DNA from: Pseudomonadota bacterium
Lineage (GTDB): Bacteria > Desulfobacterota > Desulfobulbia > Desulfobulbales > SURF-16
Assembly: GCA_018897105.1 (NCBI GenBank)
Contig: JAHILF010000007.1
Coordinates: forward strand, 14,763-78,762
Length of the DNA stretch: 64,000 bases
Reading direction: 5' to 3'
Shown here: in pieces, positions 1-64,000 of the stretch
Layout of the letters: each line of letters begins with the position of its first letter
Position numbering within the stretch: the stretch's first letter is position 1
Notes under the pieces: generated by a model
Database searches by the model: none
Seen by the model: only the letters and a program-made list of their open reading frames with translations
Told to the model about the DNA's origin: nothing
Translations under genes and position numbers: made by a program

Positions 1-329
1 CCTTCATTGTTTTCGGGAAAGGGTATGCCGCGGAAGCGGCTGATGAGAAAGATAAATCCCAGCCAGTCCTCTCCTTGCCTGCCGAAATTTGTCCAGTTGA
101 TGATGCCCCGCAGGGTCATTTCCGCACATTCGATGCCCGCCTCCTCACGGATCTCTCGCCGCATGCAGCCGGCCACATCTTCATGTGCATGCATCTTGCC
201 CCCAAGTCCGTTGTATTTGCCTAAATGCTGGTCATCGTCTCTGGCATTGCGGTGGACAAGAAGGGTATGGGTCCGGTCCGGGGAAAGAACAAAACCCAGG
301 GTGGCTAGAATGGGTGAGTAGGAAGACAT
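1..329 (-). CDS. NUDIX hydrolase (MutT-like), N-terminal part; the C-terminus lies beyond the window start
   Basis: Absent from the ORF track because there is no stop inside the window. The reverse complement from the ATG at 329-327 reads MSSYSPILATLGFVLSPDRTHTLLVHRNARDDDQHLGKYNGLGGKMHAHEDVAGCMRREIREEAGIE... The segment GGKMHAHEDVAGCMRREIREEAGI fits the Nudix box GX5EX7REUXEEXGU exactly. The frame stays open to position 3. Confidence 0.8.
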   Translation of the reverse strand, partial: MSSYSPILATLGFVLSPDRTHTLLVHRNARDDDQHLGKYNGLGGKMHAHEDVAGCMRREIREEAGIECAEMTLRGIINWTNFGRQGEDWLGFIFLISRFRGIPFPENNE

Positions 330-505
330 CATTTTAGATAATATGGTATGTAGGGTGTCGACAGAACATCCCCCCGGGGGGGGGCCGGAAAAGTTTCCTA
401 TTAAGTTAACATGAAATCATTTTACATATCAACATCATGAATATATTCTGTCATAATAGCAAAGAGGATAATAGCATCACTTGCTGGACAAAGGAGTTTT
501 TTTGC

Positions 506-1003
506 ATGGTTAAGGCTGAGGTTTTTGTCAATCAGGAAGATATGGCCCTTTTCAACTGCCCTCATTGCGGGGCTATGAAACATGTATCGGTGGCCAAGTT
601 TAAAAATAAGAAGCATTCACTGCAGGTAAAATGCGTTTGCGGACAGATGTTCACCGTCGATCTTAATTTCAGGAAAAGGTACCGCAAGCAGACTGATCTT
701 GAGGGTTTTTTCTGCAAGGCGATAAATTGGGCAAATACTTCGGATGCCAGCAAAATGACGCGAAACTGCAGGATTGTCAATGTTTCCCTTGGCGGCCTTG
801 GCCTCCGTCATACCAGCGGACAGAAGATTGCCATCGGAGATGAACTGATGGTTGATTTTGTCCTTGACGACCGCAAGCAGTCACATCTGGAACGAAGGCT
901 AATTGTCCGCCACATAGGCGATGATGGCTATATAGGTGGAGAGTTCAGTGATTCAAATCAGCATGTTTATGAAAAAACCCTCGGGTTTTATCTCATGCCT
1001 TAG
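506..1003 (+). CDS. PilZ-domain protein with N-terminal CxxC...CxC zinc-ribbon (putative c-di-GMP receptor)
   Basis: Track ORF 437..1003. PilZ signatures are RKRYRKQ (RxxxR) and NVSLGGLG (D/NxSxxG). Zn-ribbon-like CPHCG...CVCG sits upstream. I prefer the ATG at 506 because AAGGAG lies 9 nt upstream; the ATG at 542 is an alternative. Confidence 0.7.
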   Translation: MVKAEVFVNQEDMALFNCPHCGAMKHVSVAKFKNKKHSLQVKCVCGQMFTVDLNFRKRYRKQTDLEGFFCKAINWANTSDASKMTRNCRIVNVSLGGLGLRHTSGQKIAIGDELMVDFVLDDRKQSHLERRLIVRHIGDDGYIGGEFSDSNQHVYEKTLGFYLMP

Positions 1004-1365
1004 CCGGTCGTTCATTGTTTTTGGATCACTTCATAGGCGATCTATTGCGGCTGGCCGCGCCTCTTTAGTAAAGAAAAATTCCTTCTGCCTTGTCATCATC
1101 GGCATCTCTGTTGAGCCGAAAGTCTGTCGCGGCAAAGCTGTTACCGGACATTTTCCGACTCCTCCAGCCAGGGATTACCGGTGTTCCTCTTTCGTCGAGT
1201 GGGCGGGAAACAAAAAAAACAGAGCCGTAAATGGGGCTGGAGGCGACGGAGGAAATGTGTTAGTATGCGTATTTGTATGCTCGTCTGTCTGGGCATTTGC
1301 CTGTCATAACAATAAGAGAGTCGGGTGGAAAATTTCCCCGGCTCTAAGGATACTCTGATTACTGT

Positions 1366-3549
1366 ATGGTAAAATCCAGATTCAGCCTTATCGTGGCTAT
1401 TGCAGCATTTTTACTGTGTTGTTTCCATTCCGTTCACTCCCAAGCCTCAGCCAGCCAAGACCTTTTCCCCGTTTACCCATGCATGAGGGACAATGTCGCT
1501 TTCTGGAAGAAGGTGTACGCGGAATACCCGACCACCAAGGGCTTGATTCATGACAATCGTGATCTGTCAATCATCTATGAGGTGATTGATCTTGTGCCTG
1601 AGGGGCAGTCCGGCGAGAGGGCAACCAACAAGGCGCGGGTCGAACGGGCCAAGGAAAAATACCGGCAGATTCTGCGGTCATTAGCCGGCGGGGGGGCCGC
1701 CCGGACAGATGAAGAAAAAAAGGTGCTGGCTTTTTTCCGCGGGGCATCCTCTTCACAGCTCCTGCAAGCAGTGGATGCCGTTCGTTTTCAACGGTGTCTG
1801 AAGGATCATTTTCTTGATGGTCTGGTCCGTTCCGGGGCCTATCTGGCCGAGATCAAGAAAATATTCAGAGGCTACAATCTGCCGGAGGATCTGGCCTATC
1901 TGCCCCATGTGGAGTCTTCGTTTAATTATAAGGCCTATTCCAAGTTCGGCGCGGCAGGCATCTGGCAGTTTACCCAGTCAACCGGTAAACGTTTCATGAC
2001 CATTGACTATACCCTGGATGAGAGGCGTGATCCCATTCGCGCCACCCATGCCGCGGCCCGCTTTTTAAAAGAAAATCACAAAAAGCTCGGCAGCTGGCCA
2101 TTGGCGCTCACTGCCTATAATCATGGACCAAACGGCATGATGCGCGCCAAAAATCAGCATGGAACCTATGAAAATATCTTTAATAATTATGGCGGCAAGC
2201 TTTTTGGTTTTGCCTCAAGAAATTTCTATTCGGAATTTATTGCCGCCCGGGAAGTGGCAAAAAATTACCGGAAATATTTCGGCAATGTTAAACTGGCGGA
2301 GCCTGTTTCCTTCGTGGAAGTTGCCATACCGGGATATGCGCCGATAAAAGAGCTGTCCCGTCATTTTAAGGTGGATCTGGCCACCTTGGCAGAGCTCAAT
2401 CCTGCCCTCCGAGCCCCGGTGTTCGAGGGCCGCAAGCATGTACCCAAAGGTTACAAACTTCGGCTTCCGGGTAAAAACGGAGAAATGGCAAAACTTGCTT
2501 CGCGCATGCCGGATAAGGCCTTTGCCGACAAACAGCAGCGCAGCCGTTTTTACCAGGTGCAAAAGGGTGATTCAGCCGGGGCCATTGCCAGAAAGCATGG
2601 GGTGCAGCTCGAGGACCTGATTGTCACCAATGGACTCAATGCCCGGGCCGCCATTTATGTAGGACAGAATCTGCGCATCCCCACCCGGGATGAAAAAGTG
2701 GTGCTGTTGGCCAAGGTCGAGACGACTGCAGCAGATATCGTCCCGGCAAAGGGAATGGAAAGTAAAAAAGAGGCGCGGGAGATTGTCACCTTAAAGGCTC
2801 AGACGGTTAAAAAAGCGATCCCGCCCCGGAAAAAGGAAGAGCCTGTCCAGCAGGCTGAGGCCCCTGTCGTCGCCCCTGAACAGCTTGCAGCTGTTGTGGC
2901 GGAAAAAATGCCCCAAGCGGGAAAACAGGTTGAGGAGAAGATCGCGGCTCCGGCGGTGGCTGCTGCGGAGGAGCCGGCAATGGAGGGGACGACGGTTGCC
3001 GAAGAGGAACAGGCACAGCTTGATCAGCCTGAGGTGATTGATGAACTGCCCAAGGTGCCCCTTGAAGAACCGGCCTTTAATCCGGAGGTGGTCACCGCCG
3101 ATCTGCTGGTTGCCGACAGCCGTATTGAAAAGGGGCGCAGCGTGGGCTTCATCCAGGTTGAGGTCGGAGAGACCCTCGGTCACTACGCTGACTGGCTGCA
3201 GGTGCCCACCAGCAGTATTCGGCGCCTCAACGGCCTGCGCTTCGGTCATCCCATTAAACTCGATCAGCGGCTGAAACTCGAATTCACCAAGGTAAGCAAA
3301 GTGGATTTTGAGGAAAAACGTTATGAATACCATAAGGAGATTGAAGAAGATTTCTTTGCCGTTTATAAGATTGAAGGGGCAAGACTGTATCGGATCAAGT
3401 CCGGTGATAACATCTGGCGTCTCTGCCAGGATGAATTTGATCTGCCCTTCTGGCTGATCAGGAAATTCAATACTGCCCATGATTTCAACAATCTGAAGCT
3501 TGATGAGCAGTTAATTATACCGGTTGTAGGGGAAATTGCACCGCAATGA
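1366..3549 (+). CDS. Membrane-bound lytic murein transglycosylase (MltD-like) with LysM repeats
   Basis: Signal peptide, then SLT catalytic motif LPHVESSFNYKAYSKFGAAGIWQF. An A/E/P-rich linker follows, with LysM-like repeats such as YQVQKGDSAGAIARKHGVQLEDLIVTNGL...GQNLRIP and YRIKSGDNIWRLCQDEF. Confidence 0.85.
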   Translation: MVKSRFSLIVAIAAFLLCCFHSVHSQASASQDLFPVYPCMRDNVAFWKKVYAEYPTTKGLIHDNRDLSIIYEVIDLVPEGQSGERATNKARVERAKEKYRQILRSLAGGGAARTDEEKKVLAFFRGASSSQLLQAVDAVRFQRCLKDHFLDGLVRSGAYLAEIKKIFRGYNLPEDLAYLPHVESSFNYKAYSKFGAAGIWQFTQSTGKRFMTIDYTLDERRDPIRATHAAARFLKENHKKLGSWPLALTAYNHGPNGMMRAKNQHGTYENIFNNYGGKLFGFASRNFYSEFIAAREVAKNYRKYFGNVKLAEPVSFVEVAIPGYAPIKELSRHFKVDLATLAELNPALRAPVFEGRKHVPKGYKLRLPGKNGEMAKLASRMPDKAFADKQQRSRFYQVQKGDSAGAIARKHGVQLEDLIVTNGLNARAAIYVGQNLRIPTRDEKVVLLAKVETTAADIVPAKGMESKKEAREIVTLKAQTVKKAIPPRKKEEPVQQAEAPVVAPEQLAAVVAEKMPQAGKQVEEKIAAPAVAAAEEPAMEGTTVAEEEQAQLDQPEVIDELPKVPLEEPAFNPEVVTADLLVADSRIEKGRSVGFIQVEVGETLGHYADWLQVPTSSIRRLNGLRFGHPIKLDQRLKLEFTKVSKVDFEEKRYEYHKEIEEDFFAVYKIEGARLYRIKSGDNIWRLCQDEFDLPFWLIRKFNTAHDFNNLKLDEQLIIPVVGEIAPQ

Positions 3550-6212
3550 GCAGTGATACGCCGCAAATCATCCATCGTCATGATTACCGCGCGCCTGATT
3601 ATCTAATTGATACGGCGCATCTTCATTTTTTCCTGGGGGAAAGACAGGCGGTGGTGACCTCCCGCCTGCATTGCCGACGCAATGGTGCAGGAGAGGCCAA
3701 GCCTCCCCTGGTGCTGGACGGTGAGGAGCTGGAACTGCTGTCAATTTTTCTCGATTCCCGCAAGCTCGCAGACCAAGACTATGTGCTGGGTAAAGAGTCG
3801 CTGACTATCAATCAGGTGCCGGACAGTTTCGAACTGACCATCACCACCCTGATCCGGCCCGAGGAGAACACCTCGCTGGACGGCCTCTATAAATCCAGCG
3901 GCAATTTCTGCACCCAGTGCGAGGCCCAGGGCTTCAGAAAAATCACCTATTTTCTTGACCGGCCTGATGTAATGTGCCGTTTCACCACCACCATTGAGGC
4001 GGACAACTCCGTGCCGGTGCTGTTGTCCAACGGCAATCTCATTGAGACGGGCCAGGTGGCGGGCGACCGGCATTATGCCACCTGGCGGGATCCCTTTCCC
4101 AAACCCTGTTATCTTTTTGCCCTGGTGGCCGGCGATCTGGTCCGGGTGGCCGATACCCATGTGACCGGATCCGGCCGCACTATTGATCTGCATATCTACG
4201 TGCAGAAACATAACAGCGACCGGTGCGATCATGCCCTGCGCTGCCTGAAAGAGGCCATGGCCTGGGATGAGAAGGTTTACGGGCTGGAGTATGACCTTGA
4301 TCTGTTCATGATTGTGGCAGTGGATGATTTCAATATGGGGGCCATGGAAAACAAGGGGCTGAATATCTTCAACTCCAAATACGTGCTGGCCAAACCCCAG
4401 ACCGCTACCGATGCCGATTACGCAGGCATTGAGGGGGTGGTGGCCCATGAGTATTTCCATAACTGGACCGGCAACCGGGTGACCTGCCGTGACTGGTTTC
4501 AGCTCTCCCTCAAAGAGGGCCTTACCGTGTTCCGCGATCAGCAGTTTTCCGCGGACATGACATCTCCCGCGGTCAAGCGCTTAAGCGATGTCAGAATGCT
4601 GCGCAATCTGCAGTTTGTTGAGGACAACGGCCCCATGGCTCATCCGGTCCGGCCTGATTCCTATATCGAAATCAACAACTTCTATACGGTGACGGTGTAT
4701 GAAAAGGGAGCAGAGCTAATCCGTATGATCCATACCCTGCTGGGTGCGGCTGGTTTTCGCCGGGGCATGGATCTTTATTTTGCCCGGCATGACGGCCAGG
4801 CCGTTACCTGCGAGGATTTTGTCCAGGCCATGGAGGATGGCGGCGGAGTGGATCTGAGCCGGTTCCGCTTTTGGTACAGCCAGTCCGGCACCCCTGAGCT
4901 GCGTGTATCAAGCAGTTATGATGAGCAGAGCAGGACCTGCACCCTGCAGGTCCGCCAGAGTTGCCCTCCCACACCGGGACAGGATGATAAAGAACCGTTT
5001 CATATTCCGCTGGCTGTGGGTCTGCTGGATAACCTGGGTAAAGACATCAAATTGTCCGTCAACGGCAAAGAGGCGGCCACGACGGTTGTGCTGGATATCA
5101 AGGAGAGAGAGCAGAGCTTTGTTTTGCATGATATCCGGGAAAAACCGATTCCCTCCCTGCTGCGCGGCTTCAGCGCCCCGGTCAAGCTGCATTATGACTA
5201 TACGGAAGACGAGCTGCGCTTTCTGCTGGCCCATGATAGCGATCCCTTCAACCGCTGGGAGGCTGGGCACCGATTGTCCTGTCGTCTGCTGCTGCGTTTG
5301 ATTGCCGACCTGCAGCAGGGCAAAGAGCTGCGGCTCGATGACGATTTTGTCGTTGTTTTCCAGGCCCTGCTGACCCCGGAAAGCGAGATTGATCCGGCCT
5401 TTCTGGCCGAACTGCTGGTGCTGCCCTCGGAAAAATATCTGGGTGAGCAGCTGGCCATCATCGATGTTGAGGCAATTCATCAGGTCCGGTTGTTTGTCCG
5501 CCGCACCCTGGCGGCCATGCTGCGCGAGTATTTTCTCGAACTCTTTCATGCCAACGCCAGCATGGCGCCGTACACCTATGACCGGCAAAGCGCAGGGAAA
5601 AGAAACCTGAAAAATGTCGCCTTGGCCTATCTGATGCTTAACGATGACAAGGCGATAATGGATATGTGCCTGCGCCAGTTTGAACAGTCGGGCAACATGA
5701 CCGATGTGCTGGCAGCCCTGCAGGCCATTGTCAATAATCCCGACTGCCCGGAACGCAAGAGTGTGCTGGTTTCTTTCTACAGTGAGTGGCACAGGGACAG
5801 TCTGGTGCTGGACAAGTGGTTTTCCCTGCAGGCCACGGCACCGCTGCCCCAGACCCTCGACGAGGTGAAATCTCTGATGGCCCATCCTGCCTTTTCAATA
5901 AAAAATCCCAATAAGGTGCGGTCGCTGATCGGCGCCTTCTGCGGTGCGAATCAGCTCTGTTTCCATGATAAAAGCGGGGAGGGGTATCGTTTCCTGGCCG
6001 ATCAGGTGCTGGCCATCGACCGGTTCAACCATCAGATTGCGGCCCGTATGCTGACGCCGCTCAGCCGCTGGCAGCGTTTTGACGTTCCCCGGCAGCATTT
6101 GATGTGCCGGCAGCTGGAGAGGATTCTGGCCGGCAGCGAACTTTCAAAAGACGTGTATGAGGTGGCCTCAAAGAGCTTGAGCGCCGCTTCCTCTGGCCCG
6201 GCCCGCAATTAA
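3546..6212 (+). CDS. pepN: Aminopeptidase N (M1 family)
   Basis: GAMEN exopeptidase motif and HEYFHNWTGNRVTCRDWFQLSLKEG (HExxH-x18-E). Length is 888 aa. An ATGA overlap joins it to the upstream stop. Confidence 0.95.
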   Translation: MSSDTPQIIHRHDYRAPDYLIDTAHLHFFLGERQAVVTSRLHCRRNGAGEAKPPLVLDGEELELLSIFLDSRKLADQDYVLGKESLTINQVPDSFELTITTLIRPEENTSLDGLYKSSGNFCTQCEAQGFRKITYFLDRPDVMCRFTTTIEADNSVPVLLSNGNLIETGQVAGDRHYATWRDPFPKPCYLFALVAGDLVRVADTHVTGSGRTIDLHIYVQKHNSDRCDHALRCLKEAMAWDEKVYGLEYDLDLFMIVAVDDFNMGAMENKGLNIFNSKYVLAKPQTATDADYAGIEGVVAHEYFHNWTGNRVTCRDWFQLSLKEGLTVFRDQQFSADMTSPAVKRLSDVRMLRNLQFVEDNGPMAHPVRPDSYIEINNFYTVTVYEKGAELIRMIHTLLGAAGFRRGMDLYFARHDGQAVTCEDFVQAMEDGGGVDLSRFRFWYSQSGTPELRVSSSYDEQSRTCTLQVRQSCPPTPGQDDKEPFHIPLAVGLLDNLGKDIKLSVNGKEAATTVVLDIKEREQSFVLHDIREKPIPSLLRGFSAPVKLHYDYTEDELRFLLAHDSDPFNRWEAGHRLSCRLLLRLIADLQQGKELRLDDDFVVVFQALLTPESEIDPAFLAELLVLPSEKYLGEQLAIIDVEAIHQVRLFVRRTLAAMLREYFLELFHANASMAPYTYDRQSAGKRNLKNVALAYLMLNDDKAIMDMCLRQFEQSGNMTDVLAALQAIVNNPDCPERKSVLVSFYSEWHRDSLVLDKWFSLQATAPLPQTLDEVKSLMAHPAFSIKNPNKVRSLIGAFCGANQLCFHDKSGEGYRFLADQVLAIDRFNHQIAARMLTPLSRWQRFDVPRQHLMCRQLERILAGSELSKDVYEVASKSLSAASSGPARN

Positions 6213-6245
6213 AGCAAATGGTAATTAAAAAAATAAAGGACAGTT

Positions 6246-6611
6246 ATGGACATTTCAAAAACAATAGCCAAGATGAAGGAAAATCCGGCCTTTACCGACA
6301 ATGTTGGCATGGTACTGGTGCACAACGGCGTGGTCAGGGCCTGGTCCCGCAAGGACAAGGAAAATGTCACCTCTCTTGAGGTTACCCCTGATCTTGCCAA
6401 GATTGAGGCAATCAGGCAGGAATTTCTCGCCAAAGAGGGAATTTTTGATATCATCATTGAGGCAAAATCAGGAAAGTTCAAGCCGGGAGATGATCTTCTC
6501 TTTATTGTGGTGGCCGGCGATCTGCGGGAAAACGTCAAACCGGTGCTGGCAGATGTTCTTGATCGGGTAAAAGCTGAGGCAATTGCAAAAAAAGAGGTTG
6601 TCTCTGCTTGA
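6246..6611 (+). CDS. MoaE-like (molybdopterin synthase large-subunit fold) small protein
   Basis: The pattern GMVLVHNGVVR...KPGDDLLFIVVAGDLRENVKPVLADVLDRVKAEAIAKKE parallels E. coli MoaE (GAVVTFTGKVR...WPGDEIVFVGVTSAHRSSAF...LKTRAPFWKRE). It is shorter than canonical MoaE, so the family assignment is tentative. Confidence 0.45.
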   Translation: MDISKTIAKMKENPAFTDNVGMVLVHNGVVRAWSRKDKENVTSLEVTPDLAKIEAIRQEFLAKEGIFDIIIEAKSGKFKPGDDLLFIVVAGDLRENVKPVLADVLDRVKAEAIAKKEVVSA

Positions 6612-6779
6612 AAAACTGCTTGTATTAGGTTAGATAGTTCCCTTTCTCAATTGTTGATGGCTTTGAAAGAAATAATCGCACCTCCGGTGCGCAGGAAAGC
6701 CCTCCGGCTTATCGTTCCAATTCCCGCATACTGCCTTTTTTCAGAGCTGTTCATTACCTGCTCAAGATGGAGTTGACTT

Positions 6780-7343
6780 ATGTATACCGCATCAGATTTA
6801 CGCAAAGGGCTCAAGGTTGAAATTGATGGTGAACCTTATATTGTCACCGACTTTCAGTTTTCCAAACCGGGCAAGGGGCAGGCTCTCTACCGGACTCGAC
6901 TGAAGAATATGGTTACCGGCAATGCCTTTGAAAAGACATTCCGTTCTAATGACAAATTTCAGAGGGCGCCCCTGGAAGAACGCACCATGCAGTTTCTTTA
7001 TTCCCAGGGAGATGAATTCCATTTTATGGATAACAAAACCTTTGAGCAGATTGTCATCTCCAGGGAGCAGCTGGGTGATAACATCAATTTCCTGATTGAT
7101 AATATGGAGGTTGATGTGCTGCTGTTCAAGGAGCGGCCCATCGGGGTGACCCTGCCGAATTTCGTTAATCTCGTGGTGATCAAGGCCGATCCCTGGGCTA
7201 AAGGGGATACCAGCGGCACGGATACCAAGCCGGTCACGGTCCAGACCGGCTATACCCTGCAGGTGCCGCCCTTTATTGAAGAAGGAGAAAAGCTGCAGAT
7301 CGACACCCGCACCGGTCAGTACCTGACCAGGGTCAAGGAGTAG
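6780..7343 (+). CDS. efp: Translation elongation factor P
   Basis: MYTASDLRKGLKVEIDGEPYIVTDFQFSKPGKGQALYRTRLKN has the conserved KPGKG loop with the modifiable Lys. Length is 187 aa. Confidence 0.95.
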   Translation: MYTASDLRKGLKVEIDGEPYIVTDFQFSKPGKGQALYRTRLKNMVTGNAFEKTFRSNDKFQRAPLEERTMQFLYSQGDEFHFMDNKTFEQIVISREQLGDNINFLIDNMEVDVLLFKERPIGVTLPNFVNLVVIKADPWAKGDTSGTDTKPVTVQTGYTLQVPPFIEEGEKLQIDTRTGQYLTRVKE

Positions 7344-7348
7344 GCTGT

Positions 7349-8239
7349 TTGGCCAATTCCTTTCTCAGCCGCCGGGCAGAAATTATTCAGAGCATCCGTA
7401 CTTTTTTTATCAACAGGGGGTATCTGGAGGTGGATACTCCCATCCGCCTCCCCTGTCTTATCCCTGAAGCCCATATCGAACCGGAACAATCATCCGGGTG
7501 GTTTCTGCAGACCTCTCCCGAGATGTGCATGAAGCGGTTGCTGGCCGCAGGACACCGCGAGATTTTTCAGATCTGCCGGTGTTTCCGCAGGAATGAGCGC
7601 GGTTCGCGCCATCTGCCCGAATTTACCATGCTTGAATGGTACCGGGTCGGCATTGATTATATCGATCTCATGGCGGAATGTGCGGGTTTGCTCCGCTTTG
7701 TCGCCACCCGAGTCGATTGCCCGGACAGGTCTGCTGCGGCCCTTGTGGCACAAGCTGACTGGCAGTATCTCACCGTGCAGCAGGCCTTTGCCCTTTTTGC
7801 CCCGGTTTCCGCGGAGCAGGCTCTGGCAGAAGACTCGTTTGATGAAATCCTGGTCAGAGATGTTGAGCCCAACCTGGGCAGAGGCCGGCCGACATTTCTC
7901 CATGACTATCCGGCTGCTCTCGGTTCCCTGGCCCGGTTGAAAAATGGGGATAACCGAGTGGCCGAACGCTTTGAGCTCTATGTCAACGGCCTGGAACTGG
8001 CCAACGGCTTTTCCGAGCTGACCGATGCGGATGAGCAGCGCCTGCGCTTCATCAGGGAAAGGGCGCTCATTGAGGGGCAGGGACGGCAGCCGGGACCCAT
8101 GCCGGACAGATTCCTGGCAGACCTCGGTGAACTGCAGTCAGCCGCAGGCATCGCCCTGGGGGTGGACCGGCTGGTGATGCTGCTGTGCGGTGCCCGGAGC
8201 ATCGATGAGGTGGTTGCCTTTACCCCGGAAAATCTGTAG
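7349..8239 (+). CDS. epmA: EF-P lysine beta-lysyltransferase (truncated class II LysRS paralog, GenX/PoxA)
   Basis: Strong similarity to E. coli EpmA blocks: [54 protein letters not shown]...EVVAF. TTG start 6 nt after the efp stop. Confidence 0.85.
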
Positions 8240-8249
8240 GTTGTTTTGT

Positions 8250-9065
8250 ATGATAGAATACCTGCTACAATTTAATCCCATTACCCAGGCCCTGCTGGCC
8301 ACCCTTTTCACCTGGCTGGTGACCGCCGCCGGCGCAGCCCTGGTCTTTGCCACCAAAAAGGTGAATGCCAAGGTGATGGACTCCATGCTTGGTTTTGCCG
8401 CGGGGGTGATGATTGCCGCCAGTTTCTGGTCGCTGCTGGCGCCCGGCATCGAGATGGCGGAGCAGCTCGGCAACACCCCCTGGCTGACGGCGGCAGTGGG
8501 TTTTCTCGGCGGCGGTATCTTCATGCGTCTGATCGATATGTTCCTGCCCCACCTCCATCCCGGTCTGGCCCTGTCCCAGAGTGAGGGGATCAAGACCTCC
8601 TGGCAGCGCAGCACCCTGCTGGTGCTGGCCATTACCCTGCATAATATTCCCGAGGGCATGGCGGTGGGGGTCGCCTTCGGGGCGGCAGGGGCAGGCCTGC
8701 CCGCGGCCACCATCGGCTCGGCCATTGCCCTGGCGGTGGGCATCGGTCTGCAGAATTTCCCCGAGGGGGCGGCGGTCTCTATGCCCCTGCGCCGGGAGGG
8801 GATGGGCCGCTGGAAAAGCTTTCTCTATGGCCAGAGTTCCGGTCTGGTGGAGCCGGTGGCCGGCGTACTGGGGGCCTATTTTGTCATGCAGATGCAGAGC
8901 ATTCTGCCCTATGCCCTCTGTTTTGCGGCAGGTGCCATGATTTTTGTCGTGGTGGAGGAACTGATCCCGGAATCCCAGCAGAATGAGAAAAATATCGATA
9001 TGGTCACCATGGCCACCATGGGCGGCTTTACCCTGATGATGATACTGGATGTTGCCCTAGGCTGA
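8250..9065 (+). CDS. ZIP-family divalent metal (Zn/Fe) transporter
   Basis: Polytopic membrane protein with the ZIP signature [16 protein letters not shown] and a second NFPEGAAVS motif. I prefer the ATG at 8250 (MIEYLLQF...) because the track start at 8190 overlaps epmA. Confidence 0.85.
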
Positions 9066-9070
9066 GGCGT

Positions 9071-10861
9071 TTATTTCCCCTGTTCCACCTGGATGATCTG
9101 AAAGGCGCCGAGCTGGGGAATACCTCCCTGGGTCAGCCTTTCTCCCTCCAGCACGGCCAGTACGTCGCCGGCCGACACAAAACCTTTGGCCACCGCTTCT
9201 TCCTTGGCCCGCAGCACCACCTGATCCCGGCTGAGCTTTTCCTTGATGATGATGGGGTTGATGTTTTTGTAGATAGAGGAATGACGGGCCACATGCACGG
9301 AATCCGTGACGAGCAGGGTGGGCACGGACCGGTTCCATTTTGATAGATGGCGGTAGATCTCCCCCTTGAAATCGATCACCATGACCGCGGCGGCATTGCC
9401 GAGACTGGCGGCGGCGGCCAGGGCGGGATTAAAGCCCTGCTGGCTTTTCATCAGTTCACAGTGGTCGCTGCTTGGCTCCGCATGGCTTTCCTCCTCGCTG
9501 ATGATCGAGGCCATGGTGCGGACCACATTGACCGGGTCAACGCCTACCGCGGTCTCGCCGGAGAGCATCACCGCATCGGTTCCTTCCCGCACCGCGACGC
9601 TGACATCCGTCACCTCGGCCCTGGTGGGGCGGTGATTGGTGGTCATGCTGTCAAGCATCTGGGTGGCGGTGATCACCGGCACGTTTGCCAGCCAGCAGCG
9701 CTTGATGATCTCGCGTTGCACCCAGGGCACTCTGGAGGCGGGCAGTTCAACCCCCATATCACCCCTGGCGATCATGATCGCATCGCTCACCTTGATGATC
9801 TCATCTATGTTTTCCACTGCCTCGGGTTTCTCAATCTTGGCCACCACCTTCAGATTCCTTTTGCCGCCGCTGAGCAGTTCTTTCACCTCGATAATGTCCT
9901 TGGCCGAGCGGACAAAGGAGAGGGCGGCAAAGTCAATGGAATGCTCAAGCCCCCAGGCCAGATCCCGTTTGTCTTTTTCCGTGACACTTGGCATGGACAG
10001 AGGGGTAGCCGGCAGGTTCATGCCCTTGCTTGATTTGAGAGTGCCGCCAGCCACTACCCGGCAGGTTACCTCGGTGCTGCCCGTTTGTTCAACGACCAGC
10101 TCCAGCAGGCCATCATCAAGCAGCACCGGGTCGCCGATTCGCAGATCGGTCAGGATCTCCGGAGCGATGGTGGAGAATCGCTCGGCAGTCCCTTCAACGG
10201 GCTCAGCCTGGATAATGACCCGGTTGCCCGCCACAAGGGCTGCATTACCCTCCCGCATCAGACCTGTTCTGATTTTCGGCCCGCACAGATCCATGAGGAT
10301 ACCCACCGGCCGGGACCATTTTTCCTCCGCCTCTCTTATCGCCGTGAGCCTTTTCTCGTGTTCCTCGTATGTGCCGTGGGAGAAGTTGAGCCGCGCAATA
10401 TCCATGCCGGCAAGAATCATCTGGCCCAATACCTCCGGCGACTGCGAGGCTGGTCCTACGGTGCAGACGATTCTGGCAAGTTTTCGCACATTTTCCGTGG
10501 AATAGGCCTTTACCCGTTCCAGGATTTCCTGGAGATGGGCGGTCTTGACGGGCTTGGGCAGAAAGCCGATGACATTGGCAAAGCGGGCCAGACGCTGCCT
10601 GATCGTTTGTTCATCAAGGCTTGAGGAGATGGCAACAATGGGGCATTGCGGAGAGATGACCAGCATGGCCTCCATGAATTTGAAGCCGTCCCATTGCGGC
10701 ATGGCAAGATCGGTGATGACCAGGTGGTAGTGTCTTGAGGTGGCCCGGTGAAAACCCTGCTGGCCGTTTTCAACCGCATCAACCCTGTGGCCAAGTTTGA
10801 CGAGTTGAGCAGCGAGCATCCTGCTGACAACCGGTGAGTCTTCAAGCAGTAAAATATGCAT
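9071..10861 (-). CDS. pyk: Response-regulator receiver domain fused to pyruvate kinase
   Basis: N-terminal REC: MHILLLEDSP...HLVITDLAMPQWDGFKF...FLPKPV. A full pyruvate kinase follows: RIVCTVGPASQSPEVL...GMDIARLNFSHGTYEEH...MDLCGPKIRTG...IMIARGDMGVELP. Confidence 0.9.
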   Translation of the reverse strand: MHILLLEDSPVVSRMLAAQLVKLGHRVDAVENGQQGFHRATSRHYHLVITDLAMPQWDGFKFMEAMLVISPQCPIVAISSSLDEQTIRQRLARFANVIGFLPKPVKTAHLQEILERVKAYSTENVRKLARIVCTVGPASQSPEVLGQMILAGMDIARLNFSHGTYEEHEKRLTAIREAEEKWSRPVGILMDLCGPKIRTGLMREGNAALVAGNRVIIQAEPVEGTAERFSTIAPEILTDLRIGDPVLLDDGLLELVVEQTGSTEVTCRVVAGGTLKSSKGMNLPATPLSMPSVTEKDKRDLAWGLEHSIDFAALSFVRSAKDIIEVKELLSGGKRNLKVVAKIEKPEAVENIDEIIKVSDAIMIARGDMGVELPASRVPWVQREIIKRCWLANVPVITATQMLDSMTTNHRPTRAEVTDVSVAVREGTDAVMLSGETAVGVDPVNVVRTMASIISEEESHAEPSSDHCELMKSQQGFNPALAAAASLGNAAAVMVIDFKGEIYRHLSKWNRSVPTLLVTDSVHVARHSSIYKNINPIIIKEKLSRDQVVLRAKEEAVAKGFVSAGDVLAVLEGERLTQGGIPQLGAFQIIQVEQGK

Positions 10862-11302
10862 TATCCGTGTCCTTTTTGTGGCAATGAAGGTGGAGGTTAT
10901 TTGTTCATCTGATCATAGCAAAAAAACATACAAGAAGTGAAATGTTAAAGAGAGTGAGGGATTTTTGCGACTGAGATTTAAAACGATGAAGCTCCGGGCG
11001 GAGTTGTTTTCCTGGTGAAAGGATTGAGTATTGCTTTGACAGAAGTACCGTGGAAAAGTATAAGTTGAATAGGGCTTATGTATCGATCGCCTTGCATAGA
11101 TGCTGCGGCATAGAGAGTGCCTGTCCACGTCCCAGACCTGAGCCTTTTTTCTTTTGACCATGCCTTGGTAGATATCTCTTGTTTTTTTTGAGTGAGATGA
11201 GATTTTGCTGGTGGCTGACCGCCAAGATGATGCACAATGAATTATAACGATTATATCTGCAGTCAGACTAGTGGTCAAAGAGGCGTCGGCTGACGGGAAA
11301 TC

Positions 11303-13117
11303 ATGGAGGTGTTTGATATGATCTTGAAAAGGATAAGACTTATCAGCTCTCTGCTGCTGTCAGCTTGCCTCATTGCCTCCGGCGCCCAGCCTGCCGGGGC
11401 AGGGGAGAAACAGAGTCCCGGACAATTGGCGGCGGAGATGATTGGTACGGGAAACACCTCATCTGCTGCTGCGCAGAACAAACGCTATCTGATCAAATTA
11501 GCACCCGCTCCTGCCGCTGAACTTGCCCGAACGCCCGCATCACTCTCGCAGATGCTGCCTGATGCCGTACCTGGTCTCATCCGGCAGATTCCCCGTTTCG
11601 GTCTGTTGGCGGCAGATCTTGACGCCAAGGGTGTGCAGAATCTCCGCAACAATCCCCGGGTTGCATTCATTGAAGAGGATCAGCTCCGCTACCTGTCCAG
11701 CCAGTATGAGCCCTACGGCATCAACATGGTACAGGCAGACCGTTTACCGGACCTGCATGCCGGCGAGGTAACGGTCTGTATCGTTGACAGCGGGTATGAT
11801 CTGCTCCATGAGGATCTCAGTGGAAACAATGTTGACGGCGTTGATATTATCGGCAGCGGCGCCTGGTATGAGGACACCAATAAGCACGGCACCCATGTGG
11901 CCGGCACCATCGCCGCCTTGAATAATCAGGTGGGTGTGGTGGGCGTTCTGCCGGGCGGCAGTATCAATCTCTATATCGCCAGGGTATTTGACTCGACGGG
12001 TTCCGCCTATGTTTCCGATATTCTGGCCGGCATGGCTGAGTGCGTCAGTCCCGGGGTTGGCGCCGATGTCATCAACATGAGTTTCGGCAGTGAAGAATCG
12101 AGCGCCAGTGAAGAAACGGCCTTTCGCGACATCGCCAACCAGGGGGTATTGCTGGTGGCTGCGGCCGGCAACAGCGGCACCACGGCTTACTCCTATCCTG
12201 CCTCGTATGATTCGGTCATCTCCGTGGCCGCAATTGACCAAAACAAGAACAGGGCCTCCTTCTCCCAGCAGAATGACCAAGTCGAACTGGCGGCCCCGGG
12301 CGTAAATGTCCTGTCCACCGTGCCCAGCGGTACGGTCACCACCCCGTTTGTTTTATCCCAGCTGATTGTCGACAATACACTGTATGCGGCGCTGAACATG
12401 CAGGGTTCTCCCTATGCCGAGGTGGACGGACTCCTGGCGGATTGCGGCATCGGCGCGGCACCATGCCCGGACGCGGTCGGGAAAATCTGTCTCATTGAGC
12501 GGGGCGGCAGTTATTTCTGGCAGAAGGTGCAGGCCTGTGAGGATGGCGGCGGCATCGGCGCAGTGATTTACAACAATGTGGATGGAACGTTTTCCGGTAC
12601 CCTGTCGGATGCGAGTACCTTTATTCCCTCTGTGTCGATTTCCCGGGCGGACGGTTTGGTTCTGCTTGGCGCCATTGGCGATGAGGCGCATCTGAGCGTC
12701 GGTTTCTATCTGGATTATCAGAAGATGAGCGGCACCTCCATGGCCACCCCCCATGTCACCGGGGTTGCCGCACTTGTCTGGAGTTATCACCATACCACCT
12801 GCAGTGCCGCCCAGGTGCGGGAGGCCTTGCGGATGAGCGCCGAAGATCTCGGCCCCGCGGGTTATGACATATCCTTTGGTTATGGGCTGGTGCAGGCGGA
12901 AAACGCCAAGCTCTATCTTGACGATTTGTGCGGAGGCAGCAGTGTGGCCCGGGCTGATCTGGATGGTGACGGCGATGTAGATGGCCGGGACCTGGCTCTT
13001 TTAGCCGGTTTTTTTGCGACCGCAGCATCCTCGGCCGATCTCAACCGGGATGGTGTGATCAGCGATGGGGATCTCCAGGAATTCGCCGCTGCCTTCGGCA
13101 CGGTGCCGGTTGAATGA
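11303..13117 (+). CDS. Secreted subtilisin-like serine protease (S8) with PA insert and C-terminal dockerin-like repeats
   Basis: Signal peptide, then the catalytic triad contexts VCIVDSGYD, HGTHVAGTIAA and SGTSMATPHVTGVAAL. PA-like insert GKICLIERGG...GAVIYNN. The tail is DLDGDGDVDGRDL...DLNRDGVISDGDL. The ATG at 11318 is an alternative start. Confidence 0.9.
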   Translation: MEVFDMILKRIRLISSLLLSACLIASGAQPAGAGEKQSPGQLAAEMIGTGNTSSAAAQNKRYLIKLAPAPAAELARTPASLSQMLPDAVPGLIRQIPRFGLLAADLDAKGVQNLRNNPRVAFIEEDQLRYLSSQYEPYGINMVQADRLPDLHAGEVTVCIVDSGYDLLHEDLSGNNVDGVDIIGSGAWYEDTNKHGTHVAGTIAALNNQVGVVGVLPGGSINLYIARVFDSTGSAYVSDILAGMAECVSPGVGADVINMSFGSEESSASEETAFRDIANQGVLLVAAAGNSGTTAYSYPASYDSVISVAAIDQNKNRASFSQQNDQVELAAPGVNVLSTVPSGTVTTPFVLSQLIVDNTLYAALNMQGSPYAEVDGLLADCGIGAAPCPDAVGKICLIERGGSYFWQKVQACEDGGGIGAVIYNNVDGTFSGTLSDASTFIPSVSISRADGLVLLGAIGDEAHLSVGFYLDYQKMSGTSMATPHVTGVAALVWSYHHTTCSAAQVREALRMSAEDLGPAGYDISFGYGLVQAENAKLYLDDLCGGSSVARADLDGDGDVDGRDLALLAGFFATAASSADLNRDGVISDGDLQEFAAAFGTVPVE

Positions 13118-13273
13118 AACAATAGTGGCGAAGGTAAAATGAACACGGTAGGCTGTATTTTTTCATACGTAATGACATCAGGAGGAAGATTAAGGCGCAA
13201 GACGTGAAGGGTATCGAGACTTTCTCGGCAGGCAGATGGCCTGCCAAGACAAATATTTTCAGAGGTGAATAAA

Positions 13274-13630
13274 ATGATGAAGCAAGTCGATCAGAGAAAA
13301 CATCAACGGTACACCCCTTCTGCAAAAACATTTGTGTATACCGCCGATAGTTTTGGGCGAATACTGGACATCAGCGCTGGGGGCTTTTCTCTGCAGTACA
13401 TTGATGTGGAATCACCTATCAAAAAAAAGGAATATGTCGATATTCTTTTGGGCAACCTCTCCCTGGTGAAAGTTCCCATCACCGTTATCTGGAACAACCA
13501 CTCTTCTGCCTTAGGCAAGGATTCCATCATCATGAGCAAGGTGGGGGTAAAGTTTGCTGATCTGACAAACCAGCAGAGAGACATGATTGCCTTTTTCCTG
13601 TCACAGCATAATAACTCAGGCAATGCCTAA
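13274..13630 (+). CDS. PilZ-domain protein
   Basis: QRKHQRY (RxxxR) and LDISAGGFSL (DxSxxG). The ATG at 13274 follows AGAGGTG. Confidence 0.7.
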   Translation: MMKQVDQRKHQRYTPSAKTFVYTADSFGRILDISAGGFSLQYIDVESPIKKKEYVDILLGNLSLVKVPITVIWNNHSSALGKDSIIMSKVGVKFADLTNQQRDMIAFFLSQHNNSGNA

Positions 13631-13704
13631 AGAGCAGCTGACTCCTTATCCATCAGTCTGCCCGGCTCCTGCAAGCGGTTTCTCATCAAGGCATTTGCTT
13701 TGCC

Positions 13705-13729
13705 GGCCATTTTGTAAAAATGGCCTTTT
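13705..13729 (+). terminator. Putative intrinsic terminator after the PilZ gene
   Basis: GGCCATTTT-gta-AAAATGGCC hairpin followed by TTTT. The stem is AT-rich, so this is a weak call. Confidence 0.35.
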
Positions 13730-13888
13730 GATTGGGAAGAAACGCGCCAATAGCATGAAAAGAGCCGGGTGAGGCGGCTGTGTGCTGGCTGCCAACCCTT
13801 TTTAAAGATGAGCACGGCAAGACGCCGGCCCGAAAAACAGCATGCGGGCAGAGCTTGCCTTCACACTGTTTTATCGGTGGTCTGCTTT

Positions 13889-14386
13889 TTATTCGCTCTT
13901 AAAAAATGCATTAGCGTTGGCCCCGCAAACCGGGCATTTCTCCGGGGCCTCTTTCTCGTGGGTATGGCCGCATACCGAACAGACATAATAATCATATTCC
14001 GCGGGCGCTGCTTCAAGACTGTCCAATGCCCTCTGATACAGTTCGGCATGTGTTTTTTCCACGGCATTGGCATATTGAAAAGAGCGAAGTGCCGCTTTAT
14101 GCCCTTCCGCTTCCGCATCTTTAATCATCTGCGGGTACATATTCTTAAATTCGTGGGTCTCTCCGGCTATGGCCTCTTTCAGGTTTTCTGAGGTAGCACC
14201 CACGCCTTTCAGCGCCCGCAGATGGGCATGGGCGTGAATGGTCTCTGCCGCCGCAGCGGCCCTGAATAATTTTGCCGCCTGGGCAAAGCCTTCTTTGTCT
14301 GCCTTATTGGCAAAGGCAAGGTATTTTCTGTTTGCCTGCGATTCGCCGGCAAAGGCCTCTTGTAAATTCTCTTCTGTTTTTCCCAT
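13889..14386 (-). CDS. rbr: Rubrerythrin
   Basis: N-terminal ferritin-like diiron domain (EENLQEAFAGESQANRKY...AIAGETHEF). C-terminal rubredoxin-like CSVCGH...CPVCG. Confidence 0.9.
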   Translation of the reverse strand: MGKTEENLQEAFAGESQANRKYLAFANKADKEGFAQAAKLFRAAAAAETIHAHAHLRALKGVGATSENLKEAIAGETHEFKNMYPQMIKDAEAEGHKAALRSFQYANAVEKTHAELYQRALDSLEAAPAEYDYYVCSVCGHTHEKEAPEKCPVCGANANAFFKSE

Positions 14387-14591
14387 GGGTTATCCTTTTC
14401 GATTTTTTGATTGTCAATTCTGACTGCCAGCCGATCCCACTCACAGAAATAGAGTGGCAATCAGGTTTTTCTGGAGATGGCTCAAGTTGGTGGTCAGAGT
14501 ATAGTGAATTTTCTTCCGATATTCCAGCATTTTAGTCCTAGTGTTCCGGTAAGATTTTTTCCGGGGAGTTGCGGGGGAGAAATATCTCCAT

Positions 14592-14776
14592 AATTGAGCC
14601 TCTTGCAAAATGAACATCTACTCCGATCGGCTAAAAATATCCTGTGCGGCGTCTTCCTTGTGAAATCGTCCTCAACGTAGCACTGCTATGCTTCCGGGCG
14701 GTTTCACAACTCATCCTTGCACAGAAAATTTTTCTCTCGATCTCGCTACGACGTTCATTTTGCAAGAGGCTCAATT
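14592..14776. repeat. 185-bp palindromic (MITE-like) element
   Basis: Perfect 24-nt terminal inverted repeats: AATTGAGCCTCTTGCAAAATGAAC (14592-14615) and GTTCATTTTGCAAGAGGCTCAATT (14753-14776). The interior is itself an imperfect palindrome centred on TAGCAcTGCTA at about 14679. Confidence 0.5.
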
Positions 14777-15074
14777 GTTAAACAATTATCTCTGTGATAA
14801 GCTCGCCCGCTGACGCGGACGAGCTTATCGCCGCTGTTGAGTAAACTCGAACACCTTGACAGGTTCCGCCTTAAGGCTACACCTATCAAGGCGTTCGTCA
14901 TGTTCAGGGCGCACTATAATTTTTATCAAAGCACCAGGGGGCGGTTGGGCTATTCTGCATTGCTTTTTGACATATGGGCAAACGTAAAGTATACAATTAA
15001 ATTGTATCATTACTATGTTACGTGGTTTAACTTGGTCTCCGAACGCTCACCTCAACAGATCATTTGCCATCTTT

Positions 15075-16238
15075 ATGAACAGTCAGCCGCAGATGCAGGA
15101 ATTGGATTTCCTCCTGGTCGGTCAGGAGAAGGAGGTTCTGGAGCAGGATGCCCGCGTCCTGCAGCAGGCAGGGCATAAAAATATCCGCATTGTGCAAAGC
15201 GGCATCGAGGCGCGCCACGTGCTGAAAAACTCCCGGGTGCATTTTGTCATTACCGATCTGCAGATGCCCTGCATGAACGGCATCGAACTGCTCAGGCTCA
15301 TCAGGCGAACCCCCGGACTGTCGGATATTCCGGTGCTGATCATCTCCGATAACCGCCAGAAGGAAATGATCCTTTACGCCATTGATGAAATGGTTGACGG
15401 TTATCTGGCCACACCCTACAGGGCGGAGGATCTGCAGCAGGCCATCACTAATATCCATAAAAGAAAAAAACTCACTACCCTGCAGAATGAACTCCGCCTG
15501 GCACGGCATTTCATCCTTGCCAAAAATTATGACAAGGCCATTGACAAGGCCAAGACTGTTTTCGTCCATGACCAGAACAACAGCGAAGCCCTGTTTCTGC
15601 TCAGCGAAGGTTACTATTGGCAGCGGGAACTGGATAAGGCCAAACAGTTTCTGCATATGTACCTTAAGGGGAACCCCGCCAGCGGCAAGGGCATGCATCT
15701 GCTGAGCAAGGTGTGCCGGCTCGACGGGGCATGCGGCGATGCCTTCGGGGTGCTCTTGAAGGCCCACAAGGAGAACCCACTTAACCTTGATCTGGCCATT
15801 GATCTGGGCAAGTTTTACCTGGAAATGGAGATGGAGGACAAGGCCCGGGAAATTTTTGCTGAAGTGATGTCTGCCGGGCCCACTGACCTGAACCTCATAA
15901 AAATAGGCAAGGCCTTTTTGAAAAAGGGCAGGCCGGAGGATGCGGCGGCCTATCTCGATAAAACAATACAGCCTCTGCCGGAGACGGCCTTCATCTTCGC
16001 CCAGCTGGGGCAGCAGCAGGGCGATGCCGGCAACCTTGAGGCAGGGGTGCGCCAGTTCAGGAAATGCCTGGAGCTTGTTCCTGACCAGCCGGAATATCAG
16101 GTGAAGCTTGCCGAGCTTTACCTGAAACAGGGCGATGTTTCCCAGGCCAAAGAGTTGCTTGAACTCTGCCTGAAGAGCCACCCAGGTCATGATCAGGCAA
16201 GAAAATTGCTGAAGCCGATTGCCAGGGGGGCTGCATGA
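15075..16238 (+). CDS. Response-regulator receiver domain protein with TPR repeats
   Basis: REC core HFVITDLQMPCMNGIELLRLIR...ISDN, followed by repeated TPR-like helices (YDKAIDKAK, LDKAKQFL, EDKAREIF, GDVSQAKELL). I prefer the ATG at 15075 (MNSQPQ...). Confidence 0.75.
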   Translation: MNSQPQMQELDFLLVGQEKEVLEQDARVLQQAGHKNIRIVQSGIEARHVLKNSRVHFVITDLQMPCMNGIELLRLIRRTPGLSDIPVLIISDNRQKEMILYAIDEMVDGYLATPYRAEDLQQAITNIHKRKKLTTLQNELRLARHFILAKNYDKAIDKAKTVFVHDQNNSEALFLLSEGYYWQRELDKAKQFLHMYLKGNPASGKGMHLLSKVCRLDGACGDAFGVLLKAHKENPLNLDLAIDLGKFYLEMEMEDKAREIFAEVMSAGPTDLNLIKIGKAFLKKGRPEDAAAYLDKTIQPLPETAFIFAQLGQQQGDAGNLEAGVRQFRKCLELVPDQPEYQVKLAELYLKQGDVSQAKELLELCLKSHPGHDQARKLLKPIARGAA

Positions 16239-16257
16239 TCAGGTTTTTCCCGCCCTC

Positions 16258-19200
16258 TTATTTTTGCAATTTGCACTCCTCCCGCCAGCAGTAGAGCACC
16301 GGCACGACAAAGACGGTGAGCAGGGCGATGCTCATGCCGCCGAATGACGGAATGGCCATGGGCACCATAATGTCCGCCCCCCGGCCGCTTGAGGTGAGAA
16401 TGGGCAGCAGGGCGAGAATAGTGGTGGAGCTGGTCATGAGTGCCGGCCGGATGCGGCGTTCGGCCCCCTGCAGCACCATGGTCCGGATCTCTTCCCGGCT
16501 GCTGCGGGGAAAACGGTTTTTTGATTCATCAAGGTAGGTGGCCATCAGCACGCCGTCATCCGAGGCAATGCCGAACAGGGCAAGGAATCCGACCCAGATG
16601 GCCACCGACAGGTTGATCTGGTGCACCTGGAAAAGATCGCGCATATTGACCCCGAACAGCGTGGCATCAAGAAACCATCCCTGGCCGTAAAACCAGATCA
16701 TGAGAAATCCCCCTGACCAGGCCACGAGAATCGAGGAAAAGACCATGAGCGTCGTGGTCAGTGACTTGAACTGCAGATAGAGGATAACCATGATGGTCAG
16801 CATGGCGAGCGGCAGGATGACGGACAGCCGCTTCTGGGCTCTGATCTGATTTTCATAGTTGCCGGCAAAGGTGTAGGTCACTCCCGCCGGAATCACCAGT
16901 TCGCCTTTGTCGATTTTTTCATTAAGGAAGGCCTTGGCCTGCTCCACCACATCCACCTCGGCAAAGCCGGGCCGCTTATCAAAGAGCACATAGGCGGTGA
17001 GAAAGGTGTCTTCACTTTTAATCATCTGCGGACCACGCACATAGCGGAAATCGGCCAGCTGTGACAAGGGGATCTGTGCCCCGTTTGGTGCTGCCACCAG
17101 GATTTTCCCCAGCTCTTCGGGTGAGTCGCGCAATTCCCGCAGATATCGGACGCGCACCGGATAGCGTTCGCGCCCCTCCACCGTGGAGGTGATCATCCGG
17201 CCACCCACGGCCACGGAAATAACATCCTGCACCTGACCCAGCATAATGCCGTAACGGGCAATGGCCTCCCGGTCAATGTTGATCTCAATGTAAGGTTTGC
17301 CCACCACCCGGTCGGCCAGCACCGTGGCCGGCGAAACAGCAGGAACATGTTTGAGCAGGGCCTCAAGCTGCAGGGCAACCGCATCGATGGTCCCCAGATC
17401 CGGCCCTTTCACCTTGATGCCCATGGGGGCGCGCATGCCGGTCTGCAGCATGACGATGCGGGTGGCAATGGGCTGCAGCTTCGGGGCCGAGGTCACCCCG
17501 GGAATTTCTGCCGCGGTGACGATTGCATTCCAGATATCATCAGGGTTGATAATGCCCCGCCAGCTTTTCCGGTCGGGGTTGATGGCCGGGTCAAGGGCCG
17601 GCCGCCAGAGACGGAAGGCGCGGCCGTCAGGGTCGGCTATGAGTCTGCCCTGCCCGTCACGTTCAAAGCGACCCTGCACCAGATAGGGTGCGCCGTCCGA
17701 GGCCGGGACAGGGGCGCCTTCCCGGGTGCGGAAGAAATCTTTTTTGTCGTCGCGGAATTTAAACAGCAGCCGCTCACCGTTATCCCCCAGCAGATACTCG
17801 GAATGATAATTGATGATCGTTTCAATCATGGAAAGCGGGGCCGGATCAAGGGGGCTGTCCGCCCGGCCGAGTTTGCCCACGGCCGAGGAGATCTCCGGGA
17901 TACGGCTCAGCTGTCTGTCCTGCTGGGCCAGGACTTCCTGCACCTCGCCTATGGAGGCATGGGGCATGGTGGTGGGCATGTAGAGAAAGGAGCCTTCATC
18001 CAGGGGCGGCATGAACTCTTTGCCCAGACCGGGGAAGCTGTGGGCCAGGGAGACAAGGAGCCGGCTGCCGCGGATCATGTCCGGCAGGAAGGCGGTCATC
18101 CGCGGCACGCCCAGCCAGATCATCGCGCCCAGCAGGGTGATGACCGTGGGCAAGAGCAGAAAGGTCTTTTTGTACTGCAGGCACCAGGCCAGCATTTTTG
18201 TGTACTGGCCCTGGAAAAGCTGGAGAAATCCCAGGGTCGCGCCGATGATCAGGGCCACAAAAAGAAAATTGACCAGTGCGCCGGGCTCAATGCCCAGCGG
18301 TTCCCAGGAGCGGGCCAGCAGAATGGTGAAGATGAGGATGACCAGCCAGTTCACCAGCCGGCCGCCGGCAAGCTGTGCTCTGCCCGGCAGCCATTTGGCG
18401 CACATACGGTACAAACCGATGGCGGCAACAATCAAGCCGAGAGGACTGATAAGCCAGGTGATGACCAGGCCTGCGATCAGCAGCAAACCTGGCAGAACCA
18501 GGTTGACCAGGTAGGAGCTGTCCTGTTTTTTCACCCGCCTGAAGAGCAGGTGGGCCAGGGGCGGCAGCACTGTCAGCGCCAGGATGATGGAGGCGATCAG
18601 GGCAAAGGTCTTGGTGTAGGCCAGGGGTTTGAAGAGTTTTCCTTCCGCCGCCTGCATGGTGAATACCGGCAGAAAGCTGACAATGGTGGTGGACACGGCG
18701 GTGAGCACGGCGCTGCCCACCTCGGTGGCCGCCTCATAGATGATGACCAGGCTGTTGGCCTCCGGGCCTGCCTCATCGAGTTTTGTGACGATATTTTCAC
18801 AGATGATGATGCCCATATCGACAATGGTGCCGATGGCAATGGCGATACCGGACAGGGCGACGATATTGGCATCCACCCCGAAGACCTTCATGCCGATAAA
18901 GCTCAGCAGAACGGCAAAGGGCAGCAGGGAGGAAACCACAAATGAGCTCTTGAAGTGCATGAGCGAGATGAGCACGACAATGATGGTGATGAGAATTTCC
19001 TGGCCCAGGGCCGTCTTCAGGGTGCCGAGGGTTTCATGGATCAGGCCGGAGCGGTCATAAAAGGGCACGATGGTAATCTTGCTCTCCGTGCCGTCGGCCA
19101 GTTTTTTTGACGGCAGCCCGGGGCTGATTTCCTTGATCTTCTCCTTGATCCGCTCTATGGCGGCTAAAGGGTTGTCGCCGAAGCGGGCGACGGCCACCCC

Positions 19201-20148
19201 GCCCACCACCTCGGCCCCGTTTTTGTCCAGCACCCCCCGGCGCAGGGCAGGTCCCAGGGACACCTTGGCCACATCGGCGATCCTGATGGGCTGGTTGTCC
19301 GTGGCCTTGATCACGGCATTTTCAATATCCGCCAGGCTTTTGATGAAACCGATGCCGCGGATGACATATTCCACCCGGTTGATCTCAATGGTGCGGGCGC
19401 CGATATCGATATTTGACATCTTGACCGCCGAAAATACCTGCTCCAGGGTGACTTTGTTGGCCCGCATGGCGTCCGGATCAACATCGATCTGGTATTCCTT
19501 GACAAACCCGCCCACGGAAGCCACTTCGCTGATGCCGGCCACGCCCATGAGGGCATAGCGCACATACCAGTCCTGCACCGAGCGCAGTTCCTCAAGTTCC
19601 CAGCCGCCGGTGGGATTGCCGTTTTTATCCCGCCCTTCCAGGGTGTACCAGAATATCTGGCCCAGGCCCGTGGCATCAGGTCCCAGGGTCGGCTTGACAT
19701 CCTCCGGCAGGGTGCCTGCCGGCAGGCTCGCCAGTTTTTCCAGCAGTCGGGAGCGCGACCAGTAAAATTCCACTGAATCATTAAAGATGACGTAAATGGA
19801 GGAAAAACCGAACATGGAATAGGAACGCACCGTTTTCACCCCGGGCAGGCCGAGGAGGGTGACCGTCAGGGGATAGGTTATCTGGTCCTCCACATCCTGG
19901 GGGGAGCGGCCGGGCCATTCAGTAAAGACGATCTGCTGGTTTTCCCCGATATCCGGAATGGCATCCACCGGTACCGGATCCCTGGGCAGGTGGCTCAGGT
20001 GGAAATCAAAGGGTGCAACCATCAGCCCCCAGCCGGTGAGGACGAGCAGGGCCAAGGCTACCAGCAGTTTGTTGAGCAGGCAGAAACGGATGATGGCGCC
20101 GACAAGGGAAGTGGCCTTGGGCAGTTGTTCCTGTTCGGGAGTGGTCAT
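16258..20148 (-). CDS. Heavy-metal efflux RND permease (CusA/CzcA family), unusually long at 1296 aa
   Basis: Typical HME-RND N-terminus (IIRFCLLNKLLVALALLVL...) and 12-TM RND architecture. Extra hydrophobic segments and a periplasmic insert are present (about aa 545-860). Confidence 0.9.
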   Translation of the reverse strand: MTTPEQEQLPKATSLVGAIIRFCLLNKLLVALALLVLTGWGLMVAPFDFHLSHLPRDPVPVDAIPDIGENQQIVFTEWPGRSPQDVEDQITYPLTVTLLGLPGVKTVRSYSMFGFSSIYVIFNDSVEFYWSRSRLLEKLASLPAGTLPEDVKPTLGPDATGLGQIFWYTLEGRDKNGNPTGGWELEELRSVQDWYVRYALMGVAGISEVASVGGFVKEYQIDVDPDAMRANKVTLEQVFSAVKMSNIDIGARTIEINRVEYVIRGIGFIKSLADIENAVIKATDNQPIRIADVAKVSLGPALRRGVLDKNGAEVVGGVAVARFGDNPLAAIERIKEKIKEISPGLPSKKLADGTESKITIVPFYDRSGLIHETLGTLKTALGQEILITIIVVLISLMHFKSSFVVSSLLPFAVLLSFIGMKVFGVDANIVALSGIAIAIGTIVDMGIIICENIVTKLDEAGPEANSLVIIYEAATEVGSAVLTAVSTTIVSFLPVFTMQAAEGKLFKPLAYTKTFALIASIILALTVLPPLAHLLFRRVKKQDSSYLVNLVLPGLLLIAGLVITWLISPLGLIVAAIGLYRMCAKWLPGRAQLAGGRLVNWLVILIFTILLARSWEPLGIEPGALVNFLFVALIIGATLGFLQLFQGQYTKMLAWCLQYKKTFLLLPTVITLLGAMIWLGVPRMTAFLPDMIRGSRLLVSLAHSFPGLGKEFMPPLDEGSFLYMPTTMPHASIGEVQEVLAQQDRQLSRIPEISSAVGKLGRADSPLDPAPLSMIETIINYHSEYLLGDNGERLLFKFRDDKKDFFRTREGAPVPASDGAPYLVQGRFERDGQGRLIADPDGRAFRLWRPALDPAINPDRKSWRGIINPDDIWNAIVTAAEIPGVTSAPKLQPIATRIVMLQTGMRAPMGIKVKGPDLGTIDAVALQLEALLKHVPAVSPATVLADRVVGKPYIEINIDREAIARYGIMLGQVQDVISVAVGGRMITSTVEGRERYPVRVRYLRELRDSPEELGKILVAAPNGAQIPLSQLADFRYVRGPQMIKSEDTFLTAYVLFDKRPGFAEVDVVEQAKAFLNEKIDKGELVIPAGVTYTFAGNYENQIRAQKRLSVILPLAMLTIMVILYLQFKSLTTTLMVFSSILVAWSGGFLMIWFYGQGWFLDATLFGVNMRDLFQVHQINLSVAIWVGFLALFGIASDDGVLMATYLDESKNRFPRSSREEIRTMVLQGAERRIRPALMTSSTTILALLPILTSSGRGADIMVPMAIPSFGGMSIALLTVFVVPVLYCWREECKLQK

Positions 20149-20183
20149 GGTGCACCTTTACGGATACGCTCTCAGAGTTGCCG

Positions 20184-22259
20184 TTATTTGAGCTGGCGGC
20201 GTACTTCGCCGCAGCGCAGCATCTTCCTGCCAAAATAGGGGTTGTTGATTTCTTCACTGCCGGCCAGCCAGGTGGCGCCGGTATTGCCGAAGGCCATGGG
20301 ACAGAACTGTTCGTAAACCGGACCTGACGCAGGGGCGCCGAAGGTGGACACCGCCAGGCTGAGGGCTTTACTCAGCGGAAAAAAGGCAGCGCGCATCTCC
20401 GTTAGCGTCTGAGCGGTTGCCAGAGTCTGGGCAGCCTCCTGCAGGTCGTTTATCAGTTCCTTTTTCCGCGCATCTTCCACCTTGGCGAGGCTGGCGAGAA
20501 ATTTCCGGGCCAGGCCGGCGATCTTCTTTTCGCTTGCCCCGGCCCCATCCACATCATCCTTGGCCAGCAGCTGCTGCAGGCTGAAATACTCGGTCAGCAG
20601 TTTTGCAAGTGCCGCCTGGACTTCCGGGTAATAAGGCGCATCAGCCATGGTGCCGGCCAGGCTGAAATAGGTACGGACCTGATGAAAATGCTCGGCCATG
20701 GCGGCATAGATCCTGTCCAGCTCTTTTCTGTCATCTGCCTCGGAGGCGAGAATCACATCACTATTGAGCAGCATGGACATTTCCTTCCAGGCGAGTTTAT
20801 CCTTGTTCGGCAGGCCTTCGCCATCAAGGTCATGTAATTTGGACCTGAAATCGGTCAGTGACTTGGCAAAGGCCTGCCGGTCATTGGCATGCACGGCATC
20901 GGACAGGGTGATGAAGGAGTGATTGAGCAGCTGCAGCCTGGAGGAAAACAGCGGCGGGAATTTTTCCTCCTCGGGTTTCTTGAAGGTTGCGGGGTTCATC
21001 ATGGAGGGCCGGGCCTGGATCTGGATGGCGGAGTCGATCTTGAAATTGCCTCGACTGACCACCAGTTCTCCTTCCTTGAGCCCTCCTTTGACCTGGTAGA
21101 AATCACCGTTGCGCGGCCCCAGCACCACTTCCCTGCCTTCATAAACTCCTTCCTGCCCCGGCAGCTGCACGTAGGCAATGGCCCGTTTGCCGGTGAAAAG
21201 CGGGGCCGAGGCCGGGATAAGCAAATAGTCATCTTTCGAGGTCCCGCTTGTCAACTCTGCGCGGACCAGCATGCCGGGTTTCAGCATGCCATCCTTGTTT
21301 TCCGCATTAAGCCGCACCCGGATGGTGCGGGTCTGTTCGTTGACCTGGGGATCGATAAAAACCACCTTGCCGGTAAAAAAGCGGCCGGGGTAGGCCTCCA
21401 CGGTGAAATCCACATGCTGGCCGACATGGATGCGCTGCAGGTCGGACTCATAGGCCTCCAGGTTGACCCACAGATGATCAAGGTCGGCAATGGTATAGAT
21501 CATGGTTCCGGTTTTGACATACATACCCTCCTGCACCGTCTTATTGATGACGATACCGCTCATGGGGGCGGTGAGGGTGATGTGGTCGGCCGGGGTGCCC
21601 CGTTCAATGATGCGGGCGATCTGTTTGTCCGCCAGACCGAGCAGCCGCAGTTTTTCCCGGGCCGCCTGTTCGGTGCGGACCGTGGTGTTTTTGATGATAT
21701 CCAGGGTTGAACTGTGGAGATTTTTCACCGCGGCAATCGCCTGGATCAACTCGGCCTGGGCGGTGAGCAGTTCCGGGCTGTAAATCTCAGCCAGGGGCTG
21801 CCCATTTTTGACGATGTCGCCGGTATAGTCCACATAGAGTTTGTCAATGCGGCCGCCAACCCAGGCGGTGATGGTGCCGATCCGGGTTTCATCATAGTCC
21901 ACCTTGCCGGATATCCTTGTCTCAACCGCCCCTTTGCCCCGAATTACCGGCGAGACCTCGACCTGGGCCAGTTTCCGTGCCCGCTCATCAAAGGATATCT
22001 GGCGCAGGCTGGCGCGCTGGCTGTCGTCGGCGTCCCTGGGCACTTCGATGAGATCCATGAAACAGATGGGGCACTGGCCTGGTTCGGGAAGCTGTATCTG
22101 CGGATGCATGGAGCAGGTCCAGATGGTTGCCGCGGTTTTGCTTGCCTGGCCCTGTTCATCATGCGCCTGTTCAGCCGCCGAGAGAAAGGGCGTCCAGCCC
22201 AGCAGGACGAAAAAAACGGCAACAGCACAAAAAGGCCGTATCATTTTACTTGAGAACAT
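20184..22259 (-). CDS. RND periplasmic adaptor (CusB-like) with N-terminal heavy-metal-binding domain and C-terminal DUF3347-like domain
   Basis: WTCSMHPQIQLPEPGQCPICFMDL (HMBD), an HlyD/MFP barrel-sandwich core, and a C-terminal ...CPMAFGNTGATWL...NNPYFGRKMLRCGEV tail typical of DUF3347. Confidence 0.85.
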   Translation of the reverse strand: MFSSKMIRPFCAVAVFFVLLGWTPFLSAAEQAHDEQGQASKTAATIWTCSMHPQIQLPEPGQCPICFMDLIEVPRDADDSQRASLRQISFDERARKLAQVEVSPVIRGKGAVETRISGKVDYDETRIGTITAWVGGRIDKLYVDYTGDIVKNGQPLAEIYSPELLTAQAELIQAIAAVKNLHSSTLDIIKNTTVRTEQAAREKLRLLGLADKQIARIIERGTPADHITLTAPMSGIVINKTVQEGMYVKTGTMIYTIADLDHLWVNLEAYESDLQRIHVGQHVDFTVEAYPGRFFTGKVVFIDPQVNEQTRTIRVRLNAENKDGMLKPGMLVRAELTSGTSKDDYLLIPASAPLFTGKRAIAYVQLPGQEGVYEGREVVLGPRNGDFYQVKGGLKEGELVVSRGNFKIDSAIQIQARPSMMNPATFKKPEEEKFPPLFSSRLQLLNHSFITLSDAVHANDRQAFAKSLTDFRSKLHDLDGEGLPNKDKLAWKEMSMLLNSDVILASEADDRKELDRIYAAMAEHFHQVRTYFSLAGTMADAPYYPEVQAALAKLLTEYFSLQQLLAKDDVDGAGASEKKIAGLARKFLASLAKVEDARKKELINDLQEAAQTLATAQTLTEMRAAFFPLSKALSLAVSTFGAPASGPVYEQFCPMAFGNTGATWLAGSEEINNPYFGRKMLRCGEVRRQLK

Positions 22260-22291
22260 GGTGTTCCTCGCATGGTGAGGGGTCTGAGGGG

Positions 22292-22564
22292 TTATTTTTT
22301 TTCATCAGTGATCGGGGCAATAGGAGCGGGCTCCTGACCTATTTCTTTCATTTTCTGCAGATATTTTTCCGGGTCCTTCTTGAATTCGCCGATGCAGTAG
22401 TCGCAGCAGAAATAAATCCGTTTGCCCTCATAATCCACGTGGATCTCCTTGTTGATCGCACCCCCCATGACCGGGCAGGTGGTCTGGGGCGCGGCCAGGG
22501 CGGCGGTGGCGCCGAAGGCGGTGAGAAAAAAGAAGGTGAGGATGAAAGTTTTGCTCGGTTTCAT
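22292..22564 (-). CDS. Secreted YHS-domain metal-binding protein
   Basis: Signal peptide, then TTCPVMGGAINKEIHVDYEGKRIYFCCDYCIGEFKKDPEKY (YHS/TRASH-like). I prefer the ATG at 22564, preceded by AAGGAGAT. Confidence 0.75.
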   Translation of the reverse strand: MKPSKTFILTFFFLTAFGATAALAAPQTTCPVMGGAINKEIHVDYEGKRIYFCCDYCIGEFKKDPEKYLQKMKEIGQEPAPIAPITDEKK

Positions 22565-22618
22565 GAAAATCTCCTTGTCATGATTTGTCTGAAGCAGCAT
22601 TGGTGCTGCCGGTTGGTG

Positions 22619-23893
22619 TCAGTTCTGCCAGTCGGCCAACGTTACCCCGACCAGCTCCTCAAGTTTGGCCACCTCGATGGCCTGGTCGGCCAGGGCGCGG
22701 CCTCTGGCCAGCTGGAACTGCAGCAGATTATTTTCTGCGTCAAGCAGTTCCTGCACGGTAAGACGGCCGTTCTGGAACGCCTCCAGGGCAACCTCCACCT
22801 GCTGGTGGATGATGGGCAGCAGGGTGTCGTTATACAGGGTGCGGCTGCGGGTGGCATTGCGGTAACGGAAAAGCCCCTGCTGGATACCCGCCTCCAGGGC
22901 GCGGACCTCCTGGTTGAGACTGGTGCGTTCCGCCCCGGCCATGGCTACTTTTTCCTCCACCGCCGCATGGCGGCGGTCCTGGAACAACGGAATATTGAAG
23001 CTGATGCCGGCGATGATCGGATCCTTGCCGCTGTCCGGCGGATCGCCGAATTCCGCATTGCCGGTAAAGATCGTTTTGACGCTGAGGGTCAGATCCGGAT
23101 AGAAATCCTTTTGAGCCAGATCAACGCCGAGCTGGGCCTTGGTGACGCTCTCCCGCGCCTCAAGCAGTTGCGGGTTGTGCTCCCGGGCAAGCTCCAGCAG
23201 CTGTTCTTCCGCCGTGGTCAGGGTGATATCCGGCAGCGGGGGAACAGGTCGGGCCCGGTCGGCATCCGCCCCCAGCAGGGTGTTGAGATTGACCATGAGG
23301 GAATAGGCCTGGTCGCGGGAGGTCTGCAGTTTGTTTTCCGCCCTGGCCAGTTCGATCTGGATCTTGAGTACATTGGCATAATCAACGGTGCCGGCGGCAT
23401 ATCTGGTGCGGGCGACATTTTCCATGTATTTGAGCAGTTCCAGGCTTTCGGCATAACTCGTCTGAGTTTCCGTATTAAAGGCGTACTCCACATAGCTCAG
23501 TTTCACGCGGCTGGCCACCACCAGCTGTGTTGCGGCAAGGCGGGCCTCGGCCTTGCCGGCATCCTGTCCGGCGATTTTTTCCGCCAGGGACAGCTTGCCC
23601 GGCCAGGGCAGGGTCTGGGACAGACTGACGGCAGCATTCTGGGGGCCGGTGCGGGTTTCAACCGGCTCAAGATAGTATTCGATCCCCACCCTGGGGTCGG
23701 GCAGGGAGGCGCTTTGCCGTGCTTTCTGCCGGATACCCTGCACCCGGGACTTGGCCGCCTGGATGTCTTCGTTGTGCTCCATGGCTTCGGTAAGGTAGTC
23801 TGCCAGGGGAAGACCTGCGGCGAATAGGCGATGGGGCAGCAGAATAATGAGAGCCAGCAGGGGCAGAATATGTCGGTAATTGGCGAGCTTCAT
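22619..23893 (-). CDS. TolC/CusC-family outer-membrane efflux protein
   Basis: Signal peptide and two repeated OEP halves. It sits first in the operon, ahead of the adaptor and RND pump. Confidence 0.85.
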   Translation of the reverse strand: MKLANYRHILPLLALIILLPHRLFAAGLPLADYLTEAMEHNEDIQAAKSRVQGIRQKARQSASLPDPRVGIEYYLEPVETRTGPQNAAVSLSQTLPWPGKLSLAEKIAGQDAGKAEARLAATQLVVASRVKLSYVEYAFNTETQTSYAESLELLKYMENVARTRYAAGTVDYANVLKIQIELARAENKLQTSRDQAYSLMVNLNTLLGADADRARPVPPLPDITLTTAEEQLLELAREHNPQLLEARESVTKAQLGVDLAQKDFYPDLTLSVKTIFTGNAEFGDPPDSGKDPIIAGISFNIPLFQDRRHAAVEEKVAMAGAERTSLNQEVRALEAGIQQGLFRYRNATRSRTLYNDTLLPIIHQQVEVALEAFQNGRLTVQELLDAENNLLQFQLARGRALADQAIEVAKLEELVGVTLADWQN

Positions 23894-23972
23894 AGGCTGT
23901 TTGTCCTTATTTTTATCGATCTTCCGGTAGAACCCGGAGGAGGGATATCCACCCTCCGGCCATTAGTTCAAA

Positions 23973-23987
23973 GCAATCCGTGTGCCG
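23973..23987 (-). promoter_or_regulatory. Sigma-54 (-24/-12) promoter for the efflux operon
   Basis: The minus strand reads CGGCAC-ACGGA-TTGC(TT), matching TGGCAC-N5-TTGCW with exact GG/GC spacing. It lies about 80 nt upstream of the tolC-like ATG at 23893. Confidence 0.6.
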
Positions 23988-24116
23988 CAAGGGTTATTTT
24001 TGTCAGGCAAAAAAAGAGAACTAGCCAAAAAGACAGACGCTAACTGCTGTTGCAGGGAGCAGAAAGAATGAGGTGCGGCACAGAGAACCCTGCGGACAGC
24101 AAGTGGTTCAGGAAAA

Positions 24117-24156
24117 TTGAAGAATATTCTTCAATGACTTGGAGGATATTCTTCAG
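24117..24156. promoter_or_regulatory. Tandem palindromic upstream activator sites (putative binding sites of the adjacent NtrC-type regulator)
   Basis: Perfect 18-bp palindrome TTGAAGAATATTCTTCAA (24117-24134) and a related site TTGGAGGATATTCTTCAG (24139-24156). Centres are 22 bp apart and about 130-170 bp upstream of the sigma-54 promoter. Confidence 0.45.
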
Positions 24157-25499
24157 TTGTCCAGGGCATACTTTTCCAGCCGGTAAATAAGCACGTGGCG
24201 CGGAATCTTCAGCAGACGGGCCGCCTCGGAACGGTTGCCGCCGCTGATGGCCAGGGCCTTGAGGATCAGGCCCTTTTCCACCTCTTCCAGGGAAAGACCC
24301 TCCGGCGGAATGTCGGGCAGGGAGGGGTCGGAAGAGCAAGTGCGGCCGGGAAGTAGGATCTCGGCCTCATCAATGACGTCTTTTTCCCGTAGAATAATGC
24401 AGCGTTCCACCACGTTCTGCAGTTCCCTGATATTGCCGGGCCAGTGATAGGACTGCAGGCGGGCAAGGGCTGCAGGGGTGAATGACACCTGGGGAGGCGC
24501 TTCGTGTTTTTTCAAGAAATGGGCGACCAGGGCAGGGATATCTTCACGTCTGTCACGCAGCGGCGGGAGATGCAGGGGGATGACTGACAGCCGGTAGAAG
24601 AGATCGTCCCGGAAATTTCCCTTGGCAATTTCAGCACGTAAATCCCGATTGGTGGCGGCGATGATGCGCACATCCACTGTTTCCGTGCGATCGCTGCCCA
24701 CCGGTTCAATCTGCTTTTCCTGCAGCGCGCGGAGAAATTTCACCTGCATCTCGGGCAGCAATTCGCCGATTTCATCGAGAAACAGGGTGCCATGATGGGC
24801 GGCCTGAAAACGTCCCTGCCGGTTCTGCACCGCCCCGGTGAAGGCCCCTTTCACATGGCCGAAAAGTTCGCTCTCGATCAGGGGGGCAGGGATGGCCGCG
24901 CAGTTCACCGCTACAAAGGCTTCTTTTTTTCTCGGGCTGTGCTGGTGGATGAGGCGTGACAGCACCTCCTTGCCGGTGCCCGACTCACCGCTGATCAGCA
25001 CCGTGGCGTCGGATTCCGCCACCTTGAGGGCGGTGTGCAGCAGTTCGGCCATGGCGCTGTTCACCGTCACCATGCCTTCGACCCCGGTCAGCCGGTTGAT
25101 CTCCTGGGACAGGGAGCGGGCGCGGCTCTTCAGGCTTTGCATTTCCAGGGCCTTGCGGCAGGAGAGAATCAGGGTGTCCCGGTCAAAGGGTTTGGTGATG
25201 AAGGTGAAGGCCCCCTGGTGCATGGCCTGCACCGCCATTTCAATGGAGCCGTAGGCGGTGATGATGATCACCGGAACGTCCGGGGCCTCCTGTTTGAATC
25301 GTTTCAGCAGCTCCAGGCCGCTGGCGTCACCCAGTTCAACATCGGTGACCACCAGGTCGGGAGGATGGCGCTGGAAAGCATCAATGGCCTGGCGACCGTT
25401 GGCCGCCGTCTTTACCGAGAAACCGGCCTTGGCCAGGTTATACTCGGTCACGCGGCGCAGGCTTTCATCATCATCGATAAGGAGAATATGGTTGTTCAT
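24153..25499 (-). CDS. Sigma-54-dependent response regulator (NtrC/ZraR family)
   Basis: REC (LLIDDDES...LVVTDVELGD), AAA+ with GESGTGKEV and GAFTGA, and a C-terminal Fis-type HTH (SEAARLLKIPRHVLIYRL). Confidence 0.9.
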   Translation of the reverse strand: MNNHILLIDDDESLRRVTEYNLAKAGFSVKTAANGRQAIDAFQRHPPDLVVTDVELGDASGLELLKRFKQEAPDVPVIIITAYGSIEMAVQAMHQGAFTFITKPFDRDTLILSCRKALEMQSLKSRARSLSQEINRLTGVEGMVTVNSAMAELLHTALKVAESDATVLISGESGTGKEVLSRLIHQHSPRKKEAFVAVNCAAIPAPLIESELFGHVKGAFTGAVQNRQGRFQAAHHGTLFLDEIGELLPEMQVKFLRALQEKQIEPVGSDRTETVDVRIIAATNRDLRAEIAKGNFRDDLFYRLSVIPLHLPPLRDRREDIPALVAHFLKKHEAPPQVSFTPAALARLQSYHWPGNIRELQNVVERCIILREKDVIDEAEILLPGRTCSSDPSLPDIPPEGLSLEEVEKGLILKALAISGGNRSEAARLLKIPRHVLIYRLEKYALDN

Positions 25500-26656
25500 G
25501 GTCGTTGCTCGATTTTCTGCGTGACCGGCAGGATGACGGTAAAGCCGGCCCCGCCTTCAGGCGCTGATTCAATGGTGATCCGTCCGCCGTAACTTTCAAC
25601 GATCTTGGCGCTGATGGCCAGCCCCAGACCGGTGCCGTCCTGTCGCCCGCTGTAAAAGGGGGCAAAGACCTTGACCCGTTCATTTTCTGCAATGCCGGGG
25701 CCGTTGTCGGCGACAAGAATCCTGGTTTCTTTGTCATCCTGCTGCACCTCAAGACGGATCAGGCCGTTCTGGGCCACCGCCTCGATGCTGTTAAGCAGCA
25801 GGTTGATGAATACCTGGGACATCTTATTGCCGTCAACCTGGGTGTCTTTGGCCGCCTCGGGGATGAGGCGCCTGAGGGTGATGCCTTTTTTCCGGATTCT
25901 GTTGTCAACCAGGGTGACGACCCGGTCAAGCACGCTGATGAGCGGTTCGCGGCTGATGGGCTGGGAGGCAGGTTGCTGGTTTCTTGAGTAGCGCAGCACC
26001 TCTTCCACGGTGGTGTTGAGCCGGGCCGTCTCCTTGGCCAGGATTTCGGCAAATTCGCGTTTGGGATGGCCGGGCGGGAATTCGTCCAGGAAGATTTCCG
26101 CCGTGCCTTTGATAGCGCCCAGGGGGTTTTTGATTTCATGGGCCAGGGAGGCGGAAAGCTGACCCAGGGCGGAGAGCTTCTGGCTGACCCGCAGCTGCTC
26201 TTCCGCTTCAATGAGCAGTCCAGCCTCTTCATGGAGACGGGCGTAGGATTTTTCCAGTTTTTCAGAAAGTTCCTGATATTTTTCCTTGAGACGCGACTCC
26301 CGGCTGGCAATGGTGCCCACCAGACCGCCGGCCGCCAGATAGAGGCCGATTTCCGTCAGCTCGCCCAGGAAAAAATCATAGTTCATCTGGTGAAAGATAT
26401 GGAGATGGGGAATGAAGGCCAGAATGGTGAAAATTGCCAGCAGCAGGCCACCGCCCGCGCCATACAGCAGTGCGGCAACGACGATGGGGAAATAACTCAG
26501 ACGCCGGTATGTTTCATGGAGAAAAACCTTGCCAGCCGGGGTTACCCCATGCAGCACGCCAATGGCCACCACCATGAGAAGGAGAAAAAAGAGGATGGTT
26601 CCTGATCGTTTGCTTTTGGTCACGGTCGAGAGGCTCGAAATTCTGCATTTTGCCAA
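25496..26656 (-). CDS. Membrane sensor histidine kinase (HisKA + HATPase_c)
   Basis: N-terminal TM helices, H-box SASLAHEIKNPLGAI, N/G boxes (LLNSIEAV, DNGPGI, GTGLGLAI). A 4-nt overlap joins it to the regulator gene. Confidence 0.85.
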   Translation of the reverse strand: MAKCRISSLSTVTKSKRSGTILFFLLLMVVAIGVLHGVTPAGKVFLHETYRRLSYFPIVVAALLYGAGGGLLLAIFTILAFIPHLHIFHQMNYDFFLGELTEIGLYLAAGGLVGTIASRESRLKEKYQELSEKLEKSYARLHEEAGLLIEAEEQLRVSQKLSALGQLSASLAHEIKNPLGAIKGTAEIFLDEFPPGHPKREFAEILAKETARLNTTVEEVLRYSRNQQPASQPISREPLISVLDRVVTLVDNRIRKKGITLRRLIPEAAKDTQVDGNKMSQVFINLLLNSIEAVAQNGLIRLEVQQDDKETRILVADNGPGIAENERVKVFAPFYSGRQDGTGLGLAISAKIVESYGGRITIESAPEGGAGFTVILPVTQKIEQRP

Positions 26657-26869
26657 AGGGGTTTTGCGGGAGTGACGGGCCTGGCTGCCCGGGTGTTTTC
26701 ACCGGCCACACCGCGTACCGTAGTCATTTGCTTCTCTTGACAAACTCCCAATGTAACATCGTCTGTTATACAGTACAGCCCTCTATCTGTAATTTCAAAA
26801 TAATTCTACCGGTCAGGCGGGGGTGGAGCTGCATTAAAAAAAATAAGGGGAAAAAAGCAAATGGGATTG

Positions 26870-27649
26870 TCAGGGCAGGGATTTGAGCTTCTTCTGGATC
26901 ATCTGCAGGTCATGCCAGGCCCCTTTTTTCAGTTCCTGGGTCCTGAGCAGCAGGGTCGGATGAAAGGTGGGCATGAGCGGGATGCCCTGGAAGTCATGGA
27001 ATCGTCCCCGCAGGCTGAGGAGAGACTGGGAGGTTTTGAGCAAGGTCTGGCTGGCGGTCTGGCCCATGGTGCAGATGATTTTCGGTTTGATCAGCTCAAT
27101 CTGCCGGATGAGAAAGGGCAGGCAGGCGGATGTTCCGGCGGTTGTCGTGCTGCCCTCCGGCGGCACGCATTTGACGATGTTGGTCAGAAAAATATCGTCC
27201 AGGGACAGGTTGATAGCACCCAGCATTTTTTTCAGCAGTTCACGGGGGGCACCGCTGATCGGTCTGTTTGCCGCTGCTTCCTCGGCGCCGGGGGGATCAC
27301 TGATGATCAACAGGGCCAGACCCTGCCGGGCGGGTCCTTCACCAAAGATCATCTGCTGCCGTGATGTTCCCGGGGGACACAGTTGGCAGCTCTCGAGGGT
27401 GAGTCTGAGATCATCAAGGGTTTGCCGGTCTGCTGTGTCCGGTCCGACAGTGTCGACGGGCTTTGCGGTTGCGGCGGCCGGCATGGGGGTGGGGGAAAAG
27501 GGCTGCGTTTTTATCTTTGCCGACGAGGGGTTGAGAAAACTCTTTAATTCCGGGGATAAGGGGTAGTCGAGTTCACAATGGCGGTGAAAAGCGACAAGGT
27601 TTCGTGTTTCCTGCAGCAGGCTGCTTAAGGAAGAGAGATCATCCTTCAT
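26870..27649 (-). CDS. Uracil-DNA glycosylase superfamily protein (family 4-like) with N-terminal extension
   Basis: [12 protein letters not shown]...[11 protein letters not shown]...[12 protein letters not shown]...[10 protein letters not shown]...RGRF...[11 protein letters not shown] parallels family-4 UDG blocks. Motif A is SDPPG rather than GEAPG. I prefer the ATG at 27649; the longer track ORF overlaps trmFO by 98 nt. Confidence 0.75.
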
Positions 27650-28976
27650 GAAGCGCTGCCTGCCATTCGCGCAGAGCGGCGAGGGCCTTTTCAGCCCGCA
27701 ACTGGCCGCGGAATTTTTTCGGCACCTTTTTGCCATCCTGGCTGGTCAGAGTGGCAAAGAGGCCGAAGTTGATGTTGGACGGCTGAAAACGGGCGGCATC
27801 GGTGTCGGTGAGATGGCGGATGAGCGCACCGAGCGCCGTCTCGGCAGGCGGGGGGACCGGTTTGCGGCCCTGCAGCAGGTGCGCAGCGTTGATGCCCGCC
27901 AGCAGACCCATGGCCGTTGATTCCACGTAGCCCTCCACCCCGGTGAGCTGCCCGGCCAGCAGGATGTCCTGTCTTGTTTTAAGCTGCAGGGTCGGCTCCA
28001 GGACCTTGGGTCCGCAGACAAAGGTATTACGGTGGATGCTGCCCAGCCGTTCAAACTCCGCCTGCTCCATGCCCGGAATCAGGCGGAAAACCCGCTGCTG
28101 TTCAGAATAGGTCAGTTTGGTCTGAAATCCCACCATATTGTAGTGGGTTCCCTCCATATTCTCCTTTCTGAGCTGGACCACGGCGTACGGGTCACGGCCG
28201 GTGCGGGGATCAGACAGGCCAACCGGCTTCATGGGTCCGAAACGCAGGGTGTCCACCCCCCGTTCAAGCATGACCTCAATGGGCAGGCAGCCCTCGAAAT
28301 ATTTTTTCTCCTCAAAGGATTTCAGCTTCACCTTGTCCGCCGCTGCCAGTTCTGTGATAAAGGTCAGGTACTGGGCCTTGTCCATGGGACAGTTGAGATA
28401 ATCTCCCGGTCCATCATCATAGCGGGAGGCCTGGTAGATAATCTCCCTGTTCAGCGAATCGGCGGTGATAATCGGGGCAATGGCATCGTAAAAGGCGAGA
28501 TGCTCGCCGGTGATTTCCTGCAGGGAGCGGGCCAGGCCGTCAGCGGTGAGGGGACCGGTGGCCAGGATTAATAGCGGATGGCTTTCATCAGTCAGGGGAA
28601 TCTCGCTGATTTCCTCGCGGCGGATTTCAATTGCCGGGAGAGACTCGATTCTTTCCGTGATAAAACGGGCAAACAGACTGCGGTCAACCGCCAGAGCCTT
28701 GCCGGCCGGGACCTTGGTCACGGCAGCGGCAGCCATGATCAGGGAGTCAAGTTGACGCATTTCCTCCTTCAGCAGACCGACGGCCGAGGATGGGTCATCG
28801 GAGCGAAACGAGTTGCTGCAGACCAGTTCCGCCAGGTCGGAGGAGGAGTGGGCAGGGCTGAAACGCTGTGGTTTCATGTCGTAGAGGATCACCCGGAAGC
28901 CGCGTTTTGCCGCCTGCCAGGCGGCTTCACAGCCGGCCAGCCCTCCGCCGATGATAGTCAGGAAACGGTTATCCAT
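27639..28976 (-). CDS. trmFO: Methylenetetrahydrofolate-tRNA-(uracil54-C5)-methyltransferase
   Basis: [24 protein letters not shown] fold and Gid/TrmFO-length (445 aa) conserved blocks ([24 protein letters not shown]). Confidence 0.9.
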
Positions 28977-29190
28977 TAAATACCCAGCTCTTTTTTGCTT
29001 CCCTATGTTCAGACCGCATTACGAGGAATGAGTTTCATAATCTATATTTAGTGATCATGCATGTATAAAAGGAAGTGGAAAAACAATCAACTATACATAA
29101 TTTTGTTTTGTTTGACAGCAAAATAACAGTATGGCCGGGGCTGCTTGTGGTTTGCGGATTATCTGCTGATTAATGGAGAATTGGGGATGA

Positions 29191-29226
29191 AAAAGGCCGG
29201 TGTTGTGAGGGGACACCGGCCTTTTT
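29191..29226. terminator. Bidirectional intrinsic-terminator hairpin (unit 1)
   Basis: AAAAA-GGCCGGTGT-tgtgagggg-ACACCGGCC-TTTTT. Confidence 0.65.
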
Positions 29227-29351
29227 CATGTGCTAAGGAGAAAAAAAGAAGAAAAGTGAGAAAAAACGTACTGGTAAGAAGTTTTCATTCCTACAGTCTT
29301 AATAATTAAGATTCATCCGTTGCTGAAAGGTTCCAAAAAAAAATCAGGCAT

Positions 29352-29387
29352 AAAAAAACCGGTGATGGGGCGTCACCGGTTTTTTTA
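29352..29387. terminator. Bidirectional intrinsic-terminator hairpin (unit 2)
   Basis: AAAAAAA-CCGGTGA-tggggcg-TCACCGG-TTTTTTT. Confidence 0.7.
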
Positions 29388-29499
29388 CTACAACAAGAAA
29401 GAGGAGAAAATGAGAAGAAAAAAACTGGTAAGGAGTGTCAATTCTTACAGTCTTAAATGATTAGAGCCTTTGTTTCAGAATAGGTTCCAGAAAAAAGGC

Positions 29500-29540
29500 A
29501 AAAAAAAAGCCGGTGATGAGGGTCACCGGCTTTCTGTTTC
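29500..29540. terminator. Intrinsic-terminator hairpin (unit 3), better on the minus strand
   Basis: AAAAAAAAA-GCCGGTGA-tgaggg-TCACCGGC-TTTCTGTTT. This gives nine U on the minus-strand reading and only an interrupted U-run on the plus strand. Confidence 0.6.
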
Positions 29541-29882
29541 CATTGCTGGAAACACTGAGAAAAATGAAAAGTGAAAAAGTAAGGTAACTGAGGATGTTAA
29601 CTCTTACATTTTACAATACATATAACGCTCACTTTCCCAAAAAGGTTCCATGGGAAAATATTTTTTTTTACATTTCCCGAATTGGCTGTTGGCAGGGAGT
29701 TGCGTAAGTTATTTCTTTATATTTTGGTTGACAAGAATGGGGTGGTAGAGTATTTGAGAGAGTTATTAATCTTAATTTAAGTATTAGCATCTTCTATTCT
29801 CGTCAATATTCTCGCCCTGCGCTGCCTCTTGGCCCTGTTTGATGCCGTTGAAGTTTTTGCTGAGCACTTAAAGGAGTACAGT

Positions 29883-30149
29883 ATGAAACTTTTTATCGGC
29901 AACCTCCCATACAATATGAATGATACGGAACTGAACACCCTCTGCACTCCCTTCGGAGATGTTGTCAGTGCTAAAGTTATTACCGACCATTTTTCAGGCC
30001 AGACAAAAGGCTTTGGCTTTGTTGAGATGTCCAGCAGGCCTGAAGGCCATAAGGTCATGGAAGGGCTCAACGGCACAGAGGTCAGTCATCGTAAATTGAT
30101 CTGCAACGAAGCCAAGCCGCAAAAGAAGAAAGGTGCACGCCGCCGTTAA
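29883..30149 (+). CDS. RRM-type (RNP-1/RNP-2) RNA-binding protein
   Basis: MKLFIGNLPYNM (RNP2) and KGFGFVEM (RNP1), with a basic tail KPQKKKGARRR. The ATG at 29883 follows AAAGGAG. The track ORF start at 29829 is probably too long. Confidence 0.85.
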   Translation: MKLFIGNLPYNMNDTELNTLCTPFGDVVSAKVITDHFSGQTKGFGFVEMSSRPEGHKVMEGLNGTEVSHRKLICNEAKPQKKKGARRR

Positions 30150-30408
30150 ACCCTGCCTTCCCGGCATTCTTTATTCCTGTTTGTGCCCCCCAAAGTTTCC
30201 TTTTTTTTCTACTCTGCATGGCATGTGAGAGGATTTTTTTGCCGTTAGTCCACCCCCGGCAAGGGGACAGCAATTTTTTCCGCACTGTTTTTTCCTGCCC
30301 ATAAAATTAATGAACAAATTATAACAGCCAGGACTGTGGTTCACTGTACAAAAGATTAGGACCATGGCGACAGTGCTGTTGAATTATAACCAGAAACAAG
30401 GAGTTTTA

Positions 30409-31716
30409 ATGAGTTTTACATCATTTCATTTTCATGAGAAAATAGCCGCAGCGATAAAGGATTGCGGCTATGCAGCACCAACCCCTATTCAACAGCAGGC
30501 GATGCCGCCGGTGCTTGACGGTCACGACCTCCTGGGGCTCGCCCAGACAGGGACCGGCAAAACAGCGGCATTTGTGCTGCCTATTCTGCAACGCCTCATG
30601 GAGGGTCCCCGCAAAAAGGTTCGGGCTCTGATTGTCGCCCCGACCCGGGAGCTTGCTGAGCAGACCCACGAATATATCGGCAAGATGGCCGGAAAGACCG
30701 GTCTTGCCAGTGCCGTTGTTTATGGCGGTGTCGGCAAACAGGGCCAGATCCATCAAATCCGCAATGGAGCGGAAATTATTGTTGCCTGTCCCGGACGTCT
30801 GCTTGATCATCTCGATGCTGGAGCGTTTAACCTGAGCAAGCTTGAGATACTGGTACTGGATGAGGCGGATCACATGTTTGACAAGGGATTTCTGCCTGCC
30901 ATCCGTCGGATATTGAAGTATGTGCCGAAGCAGCGGCAGACCCTTATCTTTTCCGCCACCATGCCTGACGAAATTCGTCATCTGGCGGAAAATATCCTGC
31001 AATCGCCGGTCACCGTGCAGATCAATCATGACCTGCCGGCACCAACCATATCCCATGTGCTTTTTCAGGTGGAACAGCAGGGCAAGACCGCGCTGTTGAA
31101 ACAGATCATGGAGCAGACCGAAATGGTCTCCGCCCTGATTTTTACCCGGACAAAACACAAGGCAAAGACCCTTGCCCTGCAATTGGAGAAGTTCGGCTGC
31201 AGCGTCACCTCACTGCAGGGAAATCTTTCCCAGCAGAAAAGGCAGCAGGCCCTAGACGGTTTTAAAAGCGGGAAATTTAAAGTGATGGTAGCCACCGATA
31301 TTGCTGCCCGCGGTATTGATGTGTCAAGAATTTCCCATGTGGTCAACTATGATATGCCTGATACGGCTGAGACCTATACCCACCGCACTGGCCGAACCGG
31401 CCGTGCCTGCCGCACAGGCGAGGCCTTCACCTTTGCCGGTCGCGAAGATATGAAGATGATTAATATTATTGAACGGAATTTAGGTAAAAAAATGGCCAGG
31501 CCGACATCTTCGGGTATTGAGACTGAGTCATTTACCGCCAATACTGAAATGAGAGAAGAACGGCCGCGTTCGTCGCAGGTCAGAAGAAAAAGCAATCATA
31601 CCCCGGCGGCAGCCGCAGGAAATCAAAACAGGCGCAGAGCTGTGCCGTTTGATTTTGATGTCCGCAGCCTTTCCCAGGGATCAGGACGTAAAGATAGACT
31701 GACAAACGCGGGTTGA
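30409..31716 (+). CDS. DEAD-box ATP-dependent RNA helicase (RhlE-like)
   Basis: Q-motif region, AQTGTGKTAAF, PTRELA, VLDEADHMF (DEAD), SAT, and HRTGRTGRA. Basic C-terminal tail. The ATG at 30409 follows AAGGAG. Confidence 0.9.
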   Translation: MSFTSFHFHEKIAAAIKDCGYAAPTPIQQQAMPPVLDGHDLLGLAQTGTGKTAAFVLPILQRLMEGPRKKVRALIVAPTRELAEQTHEYIGKMAGKTGLASAVVYGGVGKQGQIHQIRNGAEIIVACPGRLLDHLDAGAFNLSKLEILVLDEADHMFDKGFLPAIRRILKYVPKQRQTLIFSATMPDEIRHLAENILQSPVTVQINHDLPAPTISHVLFQVEQQGKTALLKQIMEQTEMVSALIFTRTKHKAKTLALQLEKFGCSVTSLQGNLSQQKRQQALDGFKSGKFKVMVATDIAARGIDVSRISHVVNYDMPDTAETYTHRTGRTGRACRTGEAFTFAGREDMKMINIIERNLGKKMARPTSSGIETESFTANTEMREERPRSSQVRRKSNHTPAAAAGNQNRRRAVPFDFDVRSLSQGSGRKDRLTNAG

Positions 31717-31756
31717 TTCGTTCAACCCCTTCCTGTTGATTTTCCGGTAGGGAAAA

Positions 31757-31801
31757 GAAGGGCATTCGAGCCGCCTGCGGCTCGAATGCCCTTCTTTCGT
31801 T
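31757..31801. terminator. Bidirectional terminator between convergent helicase and hybrid kinase genes
   Basis: 17-bp perfect stem GAAGGGCATTCGAGCCG-cctg-CGGCTCGAATGCCCTTC followed by TTTCGTTT. An A-rich run lies on the other side. Confidence 0.7.
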
Positions 31802-31806
31802 TGGAG

Positions 31807-34800
31807 TCATGCTTTGCCATCAGCAGGGCCTCCGGTCATGCCGTCCTTATCAAGCAGGCGGCGGACAACAACGGCCAGTTCTTTTTTCATGACCGGTTTG
31901 GTCAAATATTCCCGGATTCCCATATGTTTCGCCTTTTCGGACGAAACGGTCTGGCTGAAGCCGGTGCATAAAATAATGGGCAGATCGGGTCTGAGTTTGA
32001 GCATCTCGCTTGCCAACTCCGCCCCTGTCATTTTTGGCATGGTCTGATCGGTGATGATCAGGTCGAATTTCCCGGGCTCGGCCTGAAAAATTGCCAGGGC
32101 TTCCATGCTGTCTGTCCGGCAGGTAACCTGATAACCGAGATTGGTGAGCATCCTTGTAAGCATGACGGTAATCGCCTTGTCGTCATCGACCAGCAGGATG
32201 TGTTCCTGTTTGCCTGGGGGAGAAGTATCTTGCTCGGGGCCTGATTCATCCCTGTTTGAGTCCTTGCCGACAAGAGGCAGGTAGATGGTGAACGAAGTGC
32301 CATGGCCGATTTCGCTGTAAACCTTGATGGCGCCGTTCAGCGAGGTGACGATGCCGTGCACCACCGCCAGGCCCATACCTGTGCCCTCGGCTTTGCCCTT
32401 GGTGGTGAAAAACGGTTCAAAGATGTGCTCAATGGTCTCAGGCGTCATCCCTTCACCCGTATCGCTTATGGTCAGCAGGAGATGGGGACCGGGCTGGAGA
32501 TTGGGATTGTTTTCGGCAAAGTCCTCATCAATATCGATGATACGCTGGCCGACTTCCAGCATTCCGCCGTTTTTCATCATCGCATGTCCGGCATTGGTGC
32601 ACAGGTTCATGAACAGCTGGTGGATTTCCGTGGGATCGGCTATAACCGACGCCTCCGGATCACGCAGGTCCTGCCGGATGTCAATGGTGGTCGGCAGGGT
32701 CGAGCGCAACAGTTTGAGTACCTCCTTGATGATGATGATGGTGCATAGCGGCATTCTTTCCTGTTTCGCCTTGCGGGCAAAGGAGAGGATCTGTTTGACC
32801 AGGTCCCTGGCCCGGATGCCGGCGGTTTTGATCTCTTTGAGTTCCTCCTTGGGAAAGTGACCGCGTGAGATCTCTATTTCGCCAATATCGGCATTACCGA
32901 GAATGGCAAACAGGATGTTGTTGAAATCATGGGCAATGCCACCGGCCAGGGTACCGATGGCCTCAAGTTTTTGGGCCTGCCTGAGCTGTGCTTCCAGTTT
33001 TTCCTTGTCATCCTCCGCCTTTTTTCTCTCCGTAACGTCGCGGCTGACGCCGATGAGCCCCAGCACTGTCCCGTCAGGGGTATGGTATGGGGTTTTCAAG
33101 GTATCCAGCAGCACGTGTCTGCCGTCCGGGTAATCAACCCATTCCTCATTGCGTTTTGTCTCTCCGCTGGCCAGCATCTGTCGATCCTTTTCCCGGAAGA
33201 ATCCGGCGAGCTCAGGGCTGAAGAAGTCGTAATCAGTTTTGCCGATGATATCAGTAATGTCCTTGCCGGCAAATTCGGCAAAGGCCTTATTGCAGTCTAA
33301 ATAGGTGCTTTCATGGTCCTTGAAAAAGATGAGGTCAGGTACGGAATCGATCAGGCTTCTCAGCAAGGCATGGGCATTCTCCAGTTCAATTTCCGTCTGT
33401 TTGCGTTCAGTGATGTTGATGGCAGTGGCCAGCACGCCGATGGTCCTGCCGGCAGCATCAACCATTCTGTCCGCATTCCACAGTAGGGTTAGTCGTTCGC
33501 CATGGCGTGCGAAAACATCATTTTCAAAGTCGCTGGTGGGGATGCCGCCTATGACCTTTATCATTTCCTGCTCAACAGATGGCCTCAGATCTTGGGGGAT
33601 AAAGAGTTCCAGGTAATTCTCACCCAGCACCTCTTCCCGCGTCCTGCCGAAGAGCTTTTCCGCGGCAGGGTTGAATTCGAGAATGGCAAAATCCGGCGAC
33701 AGCATGAGAATGATGCTTGCGGCTGTATCAATGATAGCCCGCAGCCGTTCCCTGCTCTCGTGCAGGGCTGCTACCGCCTGGTATTTTTCTGTGATGTCAT
33801 TGCCGGAACAGAGCATACCGGTGGCTATCCCTGCACGGTTATGGAGGATGGTGTAGCGCCAGGCAATCATTTTCTGCTCACCGTTTTTGCTGATGATAGT
33901 ATTTTCCAGATAATCGGGGAATTGGCCGGTCCCAGCCATGGCGTCGGCATAGAGGGCCTGCAGATGCTTGCGCTGGCCGTTCTCCATGACGAAATCACCC
34001 CAGTGTCTCCCCAGCAGCTCCTGTTCCTCATAGCCCAGCATCTCAATGCCTTTTCTGTTGATAAGCAGGATCTTGCCCTGTTCGTCCAGATGCACGAGCA
34101 TGACGTTGGCCGTATCCAGATAGCTTTGGGCCTTGTCCCGTGCCCGGCGTAGGGATTCCTCACTGTTCTTGCGTTCGATTCCCAGTGCTATGGCGTCTGC
34201 TATGGCTGCCAGGGATTTGCTGGTTATATCTGTCAGAGGATGGCGGGAAAATATGGCCATGACGCCGATCACCCGGTTTTCGATGAGCAGGGGATGGCCG
34301 GCAAAGGACACCAGTCCCTGCTCTCTGGCCCAGGCCTGGTCCGTGACTTGGGGATCGCCGATCACCTCATTGGTGAGATGGGGGGACTTCTGCAGGGCAA
34401 TAAAGCCGATTTTGTTTTCTGCAGTAATCGGCAGGCGACTACGCGCTCCCTGCAAATGATTGTACTCACCGGCGCTGGCCCGCAGCTCCAGGATATTTTC
34501 TTGGCTGTTGACCGTCCAGATACGGGCAAAGGAGGCATCAAGGAAGTGAACCATGGCCTCGGTGCACTGCAGCAGGATTTCCTGCAAGGTCTGCCCTTTG
34601 GTAAGGATTAAGCCGATTTCCGAACTCAAGGAGAGAAGCCGTACCTGTTCGGCCAGGGCATTTTCGGCCCGTTTGCGGGCAGTAATATCGAGAATGACCC
34701 CCACCAGCCCGCCCACGGAACCGTCTATCTTGCGGAAGGTGGCCTTGTAGAAGATTACTTCATGGACTTCCCCTTTGGTGTCGGCCAGGGTGGATTCATA

Positions 34801-37122
34801 TTCCTGTTTCCCGGGTTGCTGCAGCAGGGCCAGATCCATCTGGTGGTAGGCGTCCGCCATTTCTTTCGGAGCAATGTCAAAGACGGTTTTACCGACAAAT
34901 TCCTCGGCATTGATGCCGTAAAATTCTTCATAGGCGGTGTTGCAGCCGATAAAGGCCCCTTTGTCATCCTTATAGAATATCGGGCTGGGGATGGAATCCA
35001 GCAGTTCCTGCAGGAAATGCAGCTGTTCCGTCAGAGCCCTTTCCGCTTGGCGGCGTTTACTGATCTGCTGATGGAGTTCAAGGATCGTTTCTCTCTGTTC
35101 TTCTGCATGGCGGGTGACCAGCATTTCCCGCTCCTTATAGAAATCGATGCGCTGTCGCAGTTCTGCCGGGGAAAGATTCAGATCGGCCAGGATTTCGCCA
35201 TAGGATTTCTGCAGCTGCAGGGTCTCATTGGCATTAAGAATTTTCTGCTGCTGGAAGGTCTTGTAGGCGGTGGAACTGCCGATGGAGCCGGCAAGATTCT
35301 TTTCCAGCTCATTGCTGATGTCGGCTAATTCGATAACGGATATGTACTCCTTGCCGTTTGTCCCTTTTCTGGCGAGGCAACTGTTTATGATGCGGTTGGT
35401 TTTTTCAGGAGAAAAATATTCATTTAACAGGTCTTCCAGCAGTCTTCTTTTGGCCGGCAGATGCACGGTCATTGCTGGGGCTGCTGCCAGACCTGCAACA
35501 GGGAGAGTGGGGTTGAAGATATCGATGAATTCGGCTGATATTTTTTTCTCCTGTTCACCTGCCTCATAAAAAAATGAGCCGAGTACATAAAAGCCGATGT
35601 TAAAGAGCATGGTCCACACCACGGCGTGGCTGATGGGGTCCAGTTGCGTGATGCCGAAAAGTTGCACGGGATTGAGAAAGCCTATGCCGCCCGGACCGTT
35701 AAGCAGGATATCTGCCGGCAGGATGCCGCTTCTGGCAAGCAAAGGGACAATGAGGGTATAAAACCAGACCAGGCAGCCGGCGCAGAGCCCGAGCAGGGCG
35801 CCGACATGGTTCCCCCGCCGCCAGTAGATCCCTCCCATCATAACCGGGGTAAATTGCAGGACGGCGACAAAGGAGATGATCCCCATGCTGAACAGGGAGT
35901 AATGCTCGCCGGCGATGGTTTCAAACCAGTAGCCGGCCATGATGATCAGGGCCACGCTGACCCATCTCACCCTGAGCAGCTGCCGGCGTAAAAAGGCCAG
36001 CCCCGGGAACCAGACCAGTAGAGGGAGCAGGAGATGATTGCTTATCATGGTGGCCAAGGTCATGGAGCTGATCATGATCATGCTGGTGCCGGCCGACAAA
36101 CCTCCGATGAAAACCAGCAGAGCAAGCCAATGTCTGTTGTAGTGCAGGGGAATGTCAAGAACAAAGGTGTCAGCATGCTCCAGCGGCAGGCCGATGAGGA
36201 GTCCGCCTGCGGCAATGGGAAAGATAAAGAGATTGATCAGAATAAGATACAGCGGAAAAAGCCACATGGCTGTGCGGATATGTTTTTCGTTTGAATTCTC
36301 CACCACAGCGACATGAAACTGGCGGGGCAGAAACATGAAAGCGAACATGGCAAGAAACAGATAACTGCACACTGTAATAAAGGGGATGGAAGTGGGCGTG
36401 CCAAAGAAGGACTGTTCAGGCAGCGTGGTGGTTGCCACGCGCTCAAAGATATCGGTAAAGCCGTTGAAAACGAAAAAGGTGACAAACACCCCGGCAGCAA
36501 GAAAGGCCACCAGCTTTACCAGGGATTCGGCGGCAACCGCCGCAACAATTCCCTGGTGTCGTTCGGTGGCGTCCAGTCGGCGCACGCCGAAAACGATGGT
36601 GAAAAAAATCATCAGGCAGACGATAATCATCCCCAAATTGTTTTCAATAAAAGTCAATGTTGCGGGTTCATGGCGGGTGATGCGGACAAAAGTCAGGATC
36701 ACCGCCTTTAACTGCAGGGCAATATAGGGAACCGTGCCTATCAGGACGACTAGACTGGCGATGGCCGCAACCGTTTCGGATTTCCCATAACGGGCACCGA
36801 GAAAGTCGGCGATACTAGTGATGTGGTAGGTCTCCTTGAGCCGTACCAGTTTGCGGAGGACCTGCCACCAGAAAATGAGGGCCATGGTCGGCCCCAGGGA
36901 GATGGTGAGGAAAAGCATGCCCGAGGTGGTGGCCACACCGACGCTGCCGTAATAAGTCCAGGTGGTGCAATACACCGCCAGCGACAGGGAGTAAACCACG
37001 GGATTGTGGGCCAGGTTGACCCCGGTGCTCGCCTTTTTCTCCACCCATCGTGCAAGCAGAAACAACAGCCCCACATAGAGCAGGATGGCAAAGAGTATGT
37101 TCGCAGGACTGAGCAATGTCAT
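31807..37122 (-). CDS. Hybrid sensor histidine kinase with N-terminal sodium:solute-symporter-like membrane domain, multiple PAS, GAF, HisKA-HATPase and C-terminal REC (CbrA-like architecture)
   Basis: About 500 aa of SSS-type TM helices, then several PAS modules (for example PSPIFYKDDKGAFIGCN, DLIFFKDHESTYLDCN) and one GAF. H-box GGIAHDFNNIL, an ATPase domain (GTGMGLAVV), and REC ILLVDDD...LIITDQTMPKMTG. Confidence 0.9.
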   Translation of the reverse strand: MTLLSPANILFAILLYVGLLFLLARWVEKKASTGVNLAHNPVVYSLSLAVYCTTWTYYGSVGVATTSGMLFLTISLGPTMALIFWWQVLRKLVRLKETYHITSIADFLGARYGKSETVAAIASLVVLIGTVPYIALQLKAVILTFVRITRHEPATLTFIENNLGMIIVCLMIFFTIVFGVRRLDATERHQGIVAAVAAESLVKLVAFLAAGVFVTFFVFNGFTDIFERVATTTLPEQSFFGTPTSIPFITVCSYLFLAMFAFMFLPRQFHVAVVENSNEKHIRTAMWLFPLYLILINLFIFPIAAGGLLIGLPLEHADTFVLDIPLHYNRHWLALLVFIGGLSAGTSMIMISSMTLATMISNHLLLPLLVWFPGLAFLRRQLLRVRWVSVALIIMAGYWFETIAGEHYSLFSMGIISFVAVLQFTPVMMGGIYWRRGNHVGALLGLCAGCLVWFYTLIVPLLARSGILPADILLNGPGGIGFLNPVQLFGITQLDPISHAVVWTMLFNIGFYVLGSFFYEAGEQEKKISAEFIDIFNPTLPVAGLAAAPAMTVHLPAKRRLLEDLLNEYFSPEKTNRIINSCLARKGTNGKEYISVIELADISNELEKNLAGSIGSSTAYKTFQQQKILNANETLQLQKSYGEILADLNLSPAELRQRIDFYKEREMLVTRHAEEQRETILELHQQISKRRQAERALTEQLHFLQELLDSIPSPIFYKDDKGAFIGCNTAYEEFYGINAEEFVGKTVFDIAPKEMADAYHQMDLALLQQPGKQEYESTLADTKGEVHEVIFYKATFRKIDGSVGGLVGVILDITARKRAENALAEQVRLLSLSSEIGLILTKGQTLQEILLQCTEAMVHFLDASFARIWTVNSQENILELRASAGEYNHLQGARSRLPITAENKIGFIALQKSPHLTNEVIGDPQVTDQAWAREQGLVSFAGHPLLIENRVIGVMAIFSRHPLTDITSKSLAAIADAIALGIERKNSEESLRRARDKAQSYLDTANVMLVHLDEQGKILLINRKGIEMLGYEEQELLGRHWGDFVMENGQRKHLQALYADAMAGTGQFPDYLENTIISKNGEQKMIAWRYTILHNRAGIATGMLCSGNDITEKYQAVAALHESRERLRAIIDTAASIILMLSPDFAILEFNPAAEKLFGRTREEVLGENYLELFIPQDLRPSVEQEMIKVIGGIPTSDFENDVFARHGERLTLLWNADRMVDAAGRTIGVLATAINITERKQTEIELENAHALLRSLIDSVPDLIFFKDHESTYLDCNKAFAEFAGKDITDIIGKTDYDFFSPELAGFFREKDRQMLASGETKRNEEWVDYPDGRHVLLDTLKTPYHTPDGTVLGLIGVSRDVTERKKAEDDKEKLEAQLRQAQKLEAIGTLAGGIAHDFNNILFAILGNADIGEIEISRGHFPKEELKEIKTAGIRARDLVKQILSFARKAKQERMPLCTIIIIKEVLKLLRSTLPTTIDIRQDLRDPEASVIADPTEIHQLFMNLCTNAGHAMMKNGGMLEVGQRIIDIDEDFAENNPNLQPGPHLLLTISDTGEGMTPETIEHIFEPFFTTKGKAEGTGMGLAVVHGIVTSLNGAIKVYSEIGHGTSFTIYLPLVGKDSNRDESGPEQDTSPPGKQEHILLVDDDKAITVMLTRMLTNLGYQVTCRTDSMEALAIFQAEPGKFDLIITDQTMPKMTGAELASEMLKLRPDLPIILCTGFSQTVSSEKAKHMGIREYLTKPVMKKELAVVVRRLLDKDGMTGGPADGKA

Positions 37123-37406
37123 GGGATCATTTCATCAGTTTCATCGTTGATGTTATCCTGTTTCCCTGCATACTCCCGGCTCAGGAAAAAGAGCAGCAGG
37201 CAGATGACTGCCCAGGCGAGAAACAGGTAAATAAAAGTGGCTTCCAAGCCTGCCTTGTCCGCATTTCTTTTAAACGGGGTGACAAAGAGAAAGAGGCTGA
37301 AGAAAAAGAGTAAGAAAGGGAATTCCGGTTGACGTAAGATAAATTGTAATTTTTTTCTGAGCATTTTTGGGGTCCTGGACGGCATGGGAAGATTATTAAT
37401 CGACAT
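37119..37406 (-). CDS. Small two-TM membrane protein, translationally coupled to the hybrid kinase
   Basis: Two hydrophobic helices (FPFLLFFFSLFLFV and FIYLFLAWAVICLLLFF). Its stop overlaps the kinase ATG (ATGA). The start codon is uncertain and I recognise no family. Confidence 0.4.
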   Translation of the reverse strand: MSINNLPMPSRTPKMLRKKLQFILRQPEFPFLLFFFSLFLFVTPFKRNADKAGLEATFIYLFLAWAVICLLLFFLSREYAGKQDNINDETDEMIP

Positions 37407-37667
37407 CCCTGTCTTGAAATTTTTTATGGAATTACCACCGACTTTCAGACATATTACTGGTCCGATCCCTTCAATTTTATTGCAATTTTCATGAGTTTGC
37501 TGTTGCCGGTTTACAGTTTACGGTCTACCAATATCAAAATCTGACAAGACAATTTCCTTAAACTGCCAACTGTAAACTGTCAACTTTATGCTTAATTTCC
37601 CGGTAGATATAATGCTTTGTCCTGACTGGCTGAAAATGGGGGTAATAGCAATCTAATTTGGTAAGAT

Positions 37668-38510
37668 TTATTTCCGCACCCGATAATAAATGCCTCTGTT
37701 GTGCTCCAGCATATCATATTCGTTGCTGTAAAGGCTGATGGATTCGGAGGAACCGAGGAAGAGAATACCGCCCTTGGTGAGAATCCCGGCATACTTGGCA
37801 AAGAGTTCCCTTTTGAATTTTTCCGAAAAGTAGATGGCCACGTTGCGGCAGAAAATGATGTCAAAGGAGCCGAGTTTCATAAAGGGATCCTGCAGATTGA
37901 ATTTTTGAAATTTTACCATTCCCTTTACTTCTGGGGCAATGTGCCACAGACGGCCCTCATCGGTAAAATAGCGGCTCCGGTACTCCGGCAGCAACCCCCG
38001 GTTCACGGCGATTTTGTCATAGGAGCCGCTTTTAGCTTGGGCAAGAACGGAATCGGAGATGTCGGAGGCCATGATTTCGATCATGCCGCGTTTCAGATGG
38101 TTGTTGGTTCGTATGGCCTCAAGAAAAAGAATGGCCAGCGAATAGGGCTCCTGTCCGGTGGAACATGCCGACGACCAGACCCGGATGGTTCTTCTTTTGC
38201 CGGCAGCGATCTCCTGGCAGTATACCGGCAAAAGGATTTCCTTGAAGATATTGAATGGATGCATATCTCGGAACCAGAGGGTTTCATTGGTGGTCATCTG
38301 ATCGATGATCCGATCCCGCAGTATGGGGGGACAGCCGGTTTTGAATTTCTGATAGAATTCGCCAAAGGAGGAGCATCTGTTTTCTGCCACCAGCCCGCAC
38401 AGGCGGTTTTCAATGAGATACCCCTTCCTGTCATCGACGCTGATGCCGCTGATCTCTTCCACCCATCTGCGGATCAGGGCAAATTCCTCAGGCTGCAGTT
38501 TGATATCCAT
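37668..38510 (-). CDS. cheR: Chemotaxis protein methyltransferase
   Basis: ETLWFRD and IRVWSSACSTGQEPYSLAILF (SAM-binding), FCRNVAIYF. Confidence 0.9.
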   Translation of the reverse strand: MDIKLQPEEFALIRRWVEEISGISVDDRKGYLIENRLCGLVAENRCSSFGEFYQKFKTGCPPILRDRIIDQMTTNETLWFRDMHPFNIFKEILLPVYCQEIAAGKRRTIRVWSSACSTGQEPYSLAILFLEAIRTNNHLKRGMIEIMASDISDSVLAQAKSGSYDKIAVNRGLLPEYRSRYFTDEGRLWHIAPEVKGMVKFQKFNLQDPFMKLGSFDIIFCRNVAIYFSEKFKRELFAKYAGILTKGGILFLGSSESISLYSNEYDMLEHNRGIYYRVRK

Positions 38511-38521
38511 TAAAAAGCGCC

Positions 38522-39091
38522 TTAGATTTTGAAATGAGTGAGTTTGGTCATGATCGTTTCGATCGTTGCCGCATCGGCTTTTTTGTCAAGTTGTTCCAGT
38601 AGGGCAATCGCCTCGTTGATGGCAGTCTGCATGGCCTGCAGCCGTTTTTCCAGTGCGTGGGTTTCCCGTCCCGCCTGTTCCTCAACCGTTTCCTTGACCT
38701 GCCGGTACTCCTCAACCTCATGGATTCTGAGCTGGTACTCCCTGATTTTATTGATTTTTTCAATGAGCAGCAGGATGTTGATCGGCTTTTCGATGAAATC
38801 CCTGGCGCCCAGCCGCATGGCCTCCACGGCTGAGTCGACAGAACCGAAGCCGGTGACAATGATCACCTCGGCGGTCAGATCGACTTTCTTGACATAGCGG
38901 AGCACATCGATACCTGATATCTCATGCATCTGCATGTCGGAAATGATAATGTCATAGTGTTCTTTTTCAACGGCGGCTATCGCCTCTTCCCCCGAGTTGA
39001 CCACCGAGATCTCATCATCCGGCAGGATTTTACGCAACCCCTGGTACACGGTGCGGGCATTGGCATCATCATCGACGCAGAGAACCTTCAT
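38522..39091 (-). CDS. CheY-like receiver protein with C-terminal coiled-coil extension
   Basis: MKVLCVDDD...DIIISDMQMHEISG...KP receiver, followed by a heptad-rich tail of about 65 aa. Confidence 0.8.
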   Translation of the reverse strand: MKVLCVDDDANARTVYQGLRKILPDDEISVVNSGEEAIAAVEKEHYDIIISDMQMHEISGIDVLRYVKKVDLTAEVIIVTGFGSVDSAVEAMRLGARDFIEKPINILLLIEKINKIREYQLRIHEVEEYRQVKETVEEQAGRETHALEKRLQAMQTAINEAIALLEQLDKKADAATIETIMTKLTHFKI

Positions 39092-40176
39092 AGCTCATCC
39101 CTCCTGGTTTGGACAATTTCACAGATTCGCTCGGCCATTTTTTCAAGATCGACGGACTCATCGGACAGCCCTGCATCGTCAACGGCCTTGGGCATACCGT
39201 AGACAACACAACTCGCCTCCGACTGGGATAGTGAGTAGCAGTTTTTCTCTTTGAGTTTCATCATGCCGCGCATGCCGTCGTTACCCATGCCGGTCATGAT
39301 CACTGCCAGCACCGCGCTTTCCGGATAACAATCGGCCAGGGAGCGGAAGAGGAAATCCACCGCAGGCCGGCAGCTGTTTTCCTTGGGTCCGTCATCAAGG
39401 CCGATCACCACCTCTTTGCCCTCTCTTCGGACCAGCATGTGCTGTCCGCCCTGGGCCAGCAGGACCGTCCCCGGGGCAACCGGGTCTCCCGCCTCCGCCT
39501 CTTTGACCCGCAGCCGGGATTTGCGGTCAAGGTCCCTGGCCAGGGTGGCGGTAAATTCTACCGGCATGTGCAGGACGATGAGAACCGGCAGCGGAAAATT
39601 GCCGGGCAGGGCTGGAATGAGCTGTATGAGGGCATTGGGGCCGCCGGTGGAGATGCCGATTGCAACCACCTCAAGGTTGCCGGGGGGCGGCGCGGGTGCA
39701 GCTTTACGGAGAGCGGGGCCCGGGACTGCTTGTTTTTCCCGGGGCAGTCTCTCGTTGCGCACTATATGTTGTTGCTGTCTGGTCAGACTTCTGGTCTTCA
39801 GCATGCGAAACAGCGGCTGCAGATCACTGCGCAGCTGTTGCAGGGCTTGCTCACCTTCCGCTTTCTCCGGTTTTTCCACAAAGGCCATGGCCCTTTTTTT
39901 CATGGCTCGGATGGTGGTGCTGCTTTTCCGGCGTATTGATCCGCCGACGATGATGACCTCAACATGGGCAAAATCCCGCTGAATATGGTCAAGACAGTCG
40001 GCATCAATGGTTTCACTGTCGAGCAGGACCACGTCAAAGGGGGTCTGGGCAAGTTTGCGCAGGGCCAGCGAAGCGGAAGGAGCGGTTCCCGCCACCTCCA
40101 CGCCTGCAATGCCGTCCAGGGCCTCGGCCATGAGTTTACGAAAACCAACCGTCTGGTCGACAATGAGTACCTTCAT
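39088..40176 (-). CDS. cheB: Protein-glutamate methylesterase (REC + CheB catalytic domain)
   Basis: N-terminal REC and a C-terminal VVAIGISTGGPNAL...VLHMP...IMTGMGNDG esterase domain. Confidence 0.9.
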   Translation of the reverse strand: MKVLIVDQTVGFRKLMAEALDGIAGVEVAGTAPSASLALRKLAQTPFDVVLLDSETIDADCLDHIQRDFAHVEVIIVGGSIRRKSSTTIRAMKKRAMAFVEKPEKAEGEQALQQLRSDLQPLFRMLKTRSLTRQQQHIVRNERLPREKQAVPGPALRKAAPAPPPGNLEVVAIGISTGGPNALIQLIPALPGNFPLPVLIVLHMPVEFTATLARDLDRKSRLRVKEAEAGDPVAPGTVLLAQGGQHMLVRREGKEVVIGLDDGPKENSCRPAVDFLFRSLADCYPESAVLAVIMTGMGNDGMRGMMKLKEKNCYSLSQSEASCVVYGMPKAVDDAGLSDESVDLEKMAERICEIVQTRRDEL

Positions 40177-40201
40177 CTGTCACCCGGTCCGCCTGTCATC
40201 C

Positions 40202-42436
40202 TCACACCTTGAACTGGTTGACGATTTTCTGCAGCTGGTCAGCCATCCTGGCCAGTTCTGCTGCGCTGGCATTGGTCTCGGTGGCGCCTGCGGCGGTGCT
40301 CTGGGTGGCCTTGTTGATATCCTGAATATTCATGGTGATCTCATTGGCCGCCGTGGAAGCGGACTGGACATTGCTGGCGATCTCACTGGCCCCCTTGGAG
40401 GAATTGCCCACACTCATAGCGATCTCGTCAATGGTAGCCGACTGCTCCTCAACCGCGCTGGCAATGGTATGGGAGATGGTGTTGATTTCGGCAATGATCT
40501 GCACGATGGTGTCGATGGACGCCACCGCATTGGCCGTATTGTCCCGCATGCCCTCGATCTGGGCGCCTATTTCCTCGGTTGCCACTGCCGTCTGCTTGGC
40601 CAGCTCTTTGACCTCGTTGGCGACAACGGCAAAGCCCTTGCCCGCCTCCCCGGCCGAAGCCGCCTCGATGGTGGCGTTCAAGGCCAGCAGATTGGTCTGG
40701 TCGGCAATATCATTGATGGTGTCAAGAACCTTGGCGATCTCAATGGAGGAGCTGTTCAAGCGCTTCATGATCTCGTTGGCGTCGCTGGCCTTTTCATCGG
40801 CATTGGCGGCAACCCTTGAGGCCTGGGTGCAGTTTTTCGATACCTCGCTGAGCGAAGCGCTCATCTCCTCAATGGCGGTGCCCACCGTGCTGACCGAGGT
40901 TGACATCTCCTCGGCCGCTGTGGCCATGTTGTTCATATTGGCGGACAACTCCTCCGCCGCCGTGGCCACGGTGCCTGACTGGGTGCTCATCTCCTCGGCG
41001 CTGGCCGCCATCTCGGTGGAGGTGGCTGACAGTTCCTCGGAGGCCCCGGAAAGGGTGGTAGTGGATGCGGCGATATTTCTGATCATCTCCTGCAGTTTCT
41101 GGATAAAGAGGTTGAAATACTCGGCCAGATTGCCCACCTCGTCTTTAGAGCTGACTTCGATCCTCTTGGTGAGATCACCCTCGCCCTGGGCGATATCTTT
41201 GAGCATGCTCACGGTCCTGTCAATGGGTTTCGAGATGGAACGGGCCACAAACCACAGGGCCAGCAGCGACAGGACCAGGGCGGCAAGCACCGTGCCGCTG
41301 ATACGCAGCAGCATGGATTGCAGCTGGTCATTGACCGCAGTCTCCATCTCCGCCACCCGCACGTCGATATCGTGCATCCAGACCCCGGTGCCGATAACCC
41401 AGTTGAGCGGTTTGAACAGTCGGGCATAGCTCAGCTTGGGCTGGTTCTCCGTCTGGCCATCCTTGTTCAGCCGCGGCCAGACATAATCCACATAGCCGTC
41501 GCCGTTCTGCAGACTGACGTCCACCATGGCCTTGAACAGGTTCTCATTGCGGCCCATGGCCTGATTGTATTTCGGGTCATTCATGATCTTTCCTTCCAGG
41601 GAGGGATCCATGGGGTGCATGACGGTGACCGGATAGGGGGTGGTGGTGTCCAAGATGAAAAAGTAGTTCTCACCATTGTCATAACGCATGTTTCTCACAT
41701 CGTTCTTGGCCTTTTCAATGGCGTCATGCATGGCCTCGTCCACATAGATGCCGGTGCCGAGAACCCAGTTCCACTCCTTGATGAGGCGGACATAGGAGAG
41801 CTTGAGCTGTTCCTCGGTCAAGCCGTCCTTTGTCGGGCGAGGCCAGGTGTAATCAACAAATCCCTCACCGTTTGCCATAGAGACGTCCACCATGGCCTTG
41901 AACAGATTTTCCTTGCGGCTCAGGGCCCGGTTGTATTTGGGGTCATCCATCACCTTGCCTTCCAGGGAGGGGTCGACAGGATGCATGATGATGGTGGGGT
42001 AGGGCCGGGTGATATCGGTGATGAAAACATAACCTGCGCCGTGGTCATACCGGATCTGGCGGATTTCATCAGCCGCCCACTGCTGGGCTCTGGCAACGGT
42101 AAATTCACCTTTGGCCACCCTGTTCATCGCCTCTTTGACCTTGCCCTCGGCAATATCGATGGTATTGGTCAGCTGCCGGCCGTAACGCCTGCCGAGATAA
42201 GCGGGGTCGGTGGCGCTGGCGTAATTGGACTCAATGGTCGTGTAGGCGATGTCTACGTAGTTTTTGAGGAGGGCCTTCACCTTTTCCGTTTCCTTGACCC
42301 GGAAGACATCGACCTCCTTCTGGGCATTGCTCCGGATATTCTGGATGACAATGGCTGAAGTCAAAAGCATGGCCAAGAGCAGGAGAATACCGCTGCTGGT
42401 AATGATTTTCCAGCGGATTTTTAGATTTTTGAACAT
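40202..42436 (-). CDS. Methyl-accepting chemotaxis protein with two tandem Cache-like periplasmic modules
   Basis: TM helix, two ~108-aa repeats (..RYD.G..Y.FI.D...PYP...MHP.DPSLEGK.M.DPKYN...), HAMP, and the MCP signalling domain ([37 protein letters not shown]). The ATG at 42436 follows AGGAGG-8 nt. Confidence 0.9.
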
Positions 42437-42538
42437 AAAAAAGGCCTCCTTTAACATTTTCCTCCGGCAGCAGTGTCGCCTGTGGAGATACATTCATGGA
42501 TGGAACATGCCATGAATAAATTTTTACGAATTATTCTT

Positions 42539-43009
42539 TTAACAGCTCAGCGCCTCACCGATTTTGAGGATGACCAGAAGATCGGCTTCACGCTGGATGA
42601 CACCGCTCAGGTACCTGCTGTCGATATTGCCGAAATTGGCTGGCGGGGCCTGGATTTCTCTGTCGTCCACCGTGATCATGTCTCCGATCCGGTCGACAAA
42701 AAGACCTACCATTTCGCTGGTTGTTTCCTCTTCAATCTCAGCGGACTGGGGCAGCTGGGCAAGCTCTGCCGTTGTCTTGAGCACGATGCAGCGGGAACGG
42801 GGAGTGGGCTTACGGGCCGCAAAGCCCAGCCGGACACTGATATCGATCACCGTAATGATCTGGCCCCGCAGATTGAGCAGGCCGCGGATAAAAACCGGAG
42901 CCCCGGCGACTTCACTGATCTCCAGCTGCCGGTTGATTTCCTTGACCAGCAGTATATCTATGCCGCAGTGCATCTCGTCGATATAGAAGGTGGTAAATTG
43001 TTTTTCCAT
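42539..43009 (-). CDS. cheW: Chemotaxis coupling protein
   Basis: 156 aa. FYIDEMHCGIDILLVKEI...PVFIRGLLNLRGQIITVIDI is typical of CheW. Confidence 0.9.
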   Translation of the reverse strand: MEKQFTTFYIDEMHCGIDILLVKEINRQLEISEVAGAPVFIRGLLNLRGQIITVIDISVRLGFAARKPTPRSRCIVLKTTAELAQLPQSAEIEEETTSEMVGLFVDRIGDMITVDDREIQAPPANFGNIDSRYLSGVIQREADLLVILKIGEALSC

Positions 43010-43039
43010 GGTCTCTCTTCCTGTGGCCGGCGCCGTTGA

Positions 43040-46000
43040 TTACCTGCCGCCTGCCGGCGGCAGGTGCCTGTCTGGTCTGGCGGCCATGACTTCACCTATG
43101 GTCTGCAACAGATGCTCCCTGTCCAGTTTGGTTTCATAGGCGTCCACCCCGGCGGCCATGATGCGGGCACGGTCGCTTTCCCCCATGAGAGAGGTGAGGG
43201 CGATGACCGGCATATGGCTGAAAGCGGCCGCATCACGGACCCGTTCGGTTAATTCGATGCCGTCAAGACCCGGCATGACGATATCGGTGACCAGCAGATC
43301 ATATTCGCCCTGGCCCAGCATCTCCCAGGCCTCCAGGCCGTCATTGGCCACAGTGACCTCGTAGCCCACGCTTTCCAGATAGTTATGGATTACGGTGCGG
43401 AAAAAGCCGGTATCTTCGGCCAGCAGGACCCTGAGGCCGCGCAGATTGACATGTGCGATCTCGGCCTTGGCCCGGTCCGGGTCCGCTGCCTCAAAAAGGC
43501 TGTAGATGTTGAGCACCACGATCAGTCCCTCTGCCAGCAACAGGGAGCCGATGATGCCGGTGCCCCGAATCGTTTTACGGTTGATCTCCTCGCTGGTGGC
43601 AATGATGTCCACAATCTTGTCGGCTACGATGCCCATGGGATCGGAAACCAGTTTTGGGATGATCACATAAAAGGTCTCCGGGGTTGCGGTCGGTTCCTGC
43701 ACCGGCAGGAAATGATGCAGACGGAGAATGCGCATGGAGGAGTCTTCATGGGTGATGTACTCCAGGCTGCCGATCTGCCTGATGCTTGATGTGTGAATTT
43801 TTTCGATGCGTGCCACCATGGCCAGGTTGACGGCAAACAGTTCGCCCGTGCCGTTGCGAAAGAGCAGCAGGGACTGGGACTCCCGCATGGCTTCGCGTTG
43901 AAAGCGGTCGGCCTGGAGGGCGCCTTCTTTTTTAATGGCGTCTGTGAACCTGAGCCGTGCTGCCTCGGCGATGCCGGCGGCGTCAAGGATCATCGCCACC
44001 CGGCCGTCGCCCATGATCGTTGTGCCGCAATAGAAGTGGCAATTGCTGAAATAGGATGACAGGGGTTTGACCACGATCTCCTCGTTGTCAAAAAGTCGCT
44101 CAACGATGAGGCCGTAACGGTCCGTGCCGACCTTGAGCACCAGGATATTGAGGGCATTGGAGGACCTTTCCCGGCGGGGCGGCAATTGCCGCCTGTCCTG
44201 CATCTCTTTTTCGGTTTCGGTAGGGTTTTCATCGTCGCTGTCAGTGCTGCTCCCCCTCCGGTCGATGATGCCCTGGCGCAGGTCCGGACGGCGCACCCCT
44301 TTGCTGTCCACAAAGGTGCGTTCCATGCCAAGGGTTTCGTCAAGTCTGATCAGCGGCAGCAATTTATTGCGCAGGCGGAGAACGGGATTATTCTGGATTT
44401 CCTCAATTTTTGCGTCAATATCCTGGGCCCTGATGCGGACCAGTTCCTCCATGTTGACCTGGGGCACGGCAAAGGTGCGGCCTCCGGTGCTGATGATCAG
44501 CGAAGGAATGATGGCCAGGGTCAGGGGCAGCTTGAGGTTGATCCGTGTGCCCTTGCCCGGAGTGGAGTCAATCACCACCTCGCCGCCCAGTTTTTCGATG
44601 TTGGTGCGCACCACGTCCATGCCGACGCCCCGGCCGGACACATCGCTTACCACCTTGGCGGTGGAAAGGCCGGGGGTGAGGATGAGCGCCATGGCCTCCT
44701 GCTCGGTCAGCATGGCCGCCTCTTCCCTGGTGATGCATCCTGTGGAGATTGCCTTCTCCACAATGCGCTCCACATCAAGGCCGGCCCCGTCATCAATGAT
44801 ATCGATGTTGACCAGGCCTGCCTCATGGTGGGCCCGTAAGAAAATTTTGCCAAACGAGGTCTTGCCCGCGGCAATGCGGACCTCCGGAGTCTCGATGCCA
44901 TGGTCCGCGCAGTTGCGGATCAGATGGGTCAAAGGGTCGCCCAAGGTTTCGATGACCGATTTGTCCAGCTCCACATCGCTACCTTCCACAGTCAGCTGGA
45001 TCTCCTTGCCCAGTTTTTTCGCCATATCGCGGATGATGCGGGGAAACTTGGAAAACACCGCATCAATGGGCTGCATGCGGGTGTTCATGATCGTGTTCTG
45101 CAGCTTGCTGGTAACCAGATCGACATTCTGCATGAGTCCGGAAATGCCGGGCATGTCAATGAGATTGAACCCGAGTGAGTAGCGGAAGTTGTTGAGAATC
45201 TGGCCAAGCTCCCGGTCCACCGAGGCCAGCAGGCGATCATTTTTCTTGTTTTCGTCTTTGAGGCGCGGGTCGCTCTGAAGAGAGCTGTGCAGCACCTTGC
45301 GGGAGTTGACCAGCCCCGCCTCAAAACGTTTGAGGGAGGCAGTGGAGGAAAGCGCGCTGGAGATCTTGCGATTAAGGGCCTGTTTCATCTGGTTTCTGCC
45401 CAGGACAAGTTCTCCGGCCAGGGCCATCAGGTTGTTGAGCAGGCTGACCTTGACGCGAATGGTTTCAACCTTTTCCTGTTTTTTTGGTTTGCGCAGAGCA
45501 GCAGTAGCCTCTCCGCTCTCCTGTGGCTGCCCGGCCGGTACTTCCTGTGCTTTTTTGCCGTGGGCGGCAATGCTTGCCGTAACACATTGACCGTCGGCAA
45601 GTCCCATGGTCTTGGCAAGAAAATCCTGATCCAGCACCGTGGCATACAGGATAGTCAGGGTTGCCGGCTGCTCCTCTTCGCCGGTCAAGGCCGCGATATC
45701 AGCCTGGGGCGGATCAGCGGCAATGATGTCGCCTATCTCGGCCAGGGAGGTGAGCAATTGCGCGCCGTTGCGATTCCGGCCTCCCAGGTCTGCCGGACAA
45801 AGGATGGAGAGGTGATAGAGATGTTGGCCGTTGCGTATACGGTCGCAGATCTGCTCGGCAGTGAGGCCGAAACGGTCTACCGAGACGGCATCCGGGCTTT
45901 CCTGGGCGTTTTTTTCCACAACTGGCGGGGCGGGAAGAGCACCGTCCTGCAGGAGTTGCAGCAGACGATTGCAATCCGCCTCGATGGAGCAGGTCTCGGA

Positions 46001-46327
46001 TGCCTTGGCATCATCAAGCATCAGGCGCAGTTTATCCACCCCGGCCAGCAGAGCATCGGTCATGGTCGGGGTGATGGCCAGTTTTCCGTCGCGCACCTGC
46101 ATGAGCACGCTTTCCATGGCGTGGCTGAGCGCCTGGATGTTTTTCAGGCCGTAGAAACCGAAACCTCCCTTGATGCTGTGGATGGCCCGGAAAATGGTAT
46201 TGATGATTTCCGAGGAGACCATGCCACCCTCCTTTTCAAGGGCAAGGAGGTTGGGCTCTATTTTTTCGAGATGCTCCTTTGATTCAATAATCAATTCATC
46301 CAGTATGGCATCATCAGTTGCTGACAT
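43040..46327 (-). CDS. cheA: Chemotaxis histidine kinase CheA hybrid (Hpt, dimerisation, HATPase, two CheW-like domains, C-terminal REC)
   Basis: Hpt AIHSIKGGFGFYGL; ATPase HLIRNCADHGIE...DDGAGLD...GRGVGMDVV; two CheW-like modules; REC LRVLLAEDTGF...LLVTDIVMPGLDG. Confidence 0.9.
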   Translation of the reverse strand: MSATDDAILDELIIESKEHLEKIEPNLLALEKEGGMVSSEIINTIFRAIHSIKGGFGFYGLKNIQALSHAMESVLMQVRDGKLAITPTMTDALLAGVDKLRLMLDDAKASETCSIEADCNRLLQLLQDGALPAPPVVEKNAQESPDAVSVDRFGLTAEQICDRIRNGQHLYHLSILCPADLGGRNRNGAQLLTSLAEIGDIIAADPPQADIAALTGEEEQPATLTILYATVLDQDFLAKTMGLADGQCVTASIAAHGKKAQEVPAGQPQESGEATAALRKPKKQEKVETIRVKVSLLNNLMALAGELVLGRNQMKQALNRKISSALSSTASLKRFEAGLVNSRKVLHSSLQSDPRLKDENKKNDRLLASVDRELGQILNNFRYSLGFNLIDMPGISGLMQNVDLVTSKLQNTIMNTRMQPIDAVFSKFPRIIRDMAKKLGKEIQLTVEGSDVELDKSVIETLGDPLTHLIRNCADHGIETPEVRIAAGKTSFGKIFLRAHHEAGLVNIDIIDDGAGLDVERIVEKAISTGCITREEAAMLTEQEAMALILTPGLSTAKVVSDVSGRGVGMDVVRTNIEKLGGEVVIDSTPGKGTRINLKLPLTLAIIPSLIISTGGRTFAVPQVNMEELVRIRAQDIDAKIEEIQNNPVLRLRNKLLPLIRLDETLGMERTFVDSKGVRRPDLRQGIIDRRGSSTDSDDENPTETEKEMQDRRQLPPRRERSSNALNILVLKVGTDRYGLIVERLFDNEEIVVKPLSSYFSNCHFYCGTTIMGDGRVAMILDAAGIAEAARLRFTDAIKKEGALQADRFQREAMRESQSLLLFRNGTGELFAVNLAMVARIEKIHTSSIRQIGSLEYITHEDSSMRILRLHHFLPVQEPTATPETFYVIIPKLVSDPMGIVADKIVDIIATSEEINRKTIRGTGIIGSLLLAEGLIVVLNIYSLFEAADPDRAKAEIAHVNLRGLRVLLAEDTGFFRTVIHNYLESVGYEVTVANDGLEAWEMLGQGEYDLLVTDIVMPGLDGIELTERVRDAAAFSHMPVIALTSLMGESDRARIMAAGVDAYETKLDREHLLQTIGEVMAARPDRHLPPAGGR

Positions 46328-46735
46328 CGTTTACGTCCTTTGAAAAGAGAAGAGAACTCGGCAAATACACAACGAAACAGGCTGAGCAAAAGATCAACTA
46401 CCGGCGGAATCAAACAGTTAACTGATAATAAGTACAGGCTATATCAGCCTGTCTTAGTATGGAAAGATTCTATGATATTTAGATAATTAATGTCAAAAAA
46501 TATTACATTTTGGAAATAGGGTATGGTTAAAACAGAAGGTTATGCGAGGCTCTCTCTTGGAAAGGAACTGCGGGCAGCGCCCATTATTCCGGCTCAGCAA
46601 ATTGGGAAAAATTCTTGCAGGCCATTTGATCTCAGTTTGAGTAAACGGAATTCCTGCCGGACCAAAACGCAGCTAAGTTTTCATTGGCACTGAAAGTTTA
46701 CTTCAGTCCTTGATAAGGTAAAACCACCAACCGGA

Positions 46736-46813
46736 GAGCCGGATGCGGGAGATCCGCAAGTGACCGGTTCGAGGGAGGGGCGGGGCATTCCAATGCTCCG
46801 TTCCTATCCCTAT
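46736..46813 (+). mobile_element. Group II intron 3' remnant: domain V + domain VI and 3' splice site
   Basis: 46736-46770 GAGCCGGATGCGGGAGATCCGCAAGTGACCGGTTC resembles the DV consensus (GAGCCGUAU..GNRA..ACGGUUC, AGC triad). 46773-46813 folds as DVI: GGGA/UCCC plus an 11-bp helix, with a bulged A seven nt from an ...AU 3' end. No RT ORF lies upstream, so the intron is truncated. Confidence 0.65.
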
Positions 46814-46881
46814 AGCAGGCGCTTGAAGAGCCGGGATGGTCGGACCGGATGACCTCATGTGATCTGGCAGCACTGGGCCCG

Positions 46882-47031
46882 TAAGGCCGGGAGACAGATT
46901 AAATTTTTCCTCCAGCCTGAGGGGACTGAATTTTTTTCGCGGTTTTGGCGAAAATCATTCTGTCCCCGGCTTTGGCAAAGGAAAAATAAAATCGGTCCCC
47001 TCTGTAGCTCATTTTTAAGTTAATGAAATTG
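46882..47031. mobile_element. MITE copy lacking its left terminal repeat
   Basis: Near-identical to 47301-47449. It ends with the right TIR TTAAGTTAATGAAATTG followed by ATTTAATACT. Confidence 0.5.
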
Positions 47032-47046
47032 ATTTAATACTTGGTA

Positions 47047-47111
47047 GTGCGAATGTTGAAGTTAACCCTAGGGAGGGGCGGGGCATTCCAATGCTCCGTT
47101 CCTATCCCTAT
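47047..47111 (+). mobile_element. Internally deleted group II intron remnant (5' GTGCG end fused to domain VI)
   Basis: GTGCGAATGTTGAAGTTAACCCTA is joined directly to a second copy of the 41-nt DVI (47071-47111). The same flanking sequence as after 46813 follows. Confidence 0.45.
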
Positions 47112-47286
47112 AGCAGGTGCTTGAAGATCCGGGATTGTCGGACCGGATGACCTCACGTGATCTGGCAGCACTGGGCCCGCGTATCACTCAGCATATCAAT
47201 CCCTATGGACGTTTCGAGTTGGATATGGAGACCCGACTCCCGCTTGCGGCCTGATTGAAGAGGCGGTCATCGGACAATTTAATACT

Positions 47287-47449
47287 CAATGTCGTTAACT
47301 TAAGGCCGGGGACAGATTAAATTTTTCCTCCGGCCTGAGGGGACTGAATTTTTTTCGCGGTTTTGGCGAAAATCATTCTGTCCCCGGCTTTGGCAAAGGA
47401 AAAATAAAATCGGTCCCCTCTGCAGCTCATTTTTAAGTTATTGACATTG
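47287..47449. mobile_element. 163-bp MITE with terminal inverted repeats and 10-bp target duplication
   Basis: Left TIR CAATGTCGTTAACTTAA (47287-47303) and right TIR TTAAGTTATTGACATTG (47433-47449). It is flanked by ATTTAATACT (47277-86) and ATTTGATACT (47450-59). Confidence 0.6.
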
Positions 47450-47464
47450 ATTTGATACTTGGTG

Positions 47465-47500
47465 GTGCGAATGTTGGGGTTACCCCTAACAGCCGACATT
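47465..47500 (+). mobile_element. Group II intron 5'-end fragment
   Basis: GTGCGAATGTTGGGGTTACCCCTAACAGCCGAC starts with the GUGYG consensus and matches the 47047 copy. It is truncated before the next gene, and the end coordinate is approximate. Confidence 0.35.
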
Positions 47501-47509
47501 ATGCTCTCT

Positions 47510-47926
47510 TTAAGATGATATGACTACTTCAACCTCTGTGTTGGTAATATCTACTATTGTATCAAGTGAAAGAATATCGACGGGATCCGCCATTGCAATA
47601 GTCAGCACCCCTTCTATCTCAAACAGAGGGATTACCTTAAAATAATAGGCGACTGGCGGTGGTATGAGCTTGACAGCCTGTTCGAATTTGTCCGACCGGC
47701 TCCTCTTCCGTATTGTCACTGTCGCGGTGCTGATCCTGATCTGCTCTCTCGACATCTGGTGGGCAAGAGGTGTTCTGAAGGCCCGCGAAAAGGAGTCCTC
47801 GCATCCGGATCCATGGGGTTGAAAATCGGCGCTATTTCCACCACATAATCCGAATGGTTCGGTTTCTCGGGGAAAAGCAGGCTGATATGACCAGCCGAAA
47901 CCCTCCAGAGTGAGCCGATCGATCAC
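47510..47926 (-). CDS. ORF with a T2SSE_N (GspE/PilB N-terminal, MshEN-like) half-domain; possibly a gene fragment
   Basis: The C-terminal 55 aa LIPPPVAYYFKVIPLFEIEGVLTIAMADPVDILSLDTIVDITNTEVEVVIS match the second half of the T2SSE_N fold. The N-terminal 80 aa look non-genic and no ATPase domain follows. Confidence 0.4.
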   Translation of the reverse strand: MIDRLTLEGFGWSYQPAFPRETEPFGLCGGNSADFQPHGSGCEDSFSRAFRTPLAHQMSREQIRISTATVTIRKRSRSDKFEQAVKLIPPPVAYYFKVIPLFEIEGVLTIAMADPVDILSLDTIVDITNTEVEVVISS

Positions 47927-47937
47927 ATCATACGAAA

Positions 47938-48882
47938 TCAGACAGGCTCCCTGACAGCGGTTTCTCTATCCAGTTTTTGTCCTTCCAGTTTTTCCAGCAG
48001 GGTAACGGCAATCGGTTTACTGGCCTCGCCAAAATAGAGCGTCTGATGGGGAAAAGGGATTTCGATATTTTGGGCATCAAAGGCGAGTTTGACACGGCGC
48101 AGGAATTCCCGGCCAACCTCCCACTGGCGGATCGGCTTGGTTTTGATGCGTCCTTTGATGATCACTGCCGAGTTGTCGAACTTGTCAACCCCGAAGATTT
48201 CCGGGACATCCAGCATCAATCGCCCAAGCTCCGGGTCGTTTTTCATCTCTCTGCCGATCTGCTTGAGCACCTCCACCACCTGATCCGTGTTTTCCTTGTA
48301 GGCCACTCCGATATCAAAAACATAGGCAGACCATTCATTGGTGAGGTTGCTTAGGGTCGTGACCGATCCATTGGGGAAAACATGCACAATCCCGGCAAGG
48401 TCGCGCAGCACGATGGTCCTGAAATTTATGCGCTCCACCAGACCGCCGGTTCCGTTGACAATGGCAACGTCCCCCACCCGGACCTGGTTTTCCAGAATAA
48501 AAAAGAAGCCGCTGATCACGTCCCGCACCAGATTCTGGGCACCGAAACCGACCGCCACCCCGACAATGCCCGCACTGGCGAGAATGGGACCGATCTCAAC
48601 CCCGATTTGTTTCAGCAGGATGAGCAGCACCGTCAGCCAGAGACCCACCAGCGTTGCCTGCCGCACCAGCCGGATAATGGTTTCCACTCGTTTGGCCGAT
48701 TCCGTCGGCGGTTCACCGACCGCCTCTCCCTGGCTCAGGAGTCTCCGTTCCAACCGTTTCAACATGGACTGCAGGATTGCCATGCAGAGCCAGGCGATGC
48801 CCAGTATCAAGAGAATGCGCAGGCTGGTGAAAATCAAAGTCTGCCAGTTGAACTGCTTGAAAAAATCTATGAAAACATCCAT
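47938..48882 (-). CDS. Small-conductance mechanosensitive channel (MscS family)
   Basis: Three TM helices, then VRVGDVAIVNGTGGLVERINFRTIVLRDLAGIVHVFPNG, the MscS beta domain signature. Confidence 0.9.
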   Translation of the reverse strand: MDVFIDFFKQFNWQTLIFTSLRILLILGIAWLCMAILQSMLKRLERRLLSQGEAVGEPPTESAKRVETIIRLVRQATLVGLWLTVLLILLKQIGVEIGPILASAGIVGVAVGFGAQNLVRDVISGFFFILENQVRVGDVAIVNGTGGLVERINFRTIVLRDLAGIVHVFPNGSVTTLSNLTNEWSAYVFDIGVAYKENTDQVVEVLKQIGREMKNDPELGRLMLDVPEIFGVDKFDNSAVIIKGRIKTKPIRQWEVGREFLRRVKLAFDAQNIEIPFPHQTLYFGEASKPIAVTLLEKLEGQKLDRETAVREPV

Positions 48883-49180
48883 GAATGATTTTCCTCCTTC
48901 TGTTTTTGCGATGGCAGGGGGTAAAATGTGCCAGGTGTCTCAGGGATTAACCCCTAAATTTTGACAGGATTGTTCGTTTTGTCAAGGGATACCCCCCTAG
49001 CCTATCAAGCTCTCATGACCATGCAACAATCGAAAATACTTTGATTTTTTGTAATTTAATCCTGCTCTCTTGCGTCGATCAAAAATATTTAAAGGCAGCG
49101 GCATTTTTCATCGCGAAAGCCGTGGACAAAGCCAAGCTGATACGTACAATTTCTTTTGCGGGAGATATCCATTGCCCTTC

Positions 49181-50107
49181 TTACAGGTCAAGGCCAATGC
49201 GGCCGAAATACAGAAGGTCATAGTGTTTCTCCTTGTCCAACCCGTCATACAGTTTTGATTCATATTCATGCTCGATTCCCAATTCCAGCCCCAGGCCTCT
49301 GGCAATGGAGAGATTAATCTCCCATTTTGCCTGGGTCTGGGTCCGGTATTCTCCACGCTCGTTCAAATCGGGAAAGATAAAGAATTTTGCCGACACGGAA
49401 TGGACGCTGTTCGCCAACCAGTGACATTCAAAGCCAAGCTGCGCCTCAGGATTAAAATCATCTTCCTCTCCCCAGGTTCTGTTGCCACCGAGACCTATTC
49501 TGCCAAGAAGCTTGAATTTTTCCTCATCAAAAAAACTATAGCCCGTACCGCCTATCAGGGAAACTCGCTGCTCCCAGGATTTGAATTCGTCATAATCATA
49601 TCTGCTGTAGGAGTAATAAAACCAGGGAGAGTCGGAAAAAAGCCAGTCCCTGACAAAACTTCCATTTCCTTTGCTGGTATTTCTTTCATGGTCCTGAGAT
49701 TCATAAAAATAGGCGGCACTGAGGGCCAGACGATTATCCTTGTCTTCATATGAGGCATCAAGCGCCCCATTGAGGTTGAGACTGACATCATTGCCTTCTT
49801 CCCCTTTGACGCCCAGCGCCACGCGGCGATTCCATCCTTCAAGAAAATTCGTGCCGAAAACTCCAGGTGTTGTTTTTTTGGCCGGTTGTTGCAAGGTTAT
49901 CTTGTCTTCGTCGGATTTAATCTGGCTTTTGGGCAGGGTCAAAACGCCGAGGACTTCATGTTCCAGGGTTACTGCCTCCCCGGTCACTGCCACAATTTTT
50001 CCTGAAAGGGTATCGCCGTTTTTCAATATGACAATTTCAGCCAAGGCGACGGAGGGAGAAAGAAAAATAAAAAGCAACACAGCGGAAATTCTGCAAAAAA
50101 AAGGCAT
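49181..50107 (-). CDS. DUF481-family outer-membrane beta-barrel protein
   Basis: Signal peptide MPFFCRISAVLLFIFLSPSVALA with the N-terminal ILKNGDTLSGKIV motif. Alternating beta-strand pattern with ...YSRYDYDEF... The ATG at 50107 is preferred over the track start. Confidence 0.75.
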   Translation of the reverse strand: MPFFCRISAVLLFIFLSPSVALAEIVILKNGDTLSGKIVAVTGEAVTLEHEVLGVLTLPKSQIKSDEDKITLQQPAKKTTPGVFGTNFLEGWNRRVALGVKGEEGNDVSLNLNGALDASYEDKDNRLALSAAYFYESQDHERNTSKGNGSFVRDWLFSDSPWFYYSYSRYDYDEFKSWEQRVSLIGGTGYSFFDEEKFKLLGRIGLGGNRTWGEEDDFNPEAQLGFECHWLANSVHSVSAKFFIFPDLNERGEYRTQTQAKWEINLSIARGLGLELGIEHEYESKLYDGLDKEKHYDLLYFGRIGLDL

Positions 50108-50475
50108 GAGCACCTCAAGTCGGGGGTTAATAATGTATTGGCTGGGCTTTGTCTGGCAGTGCGACTTTGGTAGCGTTTTGTGAAGATGGTACAGCATAAC
50201 AAGAAATGATTTTTTTGCAAACCGCTGGCCGGATATGGAAATAACCTTGCAGATTAACCAAGTTTATTCAGCAAGCCATAACTTGCCGTTTCTGTTGAGA
50301 TAGTTGACATAGAGGTTGATGTCTATTTCCGTATGCGTCTTGATTTTATTTGTAGTTTTATATTATTCTCTCAAAGTCAGTCCAATACATATTTTATTAA
50401 AGTCAGCAGGGACTTCTGCTTGATAAATCATCATCACTTACCTGTAACTTCAATTTCTATTTGTTGGTTCACACA

Positions 50476-50628
50476 CAATGTCATTAACTTAAGAGTATTC
50501 GAAGTTTCCCGCCGTCACCCCGGCGAAGGCCGGGGTCCAGAACTCCTGCAAATCTCTGGATTCCGGCCTTCGCCGGAAAGACAACCCGAGGCTTCTGCCA
50601 TTAGAAAAAGCTAAAGTTAATGACATTG
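50476..50628. mobile_element. 153-bp MITE with perfect 10-bp target-site duplication
   Basis: TIRs CAATGTCATTAACTTAA (50476-92) and TAAAGTTAATGACATTG (50612-28). Direct repeat GGTTCACACA lies at 50466-75 and 50629-38. The interior is a long GC-rich hairpin (CCCCGGCGAAGGCCGGGGTCCAGAA / TCTGGATTCCGGCCTTCGCCGG). Confidence 0.7.
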
Positions 50629-50706
50629 GGTTCACACAAACAACTCACCTATTTTTTCAAATCGCACCAATTTGACCTTATTCCTGTCTAATCAGGTCAA
50701 ATCAGA

Positions 50707-50736
50707 TTGACAAAGTATTTGTTCGAACAATATAAT
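50707..50736 (+). promoter_or_regulatory. Near-consensus sigma-70 promoter with a palindromic operator in the spacer, upstream of the BREX operon
   Basis: TTGACA (50707-12), 18-nt spacer, TATAAT (50731-36). The spacer contains the perfect 12-bp palindrome TTGTTCGAACAA (50719-30). Confidence 0.6.
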
Positions 50737-50780
50737 GCGTCAGGTAATTTGACAAGAACAAGTCTTTGGGAGCGTTTAAT

Positions 50781-50966
50781 ATGGAAGATCGCTGGTTATC
50801 CGTTGAGGAAATAGCCAAATACTTAGGTGTAAGCAAGGACACCATATACAACTGGATCAACGGGAAAAGTATGCCTGCCAATAAAATTGGACGATTTTGG
50901 AAGTTCAAGCGTGAAGAGGTTGATGAGTGGGTTAAATCCGGTGGAGCCGCGGAAAGTGACAGATAG
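50781..50966 (+). CDS. Excisionase/MerR-type helix-turn-helix DNA-binding protein (putative BREX regulator)
   Basis: WLSVEEIAKYLGVSKDTIYNWINGKSMPANKIGRFWKFKREEVDEWV matches the Xis-family HTH pattern. 61 aa, ending 10 nt before brxA. Confidence 0.8.
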   Translation: MEDRWLSVEEIAKYLGVSKDTIYNWINGKSMPANKIGRFWKFKREEVDEWVKSGGAAESDR

Positions 50967-50976
50967 TAAATACAAA

Positions 50977-51582
50977 ATGTCCTTCACTTCCGGAGGTCTG
51001 TTTTTCAATGAATCTCTTCAACTCGCTGAGTTGTTTCATGAAACTGGCGATTGGCAGAAAACCCGTGACCAAGCTTTGTCTGAGAACCTTCTGCAGGCTC
51101 GAACCGAGAGCAGTTCCAAGCGTAGAGTCTGGGAAATATGCTCTCGCTTGGGGTTGTTAACAGAAGATCAGCTCCAATTGCTTCTTTTCAGTTCGCGACA
51201 GGAACAGCAATATCTCCTCTGGGTAGCTGTCTGTAAGTGTTATCCCTTCATTCGAGATTTTATGGTCGAAATTGCACGGGAAAAATTTCTTCGTATGGAT
51301 CTGCATCTTCAACCTCAAGATTTCGAAATATTCTTTGAAGATAAAGCCGAATGGCATGAAGAGCTTGAACAACTCCGTGACTCGACGAGGAAAAGACTCA
51401 GGCAGGCCCTCTTTCAAATCATGCGGGAAGCAGAAATTATTTCACCCGGGAATATGATTATTCCCTCCCTGCTTACTAAACAATTAACCAAGGTGCTTGC
51501 AGCAGATAACCCCTCCTGGCTTGCGGTGCTCCCTATATCTGACGCGGATATCAACTCATGGTTAGCATTAACTACGACATAG
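50977..51582 (+). CDS. brxA: BREX protein BrxA (DUF1819)
   Basis: About 200 aa. ...SENLLQARTESSSKRRVWEICSRL..LTEDQLQLL...EQQYLLWVAVCKCYPFIRDFMVEIAREKF follows the DUF1819 pattern. It sits first in the canonical BREX-1 order. Confidence 0.8.
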   Translation: MSFTSGGLFFNESLQLAELFHETGDWQKTRDQALSENLLQARTESSSKRRVWEICSRLGLLTEDQLQLLLFSSRQEQQYLLWVAVCKCYPFIRDFMVEIAREKFLRMDLHLQPQDFEIFFEDKAEWHEELEQLRDSTRKRLRQALFQIMREAEIISPGNMIIPSLLTKQLTKVLAADNPSWLAVLPISDADINSWLALTTT

Positions 51583-52178
51583 GCTCATTTTCAATTCAAG
51601 ACAGCTTCGATCATCTGCTGAAACTCATCAGCAGTGAACGGTTTCTTAAGAAGCAGGGGCTTGGCAATGAAGTTCCCTTTTTCATATGTCCCTTCCCACC
51701 TCAGAAAGCCGCAGACATGGACAAGCTTCGTATTCAGTTGCGAAATAAACTCGAACAACAGGGCATTCGTATACTTGACATAAACCTCTATGATCTGGCG
51801 GTTGACCTCCTGAAAAAACGTAACATTTGGGATCGCATCCTTGAAACTGAGAAATCTGTAGATAAAGAGCAACTCAAAGAACTCCTGCAAGGAGTTCTTG
51901 ATTCACAATCACACTTAGTTCCTGCCATAGCAGAAGAAATGGCTAAGACTGATTTTGATGTGATGTTTATCTCAGGAGTTGGTGAAGTCTTTCCATACAT
52001 CCGCTCCCACAATGTCCTGAACAATCTGCAAAGTACTGCCAAAGACCAGCCAACCGTCATGTTTTTCCCAGGTGCTTACACCCATTCCTTAGAAACTGGA
52101 GCATCCCTGGATCTGTTTGGTCGCTTACATGATGATAAGTATTACAGAGCATTCAATATTTTCCACTGCGAGATTTAA
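51558..52178 (+). CDS. brxB: BREX protein BrxB (DUF1788)
   Basis: 206 aa. GLGNEVPFFICPFPP... and C-terminal PTVMFFPGAY...LDLFGRLHDDKYYRAFNIF match DUF1788. Confidence 0.8.
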   Translation: MVSINYDIGSFSIQDSFDHLLKLISSERFLKKQGLGNEVPFFICPFPPQKAADMDKLRIQLRNKLEQQGIRILDINLYDLAVDLLKKRNIWDRILETEKSVDKEQLKELLQGVLDSQSHLVPAIAEEMAKTDFDVMFISGVGEVFPYIRSHNVLNNLQSTAKDQPTVMFFPGAYTHSLETGASLDLFGRLHDDKYYRAFNIFHCEI

Positions 52179-52213
52179 ACCGTATAAATCACGTTCTCAT
52201 AAAAGGAAAACTC

Positions 52214-55200
52214 ATGCTGTTAAATGAAATATTCGAGAAACCGGTAGGTCGATATATCGAAGGTGTTATCAAGGCTGATGACGAAGCCAGCCTGCGCTTG
52301 GAAGTAGAGGAATACGTTCTCACCAATGAGGTTGCCAAACGGCTGGAAAGCTTTCTTGATGCCTATAAAAACTATGACGGTGCAAACGGTGTCTGGGTGT
52401 CCGGATTCTTTGGTTCCGGCAAATCGCATCTCCTGAAGATTCTTGCTTTGCTCCTTGAGAACCGTTCCATTGACGGCACACCCGTACTCGACATGTTTCT
52501 TCCCAAATGTTCTGACAATGAAATCCTGCGCGGGGACCTTAAACGGGCAGTAGCAATTCCTTCAAAATCCATCCTCTTTAATATTGACCAGAAAGCTGAC
52601 GTTATCAGCAAAACCCAAATCGACGCCCTTCTCTCCGTCTTTGTAAAGGTGTTTGATGAGATGTGCGGTTACTACGGGAAACATGGACATATTGCCCAGT
52701 TTGAGCGTGATCTTGACAGCCGTGACCTGTATGGCAAATTCAAAGATGCCTATAAAAAAATTGCCACCCAAGAGTGGACTGTCGGCCGGGAACAGGCATT
52801 ATTCGAAGGTCATAATATTGCCAAAGCCTACTCGCAGATCACGGGTACTGACGAAGCGGCCGCAAATGGCATTCTGGACAAATACCGCAGTGATTACAAA
52901 CTCTCAATTGAAGATTTTGCCGAGCAGATTAATGCCTATATCGAAGGGCAGGAGGATAATTTTCGCTTAAACTTTTTTGTTGATGAGGTGGGGCAATACG
53001 TTGCTGACAACACAAAGCTCATGACCAACCTGCAGACTGTGGCGGAAAGTCTGGCCACCAAATGCAGAGGTCGGGCCTGGGTCATTGTTACTGCCCAGGA
53101 GGTTCTTGATGATGTTGTAGGTGAAATGCACAAAAAACAGGCCAATGATTTTTCCAAGATTCAAGCCCGTTTTGCCAACCGCATGAAGCTCACCGGTGCT
53201 AATGTTGACGAGGTTATCCAGAAAAGGCTTCTGCTCAAAAACGAAAGTGGCGTGTCGACACTGTCTGATGTCTATCACGAACAGGTAAACAACTTTAAGA
53301 CCCTGTTTGATTTTGGTGACGGCTCCCAGACCTACAAAAATTTTAGGGATCGGGATCACTTCATTCACTCCTATCCTTTCATCCCCTATCAGTTTACCCT
53401 GTTCCAGGCCGCTATCCAGAATCTGTCTCAGCACAACGCTTTCGAAGGCAAACATAGTTCCGTAGGCGAGCGATCAATGCTTGGCGTGTTTCAGCATGTG
53501 GCAAAGCATATCGCCAACCACACTATCAGAGAGCTGGCCACCTTTGATCTTATGTTTGAAGGAATTCGCACTGCTCTTAAATCACAGATACAGAAGGCTG
53601 TCCTGGTGGCGGAAAAGAACCTTGGTGATGAGTTTGCCGTCCGTGTGCTCAAGGCGCTGTTTCTGGTGAAGTATGTCAAGTCTTTCAAGGCCACTGTACG
53701 TAACATCAGCATCCTCATGCTGGATAACTTTGACCGCAATATCTCCGATCTGCAAAAACAAGTGGATGCAGCCTTGAACCTGCTTGAACAGCAAACCTAT
53801 ATCCAACGCAATGGTGAGCTGTACGAATTCCTCACCGATGAAGAAAAGGATGTGGAGCAGGAGATTAAAAATACGGATATTGAAAACTCGGACGTTTCAG
53901 ATGAGCTGGCTAAAATTGTCTTTGACCACACCTTGAAATCAAGAAAGATTCGTTACGATGACAATGGCCAAGATTATGCTTTTTCCCGCAAACTTGATGA
54001 CCGCCTGTGCGGAAAGGCGCAGGAGCTTACCATCCATATTATCAGCCCGTTTCATGAGCAGGTTGGCAACGAAACCACCCTTGCCATGCAGTCCATGGCA
54101 AAAGATGAACTGTTGGTTATCATGCCCGCAGATAACCGTTTTCTCCATGACCTGCTGCTCTACAAAAAAACAGACAAGTATGTCCGTCTGAACATGAATC
54201 AGACCCAGCAGGAGACCGTTAAACGAATTCTTACCGATAAGAGTTTCCAGAATATTGAGCGATACAAAGATCTGCAGGATAAGGCCAGGGATCTGCTCGG
54301 CAAGGCAAAACTCATTATCAACCTTAAACCCCTTGAGTTAAGCAGCACCGATCCCCAGACCAAAATCACCCAGGGCTTTTATGATCTTCTGCGGCGCACC
54401 TATCCAAACCTGAGTATGCTTCGCGGGATCAAATACAATGAGAATGACATAGCAAATTATCTCAGACCAACAGGCGCAACACTCTTTGGTGATGATGACA
54501 AAATGATGAGTGAGGCAGAGCAGGAGATGCTCTCCTTTATCCAAGGCAACAGCCGTAATGGGGTGCGAACAACTCTGAAAAATTTGGTGGAGCGCTTCGA
54601 GAAGAAACCATATGGCTGGTATTTTGCCTCTATCCTCTGTATCACGGCAAAACTCTGCGCCCGTGAAAAGATCGAGGTCAGATCCGATTCAAACATTCTG
54701 GAAGATGCGGTACTGGAAAAGGCCCTGCGCAACACCCAGGGGCATGGCAATGTCATCCTTGATCCCCAGCTTGATTTTACATCATCCCAGGTTCGGCAGT
54801 TAAAGGAGTTTTATGCTGACTTCTTTGATGCGCCGCCCAAAGCAAACGAGGCAAAGCCGCTGGCCAAGGAGACTGGAGCCGCTTTCCAGGATCTCTTGCA
54901 TGCTCTTGAGCCAATGGCAGTCATGGTGTCACATTATCCATTTCTGATAGTACTGAAAGAACCAATCAGTCAACTTCGGGAGCTTGTCGGCAAAGAGTAT
55001 AGCTTCTATCTGACTGCACTTGCCAAGCTTGAAGACAAGCTTCTCGACATGAAAGATGATGTGGTGGAACCGGTACGACGTTTCATGTCAGGTCACCCTA
55101 AAGATATATATGACGAGAGCAGGCGTTTCATTGAAGAGCAGCATGCCAATTTCTCAGACCTGAAAGGTGATGAAGGTCAACAAGCCCGTGACATCCTGGC

Positions 55201-55744
55201 AGACAGTCAATGTTTTAAGGGCAACAGGATGCAGCAGCTCAAGGGCCTGGTTGATAAGCTGAAAGAAGAAGTGGCCACCCTGCTTGATGAGACAAAAAAA
55301 CAGGCTCAAGAGACTGTTCAAGCACTCAAAGATGAACTCACTGGCATGGAAGATTATGAGCTGCTCGATACAAACCGGCAGGATGAGTTGTTGCAATCTT
55401 TCACCACATTTGAACAGAACCTACAACACCAGAAGATCATAGCCGTTATTCGTGAGAGTGTTCGCAAATTTAAGGAAAATGAATATCTGCAGCTGCTTTC
55501 CAGGAAAGACGGCTGGATACAGGAACAACAGAAAAAAGCCGAACCCGCCAATGACGAAAAGAAAGATTCCGGCAAGAAGGTTGAAACCCGGGAACGAAAA
55601 ATTGAATACATCAGCAGCAAAAAGATATCTGTTGCTTTCAGCAAAACGCTCCTTGTTAATGAACAGGATGTGGATAGTTATTTAAAGGCCTTACGTGAGG
55701 CCTATCTTTCAGAGATCAACAGTGGAAAGCGGGTTCAGGTTTAA
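52214..55744 (+). CDS. brxC: BREX ATPase BrxC/PglY
   Basis: 1176 aa. The Walker A GFFGSGKSHLLKIL lies near the N-terminus. Size and position match BrxC. Confidence 0.9.
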   Translation: MLLNEIFEKPVGRYIEGVIKADDEASLRLEVEEYVLTNEVAKRLESFLDAYKNYDGANGVWVSGFFGSGKSHLLKILALLLENRSIDGTPVLDMFLPKCSDNEILRGDLKRAVAIPSKSILFNIDQKADVISKTQIDALLSVFVKVFDEMCGYYGKHGHIAQFERDLDSRDLYGKFKDAYKKIATQEWTVGREQALFEGHNIAKAYSQITGTDEAAANGILDKYRSDYKLSIEDFAEQINAYIEGQEDNFRLNFFVDEVGQYVADNTKLMTNLQTVAESLATKCRGRAWVIVTAQEVLDDVVGEMHKKQANDFSKIQARFANRMKLTGANVDEVIQKRLLLKNESGVSTLSDVYHEQVNNFKTLFDFGDGSQTYKNFRDRDHFIHSYPFIPYQFTLFQAAIQNLSQHNAFEGKHSSVGERSMLGVFQHVAKHIANHTIRELATFDLMFEGIRTALKSQIQKAVLVAEKNLGDEFAVRVLKALFLVKYVKSFKATVRNISILMLDNFDRNISDLQKQVDAALNLLEQQTYIQRNGELYEFLTDEEKDVEQEIKNTDIENSDVSDELAKIVFDHTLKSRKIRYDDNGQDYAFSRKLDDRLCGKAQELTIHIISPFHEQVGNETTLAMQSMAKDELLVIMPADNRFLHDLLLYKKTDKYVRLNMNQTQQETVKRILTDKSFQNIERYKDLQDKARDLLGKAKLIINLKPLELSSTDPQTKITQGFYDLLRRTYPNLSMLRGIKYNENDIANYLRPTGATLFGDDDKMMSEAEQEMLSFIQGNSRNGVRTTLKNLVERFEKKPYGWYFASILCITAKLCAREKIEVRSDSNILEDAVLEKALRNTQGHGNVILDPQLDFTSSQVRQLKEFYADFFDAPPKANEAKPLAKETGAAFQDLLHALEPMAVMVSHYPFLIVLKEPISQLRELVGKEYSFYLTALAKLEDKLLDMKDDVVEPVRRFMSGHPKDIYDESRRFIEEQHANFSDLKGDEGQQARDILADSQCFKGNRMQQLKGLVDKLKEEVATLLDETKKQAQETVQALKDELTGMEDYELLDTNRQDELLQSFTTFEQNLQHQKIIAVIRESVRKFKENEYLQLLSRKDGWIQEQQKKAEPANDEKKDSGKKVETRERKIEYISSKKISVAFSKTLLVNEQDVDSYLKALREAYLSEINSGKRVQV

Positions 55745-55759
55745 AAAGGTTGAAAATTT

Positions 55760-58700
55760 ATGAACACCAATGAACTGAAAAAATTTGCCCAGGCTGCCCG
55801 CAGACAATTAATGGAACAGGTCGGAGCACGACTGAAGCTTGTTTTGTTAATGGATAGTGCCGAGATCCGTGAGAAGGAAAAGGTGGTCAAGGATCTGCAG
55901 GAGCAGATTGGCAAGACTTCTAAGGATGCGGTGATCGAACGGGTGGCCTATATCTGGTTCAACCGTTTCTGTGCGCTCCGGTTCATGGATGTCAATCGTT
56001 ATACCAAAATCGGAACGGTGAGCCCGGCTGAGGGCTTTTCCCAGCCCGAGATCCTCCAGGACGCCAAGCAGGGCCATATTGATGATGAGTTGCAGGTGGA
56101 CAGGGAAAAGGTCCTGCATCTCCTTGGCGGTCAGGCCAAGGCCACTGATCCCCAGCAGGAGGCCTACCGGCTGCTGCTGGTGGCGGTCTGCAACAGCTAT
56201 CATCAGTTGATGCCCTTCATGTTTGAGCGGATTGCCGATTATACCGAGCTGTTGATGCCGGATGACCTGCTTTCGGAGAATTCCATTCTCCAGGCCGTGC
56301 GCGGGGCCTTGACCGCAGTGAGCTGCCAGGATGTCGAGGTGATCGGCTGGCTTTACCAGTTCTATATCTCCGAGAAGAAGGATCAGGTCTTTGCAGGCCT
56401 GAAGAACAACAAGAAGATCACCCCGGAAAATATTCCGGCCGCTACCCAGCTCTTTACTCCGCACTGGATCGTCCGTTACCTGGTAGAAAACTCCCTGGGC
56501 AGGTTGTGGCTGCTCAACCGGCCTGATTCCCAGCTCGCCGGGCAGATGGATTATTACATCAGACCGGAGGAGCCGGAAACCGACTTCCTCAAGATCAACT
56601 CACCCGAAGAAATAAAAATCTGCGACCCGGCCTGCGGTAGCGGCCACATGCTCACCTATACCTTTGACCTGCTTTCTGCCATTTATGAGGAAGAGGGCTA
56701 TGACGCCAAGGATATTCCAAATCTGATTTTAACGAAGAACCTCTATGGCATCGAGATTGACGAACGGGCCGGTGAGTTGGCAGCCTTTGCCTTGACCATG
56801 AAGGCAAGGGCGAAGTACCGTCGTTTTTTCCGGAAATCTGTGCAGCCCAATATCTGTGTTCTGGAGAATATCGTTTTTTCAGAAGATGAGCTTAAGCCTT
56901 ATATAGACGCGGTTGGCCGGGATCTGTTCACCATGAATCTGCAGACCACGCTCCATCAGTTCCAGGAGGCGGATAATTTCGGTTCCTTGATTCGACCGGA
57001 GGTGACCGATGTGACTCATATCAGACGGATTATTGACGAGAAAAGACTTGGTTCAAAGCTCTTTTTGGCACAGACGCATCCCAAGGTTTTAAGGGCGTTG
57101 GAGCAGGCCGATTATCTCAGCCAGAAATACCATGTGGTGCTTGCCAATCCGCCGTATATGGGTGGCAAAGGTATGAATGGAAGGCTTGGGGCATGGGCAA
57201 AGGATAATTACCCGGCCAGCAAGTCTGATCTCTTTGCCATGTTTATTGAACGTAATCTTGATTTGGTTCAAAAGCGGGGCATGGTAGCCATGATCACCAT
57301 GCAGAGCTGGATGTTTCTATCGTCCTTTGAAAAACTACGGGCTCGGCTGCTCGGTGAGAATACCATCCTTTCTATGGCTCACCTTGGAGCCAGGGCATTT
57401 GATAGTATCGGTGGAGAGGTCGTTTCAACTACGGCTTTCGTTATAGAAAATGTAAATCGACCTGAATATAAAGGGGGCTATTTGCGGTTGGTTGATGGTA
57501 ATTCGGAAGCAGAAAAAGAAGCTGCCATCCATGAAAGCATTACAAATCTAAACTGCGGGTGGCTTTATCGTGCCTCTGCCGCAGAGTTCAAGAAAATCCC
57601 CGGTAGTCCCATCGCATATTGGGTGAGTGATAACTTGCTAAATTCGTTTTCATTTGATGCGAACGTCGGAGTCATAGCTAAACCAAGGCAAGGTATGGCC
57701 ACAACAAACAATAATCTTTTTCTGCGTTTTTGGAGTGAAGTTAATCTGAAGAAAATCGGCTTTGAATGTGAGTCAGAAGATGAGGCGCACGAGAGTGGAA
57801 AAAAATGGTTCCCATACAATAAAGGAGGACCTCTAAGAAAATGGTATGGCAATTATTTTCATGTAGTAAATTTCAAGAACAGAGGAGAGGTAATTTGCAA
57901 CTATATTGATAATACTCCGGGAGCTCGAGTAGGTTCCAATGGACGAGTAATTAACCGTGAGTTCTATTTCAAGCCTGGGATTACATGGTCTGATATCACT
58001 ACTGATAGTTTTGCTGCAAGGGTTAGTCCCCGTGGATTTATTTTTGATATTAAGGGGTCATCTGGATTTCCTAGTCTTGATAATCGGTATTCTGTTTTGG
58101 GTTTACTTTCAAGCAAACTCACACCAATTTACATGAAGGTTCTTAATCCAACATCAACTTTTCAAGTTGGTGATATTTCTAGAATTCCTTATCAGCACAC
58201 TAATGTTAATAATATTATTGACAGTCTTGTACAAACAAGCACGAAAGATTGGGACTCCTACGAAACCTCTTGGGACTTCACGAGGTTTCCGCTCTTACAT
58301 CCCGATACCCGCCAGCCAACCCTGAAGACTACCTACCAGAAACTTCGCGACCACTGGCAGGAGATGACGTTGGACATGCAGCGACTGGAGGAAGAGAACA
58401 ACCGTATCTTTATCGACGCCTACGGCCTGCAGGATGAGCTGACGCCAGAGGTGCCGCTCAGCGAAATCACCCTGACCTGCAACCCCCATTACCGCTACAG
58501 CGGCGACAAGAGCGACGAAGAGCTGGAGGCCTTGTTGCTGGACGACACCCTGAAGGAATTTCTCTCCTATGCGGTGGGCTGCATGTTTGGCCGCTATTCC
58601 CTGGACAAGCCGGGCCTGATTTTGGCCAACCAGGGGCAAACTATCGAGGATTATCTGCAGCAGATCCCGGAACCGAGCTTCCCACCCGACAAAGATAACG

Positions 58701-59266
58701 TCATCCCCATCCTCGACCAGGACTGGTTCATCGACGACATCACCTCCCGCTTCAACGAATTCCTCAAGGTCACCTTTGGTCAGGATCATTACGAGGAAAA
58801 TCTGAAATTCATTAAAGAGTCCATCGGCAAGGACATCCGCAAATATTTCCTCAATGATTTCTACAAAGACCACCTGAAAACATACAAAAAACGCCCCATC
58901 TACTGGCTCTTCTCAAGCCCCAAGGGCAGTTTCAACGCCCTCATCTACATGCACCGCTATCGCCCGGATACCGTTTCCATCGTGCTTAACGATTACCTGC
59001 GGGAGTTTCACACCAAACTCATCTCCCGTCGTGCACACCTTGAGGCCATCAGCATCAGTGCCTCCGCCTCCCAGACTGAAAAAACCAAGGCCCTCAAAGA
59101 AATAGAAAAACTCAAGAAAATCATCGCGGAACTGGATGATTACGAACGAGACATCCTCTATCCCCTTGCCACCCAGAAAATCGAAATCGACCTCGATGAC
59201 GGCGTAAAAGTGAATTACCCTAAATTTGGCAAGGCGTTAAAAGCATTGCCGGGGTTAAGCGAATGA
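55760..59266 (+). CDS. pglX: BREX N6-adenine DNA methyltransferase PglX
   Basis: 1168 aa. AdoMet motif ICDPACGSGHML and catalytic NPPYMGGKG (aa ~463). N-terminal ..AYIWFNRFCALRFMD.. is typical of PglX/type IIG-like enzymes. Confidence 0.9.
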   Translation: MNTNELKKFAQAARRQLMEQVGARLKLVLLMDSAEIREKEKVVKDLQEQIGKTSKDAVIERVAYIWFNRFCALRFMDVNRYTKIGTVSPAEGFSQPEILQDAKQGHIDDELQVDREKVLHLLGGQAKATDPQQEAYRLLLVAVCNSYHQLMPFMFERIADYTELLMPDDLLSENSILQAVRGALTAVSCQDVEVIGWLYQFYISEKKDQVFAGLKNNKKITPENIPAATQLFTPHWIVRYLVENSLGRLWLLNRPDSQLAGQMDYYIRPEEPETDFLKINSPEEIKICDPACGSGHMLTYTFDLLSAIYEEEGYDAKDIPNLILTKNLYGIEIDERAGELAAFALTMKARAKYRRFFRKSVQPNICVLENIVFSEDELKPYIDAVGRDLFTMNLQTTLHQFQEADNFGSLIRPEVTDVTHIRRIIDEKRLGSKLFLAQTHPKVLRALEQADYLSQKYHVVLANPPYMGGKGMNGRLGAWAKDNYPASKSDLFAMFIERNLDLVQKRGMVAMITMQSWMFLSSFEKLRARLLGENTILSMAHLGARAFDSIGGEVVSTTAFVIENVNRPEYKGGYLRLVDGNSEAEKEAAIHESITNLNCGWLYRASAAEFKKIPGSPIAYWVSDNLLNSFSFDANVGVIAKPRQGMATTNNNLFLRFWSEVNLKKIGFECESEDEAHESGKKWFPYNKGGPLRKWYGNYFHVVNFKNRGEVICNYIDNTPGARVGSNGRVINREFYFKPGITWSDITTDSFAARVSPRGFIFDIKGSSGFPSLDNRYSVLGLLSSKLTPIYMKVLNPTSTFQVGDISRIPYQHTNVNNIIDSLVQTSTKDWDSYETSWDFTRFPLLHPDTRQPTLKTTYQKLRDHWQEMTLDMQRLEEENNRIFIDAYGLQDELTPEVPLSEITLTCNPHYRYSGDKSDEELEALLLDDTLKEFLSYAVGCMFGRYSLDKPGLILANQGQTIEDYLQQIPEPSFPPDKDNVIPILDQDWFIDDITSRFNEFLKVTFGQDHYEENLKFIKESIGKDIRKYFLNDFYKDHLKTYKKRPIYWLFSSPKGSFNALIYMHRYRPDTVSIVLNDYLREFHTKLISRRAHLEAISISASASQTEKTKALKEIEKLKKIIAELDDYERDILYPLATQKIEIDLDDGVKVNYPKFGKALKALPGLSE

Positions 59267-60678
59267 ATATAAATGAGTTAAAAAAACAGGTCTCTCTTGG
59301 TGAAGACAGCCGCTGGCAATTCAAGGCGGATGTGCACAACGCTGATTCATTGGCTGCCGAGCTGGCTGCTTTTGCCAATAGTGAGGGCGGCGCCATTTTC
59401 ATTGGAGTGGCGGATGATGGCTCGTTGCCGGGATTATCAAGTAAAGATGTAAACCGCATTAATCAATTGATCAGCAATACAGCCAGCCAGCATGTGCGGA
59501 GCCCGCTGACCGTACAGACCGAGAATATCCCTGCCGGCAACGACAGAATTATTATTGTTCTGACAATACCCAAGGGAATCGACAAACCCTATTTTGATAA
59601 AAACGGGGTCATCTGGCTGAAAAGCGGATCGGATAAACGGCGGGTAAATTCCAAGGAAGAACTGCGCCGTCTCTTTCAAAGCGTGGATCAATTCCACGCT
59701 GATGAATTGCCCACCAAGGCTGGTATCGATAAGCTTGACAAACTCCGGTTCAGGGACTTCTTGCGAGACATCTACCACCAGGAGTTTCCCGAAGATCCCC
59801 AGAGCCTGACCCGGCTCCTGCAGAATATGAATCTAGCGGCAGATAACGGGATGTTGAACCTTGCCGGAGTCTTGCTGTTTGCGGAAAAGCCGGAGTGGAT
59901 TAAACCGCAATTCATAGTCAAAGCGATCCGTTATCCAGGCAATGATATTCATTCTACAACATATTTGGATACGGAAGATTTTTCCGGACCACTGGCAAAA
60001 GTATTCGATGATTCACTCGCCTTTGTCATGCGAAACCTTCACAAAATCCAAGCCGGGCGAGGGGTAAATGCACCAGGCATCCCTGAAATTCCGGAGTCGG
60101 TTTTTGAAGAACTTCTGGTTAACGCCCTGGTTCACCGTGATTACTTGATCAGCGCTCCGATCCGCTTGTTTATATTCGACAACCGCATTGAGATTACCAG
60201 CCCCGGCCACCTGCCAAACAATCTGACAGTGGAAAAAATTCTGGCAGGCAACTCCAATATCCGTAATCCAATACTGGTTTCATATATTGCGAAAGGACTG
60301 CTGCCCTATAAAGGCATCGGTTCAGGGATCAGAAGGGCATTAGACGATTGGCAGAAAATTGATTTTATGGATGATCGTGAAGGATGTCTTTTCACCGTAA
60401 CAGTTCACCGAACCGCGGAGAAAGGTTCGGGGAAAGCCGTTCTTTCCCATGAAAAAATAGCCTTACAGCTAGAAAGTTCGGGGAAAAGTTCGGGGAAAAG
60501 TTCGGGGAAAATATTGGAACTGCTTACCGATACCCCGGATATGACAATCCCGCAACTGGCACAGGAGCTCGGATTAAGCACCAGAGCCGTTGAAAAACAG
60601 ATTGCCAAGTTACAGAAAGACAACCAGCTAAAACGGATCGGACCGGCAAGAGGCGGCCATTGGCAAGTTAATAAATAA
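59263..60678 (+). CDS. COG2865-type protein: AlbA_2 (Schlafen-related) N-terminal domain + HATPase_c_4-like domain + C-terminal winged HTH
   Basis: EDSRWQFKADVHNADSLAAELAAFANSEGGAIFIGVADDGS (AlbA_2). ELLVNALVHRDYLISAPIRLFIFDNRIEITSPGHLP...NIRNPILVSYIAKGLLPYKGIGSGIRR (HATPase_c_4). C-terminal IPQLAQELGLSTRAVEKQIAKLQK (wHTH). ATGA overlap with the pglX stop. Confidence 0.75.
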   Translation: MNINELKKQVSLGEDSRWQFKADVHNADSLAAELAAFANSEGGAIFIGVADDGSLPGLSSKDVNRINQLISNTASQHVRSPLTVQTENIPAGNDRIIIVLTIPKGIDKPYFDKNGVIWLKSGSDKRRVNSKEELRRLFQSVDQFHADELPTKAGIDKLDKLRFRDFLRDIYHQEFPEDPQSLTRLLQNMNLAADNGMLNLAGVLLFAEKPEWIKPQFIVKAIRYPGNDIHSTTYLDTEDFSGPLAKVFDDSLAFVMRNLHKIQAGRGVNAPGIPEIPESVFEELLVNALVHRDYLISAPIRLFIFDNRIEITSPGHLPNNLTVEKILAGNSNIRNPILVSYIAKGLLPYKGIGSGIRRALDDWQKIDFMDDREGCLFTVTVHRTAEKGSGKAVLSHEKIALQLESSGKSSGKSSGKILELLTDTPDMTIPQLAQELGLSTRAVEKQIAKLQKDNQLKRIGPARGGHWQVNK

Positions 60679-60747
60679 AGTATTCAGTAAGCAGTTGTCA
60701 GTTTTCATCAACTGCACACTGAAGACTGACAACTGATAACTTTTTAT

Positions 60748-63243
60748 ATGAGCAATATACAAGACCCCCTTACACGACTCTTCAAGAAACACCGCATCGT
60801 CTTCTGGTATGATACAGATAAAGATCTGCGTGCCGATTATGAATCTCTTGATTTGCCCAGTATCGAAAAAATCGAACTGGACAATAACGAATTTAACGTC
60901 AAGCACCGAATTCTGCGGGATGAATCAAATACACAGTTTCTTCTTTACCATGAGGGGCCGCAACCTGCTGATCTGGAGAATTGGCTCCTCGATGTCCTGT
61001 TGTCCCAAGGTGAATTCCGTACCGATCAGGCATCCATATTTCTTGGTGAGCTTGGGCTTGGCCCCGAGTTCAGCGATCTGGTTCGTGGCCACCTGGAATT
61101 CTTTAATAATGCCAAGCGCAGGGAAAAGCTTAAAGAATTGTTGAGGCCTGACGACACTCCAGGGACAATCCGTACAAAAATGCTTGCTGTTTGCAGTTGT
61201 GCCGAACCTCGGGTTGATGTTATCTTGGAAAATTTCCTTGGTGAACTGGCGAGTAATCAAGACGAGAAGTTTAATCTCATCCAGCGATGCGGGCTTGATG
61301 GCTTTCTCTGGGAACAGTTGAACCGTTATTACGGCTATGAATCGACGACAAAATCCATCCGTGATTTTGTCATCGAGCTGTTTGAGTCATGCTACAGAAT
61401 GGAGCTTAACCAGCCCGCGGCCCTGAACAGTGAGGCCGTTATTTTCCTTAAGCGCTGGAAGGATTCCACCCGGCATCGTTCCTCCTTTGAGTCACTTTCC
61501 GAAGAGTGTGCTGATGCCCTCAGCATTGAGCATGATCTGCAGAATCGCGATTATAAATCATTGATAGATGTTGATTATTTCCGTCTGATTGATCTGAAAA
61601 TCATCAGAGAGCTGGTGCGCTCCATTGCTGACAGGACGCTGAGTACAGGCGAGTGTGCTGTTTTTATCAGAAACAGACGTCAGAGCCACTGGTATCAGGA
61701 ATATAGCCATCATTATGAGTCGGTTGAATATGCAGCCAGGTTTATCCAGGAACTAGAAACCGTGAATCTCCAGGCAAATACTTTGTCTACAGGAATAGAT
61801 CGTTACAGTAATGCCTGGTATCGTGTGGACCAGCTCTACAGAAAATTCATCTATCATTCCAGGAAATCCGGTCAGGCATCTTTACTGGAAAAGCTTTCCG
61901 GCCAGATAGAAGATCTTTACACCAACAGTTTTCTCCTACAGATGAATGATAACTGGCAGCAAGTGGTGGATGCCTGTCAAAGCTGGAAAAGTCCCCTTGT
62001 GCCCATGCAAAAAAGGTTTTACGAGAAATGGGTCAGCCCGTATCCAGCCAAAAACAAAAAGGTTTGCGTTATTATTTCAGACGCTCTGCGCTATGAGATT
62101 GGAGAAGAGCTCCTAAGGTTGATCCGCCGTGAAGATCGCTATGAAGCTCAGTTAGAACCAATGCTCGGTATGCTGCCGAGTTTTACCCAGCTCGGTATGG
62201 CTTCGCTTCTTCCCAATAAAGAGCTGCGTTTTGCAGATAAAGACTCTGCAACAATCCTTGTTGATGGTGTCAGTTCTCTGGGGACTGCAAATAGGTCAAG
62301 GATTCTTGGTAATTATGTTGTGGATGGCGCCACCGCCATTCGGGCTGATGATTTTCTTAATATGAACAAAGATGATTCCCGAGAGCTGTTTCGGGAGAAT
62401 AGTGTGGTTTATATCTATCATAACCGTATTGATGCCACCGGGGATAAGAAACAGACGGAAGAGCAGGTCTTTGAGGCAGTGGAGGAAACACTGCAGGAAC
62501 TGATTAAGGTGATAAAAAAACTCGCTACGGCTAATGCAACCAATATGCTTATCACCAGTGACCACGGCTTTATCTATCAGAACAAGCCGCTTGATGAGTC
62601 TGACTTTACTTCTGCAGAGCCTCAAGGTGAAATAATCTTACACCGGGATCGTCGTTTCATTGTGGGGAAAGGGTTACAGAAACATACGAGTCTGCGTTAT
62701 TTCACAGCAGAAGAACTTGGTCTTGCCGGCGATGTGGAGATCCAGATATCCAAATCCATTAATCGCATGAGGCTGAAAGGTTCCGGCAGCCGGTATGTTC
62801 ACGGCGGGGCATCCTTGCAGGAGGTTGTTTTACCTGTCCTTATGGTAAACAAGAAACGCCAAAGCGATGTGAGCAGTGTGGAAGTGGATATTTTACGCAG
62901 TGGCAGTACGGTTATCACCTCAAGCCAGCTGTCGGTTGCCTTCTATCAAATTGATCCTGTTACAGGGAAAAGACAGTCTCGAACATTACGTGCTGGAATA
63001 TATAATAAAGATGGTGAATTGATTTCAGACAGCCATGAGCTGATCTTTGATTTTACCTCGAATAAATCAAGGGAACGGGAGATACAGGTTCGTTTTCTTT
63101 TGACCAGAAACGCTGATGACGTAAACGGCCAGACTGTTACCTTGAAACTGGAAGAAAAACTGCCTGGAACTGCAAAATACAAGGGCTATAAGTCTGTCAG
63201 CTATACCATGCAGCGATCCTTCACCACAGATTTTGATTTTTAG
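60748..63243 (+). CDS. pglZ: BREX alkaline-phosphatase-like protein PglZ (type A)
   Basis: 831 aa. N-terminal ..KHRIVFWYDTDKDLRADYE.., central VCVIISDALRYEIGEEL and TSDHGF phosphatase-fold motifs. Confidence 0.9.
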   Translation: MSNIQDPLTRLFKKHRIVFWYDTDKDLRADYESLDLPSIEKIELDNNEFNVKHRILRDESNTQFLLYHEGPQPADLENWLLDVLLSQGEFRTDQASIFLGELGLGPEFSDLVRGHLEFFNNAKRREKLKELLRPDDTPGTIRTKMLAVCSCAEPRVDVILENFLGELASNQDEKFNLIQRCGLDGFLWEQLNRYYGYESTTKSIRDFVIELFESCYRMELNQPAALNSEAVIFLKRWKDSTRHRSSFESLSEECADALSIEHDLQNRDYKSLIDVDYFRLIDLKIIRELVRSIADRTLSTGECAVFIRNRRQSHWYQEYSHHYESVEYAARFIQELETVNLQANTLSTGIDRYSNAWYRVDQLYRKFIYHSRKSGQASLLEKLSGQIEDLYTNSFLLQMNDNWQQVVDACQSWKSPLVPMQKRFYEKWVSPYPAKNKKVCVIISDALRYEIGEELLRLIRREDRYEAQLEPMLGMLPSFTQLGMASLLPNKELRFADKDSATILVDGVSSLGTANRSRILGNYVVDGATAIRADDFLNMNKDDSRELFRENSVVYIYHNRIDATGDKKQTEEQVFEAVEETLQELIKVIKKLATANATNMLITSDHGFIYQNKPLDESDFTSAEPQGEIILHRDRRFIVGKGLQKHTSLRYFTAEELGLAGDVEIQISKSINRMRLKGSGSRYVHGGASLQEVVLPVLMVNKKRQSDVSSVEVDILRSGSTVITSSQLSVAFYQIDPVTGKRQSRTLRAGIYNKDGELISDSHELIFDFTSNKSREREIQVRFLLTRNADDVNGQTVTLKLEEKLPGTAKYKGYKSVSYTMQRSFTTDFDF

Positions 63244-63364
63244 ATCCTTTGAAAGGATAGCAAAAAAATGGAGACAACAAATATAAAGACTACAGCCCTG
63301 CCCGCCGCTGCTTTTCTGTGCTGTAAAGGGTCTTATCCTGTGTTTAGGGCTAAAGGAAATGTCC

Positions 63365-64000
63365 ATGAGTGAACTTGATAATAAAATTAACGAGCATTTC
63401 CCTGGGCTGGTTGTCCGCAAGGATCTGGTGAAAATCGTCAAAGGAAATGCCATTGTTCCCTCATACGTGCTTGAGTATCTGCTGGGCCAATACTGTGCCA
63501 CTGCTGATGAAGAGTCGATTAAAAGCGGTATTGACACGGTAAAGGAGATTCTACGTAAGCATTATGTTCATCGGAATGAAGCCGGGCTTGTTAAGTCTAT
63601 TATCAAGGAAAAGGGACGTCACAAGGTTATTGATAAGATCAGCGTTGCCTTGAATGATAAGGCAGGAGTCTATGAAGCAGCCTTTTCCAACCTGGGCGTG
63701 AAGAAAATTCTGGTGGACTCTAATACTATTAAAAAACATCCTAAACTGCTGGTAAGTGGCGTTTGGTGTATTGCTGATCTTGAGTATGAAGTTCTGGATG
63801 ATCCCAATGCCTCTCCCTGGGTGCTGAGCTCCATTAAACCAATCCAGTTATCCCATTTTGATTATGATGGCTACATTGAGGCCAGAAAGAAGTTTACAAC
63901 GGATGAGTGGATTGACCTGCTCATGCAGAGCATTGGCTTTAATCCTGAAATGTTTGGTAAACGTAGCAAATTATTACAGCTTGTCCGCCTGATCCCATAC
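63365..64000 (+). CDS. brxL: BREX Lon-like protease BrxL, N-terminal part (continues beyond the window)
   Basis: Absent from the ORF track because there is no stop. The ATG at 63365 opens MSELDNKINEHFPGLVVRKDLVKIVKGNAIVPSYVLEYLLGQYCATADEESIKSGIDTVKEILRKHYVHRNEAGLVKSIIKEKGRHKVIDKISV..., the conserved BrxL N-terminus. The frame is open for 212 codons to the window end. Confidence 0.85.
   Translation, partial: MSELDNKINEHFPGLVVRKDLVKIVKGNAIVPSYVLEYLLGQYCATADEESIKSGIDTVKEILRKHYVHRNEAGLVKSIIKEKGRHKVIDKISVALNDKAGVYEAAFSNLGVKKILVDSNTIKKHPKLLVSGVWCIADLEYEVLDDPNASPWVLSSIKPIQLSHFDYDGYIEARKKFTTDEWIDLLMQSIGFNPEMFGKRSKLLQLVRLIPY

Follow-up and report, generated by a model that had tools for sequence, protein, structure and literature searches.

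Between trmFO and a gene for an RRM_1-domain protein, the window (the whole 64-kb stretch of DNA that was analysed) contains a gap of 906 bp, inside which only short, overlapping and spurious ORFs of 40–54 aa were found. What does this gap encode, and from which strand would it be read? The initial annotation had described it as an ORF-free region of about 900 bp beside trmFO that holds three tandem paralogous sRNA-like units, and the analysis presented here agrees with this description. The array very probably represents a previously undescribed sRNA family of a well-known kind, and it is real, conserved and tandemly amplified. The finding is solid and unsurprising in kind; the targets of the RNAs or their link to the RRM protein, if shown, would sharply raise its value. 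Regulatory RNAs are essentially uncharted in the Desulfobulbaceae/Desulfurivibrio group, whose uncultured members cycle sulfur and are known mainly through metagenomes, and a literature search on sRNAs in Desulfurivibrio, Desulfobulbaceae and Deltaproteobacteria found nothing relevant.

Anatomy and strand of the tandem units

A repeat search and a three-way alignment revealed three complete paralogous units, placed head to tail on the minus strand (window positions 29187–29659), with a period of 154–161 nt and a mean column identity of 72%. All of them follow the same layout: a T-run and a GGAACCT box come first, and after a variable spacer of 16 nt there follow a TCTTAA-like box, the 5' hairpin, an unpaired tract rich in pyrimidines and, at the end, a terminator whose loop is C-rich; on the minus strand, the GGAACCT box precedes the 5' hairpin by about 27 nt (Table 1). 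The nhmmer E-values of related copies (1e-36 to 1e-6) are far beyond chance, and the folding z-scores of the units range from −5.0 to −6.8. Transcript starts, ends and expression are predicted from the sequence.

Most of the shared elements named in the initial annotation were located as well. The GC-rich inverted repeats flanked by A and T runs, perfect or near-perfect, occupy positions 29187–29229, 29351–29387 and 29495–29544, and the box TGGAACC is seen once per unit on the minus strand (29329–35, 29483–89 and 29644–50), the short word itself not being enriched in the whole window (7 matches vs. 10.6 expected). Each of the three units also has the second hairpin, which in unit 3 is extended and differs in sequence. 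The proposed homopurine or homopyrimidine tract is indeed pyrimidine-rich on the minus strand, but not strictly so, since the three window copies contain 81–88% pyrimidine.

Table 1. Positions of the array, its predicted elements and the neighbouring features in the window
Feature	Position	Strand	Description
Unit 3 (type A, distal from trmFO)	29500..29615	minus	predicted 116-nt sRNA; covariance model (CM) score 57.8 bits
Unit 3, 5' hairpin	29614-29571	minus	loop AUCCUCA; predicted fold
Unit 3, unpaired tract		minus	UUUUCAUUUUUCUCAG; predicted fold
Unit 3, middle hairpin	29554-29535	minus	predicted fold
Unit 3, predicted terminator	29534-29505	minus	loop CCCUCA, then U9
Unit 3, predicted promoter	29621..29659	minus	T-rich 29659-29650; -35 GGAACCT 29649-29643; 16-nt spacer; -10-like GTTATA 29626-29621
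Unit 2 (type B)	29352..29454	minus	predicted 103-nt sRNA; CM score 120.6 bits
Unit 2, 5' hairpin	29454-29421	minus	predicted fold
Unit 2, unpaired tract		minus	UUUCUUCUCAUUUUCUCCUCUUUCUUGUUGUA; predicted fold
Unit 2, predicted terminator	29386-29352	minus	loop CGCCCCA, then U7
Unit 2, predicted promoter	29460..29498	minus	T-run 29498-29489; -35 GGAACCT 29488-29482; 16-nt spacer; -10 TCTAAT 29465-29460
Unit 1 (type E, proximal to trmFO)	29190..29300	minus	predicted 111-nt sRNA; CM score 98.4 bits
Unit 1, 5' hairpin	29297-29270	minus	predicted fold
Unit 1, unpaired tract		minus	40 nt, contains CUCCUUA; predicted fold
Unit 1, predicted terminator	29226-29190	minus	loop CCCCUCACA, then U5
Unit 1, predicted promoter	29306..29344	minus	T9 run 29344-29335; -35 GGAACCT 29334-29328; 16-nt spacer; -10 TCTTAA 29311-29306
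Sigma-70-like site CTGTCA-17-TATAGT	29118-29090		between last terminator and trmFO; promoter scan
trmFO	27639-28976	minus	Pfam GIDA, E 8e-98; syntenic anchor downstream of the array, same strand
RRM_1-domain protein gene (88 aa)	29883-30149	plus	Pfam; divergent from the array

Read on the minus strand, the region yields three complete units of box, hairpin, tract and terminator, whereas the plus-strand reading leaves terminator 1 (29187–29229) without a preceding unit and unit 3 without a terminator behind it. Two of the details on which the initial annotation had based its preference for minus-strand transcripts can be read off the sequence: the hairpins are followed on the minus strand by runs of 5, 7 and 9 U, whereas the plus-strand runs have lengths of 5 and 7 with the third one interrupted, and the substitution in the second hairpin of unit 1 gives a G-U pair on the minus strand and an A-C mismatch on the plus strand. 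That preference holds, since only the minus reading yields three complete promoter-to-terminator units, and the predicted lengths of 103–116 nt fit the RNAs of about 100 nt, with 5' hairpin, CU-rich tract and terminator, that had been proposed.

No conserved ORF was found on either strand across the copies, as frame, length and sequence all vary. Several copies lack any ORF, and type A contains, in our reading, at best one 7-aa ORF on the plus strand. These data bear on the proposal that the plus strand is the functional one and supplies purine-rich sponges with GGA motifs of the CsrA type, or tiny Lys/Arg-rich peptides encoded behind a GAGGAG-AAA-AUG motif. The hairpin loop of type A reads UGAGGAU on this strand, which presumably resembles the CsrA-binding consensus, and the plus strand of several copies carries a strong SD-AUG; yet the plus-strand ORFs vary in frame, sequence and length (6–40 aa) and are missing from many copies, the most conserved type A included. 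There is no promoter motif on the plus strand, and the CM scores reach 34–121 bits on the sense strand vs. at most 29 bits on the antisense strand, the model having been built on the sense strand. With the terminators misplaced as described above, a plus-strand function appears the least probable of all the explanations considered. A sponge of the CsrB/RsmZ type was rejected specifically, since the antisense strand contains a mean of only 2.7 GGA motifs per copy and the unit structure is incomplete there.

Conservation and covariation in related assemblies

Relatives were collected using TrmFO as the syntenic anchor and one genome per species, which gave eight Desulfobulbaceae/Desulfurivibrio-like MAGs (TrmFO identity 77–92%) and 72 unrelated loci. 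The search with a profile of the three units revealed that each of the eight MAGs has an array of two to five copies, which lies upstream of trmFO and on its strand, and that the 72 unrelated trmFO loci have no copy. A scan of metagenomes with a degenerate promoter-terminator pattern contributed, among the matches listed, 120 loci, two of which are real members with four (L098) and three (L184) copies, the other 118 of the matches listed being chance matches and not family members. Six further carriers with one to three copies each (L202–L206 and L208) were reached via TrmFO homologues of 72–82% identity, and two TrmFO loci at 71–74% identity (L207 and L209) contained no copies. The comparison with related genomes, which the initial annotation had suggested as a check, therefore brings the family to at least 45 copies in at least 16 assemblies, the window included, with one to five copies per assembly.

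The carriers are related Desulfobulbaceae/Desulfurivibrio-like assemblies of uncultured sulfur bacteria. Nearly all copies lie upstream of trmFO or adk-trmFO on the same strand; in genomes that are more distant, adk separates the array from trmFO. One copy was found at another locus, away from trmFO (L204, 851–965); trmFO is not part of the RNAs. In close relatives, the paralogs fall into type A, distal to trmFO, type B, in the middle and present in one to three copies, and type E, proximal to trmFO; type A carries an extra middle hairpin. The type A transcript of five other genomes is 97–100% identical to that of the window, a higher level than in the 50-nt promoter region of type A (71–98%), at third-codon positions of trmFO (74–82%) or in the spacer between the array and trmFO (49–67%). 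The strongest constraint thus falls on the predicted transcribed sequence itself, which points to selection on the RNA.

The predicted fold is common to the family: each copy forms a 5' hairpin at the predicted start, an unpaired tract of 16–42 nt and a terminator. The middle hairpin occurs in type A and in its distant counterparts, where the arms differ by paired changes (GUUUCCA/UGGAAAC vs. CUUCCGG/CGGAAGG). The covariance model and the covariation analysis, also suggested as a check in the initial annotation, were run. The model, built from 19 copies of types B and E, recovers all other copies with 34–121 bits. In the CM alignment of 34 sequences, which are related and were fitted to the model, 95.1% of cells are paired, and compensatory changes on both sides were detected in 11 of the 19 pairs, including seven of the nine pairs of the 5' hairpin; they are seen in both hairpins. 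None of 500 shuffles reached the observed values, and slid controls showed 32–59% pairing. A scan of the whole window with the Rfam 15 families gave no match at the gathering thresholds, in line with the earlier statement that no known RNA family could be recognised; the best sub-threshold matches, to Thr_leader (34.6 bits vs. 55) and ylbH (32 vs. 50), are terminator-driven in our reading. The family can be considered a candidate new RNA family, being alignable, with at least 45 copies and covarying helices.

It could be supposed that the units do not constitute genes and represent a bidirectional stack of terminators or insulators, a long leader of trmFO or decaying remnants of a repeat or mobile element; a related idea is a type I toxin-antitoxin repeat resembling Ibs/Sib. 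The hairpins with their A and T runs could indeed terminate transcription both ways, and the CU-rich sense ORFs of some copies would give hydrophobic peptides of 17–20 aa. However, the frame of these ORFs is not conserved and they are missing in L7_a and L8_a, the most conserved part of the transcript is not the terminator, the 5' hairpin covaries and every unit is preceded by an invariant promoter-like box at fixed spacing. The copy located away from trmFO and the separate sigma-70-like site between the last terminator and trmFO argue against a leader too, and an origin of this kind is highly improbable. A type I toxin-antitoxin repeat similar to Ibs/Sib or Ldr/Rdl was rejected, as there is no conserved small hydrophobic ORF and several copies are ORF-free. 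The units are, very probably, sRNA genes on the minus strand.

The promoter-like box

The composition of the box was counted in the first 31 copies, anchored on GGAAC. This pentamer is present in 31/31 copies and is followed by C in 29 and by T in two, and then by T in all 31, while positions −8 to −5 relative to the anchor are occupied by T in 28–30 of the 31. GGAACCT is followed by the variable 16 nt and then by TCT(T/A)A, with TC at the −10 position in 21/31. The −10 element of most copies contains ATCT, and that of type A contains GTT (GTTATA preceded by C, which gives CGTT in unit 3); L7_b and L8_b carry GGAACTT...GCGTCTTA. A conserved T-A-A-G follows about 7 nt past the −10 element, at the beginning of the 5' hairpin. 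Four later copies show variants of the −35 element, namely TGAAC, GGAACCC, GGAACAT and GGAACCA. In the 64-kb window, GGAACYT-N16-TCT was found at units 1 and 2 only, with 0.22 occurrences expected, and no further instances of the promoter motif were found there.

The sigma-E consensus comprises a −35 element GGAACTT(TT) and a −10 element GTC(AAA), situated directly upstream of rybB and micA (PMC1804206, PMC6648896). The array agrees with this pattern (−35 GGAACTT, spacer of about 16 nt, −10 GTC/TCNAA) as a motif match only, and its −10 element is only partly like the sigma-E GTC. Because the conserved heptamer and the 16-nt spacing match sigma-E, and the elements of sigma-54 and sigma-70 promoters fail, the TGGAACC box is probably the −35 element of a promoter of the ECF/sigma-E type (GGAACCT, 16 nt, TCTTAA), with a predicted start about 7 nt further on. 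Neither the window nor the roughly 4 kb of sequence adjoining its left end was found to encode an ECF sigma factor.

Two other promoter classes were tried. A sigma-54 promoter (TGGCAC-N5-TTGC) was rejected: GG is invariant in the copies, but they share no −12 GC, no conserved GC being seen 9–11 nt downstream of the GG, where the anchored positions 10–13 are mixed. The weak sigma-70 hexamers proposed in the initial annotation do exist, but that assignment was abandoned: their −35 parts lie in the variable spacer, the least conserved stretch, and the promoter scan finds no sigma-70-type promoter at the units.

The last observations also bear on the view that the minus-strand sRNAs are real and are not ECF-dependent, with GGAACCT serving as the site of an activator, e.g., a response regulator, and the housekeeping sigma factor recognising an AT-rich −10 element (TAATTA or TATAAT-like) just downstream. 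An AT-rich block does follow the TCT box, one copy (L204, 800–975) contains a perfect TATAAT, T occupies anchored position 33 in 29/31 copies, and transcription of the nearest analogue in function, LhrC, depends on a two-component system. On the other side, besides the lack of sigma-70 signals, the box consists of one asymmetric heptamer that shows neither a dyad nor a direct repeat, GGAACC and the AT block would be about 20 nt apart, and the heptamer with its 16-nt spacing fits the sigma-E consensus, so we regard activator-dependent transcription as unlikely. With the ECF-type promoter retained as the preferred reading, the motif may be used to define the ECF-sigma regulon in the carrier genomes.

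The CU-rich tract and the resemblance to known sRNAs

The unpaired tracts, on average 87% pyrimidine, contain 0–4 G, and in the 31 copies whose terminator loops were measured, these consist of 70% C and 2% G; in our judgement, such C-rich loops are unusual for plain terminators. The anti-Shine-Dalgarno-like CUCC pointed out in the initial annotation proved general, CUCC or CCUC being present in 45/45 copies, and CUCCUUA, found in 18 of them, is a sequence that we take to resemble the 3' end of 16S rRNA. The motif CAU-Y(3-9)-CUC occurs in 36/45 copies vs. about 5% of shuffled tracts, the copies being homologous and the counts not independent events. Its reverse complement, GAG-R(3-9)-AUG, reads as a Shine-Dalgarno sequence followed by an A-rich spacer and the start codon, and pairing at translation-initiation regions therefore seems the most likely mode of action. 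When about 55 translation starts of the window were scanned with RNAduplex, the energies of the translation-initiation regions equalled the background and no enrichment was seen, full genomes being needed for this purpose; the top target matches were rejected as GC-rich artefacts, one of them on a spurious ORF, and no convincing target emerged.

By analogy with characterised systems, we lean slightly towards a mechanism in which the RNAs are ECF-controlled, stress-induced repressors that act on translation by base pairing. The repeat anatomy, the strand, the conservation, the structure, the lack of coding potential and the promoter motif are shown by the data above; the identity of the sigma factor, the inducing signal, the pairing mode and the targets are the parts of this best explanation that we infer. 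A cognate ECF sigma factor activated by stress would transcribe each unit from its own promoter, where the T-rich upstream stretch, the −35 GGAACCT, the 16 nt and the −10 TCTTAA would act as the start signal, and the unit's own intrinsic terminator would end each RNA at about 103–116 nt. The 5' hairpin would protect the RNA, the G-poor pyrimidine tract would be presented single-stranded, and CAU-Y(3-9)-CUC(C) would pair with the Shine-Dalgarno sequence and AUG of mRNAs and block ribosome binding. The number of copies, one to five, may set the strength of the response through gene dosage, and its variation between close relatives constitutes a natural dosage series.

The gene context raises the question of a protein partner. 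RRM domains often bind U/C-rich single strands, and the RRM_1 gene, divergent from the array and followed by a DEAD-box helicase gene, adjoins it in the window and in 9/15 other assemblies examined. The RNAs might accordingly be chiefly decoys or partners of proteins, their polypyrimidine tracts binding the RRM neighbour, Hfq or S1 and the copies providing titration capacity, and the many copies with redundant motifs are typical for sponge RNAs. However, the RRM/DEAD-box neighbours are retained only in closer relatives, the RRM adjacency is gone in L006–L008 and L204–L206 while the RNAs persist, and the conserved register of CAU...CUCC mirrors SD and AUG, which favours RNA-RNA pairing; a role mainly as decoys is rather doubtful. 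With the RRM_1 gene adjacent in only 9 of the 15, the RRM link is treated as context only. An extension of the favoured base-pairing mechanism, to which we give no more credence than to the decoys, would place the array, as its RNA arm, in a stress response governed by an ECF sigma factor and let it act as a general brake on initiation regions: a tract of the UUCAUUUUUUCUCC type would pair at once with the SD and the AUG-AAA start of many mRNAs for secreted proteins and lipoproteins, and the RRM neighbour would be the dedicated chaperone of the RNAs. No response of this kind is known to us in the host lineage; if true, this would be, to our knowledge, the first partnership of such kind between a bacterial RRM protein and sRNAs.

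The combination of a putative stress promoter, multiple copies and CU-rich seeds directed against ribosome-binding sites suggests a convergent design, also seen in MicA/RybB, LhrC and the cuckoo RNAs. The family is a member of none of the sigma-E sRNAs, LhrC1-5 and cuckoo/CcsR, and it resembles each of them in design; membership is rejected because there is no Rfam family at threshold, the loop motif CCUCCUCCC is absent and there is no enterobacterial or Listeria homology. A further parallel is offered by Qrr1-5 of Vibrio, which are paralogous sRNAs of about 100 nt with their own alternative-sigma promoters and a dosage set by copy number. The units described here are likewise paralogous, about 100 nt long and each provided with a predicted promoter of an alternative-sigma type. 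Unlike them, the Qrr genes are dispersed and depend on sigma-54 and LuxO, and the sigma-54 −12 GC element is not conserved in the array.

The sigma-E sRNAs of Gammaproteobacteria (MicA, RybB and MicL; VrrA and MicV in Vibrio) are encoded by free-standing genes, measure about 70–140 nt and pair near the translation starts of envelope-protein mRNAs (PMC1804206, PMC4102768, PMC2628432). In both groups, the gene stands directly behind a −35 element of the GGAACTT type and a −10 element of the GTC/TC type and ends at an intrinsic terminator, as predicted here for the array. The present family differs in that its putative seed is the internal CU tract together with the C-rich terminator loop, and not the 5' end, and in its tandem amplification to one to five copies in a Desulfobulbaceae-like host. 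The Rfam search showed no homology in sequence or structure to the sigma-E sRNAs (MicC 25.9 bits vs. 90, VrrA 23.2 vs. 50, MicA and RybB absent at E ≤ 10).

The alphaproteobacterial cuckoo RNAs, including CcsR1-4, have CCUCCUCCC loops and are stress-induced, with anti-Shine-Dalgarno-like C/U motifs (PMC4615179, PMC8034643). They share with the array the tandem arrangement of homologous modules with C/U motifs, two to four modules in cuckoo/CcsR, and their loop motif is present in 0/45 copies of the family. CcsR1-4 arise by processing of a transcript shared with a DUF1127 gene, in contrast to the predicted promoter and terminator of every unit here.

LhrC1-5 of Listeria monocytogenes are multicopy sRNAs of about 100 nt that are induced by cell-envelope stress and have redundant CU-rich motifs (CUCCC...UUUU) in three places, namely the loop of the 5' hairpin, the single-stranded linker and the loop of the terminator; these motifs bind the SD of targets, as demonstrated experimentally for the SD region of lapB (PMC4132741). 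LhrC is under the control of the LisRK two-component system in a Gram-positive host, unlike the array with its ECF-type promoter, and neither sequence homology nor an Rfam match to LhrC was found, so this is a resemblance rather than membership. The family also has CU-rich sites in the loop, the linker and the terminator loop, the 5' loop carrying a CU motif clearly only in type A (AUCCUCA).

A family copy away from the trmFO locus, and a divergent relative

A complete copy of the sRNA family in L204, the locus of a related assembly, is flanked by a chemoreceptor gene and a Lcl_C-domain gene and does not lie at the adk/trmFO locus, which indicates that, as judged from its sequence, the predicted unit can stand as an independent gene. 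A divergent relative in L208, a further related locus, adjoins two HSP20 genes; its terminator is unrelated to that of the family and is without the C-rich loop. The combination of a family-type promoter and CU-rich tract with this unrelated terminator hints that the promoter-plus-CU-tract design may reach past the alignable family.

Coordinates of the features (loci in local numbering)
Feature	Location	Details
Divergent relative	L208 2010-2151	promoter GGAACCT-N16-GTCTTT, 5' hairpin, CU-rich tract UCUCUUCCUCCUCUCUCUCCUC
Complete copy	L204 851-965	promoter GGAACCT-N16-CTCTTA, middle hairpin, C-rich terminator loop
adk (adenylate kinase)	about 3200-4000 in each of L006-L008, L202, L204-L206	between sRNA array and trmFO
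RRM gene upstream region	window 29666-29882	217 nt
Type 1 BREX phage-defence cluster	window 50887-63243	BrxA, BrxB, BrxC, Eco57I/PglX-like methylase, PglZ
Schlafen/AlbA_2 + HTH gene	window 59263-60678	extra gene in BREX cluster
Histidine kinase + sigma-54-dependent response regulator	window 24153-26656	same strand as trmFO

Surroundings of the array

In the genomes whose TrmFO identity is at most 82%, adk separates the array from trmFO; it is absent from this position in the window and its closest relatives. The region directly 5' of the RRM gene, within which a TTGACA hexamer can be read, retains 81–92% identity among five related genomes, and the spacer between the array and trmFO is far less conserved (49–67%); this difference suggests that the RRM gene has a leader, or a regulatory region, that is conserved.

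Other gene clusters in the window

The two-component pair is located downstream of both trmFO and the UDG-family gene, and no connection with the RNAs is apparent. In the BREX cluster, the inserted gene separates the methylase from PglZ.

What the first reader, a model, noticed from the sequence alone, without database searches (positions are those of the whole stretch)
59263..60678. Schlafen-related AlbA_2/HATPase_c_4/wHTH gene wired into the BREX operon between pglX and pglZ
Canonical type 1 BREX is brxA-brxB-brxC-pglX-pglZ-brxL. Here a 471-aa ORF sits between pglX and pglZ. Its ATG (59263-65) overlaps the pglX TGA (59264-66), so it is translationally coupled to the methyltransferase rather than merely adjacent. 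The domains read directly from the translation are an AlbA_2 domain (COG2865 describes it as shared with mammalian Schlafen), a GHKL-like HATPase_c_4 module, and a C-terminal winged HTH. The pglX-pglZ junction is a known slot for accessory defence genes in some BREX loci, for example a GmrSD-type enzyme. I do not know of a characterised role for a COG2865-type protein there. It could be a second effector, a sensor, or a regulator of the BREX switch.
Basis: partly seen in the sequence, partly recalled or inferred. Interest (0 to 1): 0.7.

Follow-up and report, generated by a model that had tools for sequence, protein, structure and literature searches.

The report
Schlafen-ATPase cargo gene inside BREX
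A real 471-residue Schlafen/GHKL-ATPase/winged-helix gene sits between pglX and pglZ of a type 1 BREX phage-defence locus. This arrangement was already catalogued in 2025-2026 papers, and the gene is a mobile "rider" that also sits inside type I and type III restriction operons, so the finding is correct but largely known.

Summary
ORF 59263-60678 (+) encodes 471 aa, and its ATG overlaps the pglX TGA (ATGA). Pfam finds SLFN_AlbA_2, HATPase_c_4 and a winged HTH. The gene lies in a complete BREX-1 locus (brxA-brxB-brxC-pglX-[gene]-pglZ-brxL) of a Desulfobulbaceae MAG.

The association is published. NAR 2026 (PMC12839542) reports Schlafen + minimal histidine kinase + wHTH genes linked to BREX and BREX-related core loci in at least 1017 taxa. 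Nat Commun 2026 (PMC13462974) reports a BREX-associated Schlafen cluster. A 2026 preprint names the SLFN+GHKL unit "Schlatpase".

My additions:
- The gene is not BREX-specific. Among 79 genome loci with 67-91% identical copies, type I RM (hsdS-X-hsdR) is the commonest host, and BREX hosts about 6.
- The pglX-pglZ junction is a cargo hotspot. Sister loci carry a DRT reverse transcriptase plus another Schlafen variant, or five unrelated genes.
- The cassette has its own history. It is 90% identical where flanking PglX and PglZ are 70-73%.
- The catalytic motif E-x4-(E/D)-x-K reads E-x4-Q-x-K. The Gln is invariant in the clade, at the position where CbCash D22N abolishes tRNA cleavage.

The most likely function is an autonomous PrrC/PARIS-like backup module. 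RNase activity is uncertain. No experiment on a BREX-embedded copy was found.

The parts
50707..50736 (+). Promoter-like site with a perfect sigma-70 consensus (TTGACA-18-TATAAT), about 150 nt upstream of brxA
   Evidence: This is a consensus match only and has not been tested.
50887..51582 (+). brxA
   Evidence: Pfam BrxA E 2.9e-54. PADLOC BrxA E 3e-72.
51558..52178 (+). brxB
   Evidence: Pfam BrxB E 4.8e-42. PADLOC BrxB E 1.4e-70.
52214..55744 (+). brxC
   Evidence: Pfam BrxC domains. PADLOC BrxC 1763 bits, full length.
55760..59266 (+). pglX (BREX-1 adenine methyltransferase). Its last ~430 nt (from about 58830) belong to the same high-identity block as the Schlafen gene when compared with L001.
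   Evidence: NF033452 1507 bits. Eco57I / N6_Mtase domains. Sliding identity.
59263..60678 (+). Schlafen-GHKL ATPase-wHTH gene ("Schlatpase"-HTH, the pSlfn HisKinase-HTH class), 471 aa
   Evidence: AF2 model with mean pLDDT 70. Foldseek hits: 3lmm E 1e-19, human SLFN14/11/5, MarR/ArsR wHTH. dN/dS 0.07-0.08.
59302..59649 (+). SLFN_AlbA_2 domain (aa 14-129). The motif codons at 59302-59325 encode E14-D-S-R-W-Q19-F-K21.
   Evidence: Pfam. A profile search against the PDB aligns E14/Q19/K21 with CbCash E17/D22/K24 and with the SLFN14 ExxxxEFK motif. Q19 is invariant in 118 homologues.
60154..60354 (+). HATPase_c_4 (GHKL/Bergerat ATP-binding module). The N-box E283-x3-N287 lies just upstream, at about 60109-60123.
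   Evidence: Pfam. E283, N287, H291 and the S-P-G motif (313-315) are conserved in 95-98 of about 101 aligned 50%-cluster representatives.
60421..60495 (+). Low-complexity flexible linker (SGK repeats, aa 387-411)
   Evidence: pLDDT 23-24. Sequence.
60496..60669 (+). C-terminal winged helix-turn-helix (aa 412-469)
   Evidence: HTH_24 / HTH_11. Foldseek hits to MarR/ArsR/SmtB and Z-alpha wHTH domains.
60692..60735 (+). 16-bp inverted repeat / RNA hairpin in the spacer before pglZ. It is built from CAGTTGTCAG / CTGACAACTG short repeats and coincides with recombination breakpoints.
   Evidence: Minimum free energy -24.6 kcal/mol, z-score -3.84. The repeat region varies in length between loci. The motif occurs only in this BREX lineage's spacers and in a few derived copies. 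Breakpoints.
60748..63243 (+). pglZ (type A)
   Evidence: TIGR02687 922 bits. The exact sequence is MBU4294444.1, from a Desulfobulbaceae MAG.
63359..64000 (+). brxL, 5' part (runs off the window)
   Evidence: BrxL_N E 8e-49 and BrxL_ATPase. The ATG is at 63359.

Best explanation
The gene is a stand-alone "Schlatpase"-wHTH protein: a Schlafen/AlbA_2 domain, a GHKL ATPase and a C-terminal winged helix. It is carried as a horizontally exchanged cargo cassette in the pglX-pglZ slot of a type 1 BREX locus. That slot is the boundary between the modification/specificity part and the pglZ-brxL part.

It is not a BREX subunit. It belongs to a promiscuous lineage that occupies the equivalent slot in type I RM (hsdS-X-hsdR), in type III-like RM, and in BREX-related operons.

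The most likely mode of action is inferred, not shown. I propose a self-contained second-layer module that works like PrrC in EcoprrI or like PARIS in Salmonella BREX:
- ATP binding by the GHKL module drives oligomerisation, which brings the Schlafen domains together.
- A phage cue then licenses attack on RNA or tRNA (growth arrest), or another nucleic-acid-directed activity. The cue may be sensed through the wHTH, or may be loss of the host restriction complex to an anti-restriction protein.

Shown here: identity, architecture, conservation of the ATP-binding residues, strong purifying selection, slot specificity, and mobility.

Inferred: oligomerisation, the trigger, and the substrate.

The RNase step is uncertain because the second catalytic acid is a conserved glutamine.
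For: Identity:
- Pfam domains.
- The PADLOC SLFN-pAgo model PDLC02394 matches aa 27-319.
- AF2 model and Foldseek hits to 3lmm, human SLFN14/11/5, wHTH regulators and a histidine-kinase core.
- A profile search against the PDB hits CbCash (9ylu) and SLFN14/12/11/5.

ATPase competence:
- The E283-x3-N287 motif, H291 and S-P-G are conserved. This matches RzAgo E314/N318, which coordinate ATP and Mg in the preprint.

Functional gene:
- dN/dS is 0.07-0.08.

Cargo rather than core:
- Canonical BREX-1 lacks the gene.
- L088 has five other genes in the slot and no Schlafen gene. L087, whose PglZ is 96% identical, has a DRT RT plus a Schlafen variant only 72% identical.
- Against L001 the cassette is 90% identical in protein with dS 0.80. 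The flanks are PglX 73% (dS 1.7) and PglZ 70% (dS saturated).
- Identity breakpoints fall at about 58830 and in the 60630-60745 spacer.

Promiscuity:
- 80 genome loci at 67-91% identity span many bacterial phyla and methanogenic archaea.
- Neighbours are HsdR in 17 loci, HsdS in 15, HsdM in 12, type III-like Res/Mod in 5-6, and BREX in about 6. Many junctions have 4-nt overlaps.
- An IncC plasmid carries a copy inside hsdR-...-hsdS-...-hsdM.

Repeated capture at the same slot:
- Three separate branches of the NJ tree (the window clade, L087 and L048) sit directly upstream of pglZ.

Mechanistic precedents from papers:
- ATP-driven tetramerisation and tRNA cleavage by the Schlatpase of RzAgo.
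- CbCash and RorSlfn5 tRNases.
- PrrC is kept latent by its type I RM enzyme and activated by a phage anti-restriction factor (PMC1484252, PMC3458546).
- Transcript starts upstream of brxA and of pglZ in other BREX-1 systems (PMC12707154).
Against: The catalytic motif is E14-x4-Q19-x-K21, not E-x4-(E/D)-x-K. The register is fixed by the profile alignment to CbCash and SLFN14. The equivalent CbCash D22N and RzAgo D32A mutations abolish tRNA cleavage, so a canonical metal-dependent tRNase activity is doubtful.

No trigger, partner or substrate can be read from the sequence.

No experiment on a Schlatpase-HTH embedded in BREX or RM was found. In the 2025 preprint only 2 of 7 tested pSlfn genes protected, and neither protective gene had this architecture.

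The AF2 model is only moderate (pLDDT 70; residues 106-149 are below 50).

The context counts rest on my own crude ORF calling and clustering of 79 loci. The tree is a simple NJ tree without support values.
Confidence: 0.5

Rival explanations
1. The protein is a nuclease-dead (or re-tooled) Schlafen-fold sensor or adaptor. In this reading the Q19 subfamily does not cut tRNA. It uses the Schlafen fold and the wHTH to bind nucleic acid and the GHKL ATPase as a switch. It then modulates or recruits the neighbouring restriction module (PglZ-BrxL, HsdR or Res) instead of killing the cell itself.
For: - Q19 is invariant in 118 close homologues.
- Q occurs in 75 of about 90 N-terminally aligned 50%-cluster representatives, against 9 with E.
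- Q is present in all host contexts, including the IncC plasmid copy.
- The position equals CbCash D22, where D22N eliminates cleavage.
- The gene always lies immediately before the restriction/effector genes: HsdR is downstream in 15 of 17 loci, and pglZ is downstream in all BREX cases.
- Several mammalian Schlafens lack catalytic residues and have non-nuclease roles (PMC13462974 introduction).
Against: - E14, K21 and D51 remain nearly invariant. This is not expected of a dead site.
- Gln can still ligate a metal ion. This point is my own knowledge and was not tested.
- A protein 70% identical would have to work with unrelated effectors (HsdR, PglZ, type III Res), which argues against specific protein contacts.
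- No interaction data exist.
Confidence: 0.22
2. The protein is a transcriptional regulator of the downstream pglZ-brxL unit. In this reading it acts like a C-protein or BrxR: the wHTH binds the inverted repeat in the 69-nt spacer and times restriction relative to methylation.
For: - It has a C-terminal wHTH of the MarR/ArsR type.
- A 16-bp inverted repeat lies right between its stop codon and the pglZ start.
- pglZ has its own transcription start in other BREX-1 systems.
- The family's historical annotation is "predicted transcriptional regulator" (COG2865).
Against: - The CAGTTGTCAG repeat occurs only in this BREX lineage's spacers and a few derived copies. It is absent from about 70 other loci that carry the gene.
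- In many hosts the gene overlaps both neighbours by 4 nt, which leaves no operator.
- The wHTH is highly conserved across bacteria and archaea whose promoters are unrelated.
- Close relatives lack the wHTH altogether, for example the 388-aa IncC copy.
- A 385-aa Schlafen+ATPase body under strong purifying selection is unnecessary for a simple repressor.
- The scan found no promoter-like site in the spacer.
Confidence: 0.12
3. The protein is an obligatory, integral BREX subunit in this lineage. In this reading it would be needed for methylation or exclusion, because it is translationally coupled to PglX.
For: - The ATGA overlap with pglX is conserved in L001 and L086.
- The high-identity block includes the 3' end of pglX.
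Against: - Canonical BREX-1 works without it.
- L088 has a related BREX-1 backbone (BrxL 88% identical, PglZ 64%) and lacks it.
- The Salmonella genes in the same slot do not contribute to modification (PMC9009780).
- The same protein clade lives in type I and type III operons.
- The 83%-identical copies in L003/L011 persist outside any BREX locus, with only a pglZ stub.
Confidence: 0.05

Closest known systems
Schlatpase-HTH / pSlfn "HisKinase-HTH" proteins embedded in BREX and RM loci (PMC12839542; PMC13462974 clusters 2 and 7; preprints 10.1101/2025.07.24.666596 and 10.64898/2026.05.29.728809)
   Same: It has the same three-domain architecture: SLFN_AlbA_2, PF13749 GHKL and a C-terminal HTH. 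It has the same kind of placement inside BREX and RM core loci, and the same wide, HGT-driven distribution.
   Different: None of these stand-alone proteins has been tested biochemically, as far as I could find. The papers describe the family as carrying E-x4-(E/D)-x-K, whereas this gene and its whole clade carry E-x4-Q-x-K.
RzAgo (SLFN-pAgo) Schlatpase supradomain
   Same: The N-terminal SLFN + GHKL unit is homologous: the PADLOC pAgo model matches aa 27-319. The E-x3-N ATP/Mg motif is present. In RzAgo, ATP binding drives tetramerisation, which builds the active tRNase.
   Different: There is no Argonaute sensor here, only a small wHTH. RzAgo has Asp at the position that is Gln here, and RzAgo D32A is inactive.
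PrrC anticodon nuclease in the EcoprrI type Ic RM locus
   Same: PrrC is an NTPase-plus-RNase-family protein encoded inside a restriction-modification operon. Relatives of this gene sit in type I RM operons between hsdS and hsdR. PrrC is the paradigm of a latent second-line tRNase released when phage inhibits the restriction enzyme.
   Different: The two are not homologous. PrrC has an ABC-type NTPase and its own ACNase domain. No evidence here shows silencing by, or contact with, the host system.
PARIS-type ATPase+DUF4435 pair between pglX and pglZ of Salmonella LT2 BREX
   Same: It occupies the same slot in a type 1 BREX locus and is dispensable for BREX modification. PMC12839542 describes PARIS as sensing the anti-restriction protein Ocr and cleaving host tRNA.
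   Different: The proteins are unrelated (OLD-ABC ATPase + TOPRIM), and PARIS has two genes rather than one.
PDB 3LMM (DIP2311, Corynebacterium diphtheriae; structural-genomics entry, function unknown)
   Same: It is the only full-length structural relative (Foldseek E 1e-19, profile E 2e-15).
   Different: Identity is only 16-18%. It is uncharacterised, so it says nothing about function.

Membership tests
Schlatpase / pSlfn HisKinase-HTH | N-terminal Schlafen (SLFN_AlbA_2, PF04326) domain | tested here: met
   PF04326 E 5.6e-21, matching the full model 1-118. The profile hits CbCash and SLFN14/12/11/5. Foldseek hits human SLFN14/11/5.
Schlatpase / pSlfn HisKinase-HTH | GHKL ATPase module (PF13749) with the E-x3-N Mg/ATP motif | tested here: met
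   PF13749 E 5.2e-13. E283, N287 and H291 are invariant or nearly invariant.
Schlatpase / pSlfn HisKinase-HTH | C-terminal HTH | tested here: met
   HTH_24 / HTH_11 at aa 416-454. Foldseek hits to wHTH domains.
Catalytically canonical Schlafen tRNase | Catalytic motif E-x4-(E/D)-x-K | tested here: not met
   The motif reads E14-x4-Q19-x-K21. Q19 aligns to CbCash D22 and to the second Glu of SLFN14. Q is invariant in 118 homologues and present in 75 of 83 locus copies.
Catalytically canonical Schlafen tRNase | Metal-dependent cleavage of tRNA | not testable with these tools
   This needs biochemistry.
Schlatpase (as defined on RzAgo) | ATP-dependent dimer/tetramer assembly | not testable with these tools
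   Only a monomer model could be predicted.
Type 1 BREX (host locus) | brxA, brxB, brxC, pglX, pglZ (type A) and brxL in one co-directional cluster | tested here: met
Type 1 BREX core component | Present in BREX-1 loci generally | tested here: not met
   It is absent from L088 and replaced by a 72% variant plus a DRT in L087. No BREX model in PADLOC or NCBIfam matches it.
PrrC / RloC anticodon nucleases | ABC-type NTPase N-domain plus PrrC ACNase C-domain | tested here: not met
   No such Pfam, NCBIfam or PADLOC hit was found. The resemblance is positional and functional only.
PARIS (AriA/AriB) | OLD-ABC ATPase plus TOPRIM/DUF4435 pair | tested here: not met
   The PADLOC and Pfam scans show no such domains.
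BrxR / WYL regulators | wHTH-WYL-WCX architecture, encoded upstream of brxA | tested here: not met
   There is no WYL domain, and the gene lies between pglX and pglZ.

The most novel reading that the evidence does not exclude
The large E-x4-Q-x-K subfamily includes every BREX-, type I- and type III-embedded copy examined here. In this reading it is not the "backup suicidal RNase" assumed in the literature. It would instead be a Schlafen-fold ATP switch with altered or no nuclease chemistry. It would ride at the modification/restriction boundary of methylation-based immune systems, and it would sense or control them, for example by guarding the methyltransferase/specificity complex against DNA-mimic anti-restriction proteins.
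Probability: 0.25. Interest if true: 0.6.

Novelty: new member of a known kind. Interest (0 to 1): 0.33.

Why it matters
BREX still has no agreed mechanism, and genes embedded in its operon are candidate second layers or anti-anti-restriction guards. This locus is a clean, compact example of the Schlafen-ATPase rider, with a single cargo gene and intact BREX-1 genes as far as the window extends (brxL is cut off at its end).

Two points from this work are directly testable:
- The rider is a self-contained cassette that hops between type I RM, type III RM and BREX at the same functional boundary.
- Its "catalytic" motif naturally carries the amide that experimenters use to kill related enzymes.

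If the Q-type proteins turn out to be active, the Schlafen catalytic model needs widening. If they are inactive, the published label "backup RNase effector" for about a thousand BREX-linked genes is wrong.

Tried and rejected
1. Near-identical DNA in E. coli genomes: no match. The source is a Desulfobulbaceae MAG.
2. NCBIfam: no model matches the protein.
3. BREX-side survey with PglZ in metagenome contigs: only 3 loci were returned. They were useful qualitatively but give no frequency estimate.
4. Operator hypothesis for the spacer inverted repeat: the motif is lineage-restricted and absent from about 70 other loci, so I rejected it as a general feature.
5. Intrinsic terminator or sigma-70 promoter between the gene and pglZ: none by the consensus scans. 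The hairpin has a 12-nt loop, and the U-run starts about 6 nt after the stem, so it fails the terminator definition.
6. Foreign-composition signal: GC of the gene (0.47-0.49) is not distinguishable from the flanks. Mobility had to be shown by identity and dS contrasts instead.
7. D15 as a universal compensating acid for Q19: D15 is invariant in the close clade but is T or S in many Q-type representatives, so this is not supported.
8. Supplementary files of PMC12839542 held as text contain no "Schlafen" entries. The 1017-taxa figure therefore could not be checked against its raw list.
9. The exact protein sequence is not in the 15-billion-protein collection.
Full report
OBSERVATION.
- The junction reads cgaATGAata, so the start codon (59263-65) overlaps the pglX stop (59264-66) by the classic ATGA.
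- The gene ends with TAA at 60676-78. pglZ starts 69 nt later, at 60748.
- Pfam confirms all three domains above their gathering scores: SLFN_AlbA_2 (aa 14-129, E 5.6e-21, full model length), HATPase_c_4 (aa 298-364, E 5.2e-13) and HTH_24/HTH_11 (aa 416-454).
- The surrounding genes are a textbook type 1 BREX set:
  - brxA 50887-51582, brxB 51558-52178, brxC 52214-55744.
  - pglX 55760-59266 (NF033452, 1507 bits).
  - pglZ 60748-63243 (type A, TIGR02687, 922 bits).
  - The 5' part of brxL from 63359.
- The rest of the window is ordinary chromosome: M1 peptidase, pyruvate kinase, a Cus-like RND pump, an MCP and CheA.
- The exact PglZ sequence is deposited from a Desulfobulbaceae MAG.

WHAT THE PROTEIN IS.
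- An AlphaFold2 model built on 118 homologues is of moderate quality (mean pLDDT 70). The aa 387-411 SGK-repeat linker is disordered.
- Foldseek against the PDB returns four kinds of hit:
  - the uncharacterised full-length relative 3LMM (E 1e-19);
  - human SLFN14, SLFN11 and SLFN5 for the N-terminal domain (E about 1e-3);
  - a histidine-kinase catalytic core;
  - many MarR/ArsR/Z-alpha winged helices for the C-terminus.
- A profile of 64 diverse relatives hits 3LMM, SLFN14, the bacterial CRISPR-associated Schlafen CbCash (9ylu, E 3e-9), and SLFN12, SLFN8, SLFN11 and SLFN5.
- PADLOC's best hit is the SLFN-pAgo model over aa 27-319.
- The GHKL N-box (E283-x3-N287, H291) and the S-P-G element are essentially invariant. 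They correspond to the E314/N318 pair that binds ATP and Mg in RzAgo according to the 2026 preprint.
- The protein is therefore a stand-alone member of what that preprint calls the "Schlatpase" supradomain plus a C-terminal HTH. This is the class the 2025 pSlfn preprint calls HisKinase-HTH, which makes up 19.2% of prokaryotic Schlafens.

THE ACTIVE SITE IS NOT CANONICAL.
- All experimentally studied Schlafen nucleases use E-x4-(E/D)-x-K.
- Here the motif reads G-E14-D-S-R-W-Q19-F-K21.
- The profile-to-PDB alignment fixes the register. E14 aligns with CbCash E17, Q19 with CbCash D22 and the second Glu of SLFN14, and K21 with CbCash K24.
- Q19 is invariant in 118 homologues of 70-92% identity.
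- Q occurs in 75 of about 90 N-terminally aligned 50%-cluster representatives down to about 35% identity, against 9 with Glu.
- Q occurs in 75 of 83 locus copies whatever the host operon, including an IncC plasmid copy.
- In the papers, CbCash D22N, RzAgo D32A and the RorSlfn5 E15A/D20A double mutant are all inactive.
- E14, K21 and the third acid D51 stay conserved. The site therefore looks re-tooled rather than decayed, but a canonical tRNase cannot be assumed.
- I found no mention of this Gln variant in the four papers I read.

WHERE ITS RELATIVES LIVE.
- The family is very large: 17,075 50%-cluster representatives at E <= 1e-3.
- A scan of one genome per species returned 80 loci encoding copies 67-91% identical. 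They include Desulfobacterota, Nitrospirota, Planctomycetota, Chloroflexota, Latescibacterota, Legionellaceae, Bacteroidetes, and the archaea Methanothrix and Methanoculleus. This is a clear HGT signature.
- tblastn with the window's BREX proteins finds BREX flanks in only a handful of loci:
  - L006-L009;
  - the distant BREX locus L048;
  - pglZ 5' stubs after the gene in L003-L005 and L011.
- Pfam on the immediate neighbours, and clustering of all neighbours within 7 kb, show the hosts:
  - Type I RM is the commonest host: HsdR in 17 of 79 loci (15 of them directly downstream on the same strand), HsdS in 15 (13 upstream), HsdM in 12.
  - Type III-like Res/Mod pairs follow (5-6 loci).
  - Then SNF2+NOV_C helicases, small HNH proteins, DUF4143 ATPases and YhcG nucleases.
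- L016 is a BREX-related system: an Eco57I/DUF7008 methyltransferase upstream and a DUF6079-like ATPase downstream.
- An IncC resistance plasmid carries a 388-aa copy without the wHTH, inside hsdR-TrlF-X-hsdS-AAA-hsdM.
- Four-nucleotide overlaps with one or both neighbours are common in all these hosts. The ATGA overlap with pglX is therefore the family's usual way of sitting in an operon, not a BREX peculiarity.
- The recurring position is after the methyltransferase/specificity genes and before the restriction/effector genes.

THE pglX-pglZ SLOT IS A HOTSPOT AND THE CASSETTE MOVES.
- Three metagenome relatives of this PglZ show three states of the slot:
  - L086 has the same arrangement (Schlafen gene 92%, PglZ 87%).
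  - L087 has a nearly identical backbone (PglZ 96%, BrxC 91%) but a 74% PglX. In the slot it carries a DRT UG5-nitrilase reverse transcriptase followed by a Schlafen-ATPase-wHTH gene only 72% identical to ours.
  - L088 (BrxL 88%, PglZ 64%) holds five other genes (UvrD-like, unknown, two BrxD-like, a BrxHI-like helicase) and no Schlafen gene.
- Against L001 the cassette is 90% identical (dS 0.80, dN/dS 0.07). The flanks are much more diverged: PglX 73% (dS 1.7) and PglZ 70% (dS saturated).
- Sliding nucleotide identity places the conserved block at about 58830-60630, which is the last ~430 nt of pglX plus the gene.
- Against L087, identity jumps from about 0.35 to above 0.96 within 60672-60745.
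- Both right-hand breakpoints fall in the 69-nt spacer. That spacer is built of CAGTTGTCAG/CTGACAACTG short repeats, varies in length between loci, and here forms a 16-bp hairpin (-24.6 kcal/mol, z -3.8).
- A rough NJ tree puts the window, L086, L001 and L006-L008 in one tight BREX clade. L087 and L048 lie on separate branches among type I- and type III-embedded copies. BREX therefore acquired such genes at least three times, each time directly upstream of pglZ.
- Copies 81-83% identical persist outside BREX with only a pglZ stub. In L003 the copy lies next to an IS200/IS605-type transposase.

WHAT IS ALREADY KNOWN.
[quoted passage not shown] It interprets them as backup suicidal effectors.
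- PMC13462974 (Nat Commun, July 2026) describes a Schlafen cluster with ATPase and DNA-binding domains "tightly associated" with BREX, and others associated with RM.
- The pSlfn preprint finds 69.6% of pSlfn genes within 10 kb of at least one known defence gene, and its table lists BREX neighbours.
- The RzAgo preprint shows Schlatpase modules exchanged between pAgo and type I RM.
- Other BREX-1 systems have transcript starts upstream of brxA and of pglZ. Salmonella LT2 carries an ATPase+DUF4435 pair in the same slot, and that pair is dispensable for modification.
- I found no experiment on a BREX- or RM-embedded Schlatpase-HTH.

HOW IT MOST LIKELY WORKS.
- Shown here: architecture, an intact ATP-binding motif, strong purifying selection, cassette mobility, and slot preference.
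- Inferred from RzAgo: ATP-driven oligomerisation that juxtaposes the Schlafen domains.
- Inferred from position and from the PrrC/EcoprrI and PARIS precedents: a self-contained second layer released by a phage cue. The cue is possibly an anti-restriction protein that disables the methyltransferase/specificity complex. The outcome would be RNA damage and growth arrest.
- I give this explanation about 0.5.
- The rivals, in order of weight:
  - A nuclease-dead or re-tooled sensor/adaptor, about 0.22. It is supported by Q19 and weakened by the conserved E14/K21/D51 and by the diversity of partner systems.
  - A regulator of pglZ-brxL, about 0.12. It is weakened by the lineage-restricted operator candidate, the overlapping junctions elsewhere, the wHTH-less relatives and the cross-domain conservation of the wHTH.
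  - An obligatory BREX subunit, about 0.05.

VERDICT.
However, the thing itself is a new member of a kind already catalogued in 2025-2026.
- The remaining interest lies in two points: the untested function of these riders, and the family-wide Gln at a catalytic position.
- Interest score: 0.33.

Noticed in passing
window 50707-50736: A perfect 12/12 sigma-70 consensus (TTGACA-18-TATAAT) lies about 150 nt upstream of brxA. A 93-aa ORF (50333-50614) with no Pfam or NCBIfam match lies just before it.
   Followed up: partly
window 60679-60747; L001 4982-5092; L087 about 9960-10000 and 12541: The spacer before pglZ is made of short CAGTTGTCAG/CTGACAACTG repeats, and L001 has CTGCCTA x5. It forms a 16-bp hairpin here and coincides with recombination breakpoints. 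One copy also lies between pglZ and brxL in L087. Its role (recombination site, RNA processing site or attenuator) is unknown.
   Followed up: partly
L087 5577-8411 and 8408-9865: A BREX-1 locus with 96% identical PglZ carries two genes in the same slot. One is a DRT UG5-nitrilase reverse transcriptase (PADLOC E 1e-231). The other is a second Schlafen-ATPase-wHTH variant (72% identical), and the two are joined by a 4-nt overlap.
   Followed up: partly
L088 1195-9275: Another related BREX-1 locus has five co-directional genes between pglX and pglZ: a UvrD-like helicase, an unknown 285-aa protein, two BrxD/SngB-like ATPases and a BrxHI/SngC-like helicase. It has no Schlafen gene.
   Followed up: partly
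L003 8968-11765; L011 about 10001-11603: Schlafen copies 81-83% identical lie outside any BREX locus but are still followed by a short ORF that is a 5' stub of pglZ (66-69% identical). In L003 the copy is next to an IS200/IS605-type Y1 transposase and Wadjet/RM remnants. These look like decayed or mobilised pieces of a BREX locus.
   Followed up: partly
L089 (E. coli IncC plasmid pNDM102337, NC_019045.2 134572-145342): A type I RM operon on a carbapenemase plasmid has the order hsdR - TrlF-family AAA-like ATPase - 388-aa Schlafen-ATPase without wHTH (annotated "RNA-binding domain-containing protein") - hsdS - AAA ATPase - hsdM. The same TrlF pairing recurs on Pseudomonas and Klebsiella plasmids.
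   Followed up: partly
window 57600-58200 (inside pglX): There is a low-GC dip (0.39, against 0.45-0.56 around it). This segment also has the lowest identity to L001 (0.45). It is probably the swapped target-recognition part of PglX.
   Followed up: no
window 9071-10861 (- strand): This gene encodes a pyruvate kinase with an N-terminal response-regulator receiver domain fused to it.
   Followed up: no
L037 8168-9775: Directly upstream of a Schlafen-ATPase-wHTH gene lies a second HATPase_c_4 protein that carries a DUF4062 domain instead of the Schlafen domain.
   Followed up: no
window 60475-60510 (aa 405-416): The linker contains an SSGKSSGKSSGK repeat. Its length varies among homologues (proteins range from 448 to 499 aa), which suggests slippage-prone low-complexity sequence.
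   Followed up: no
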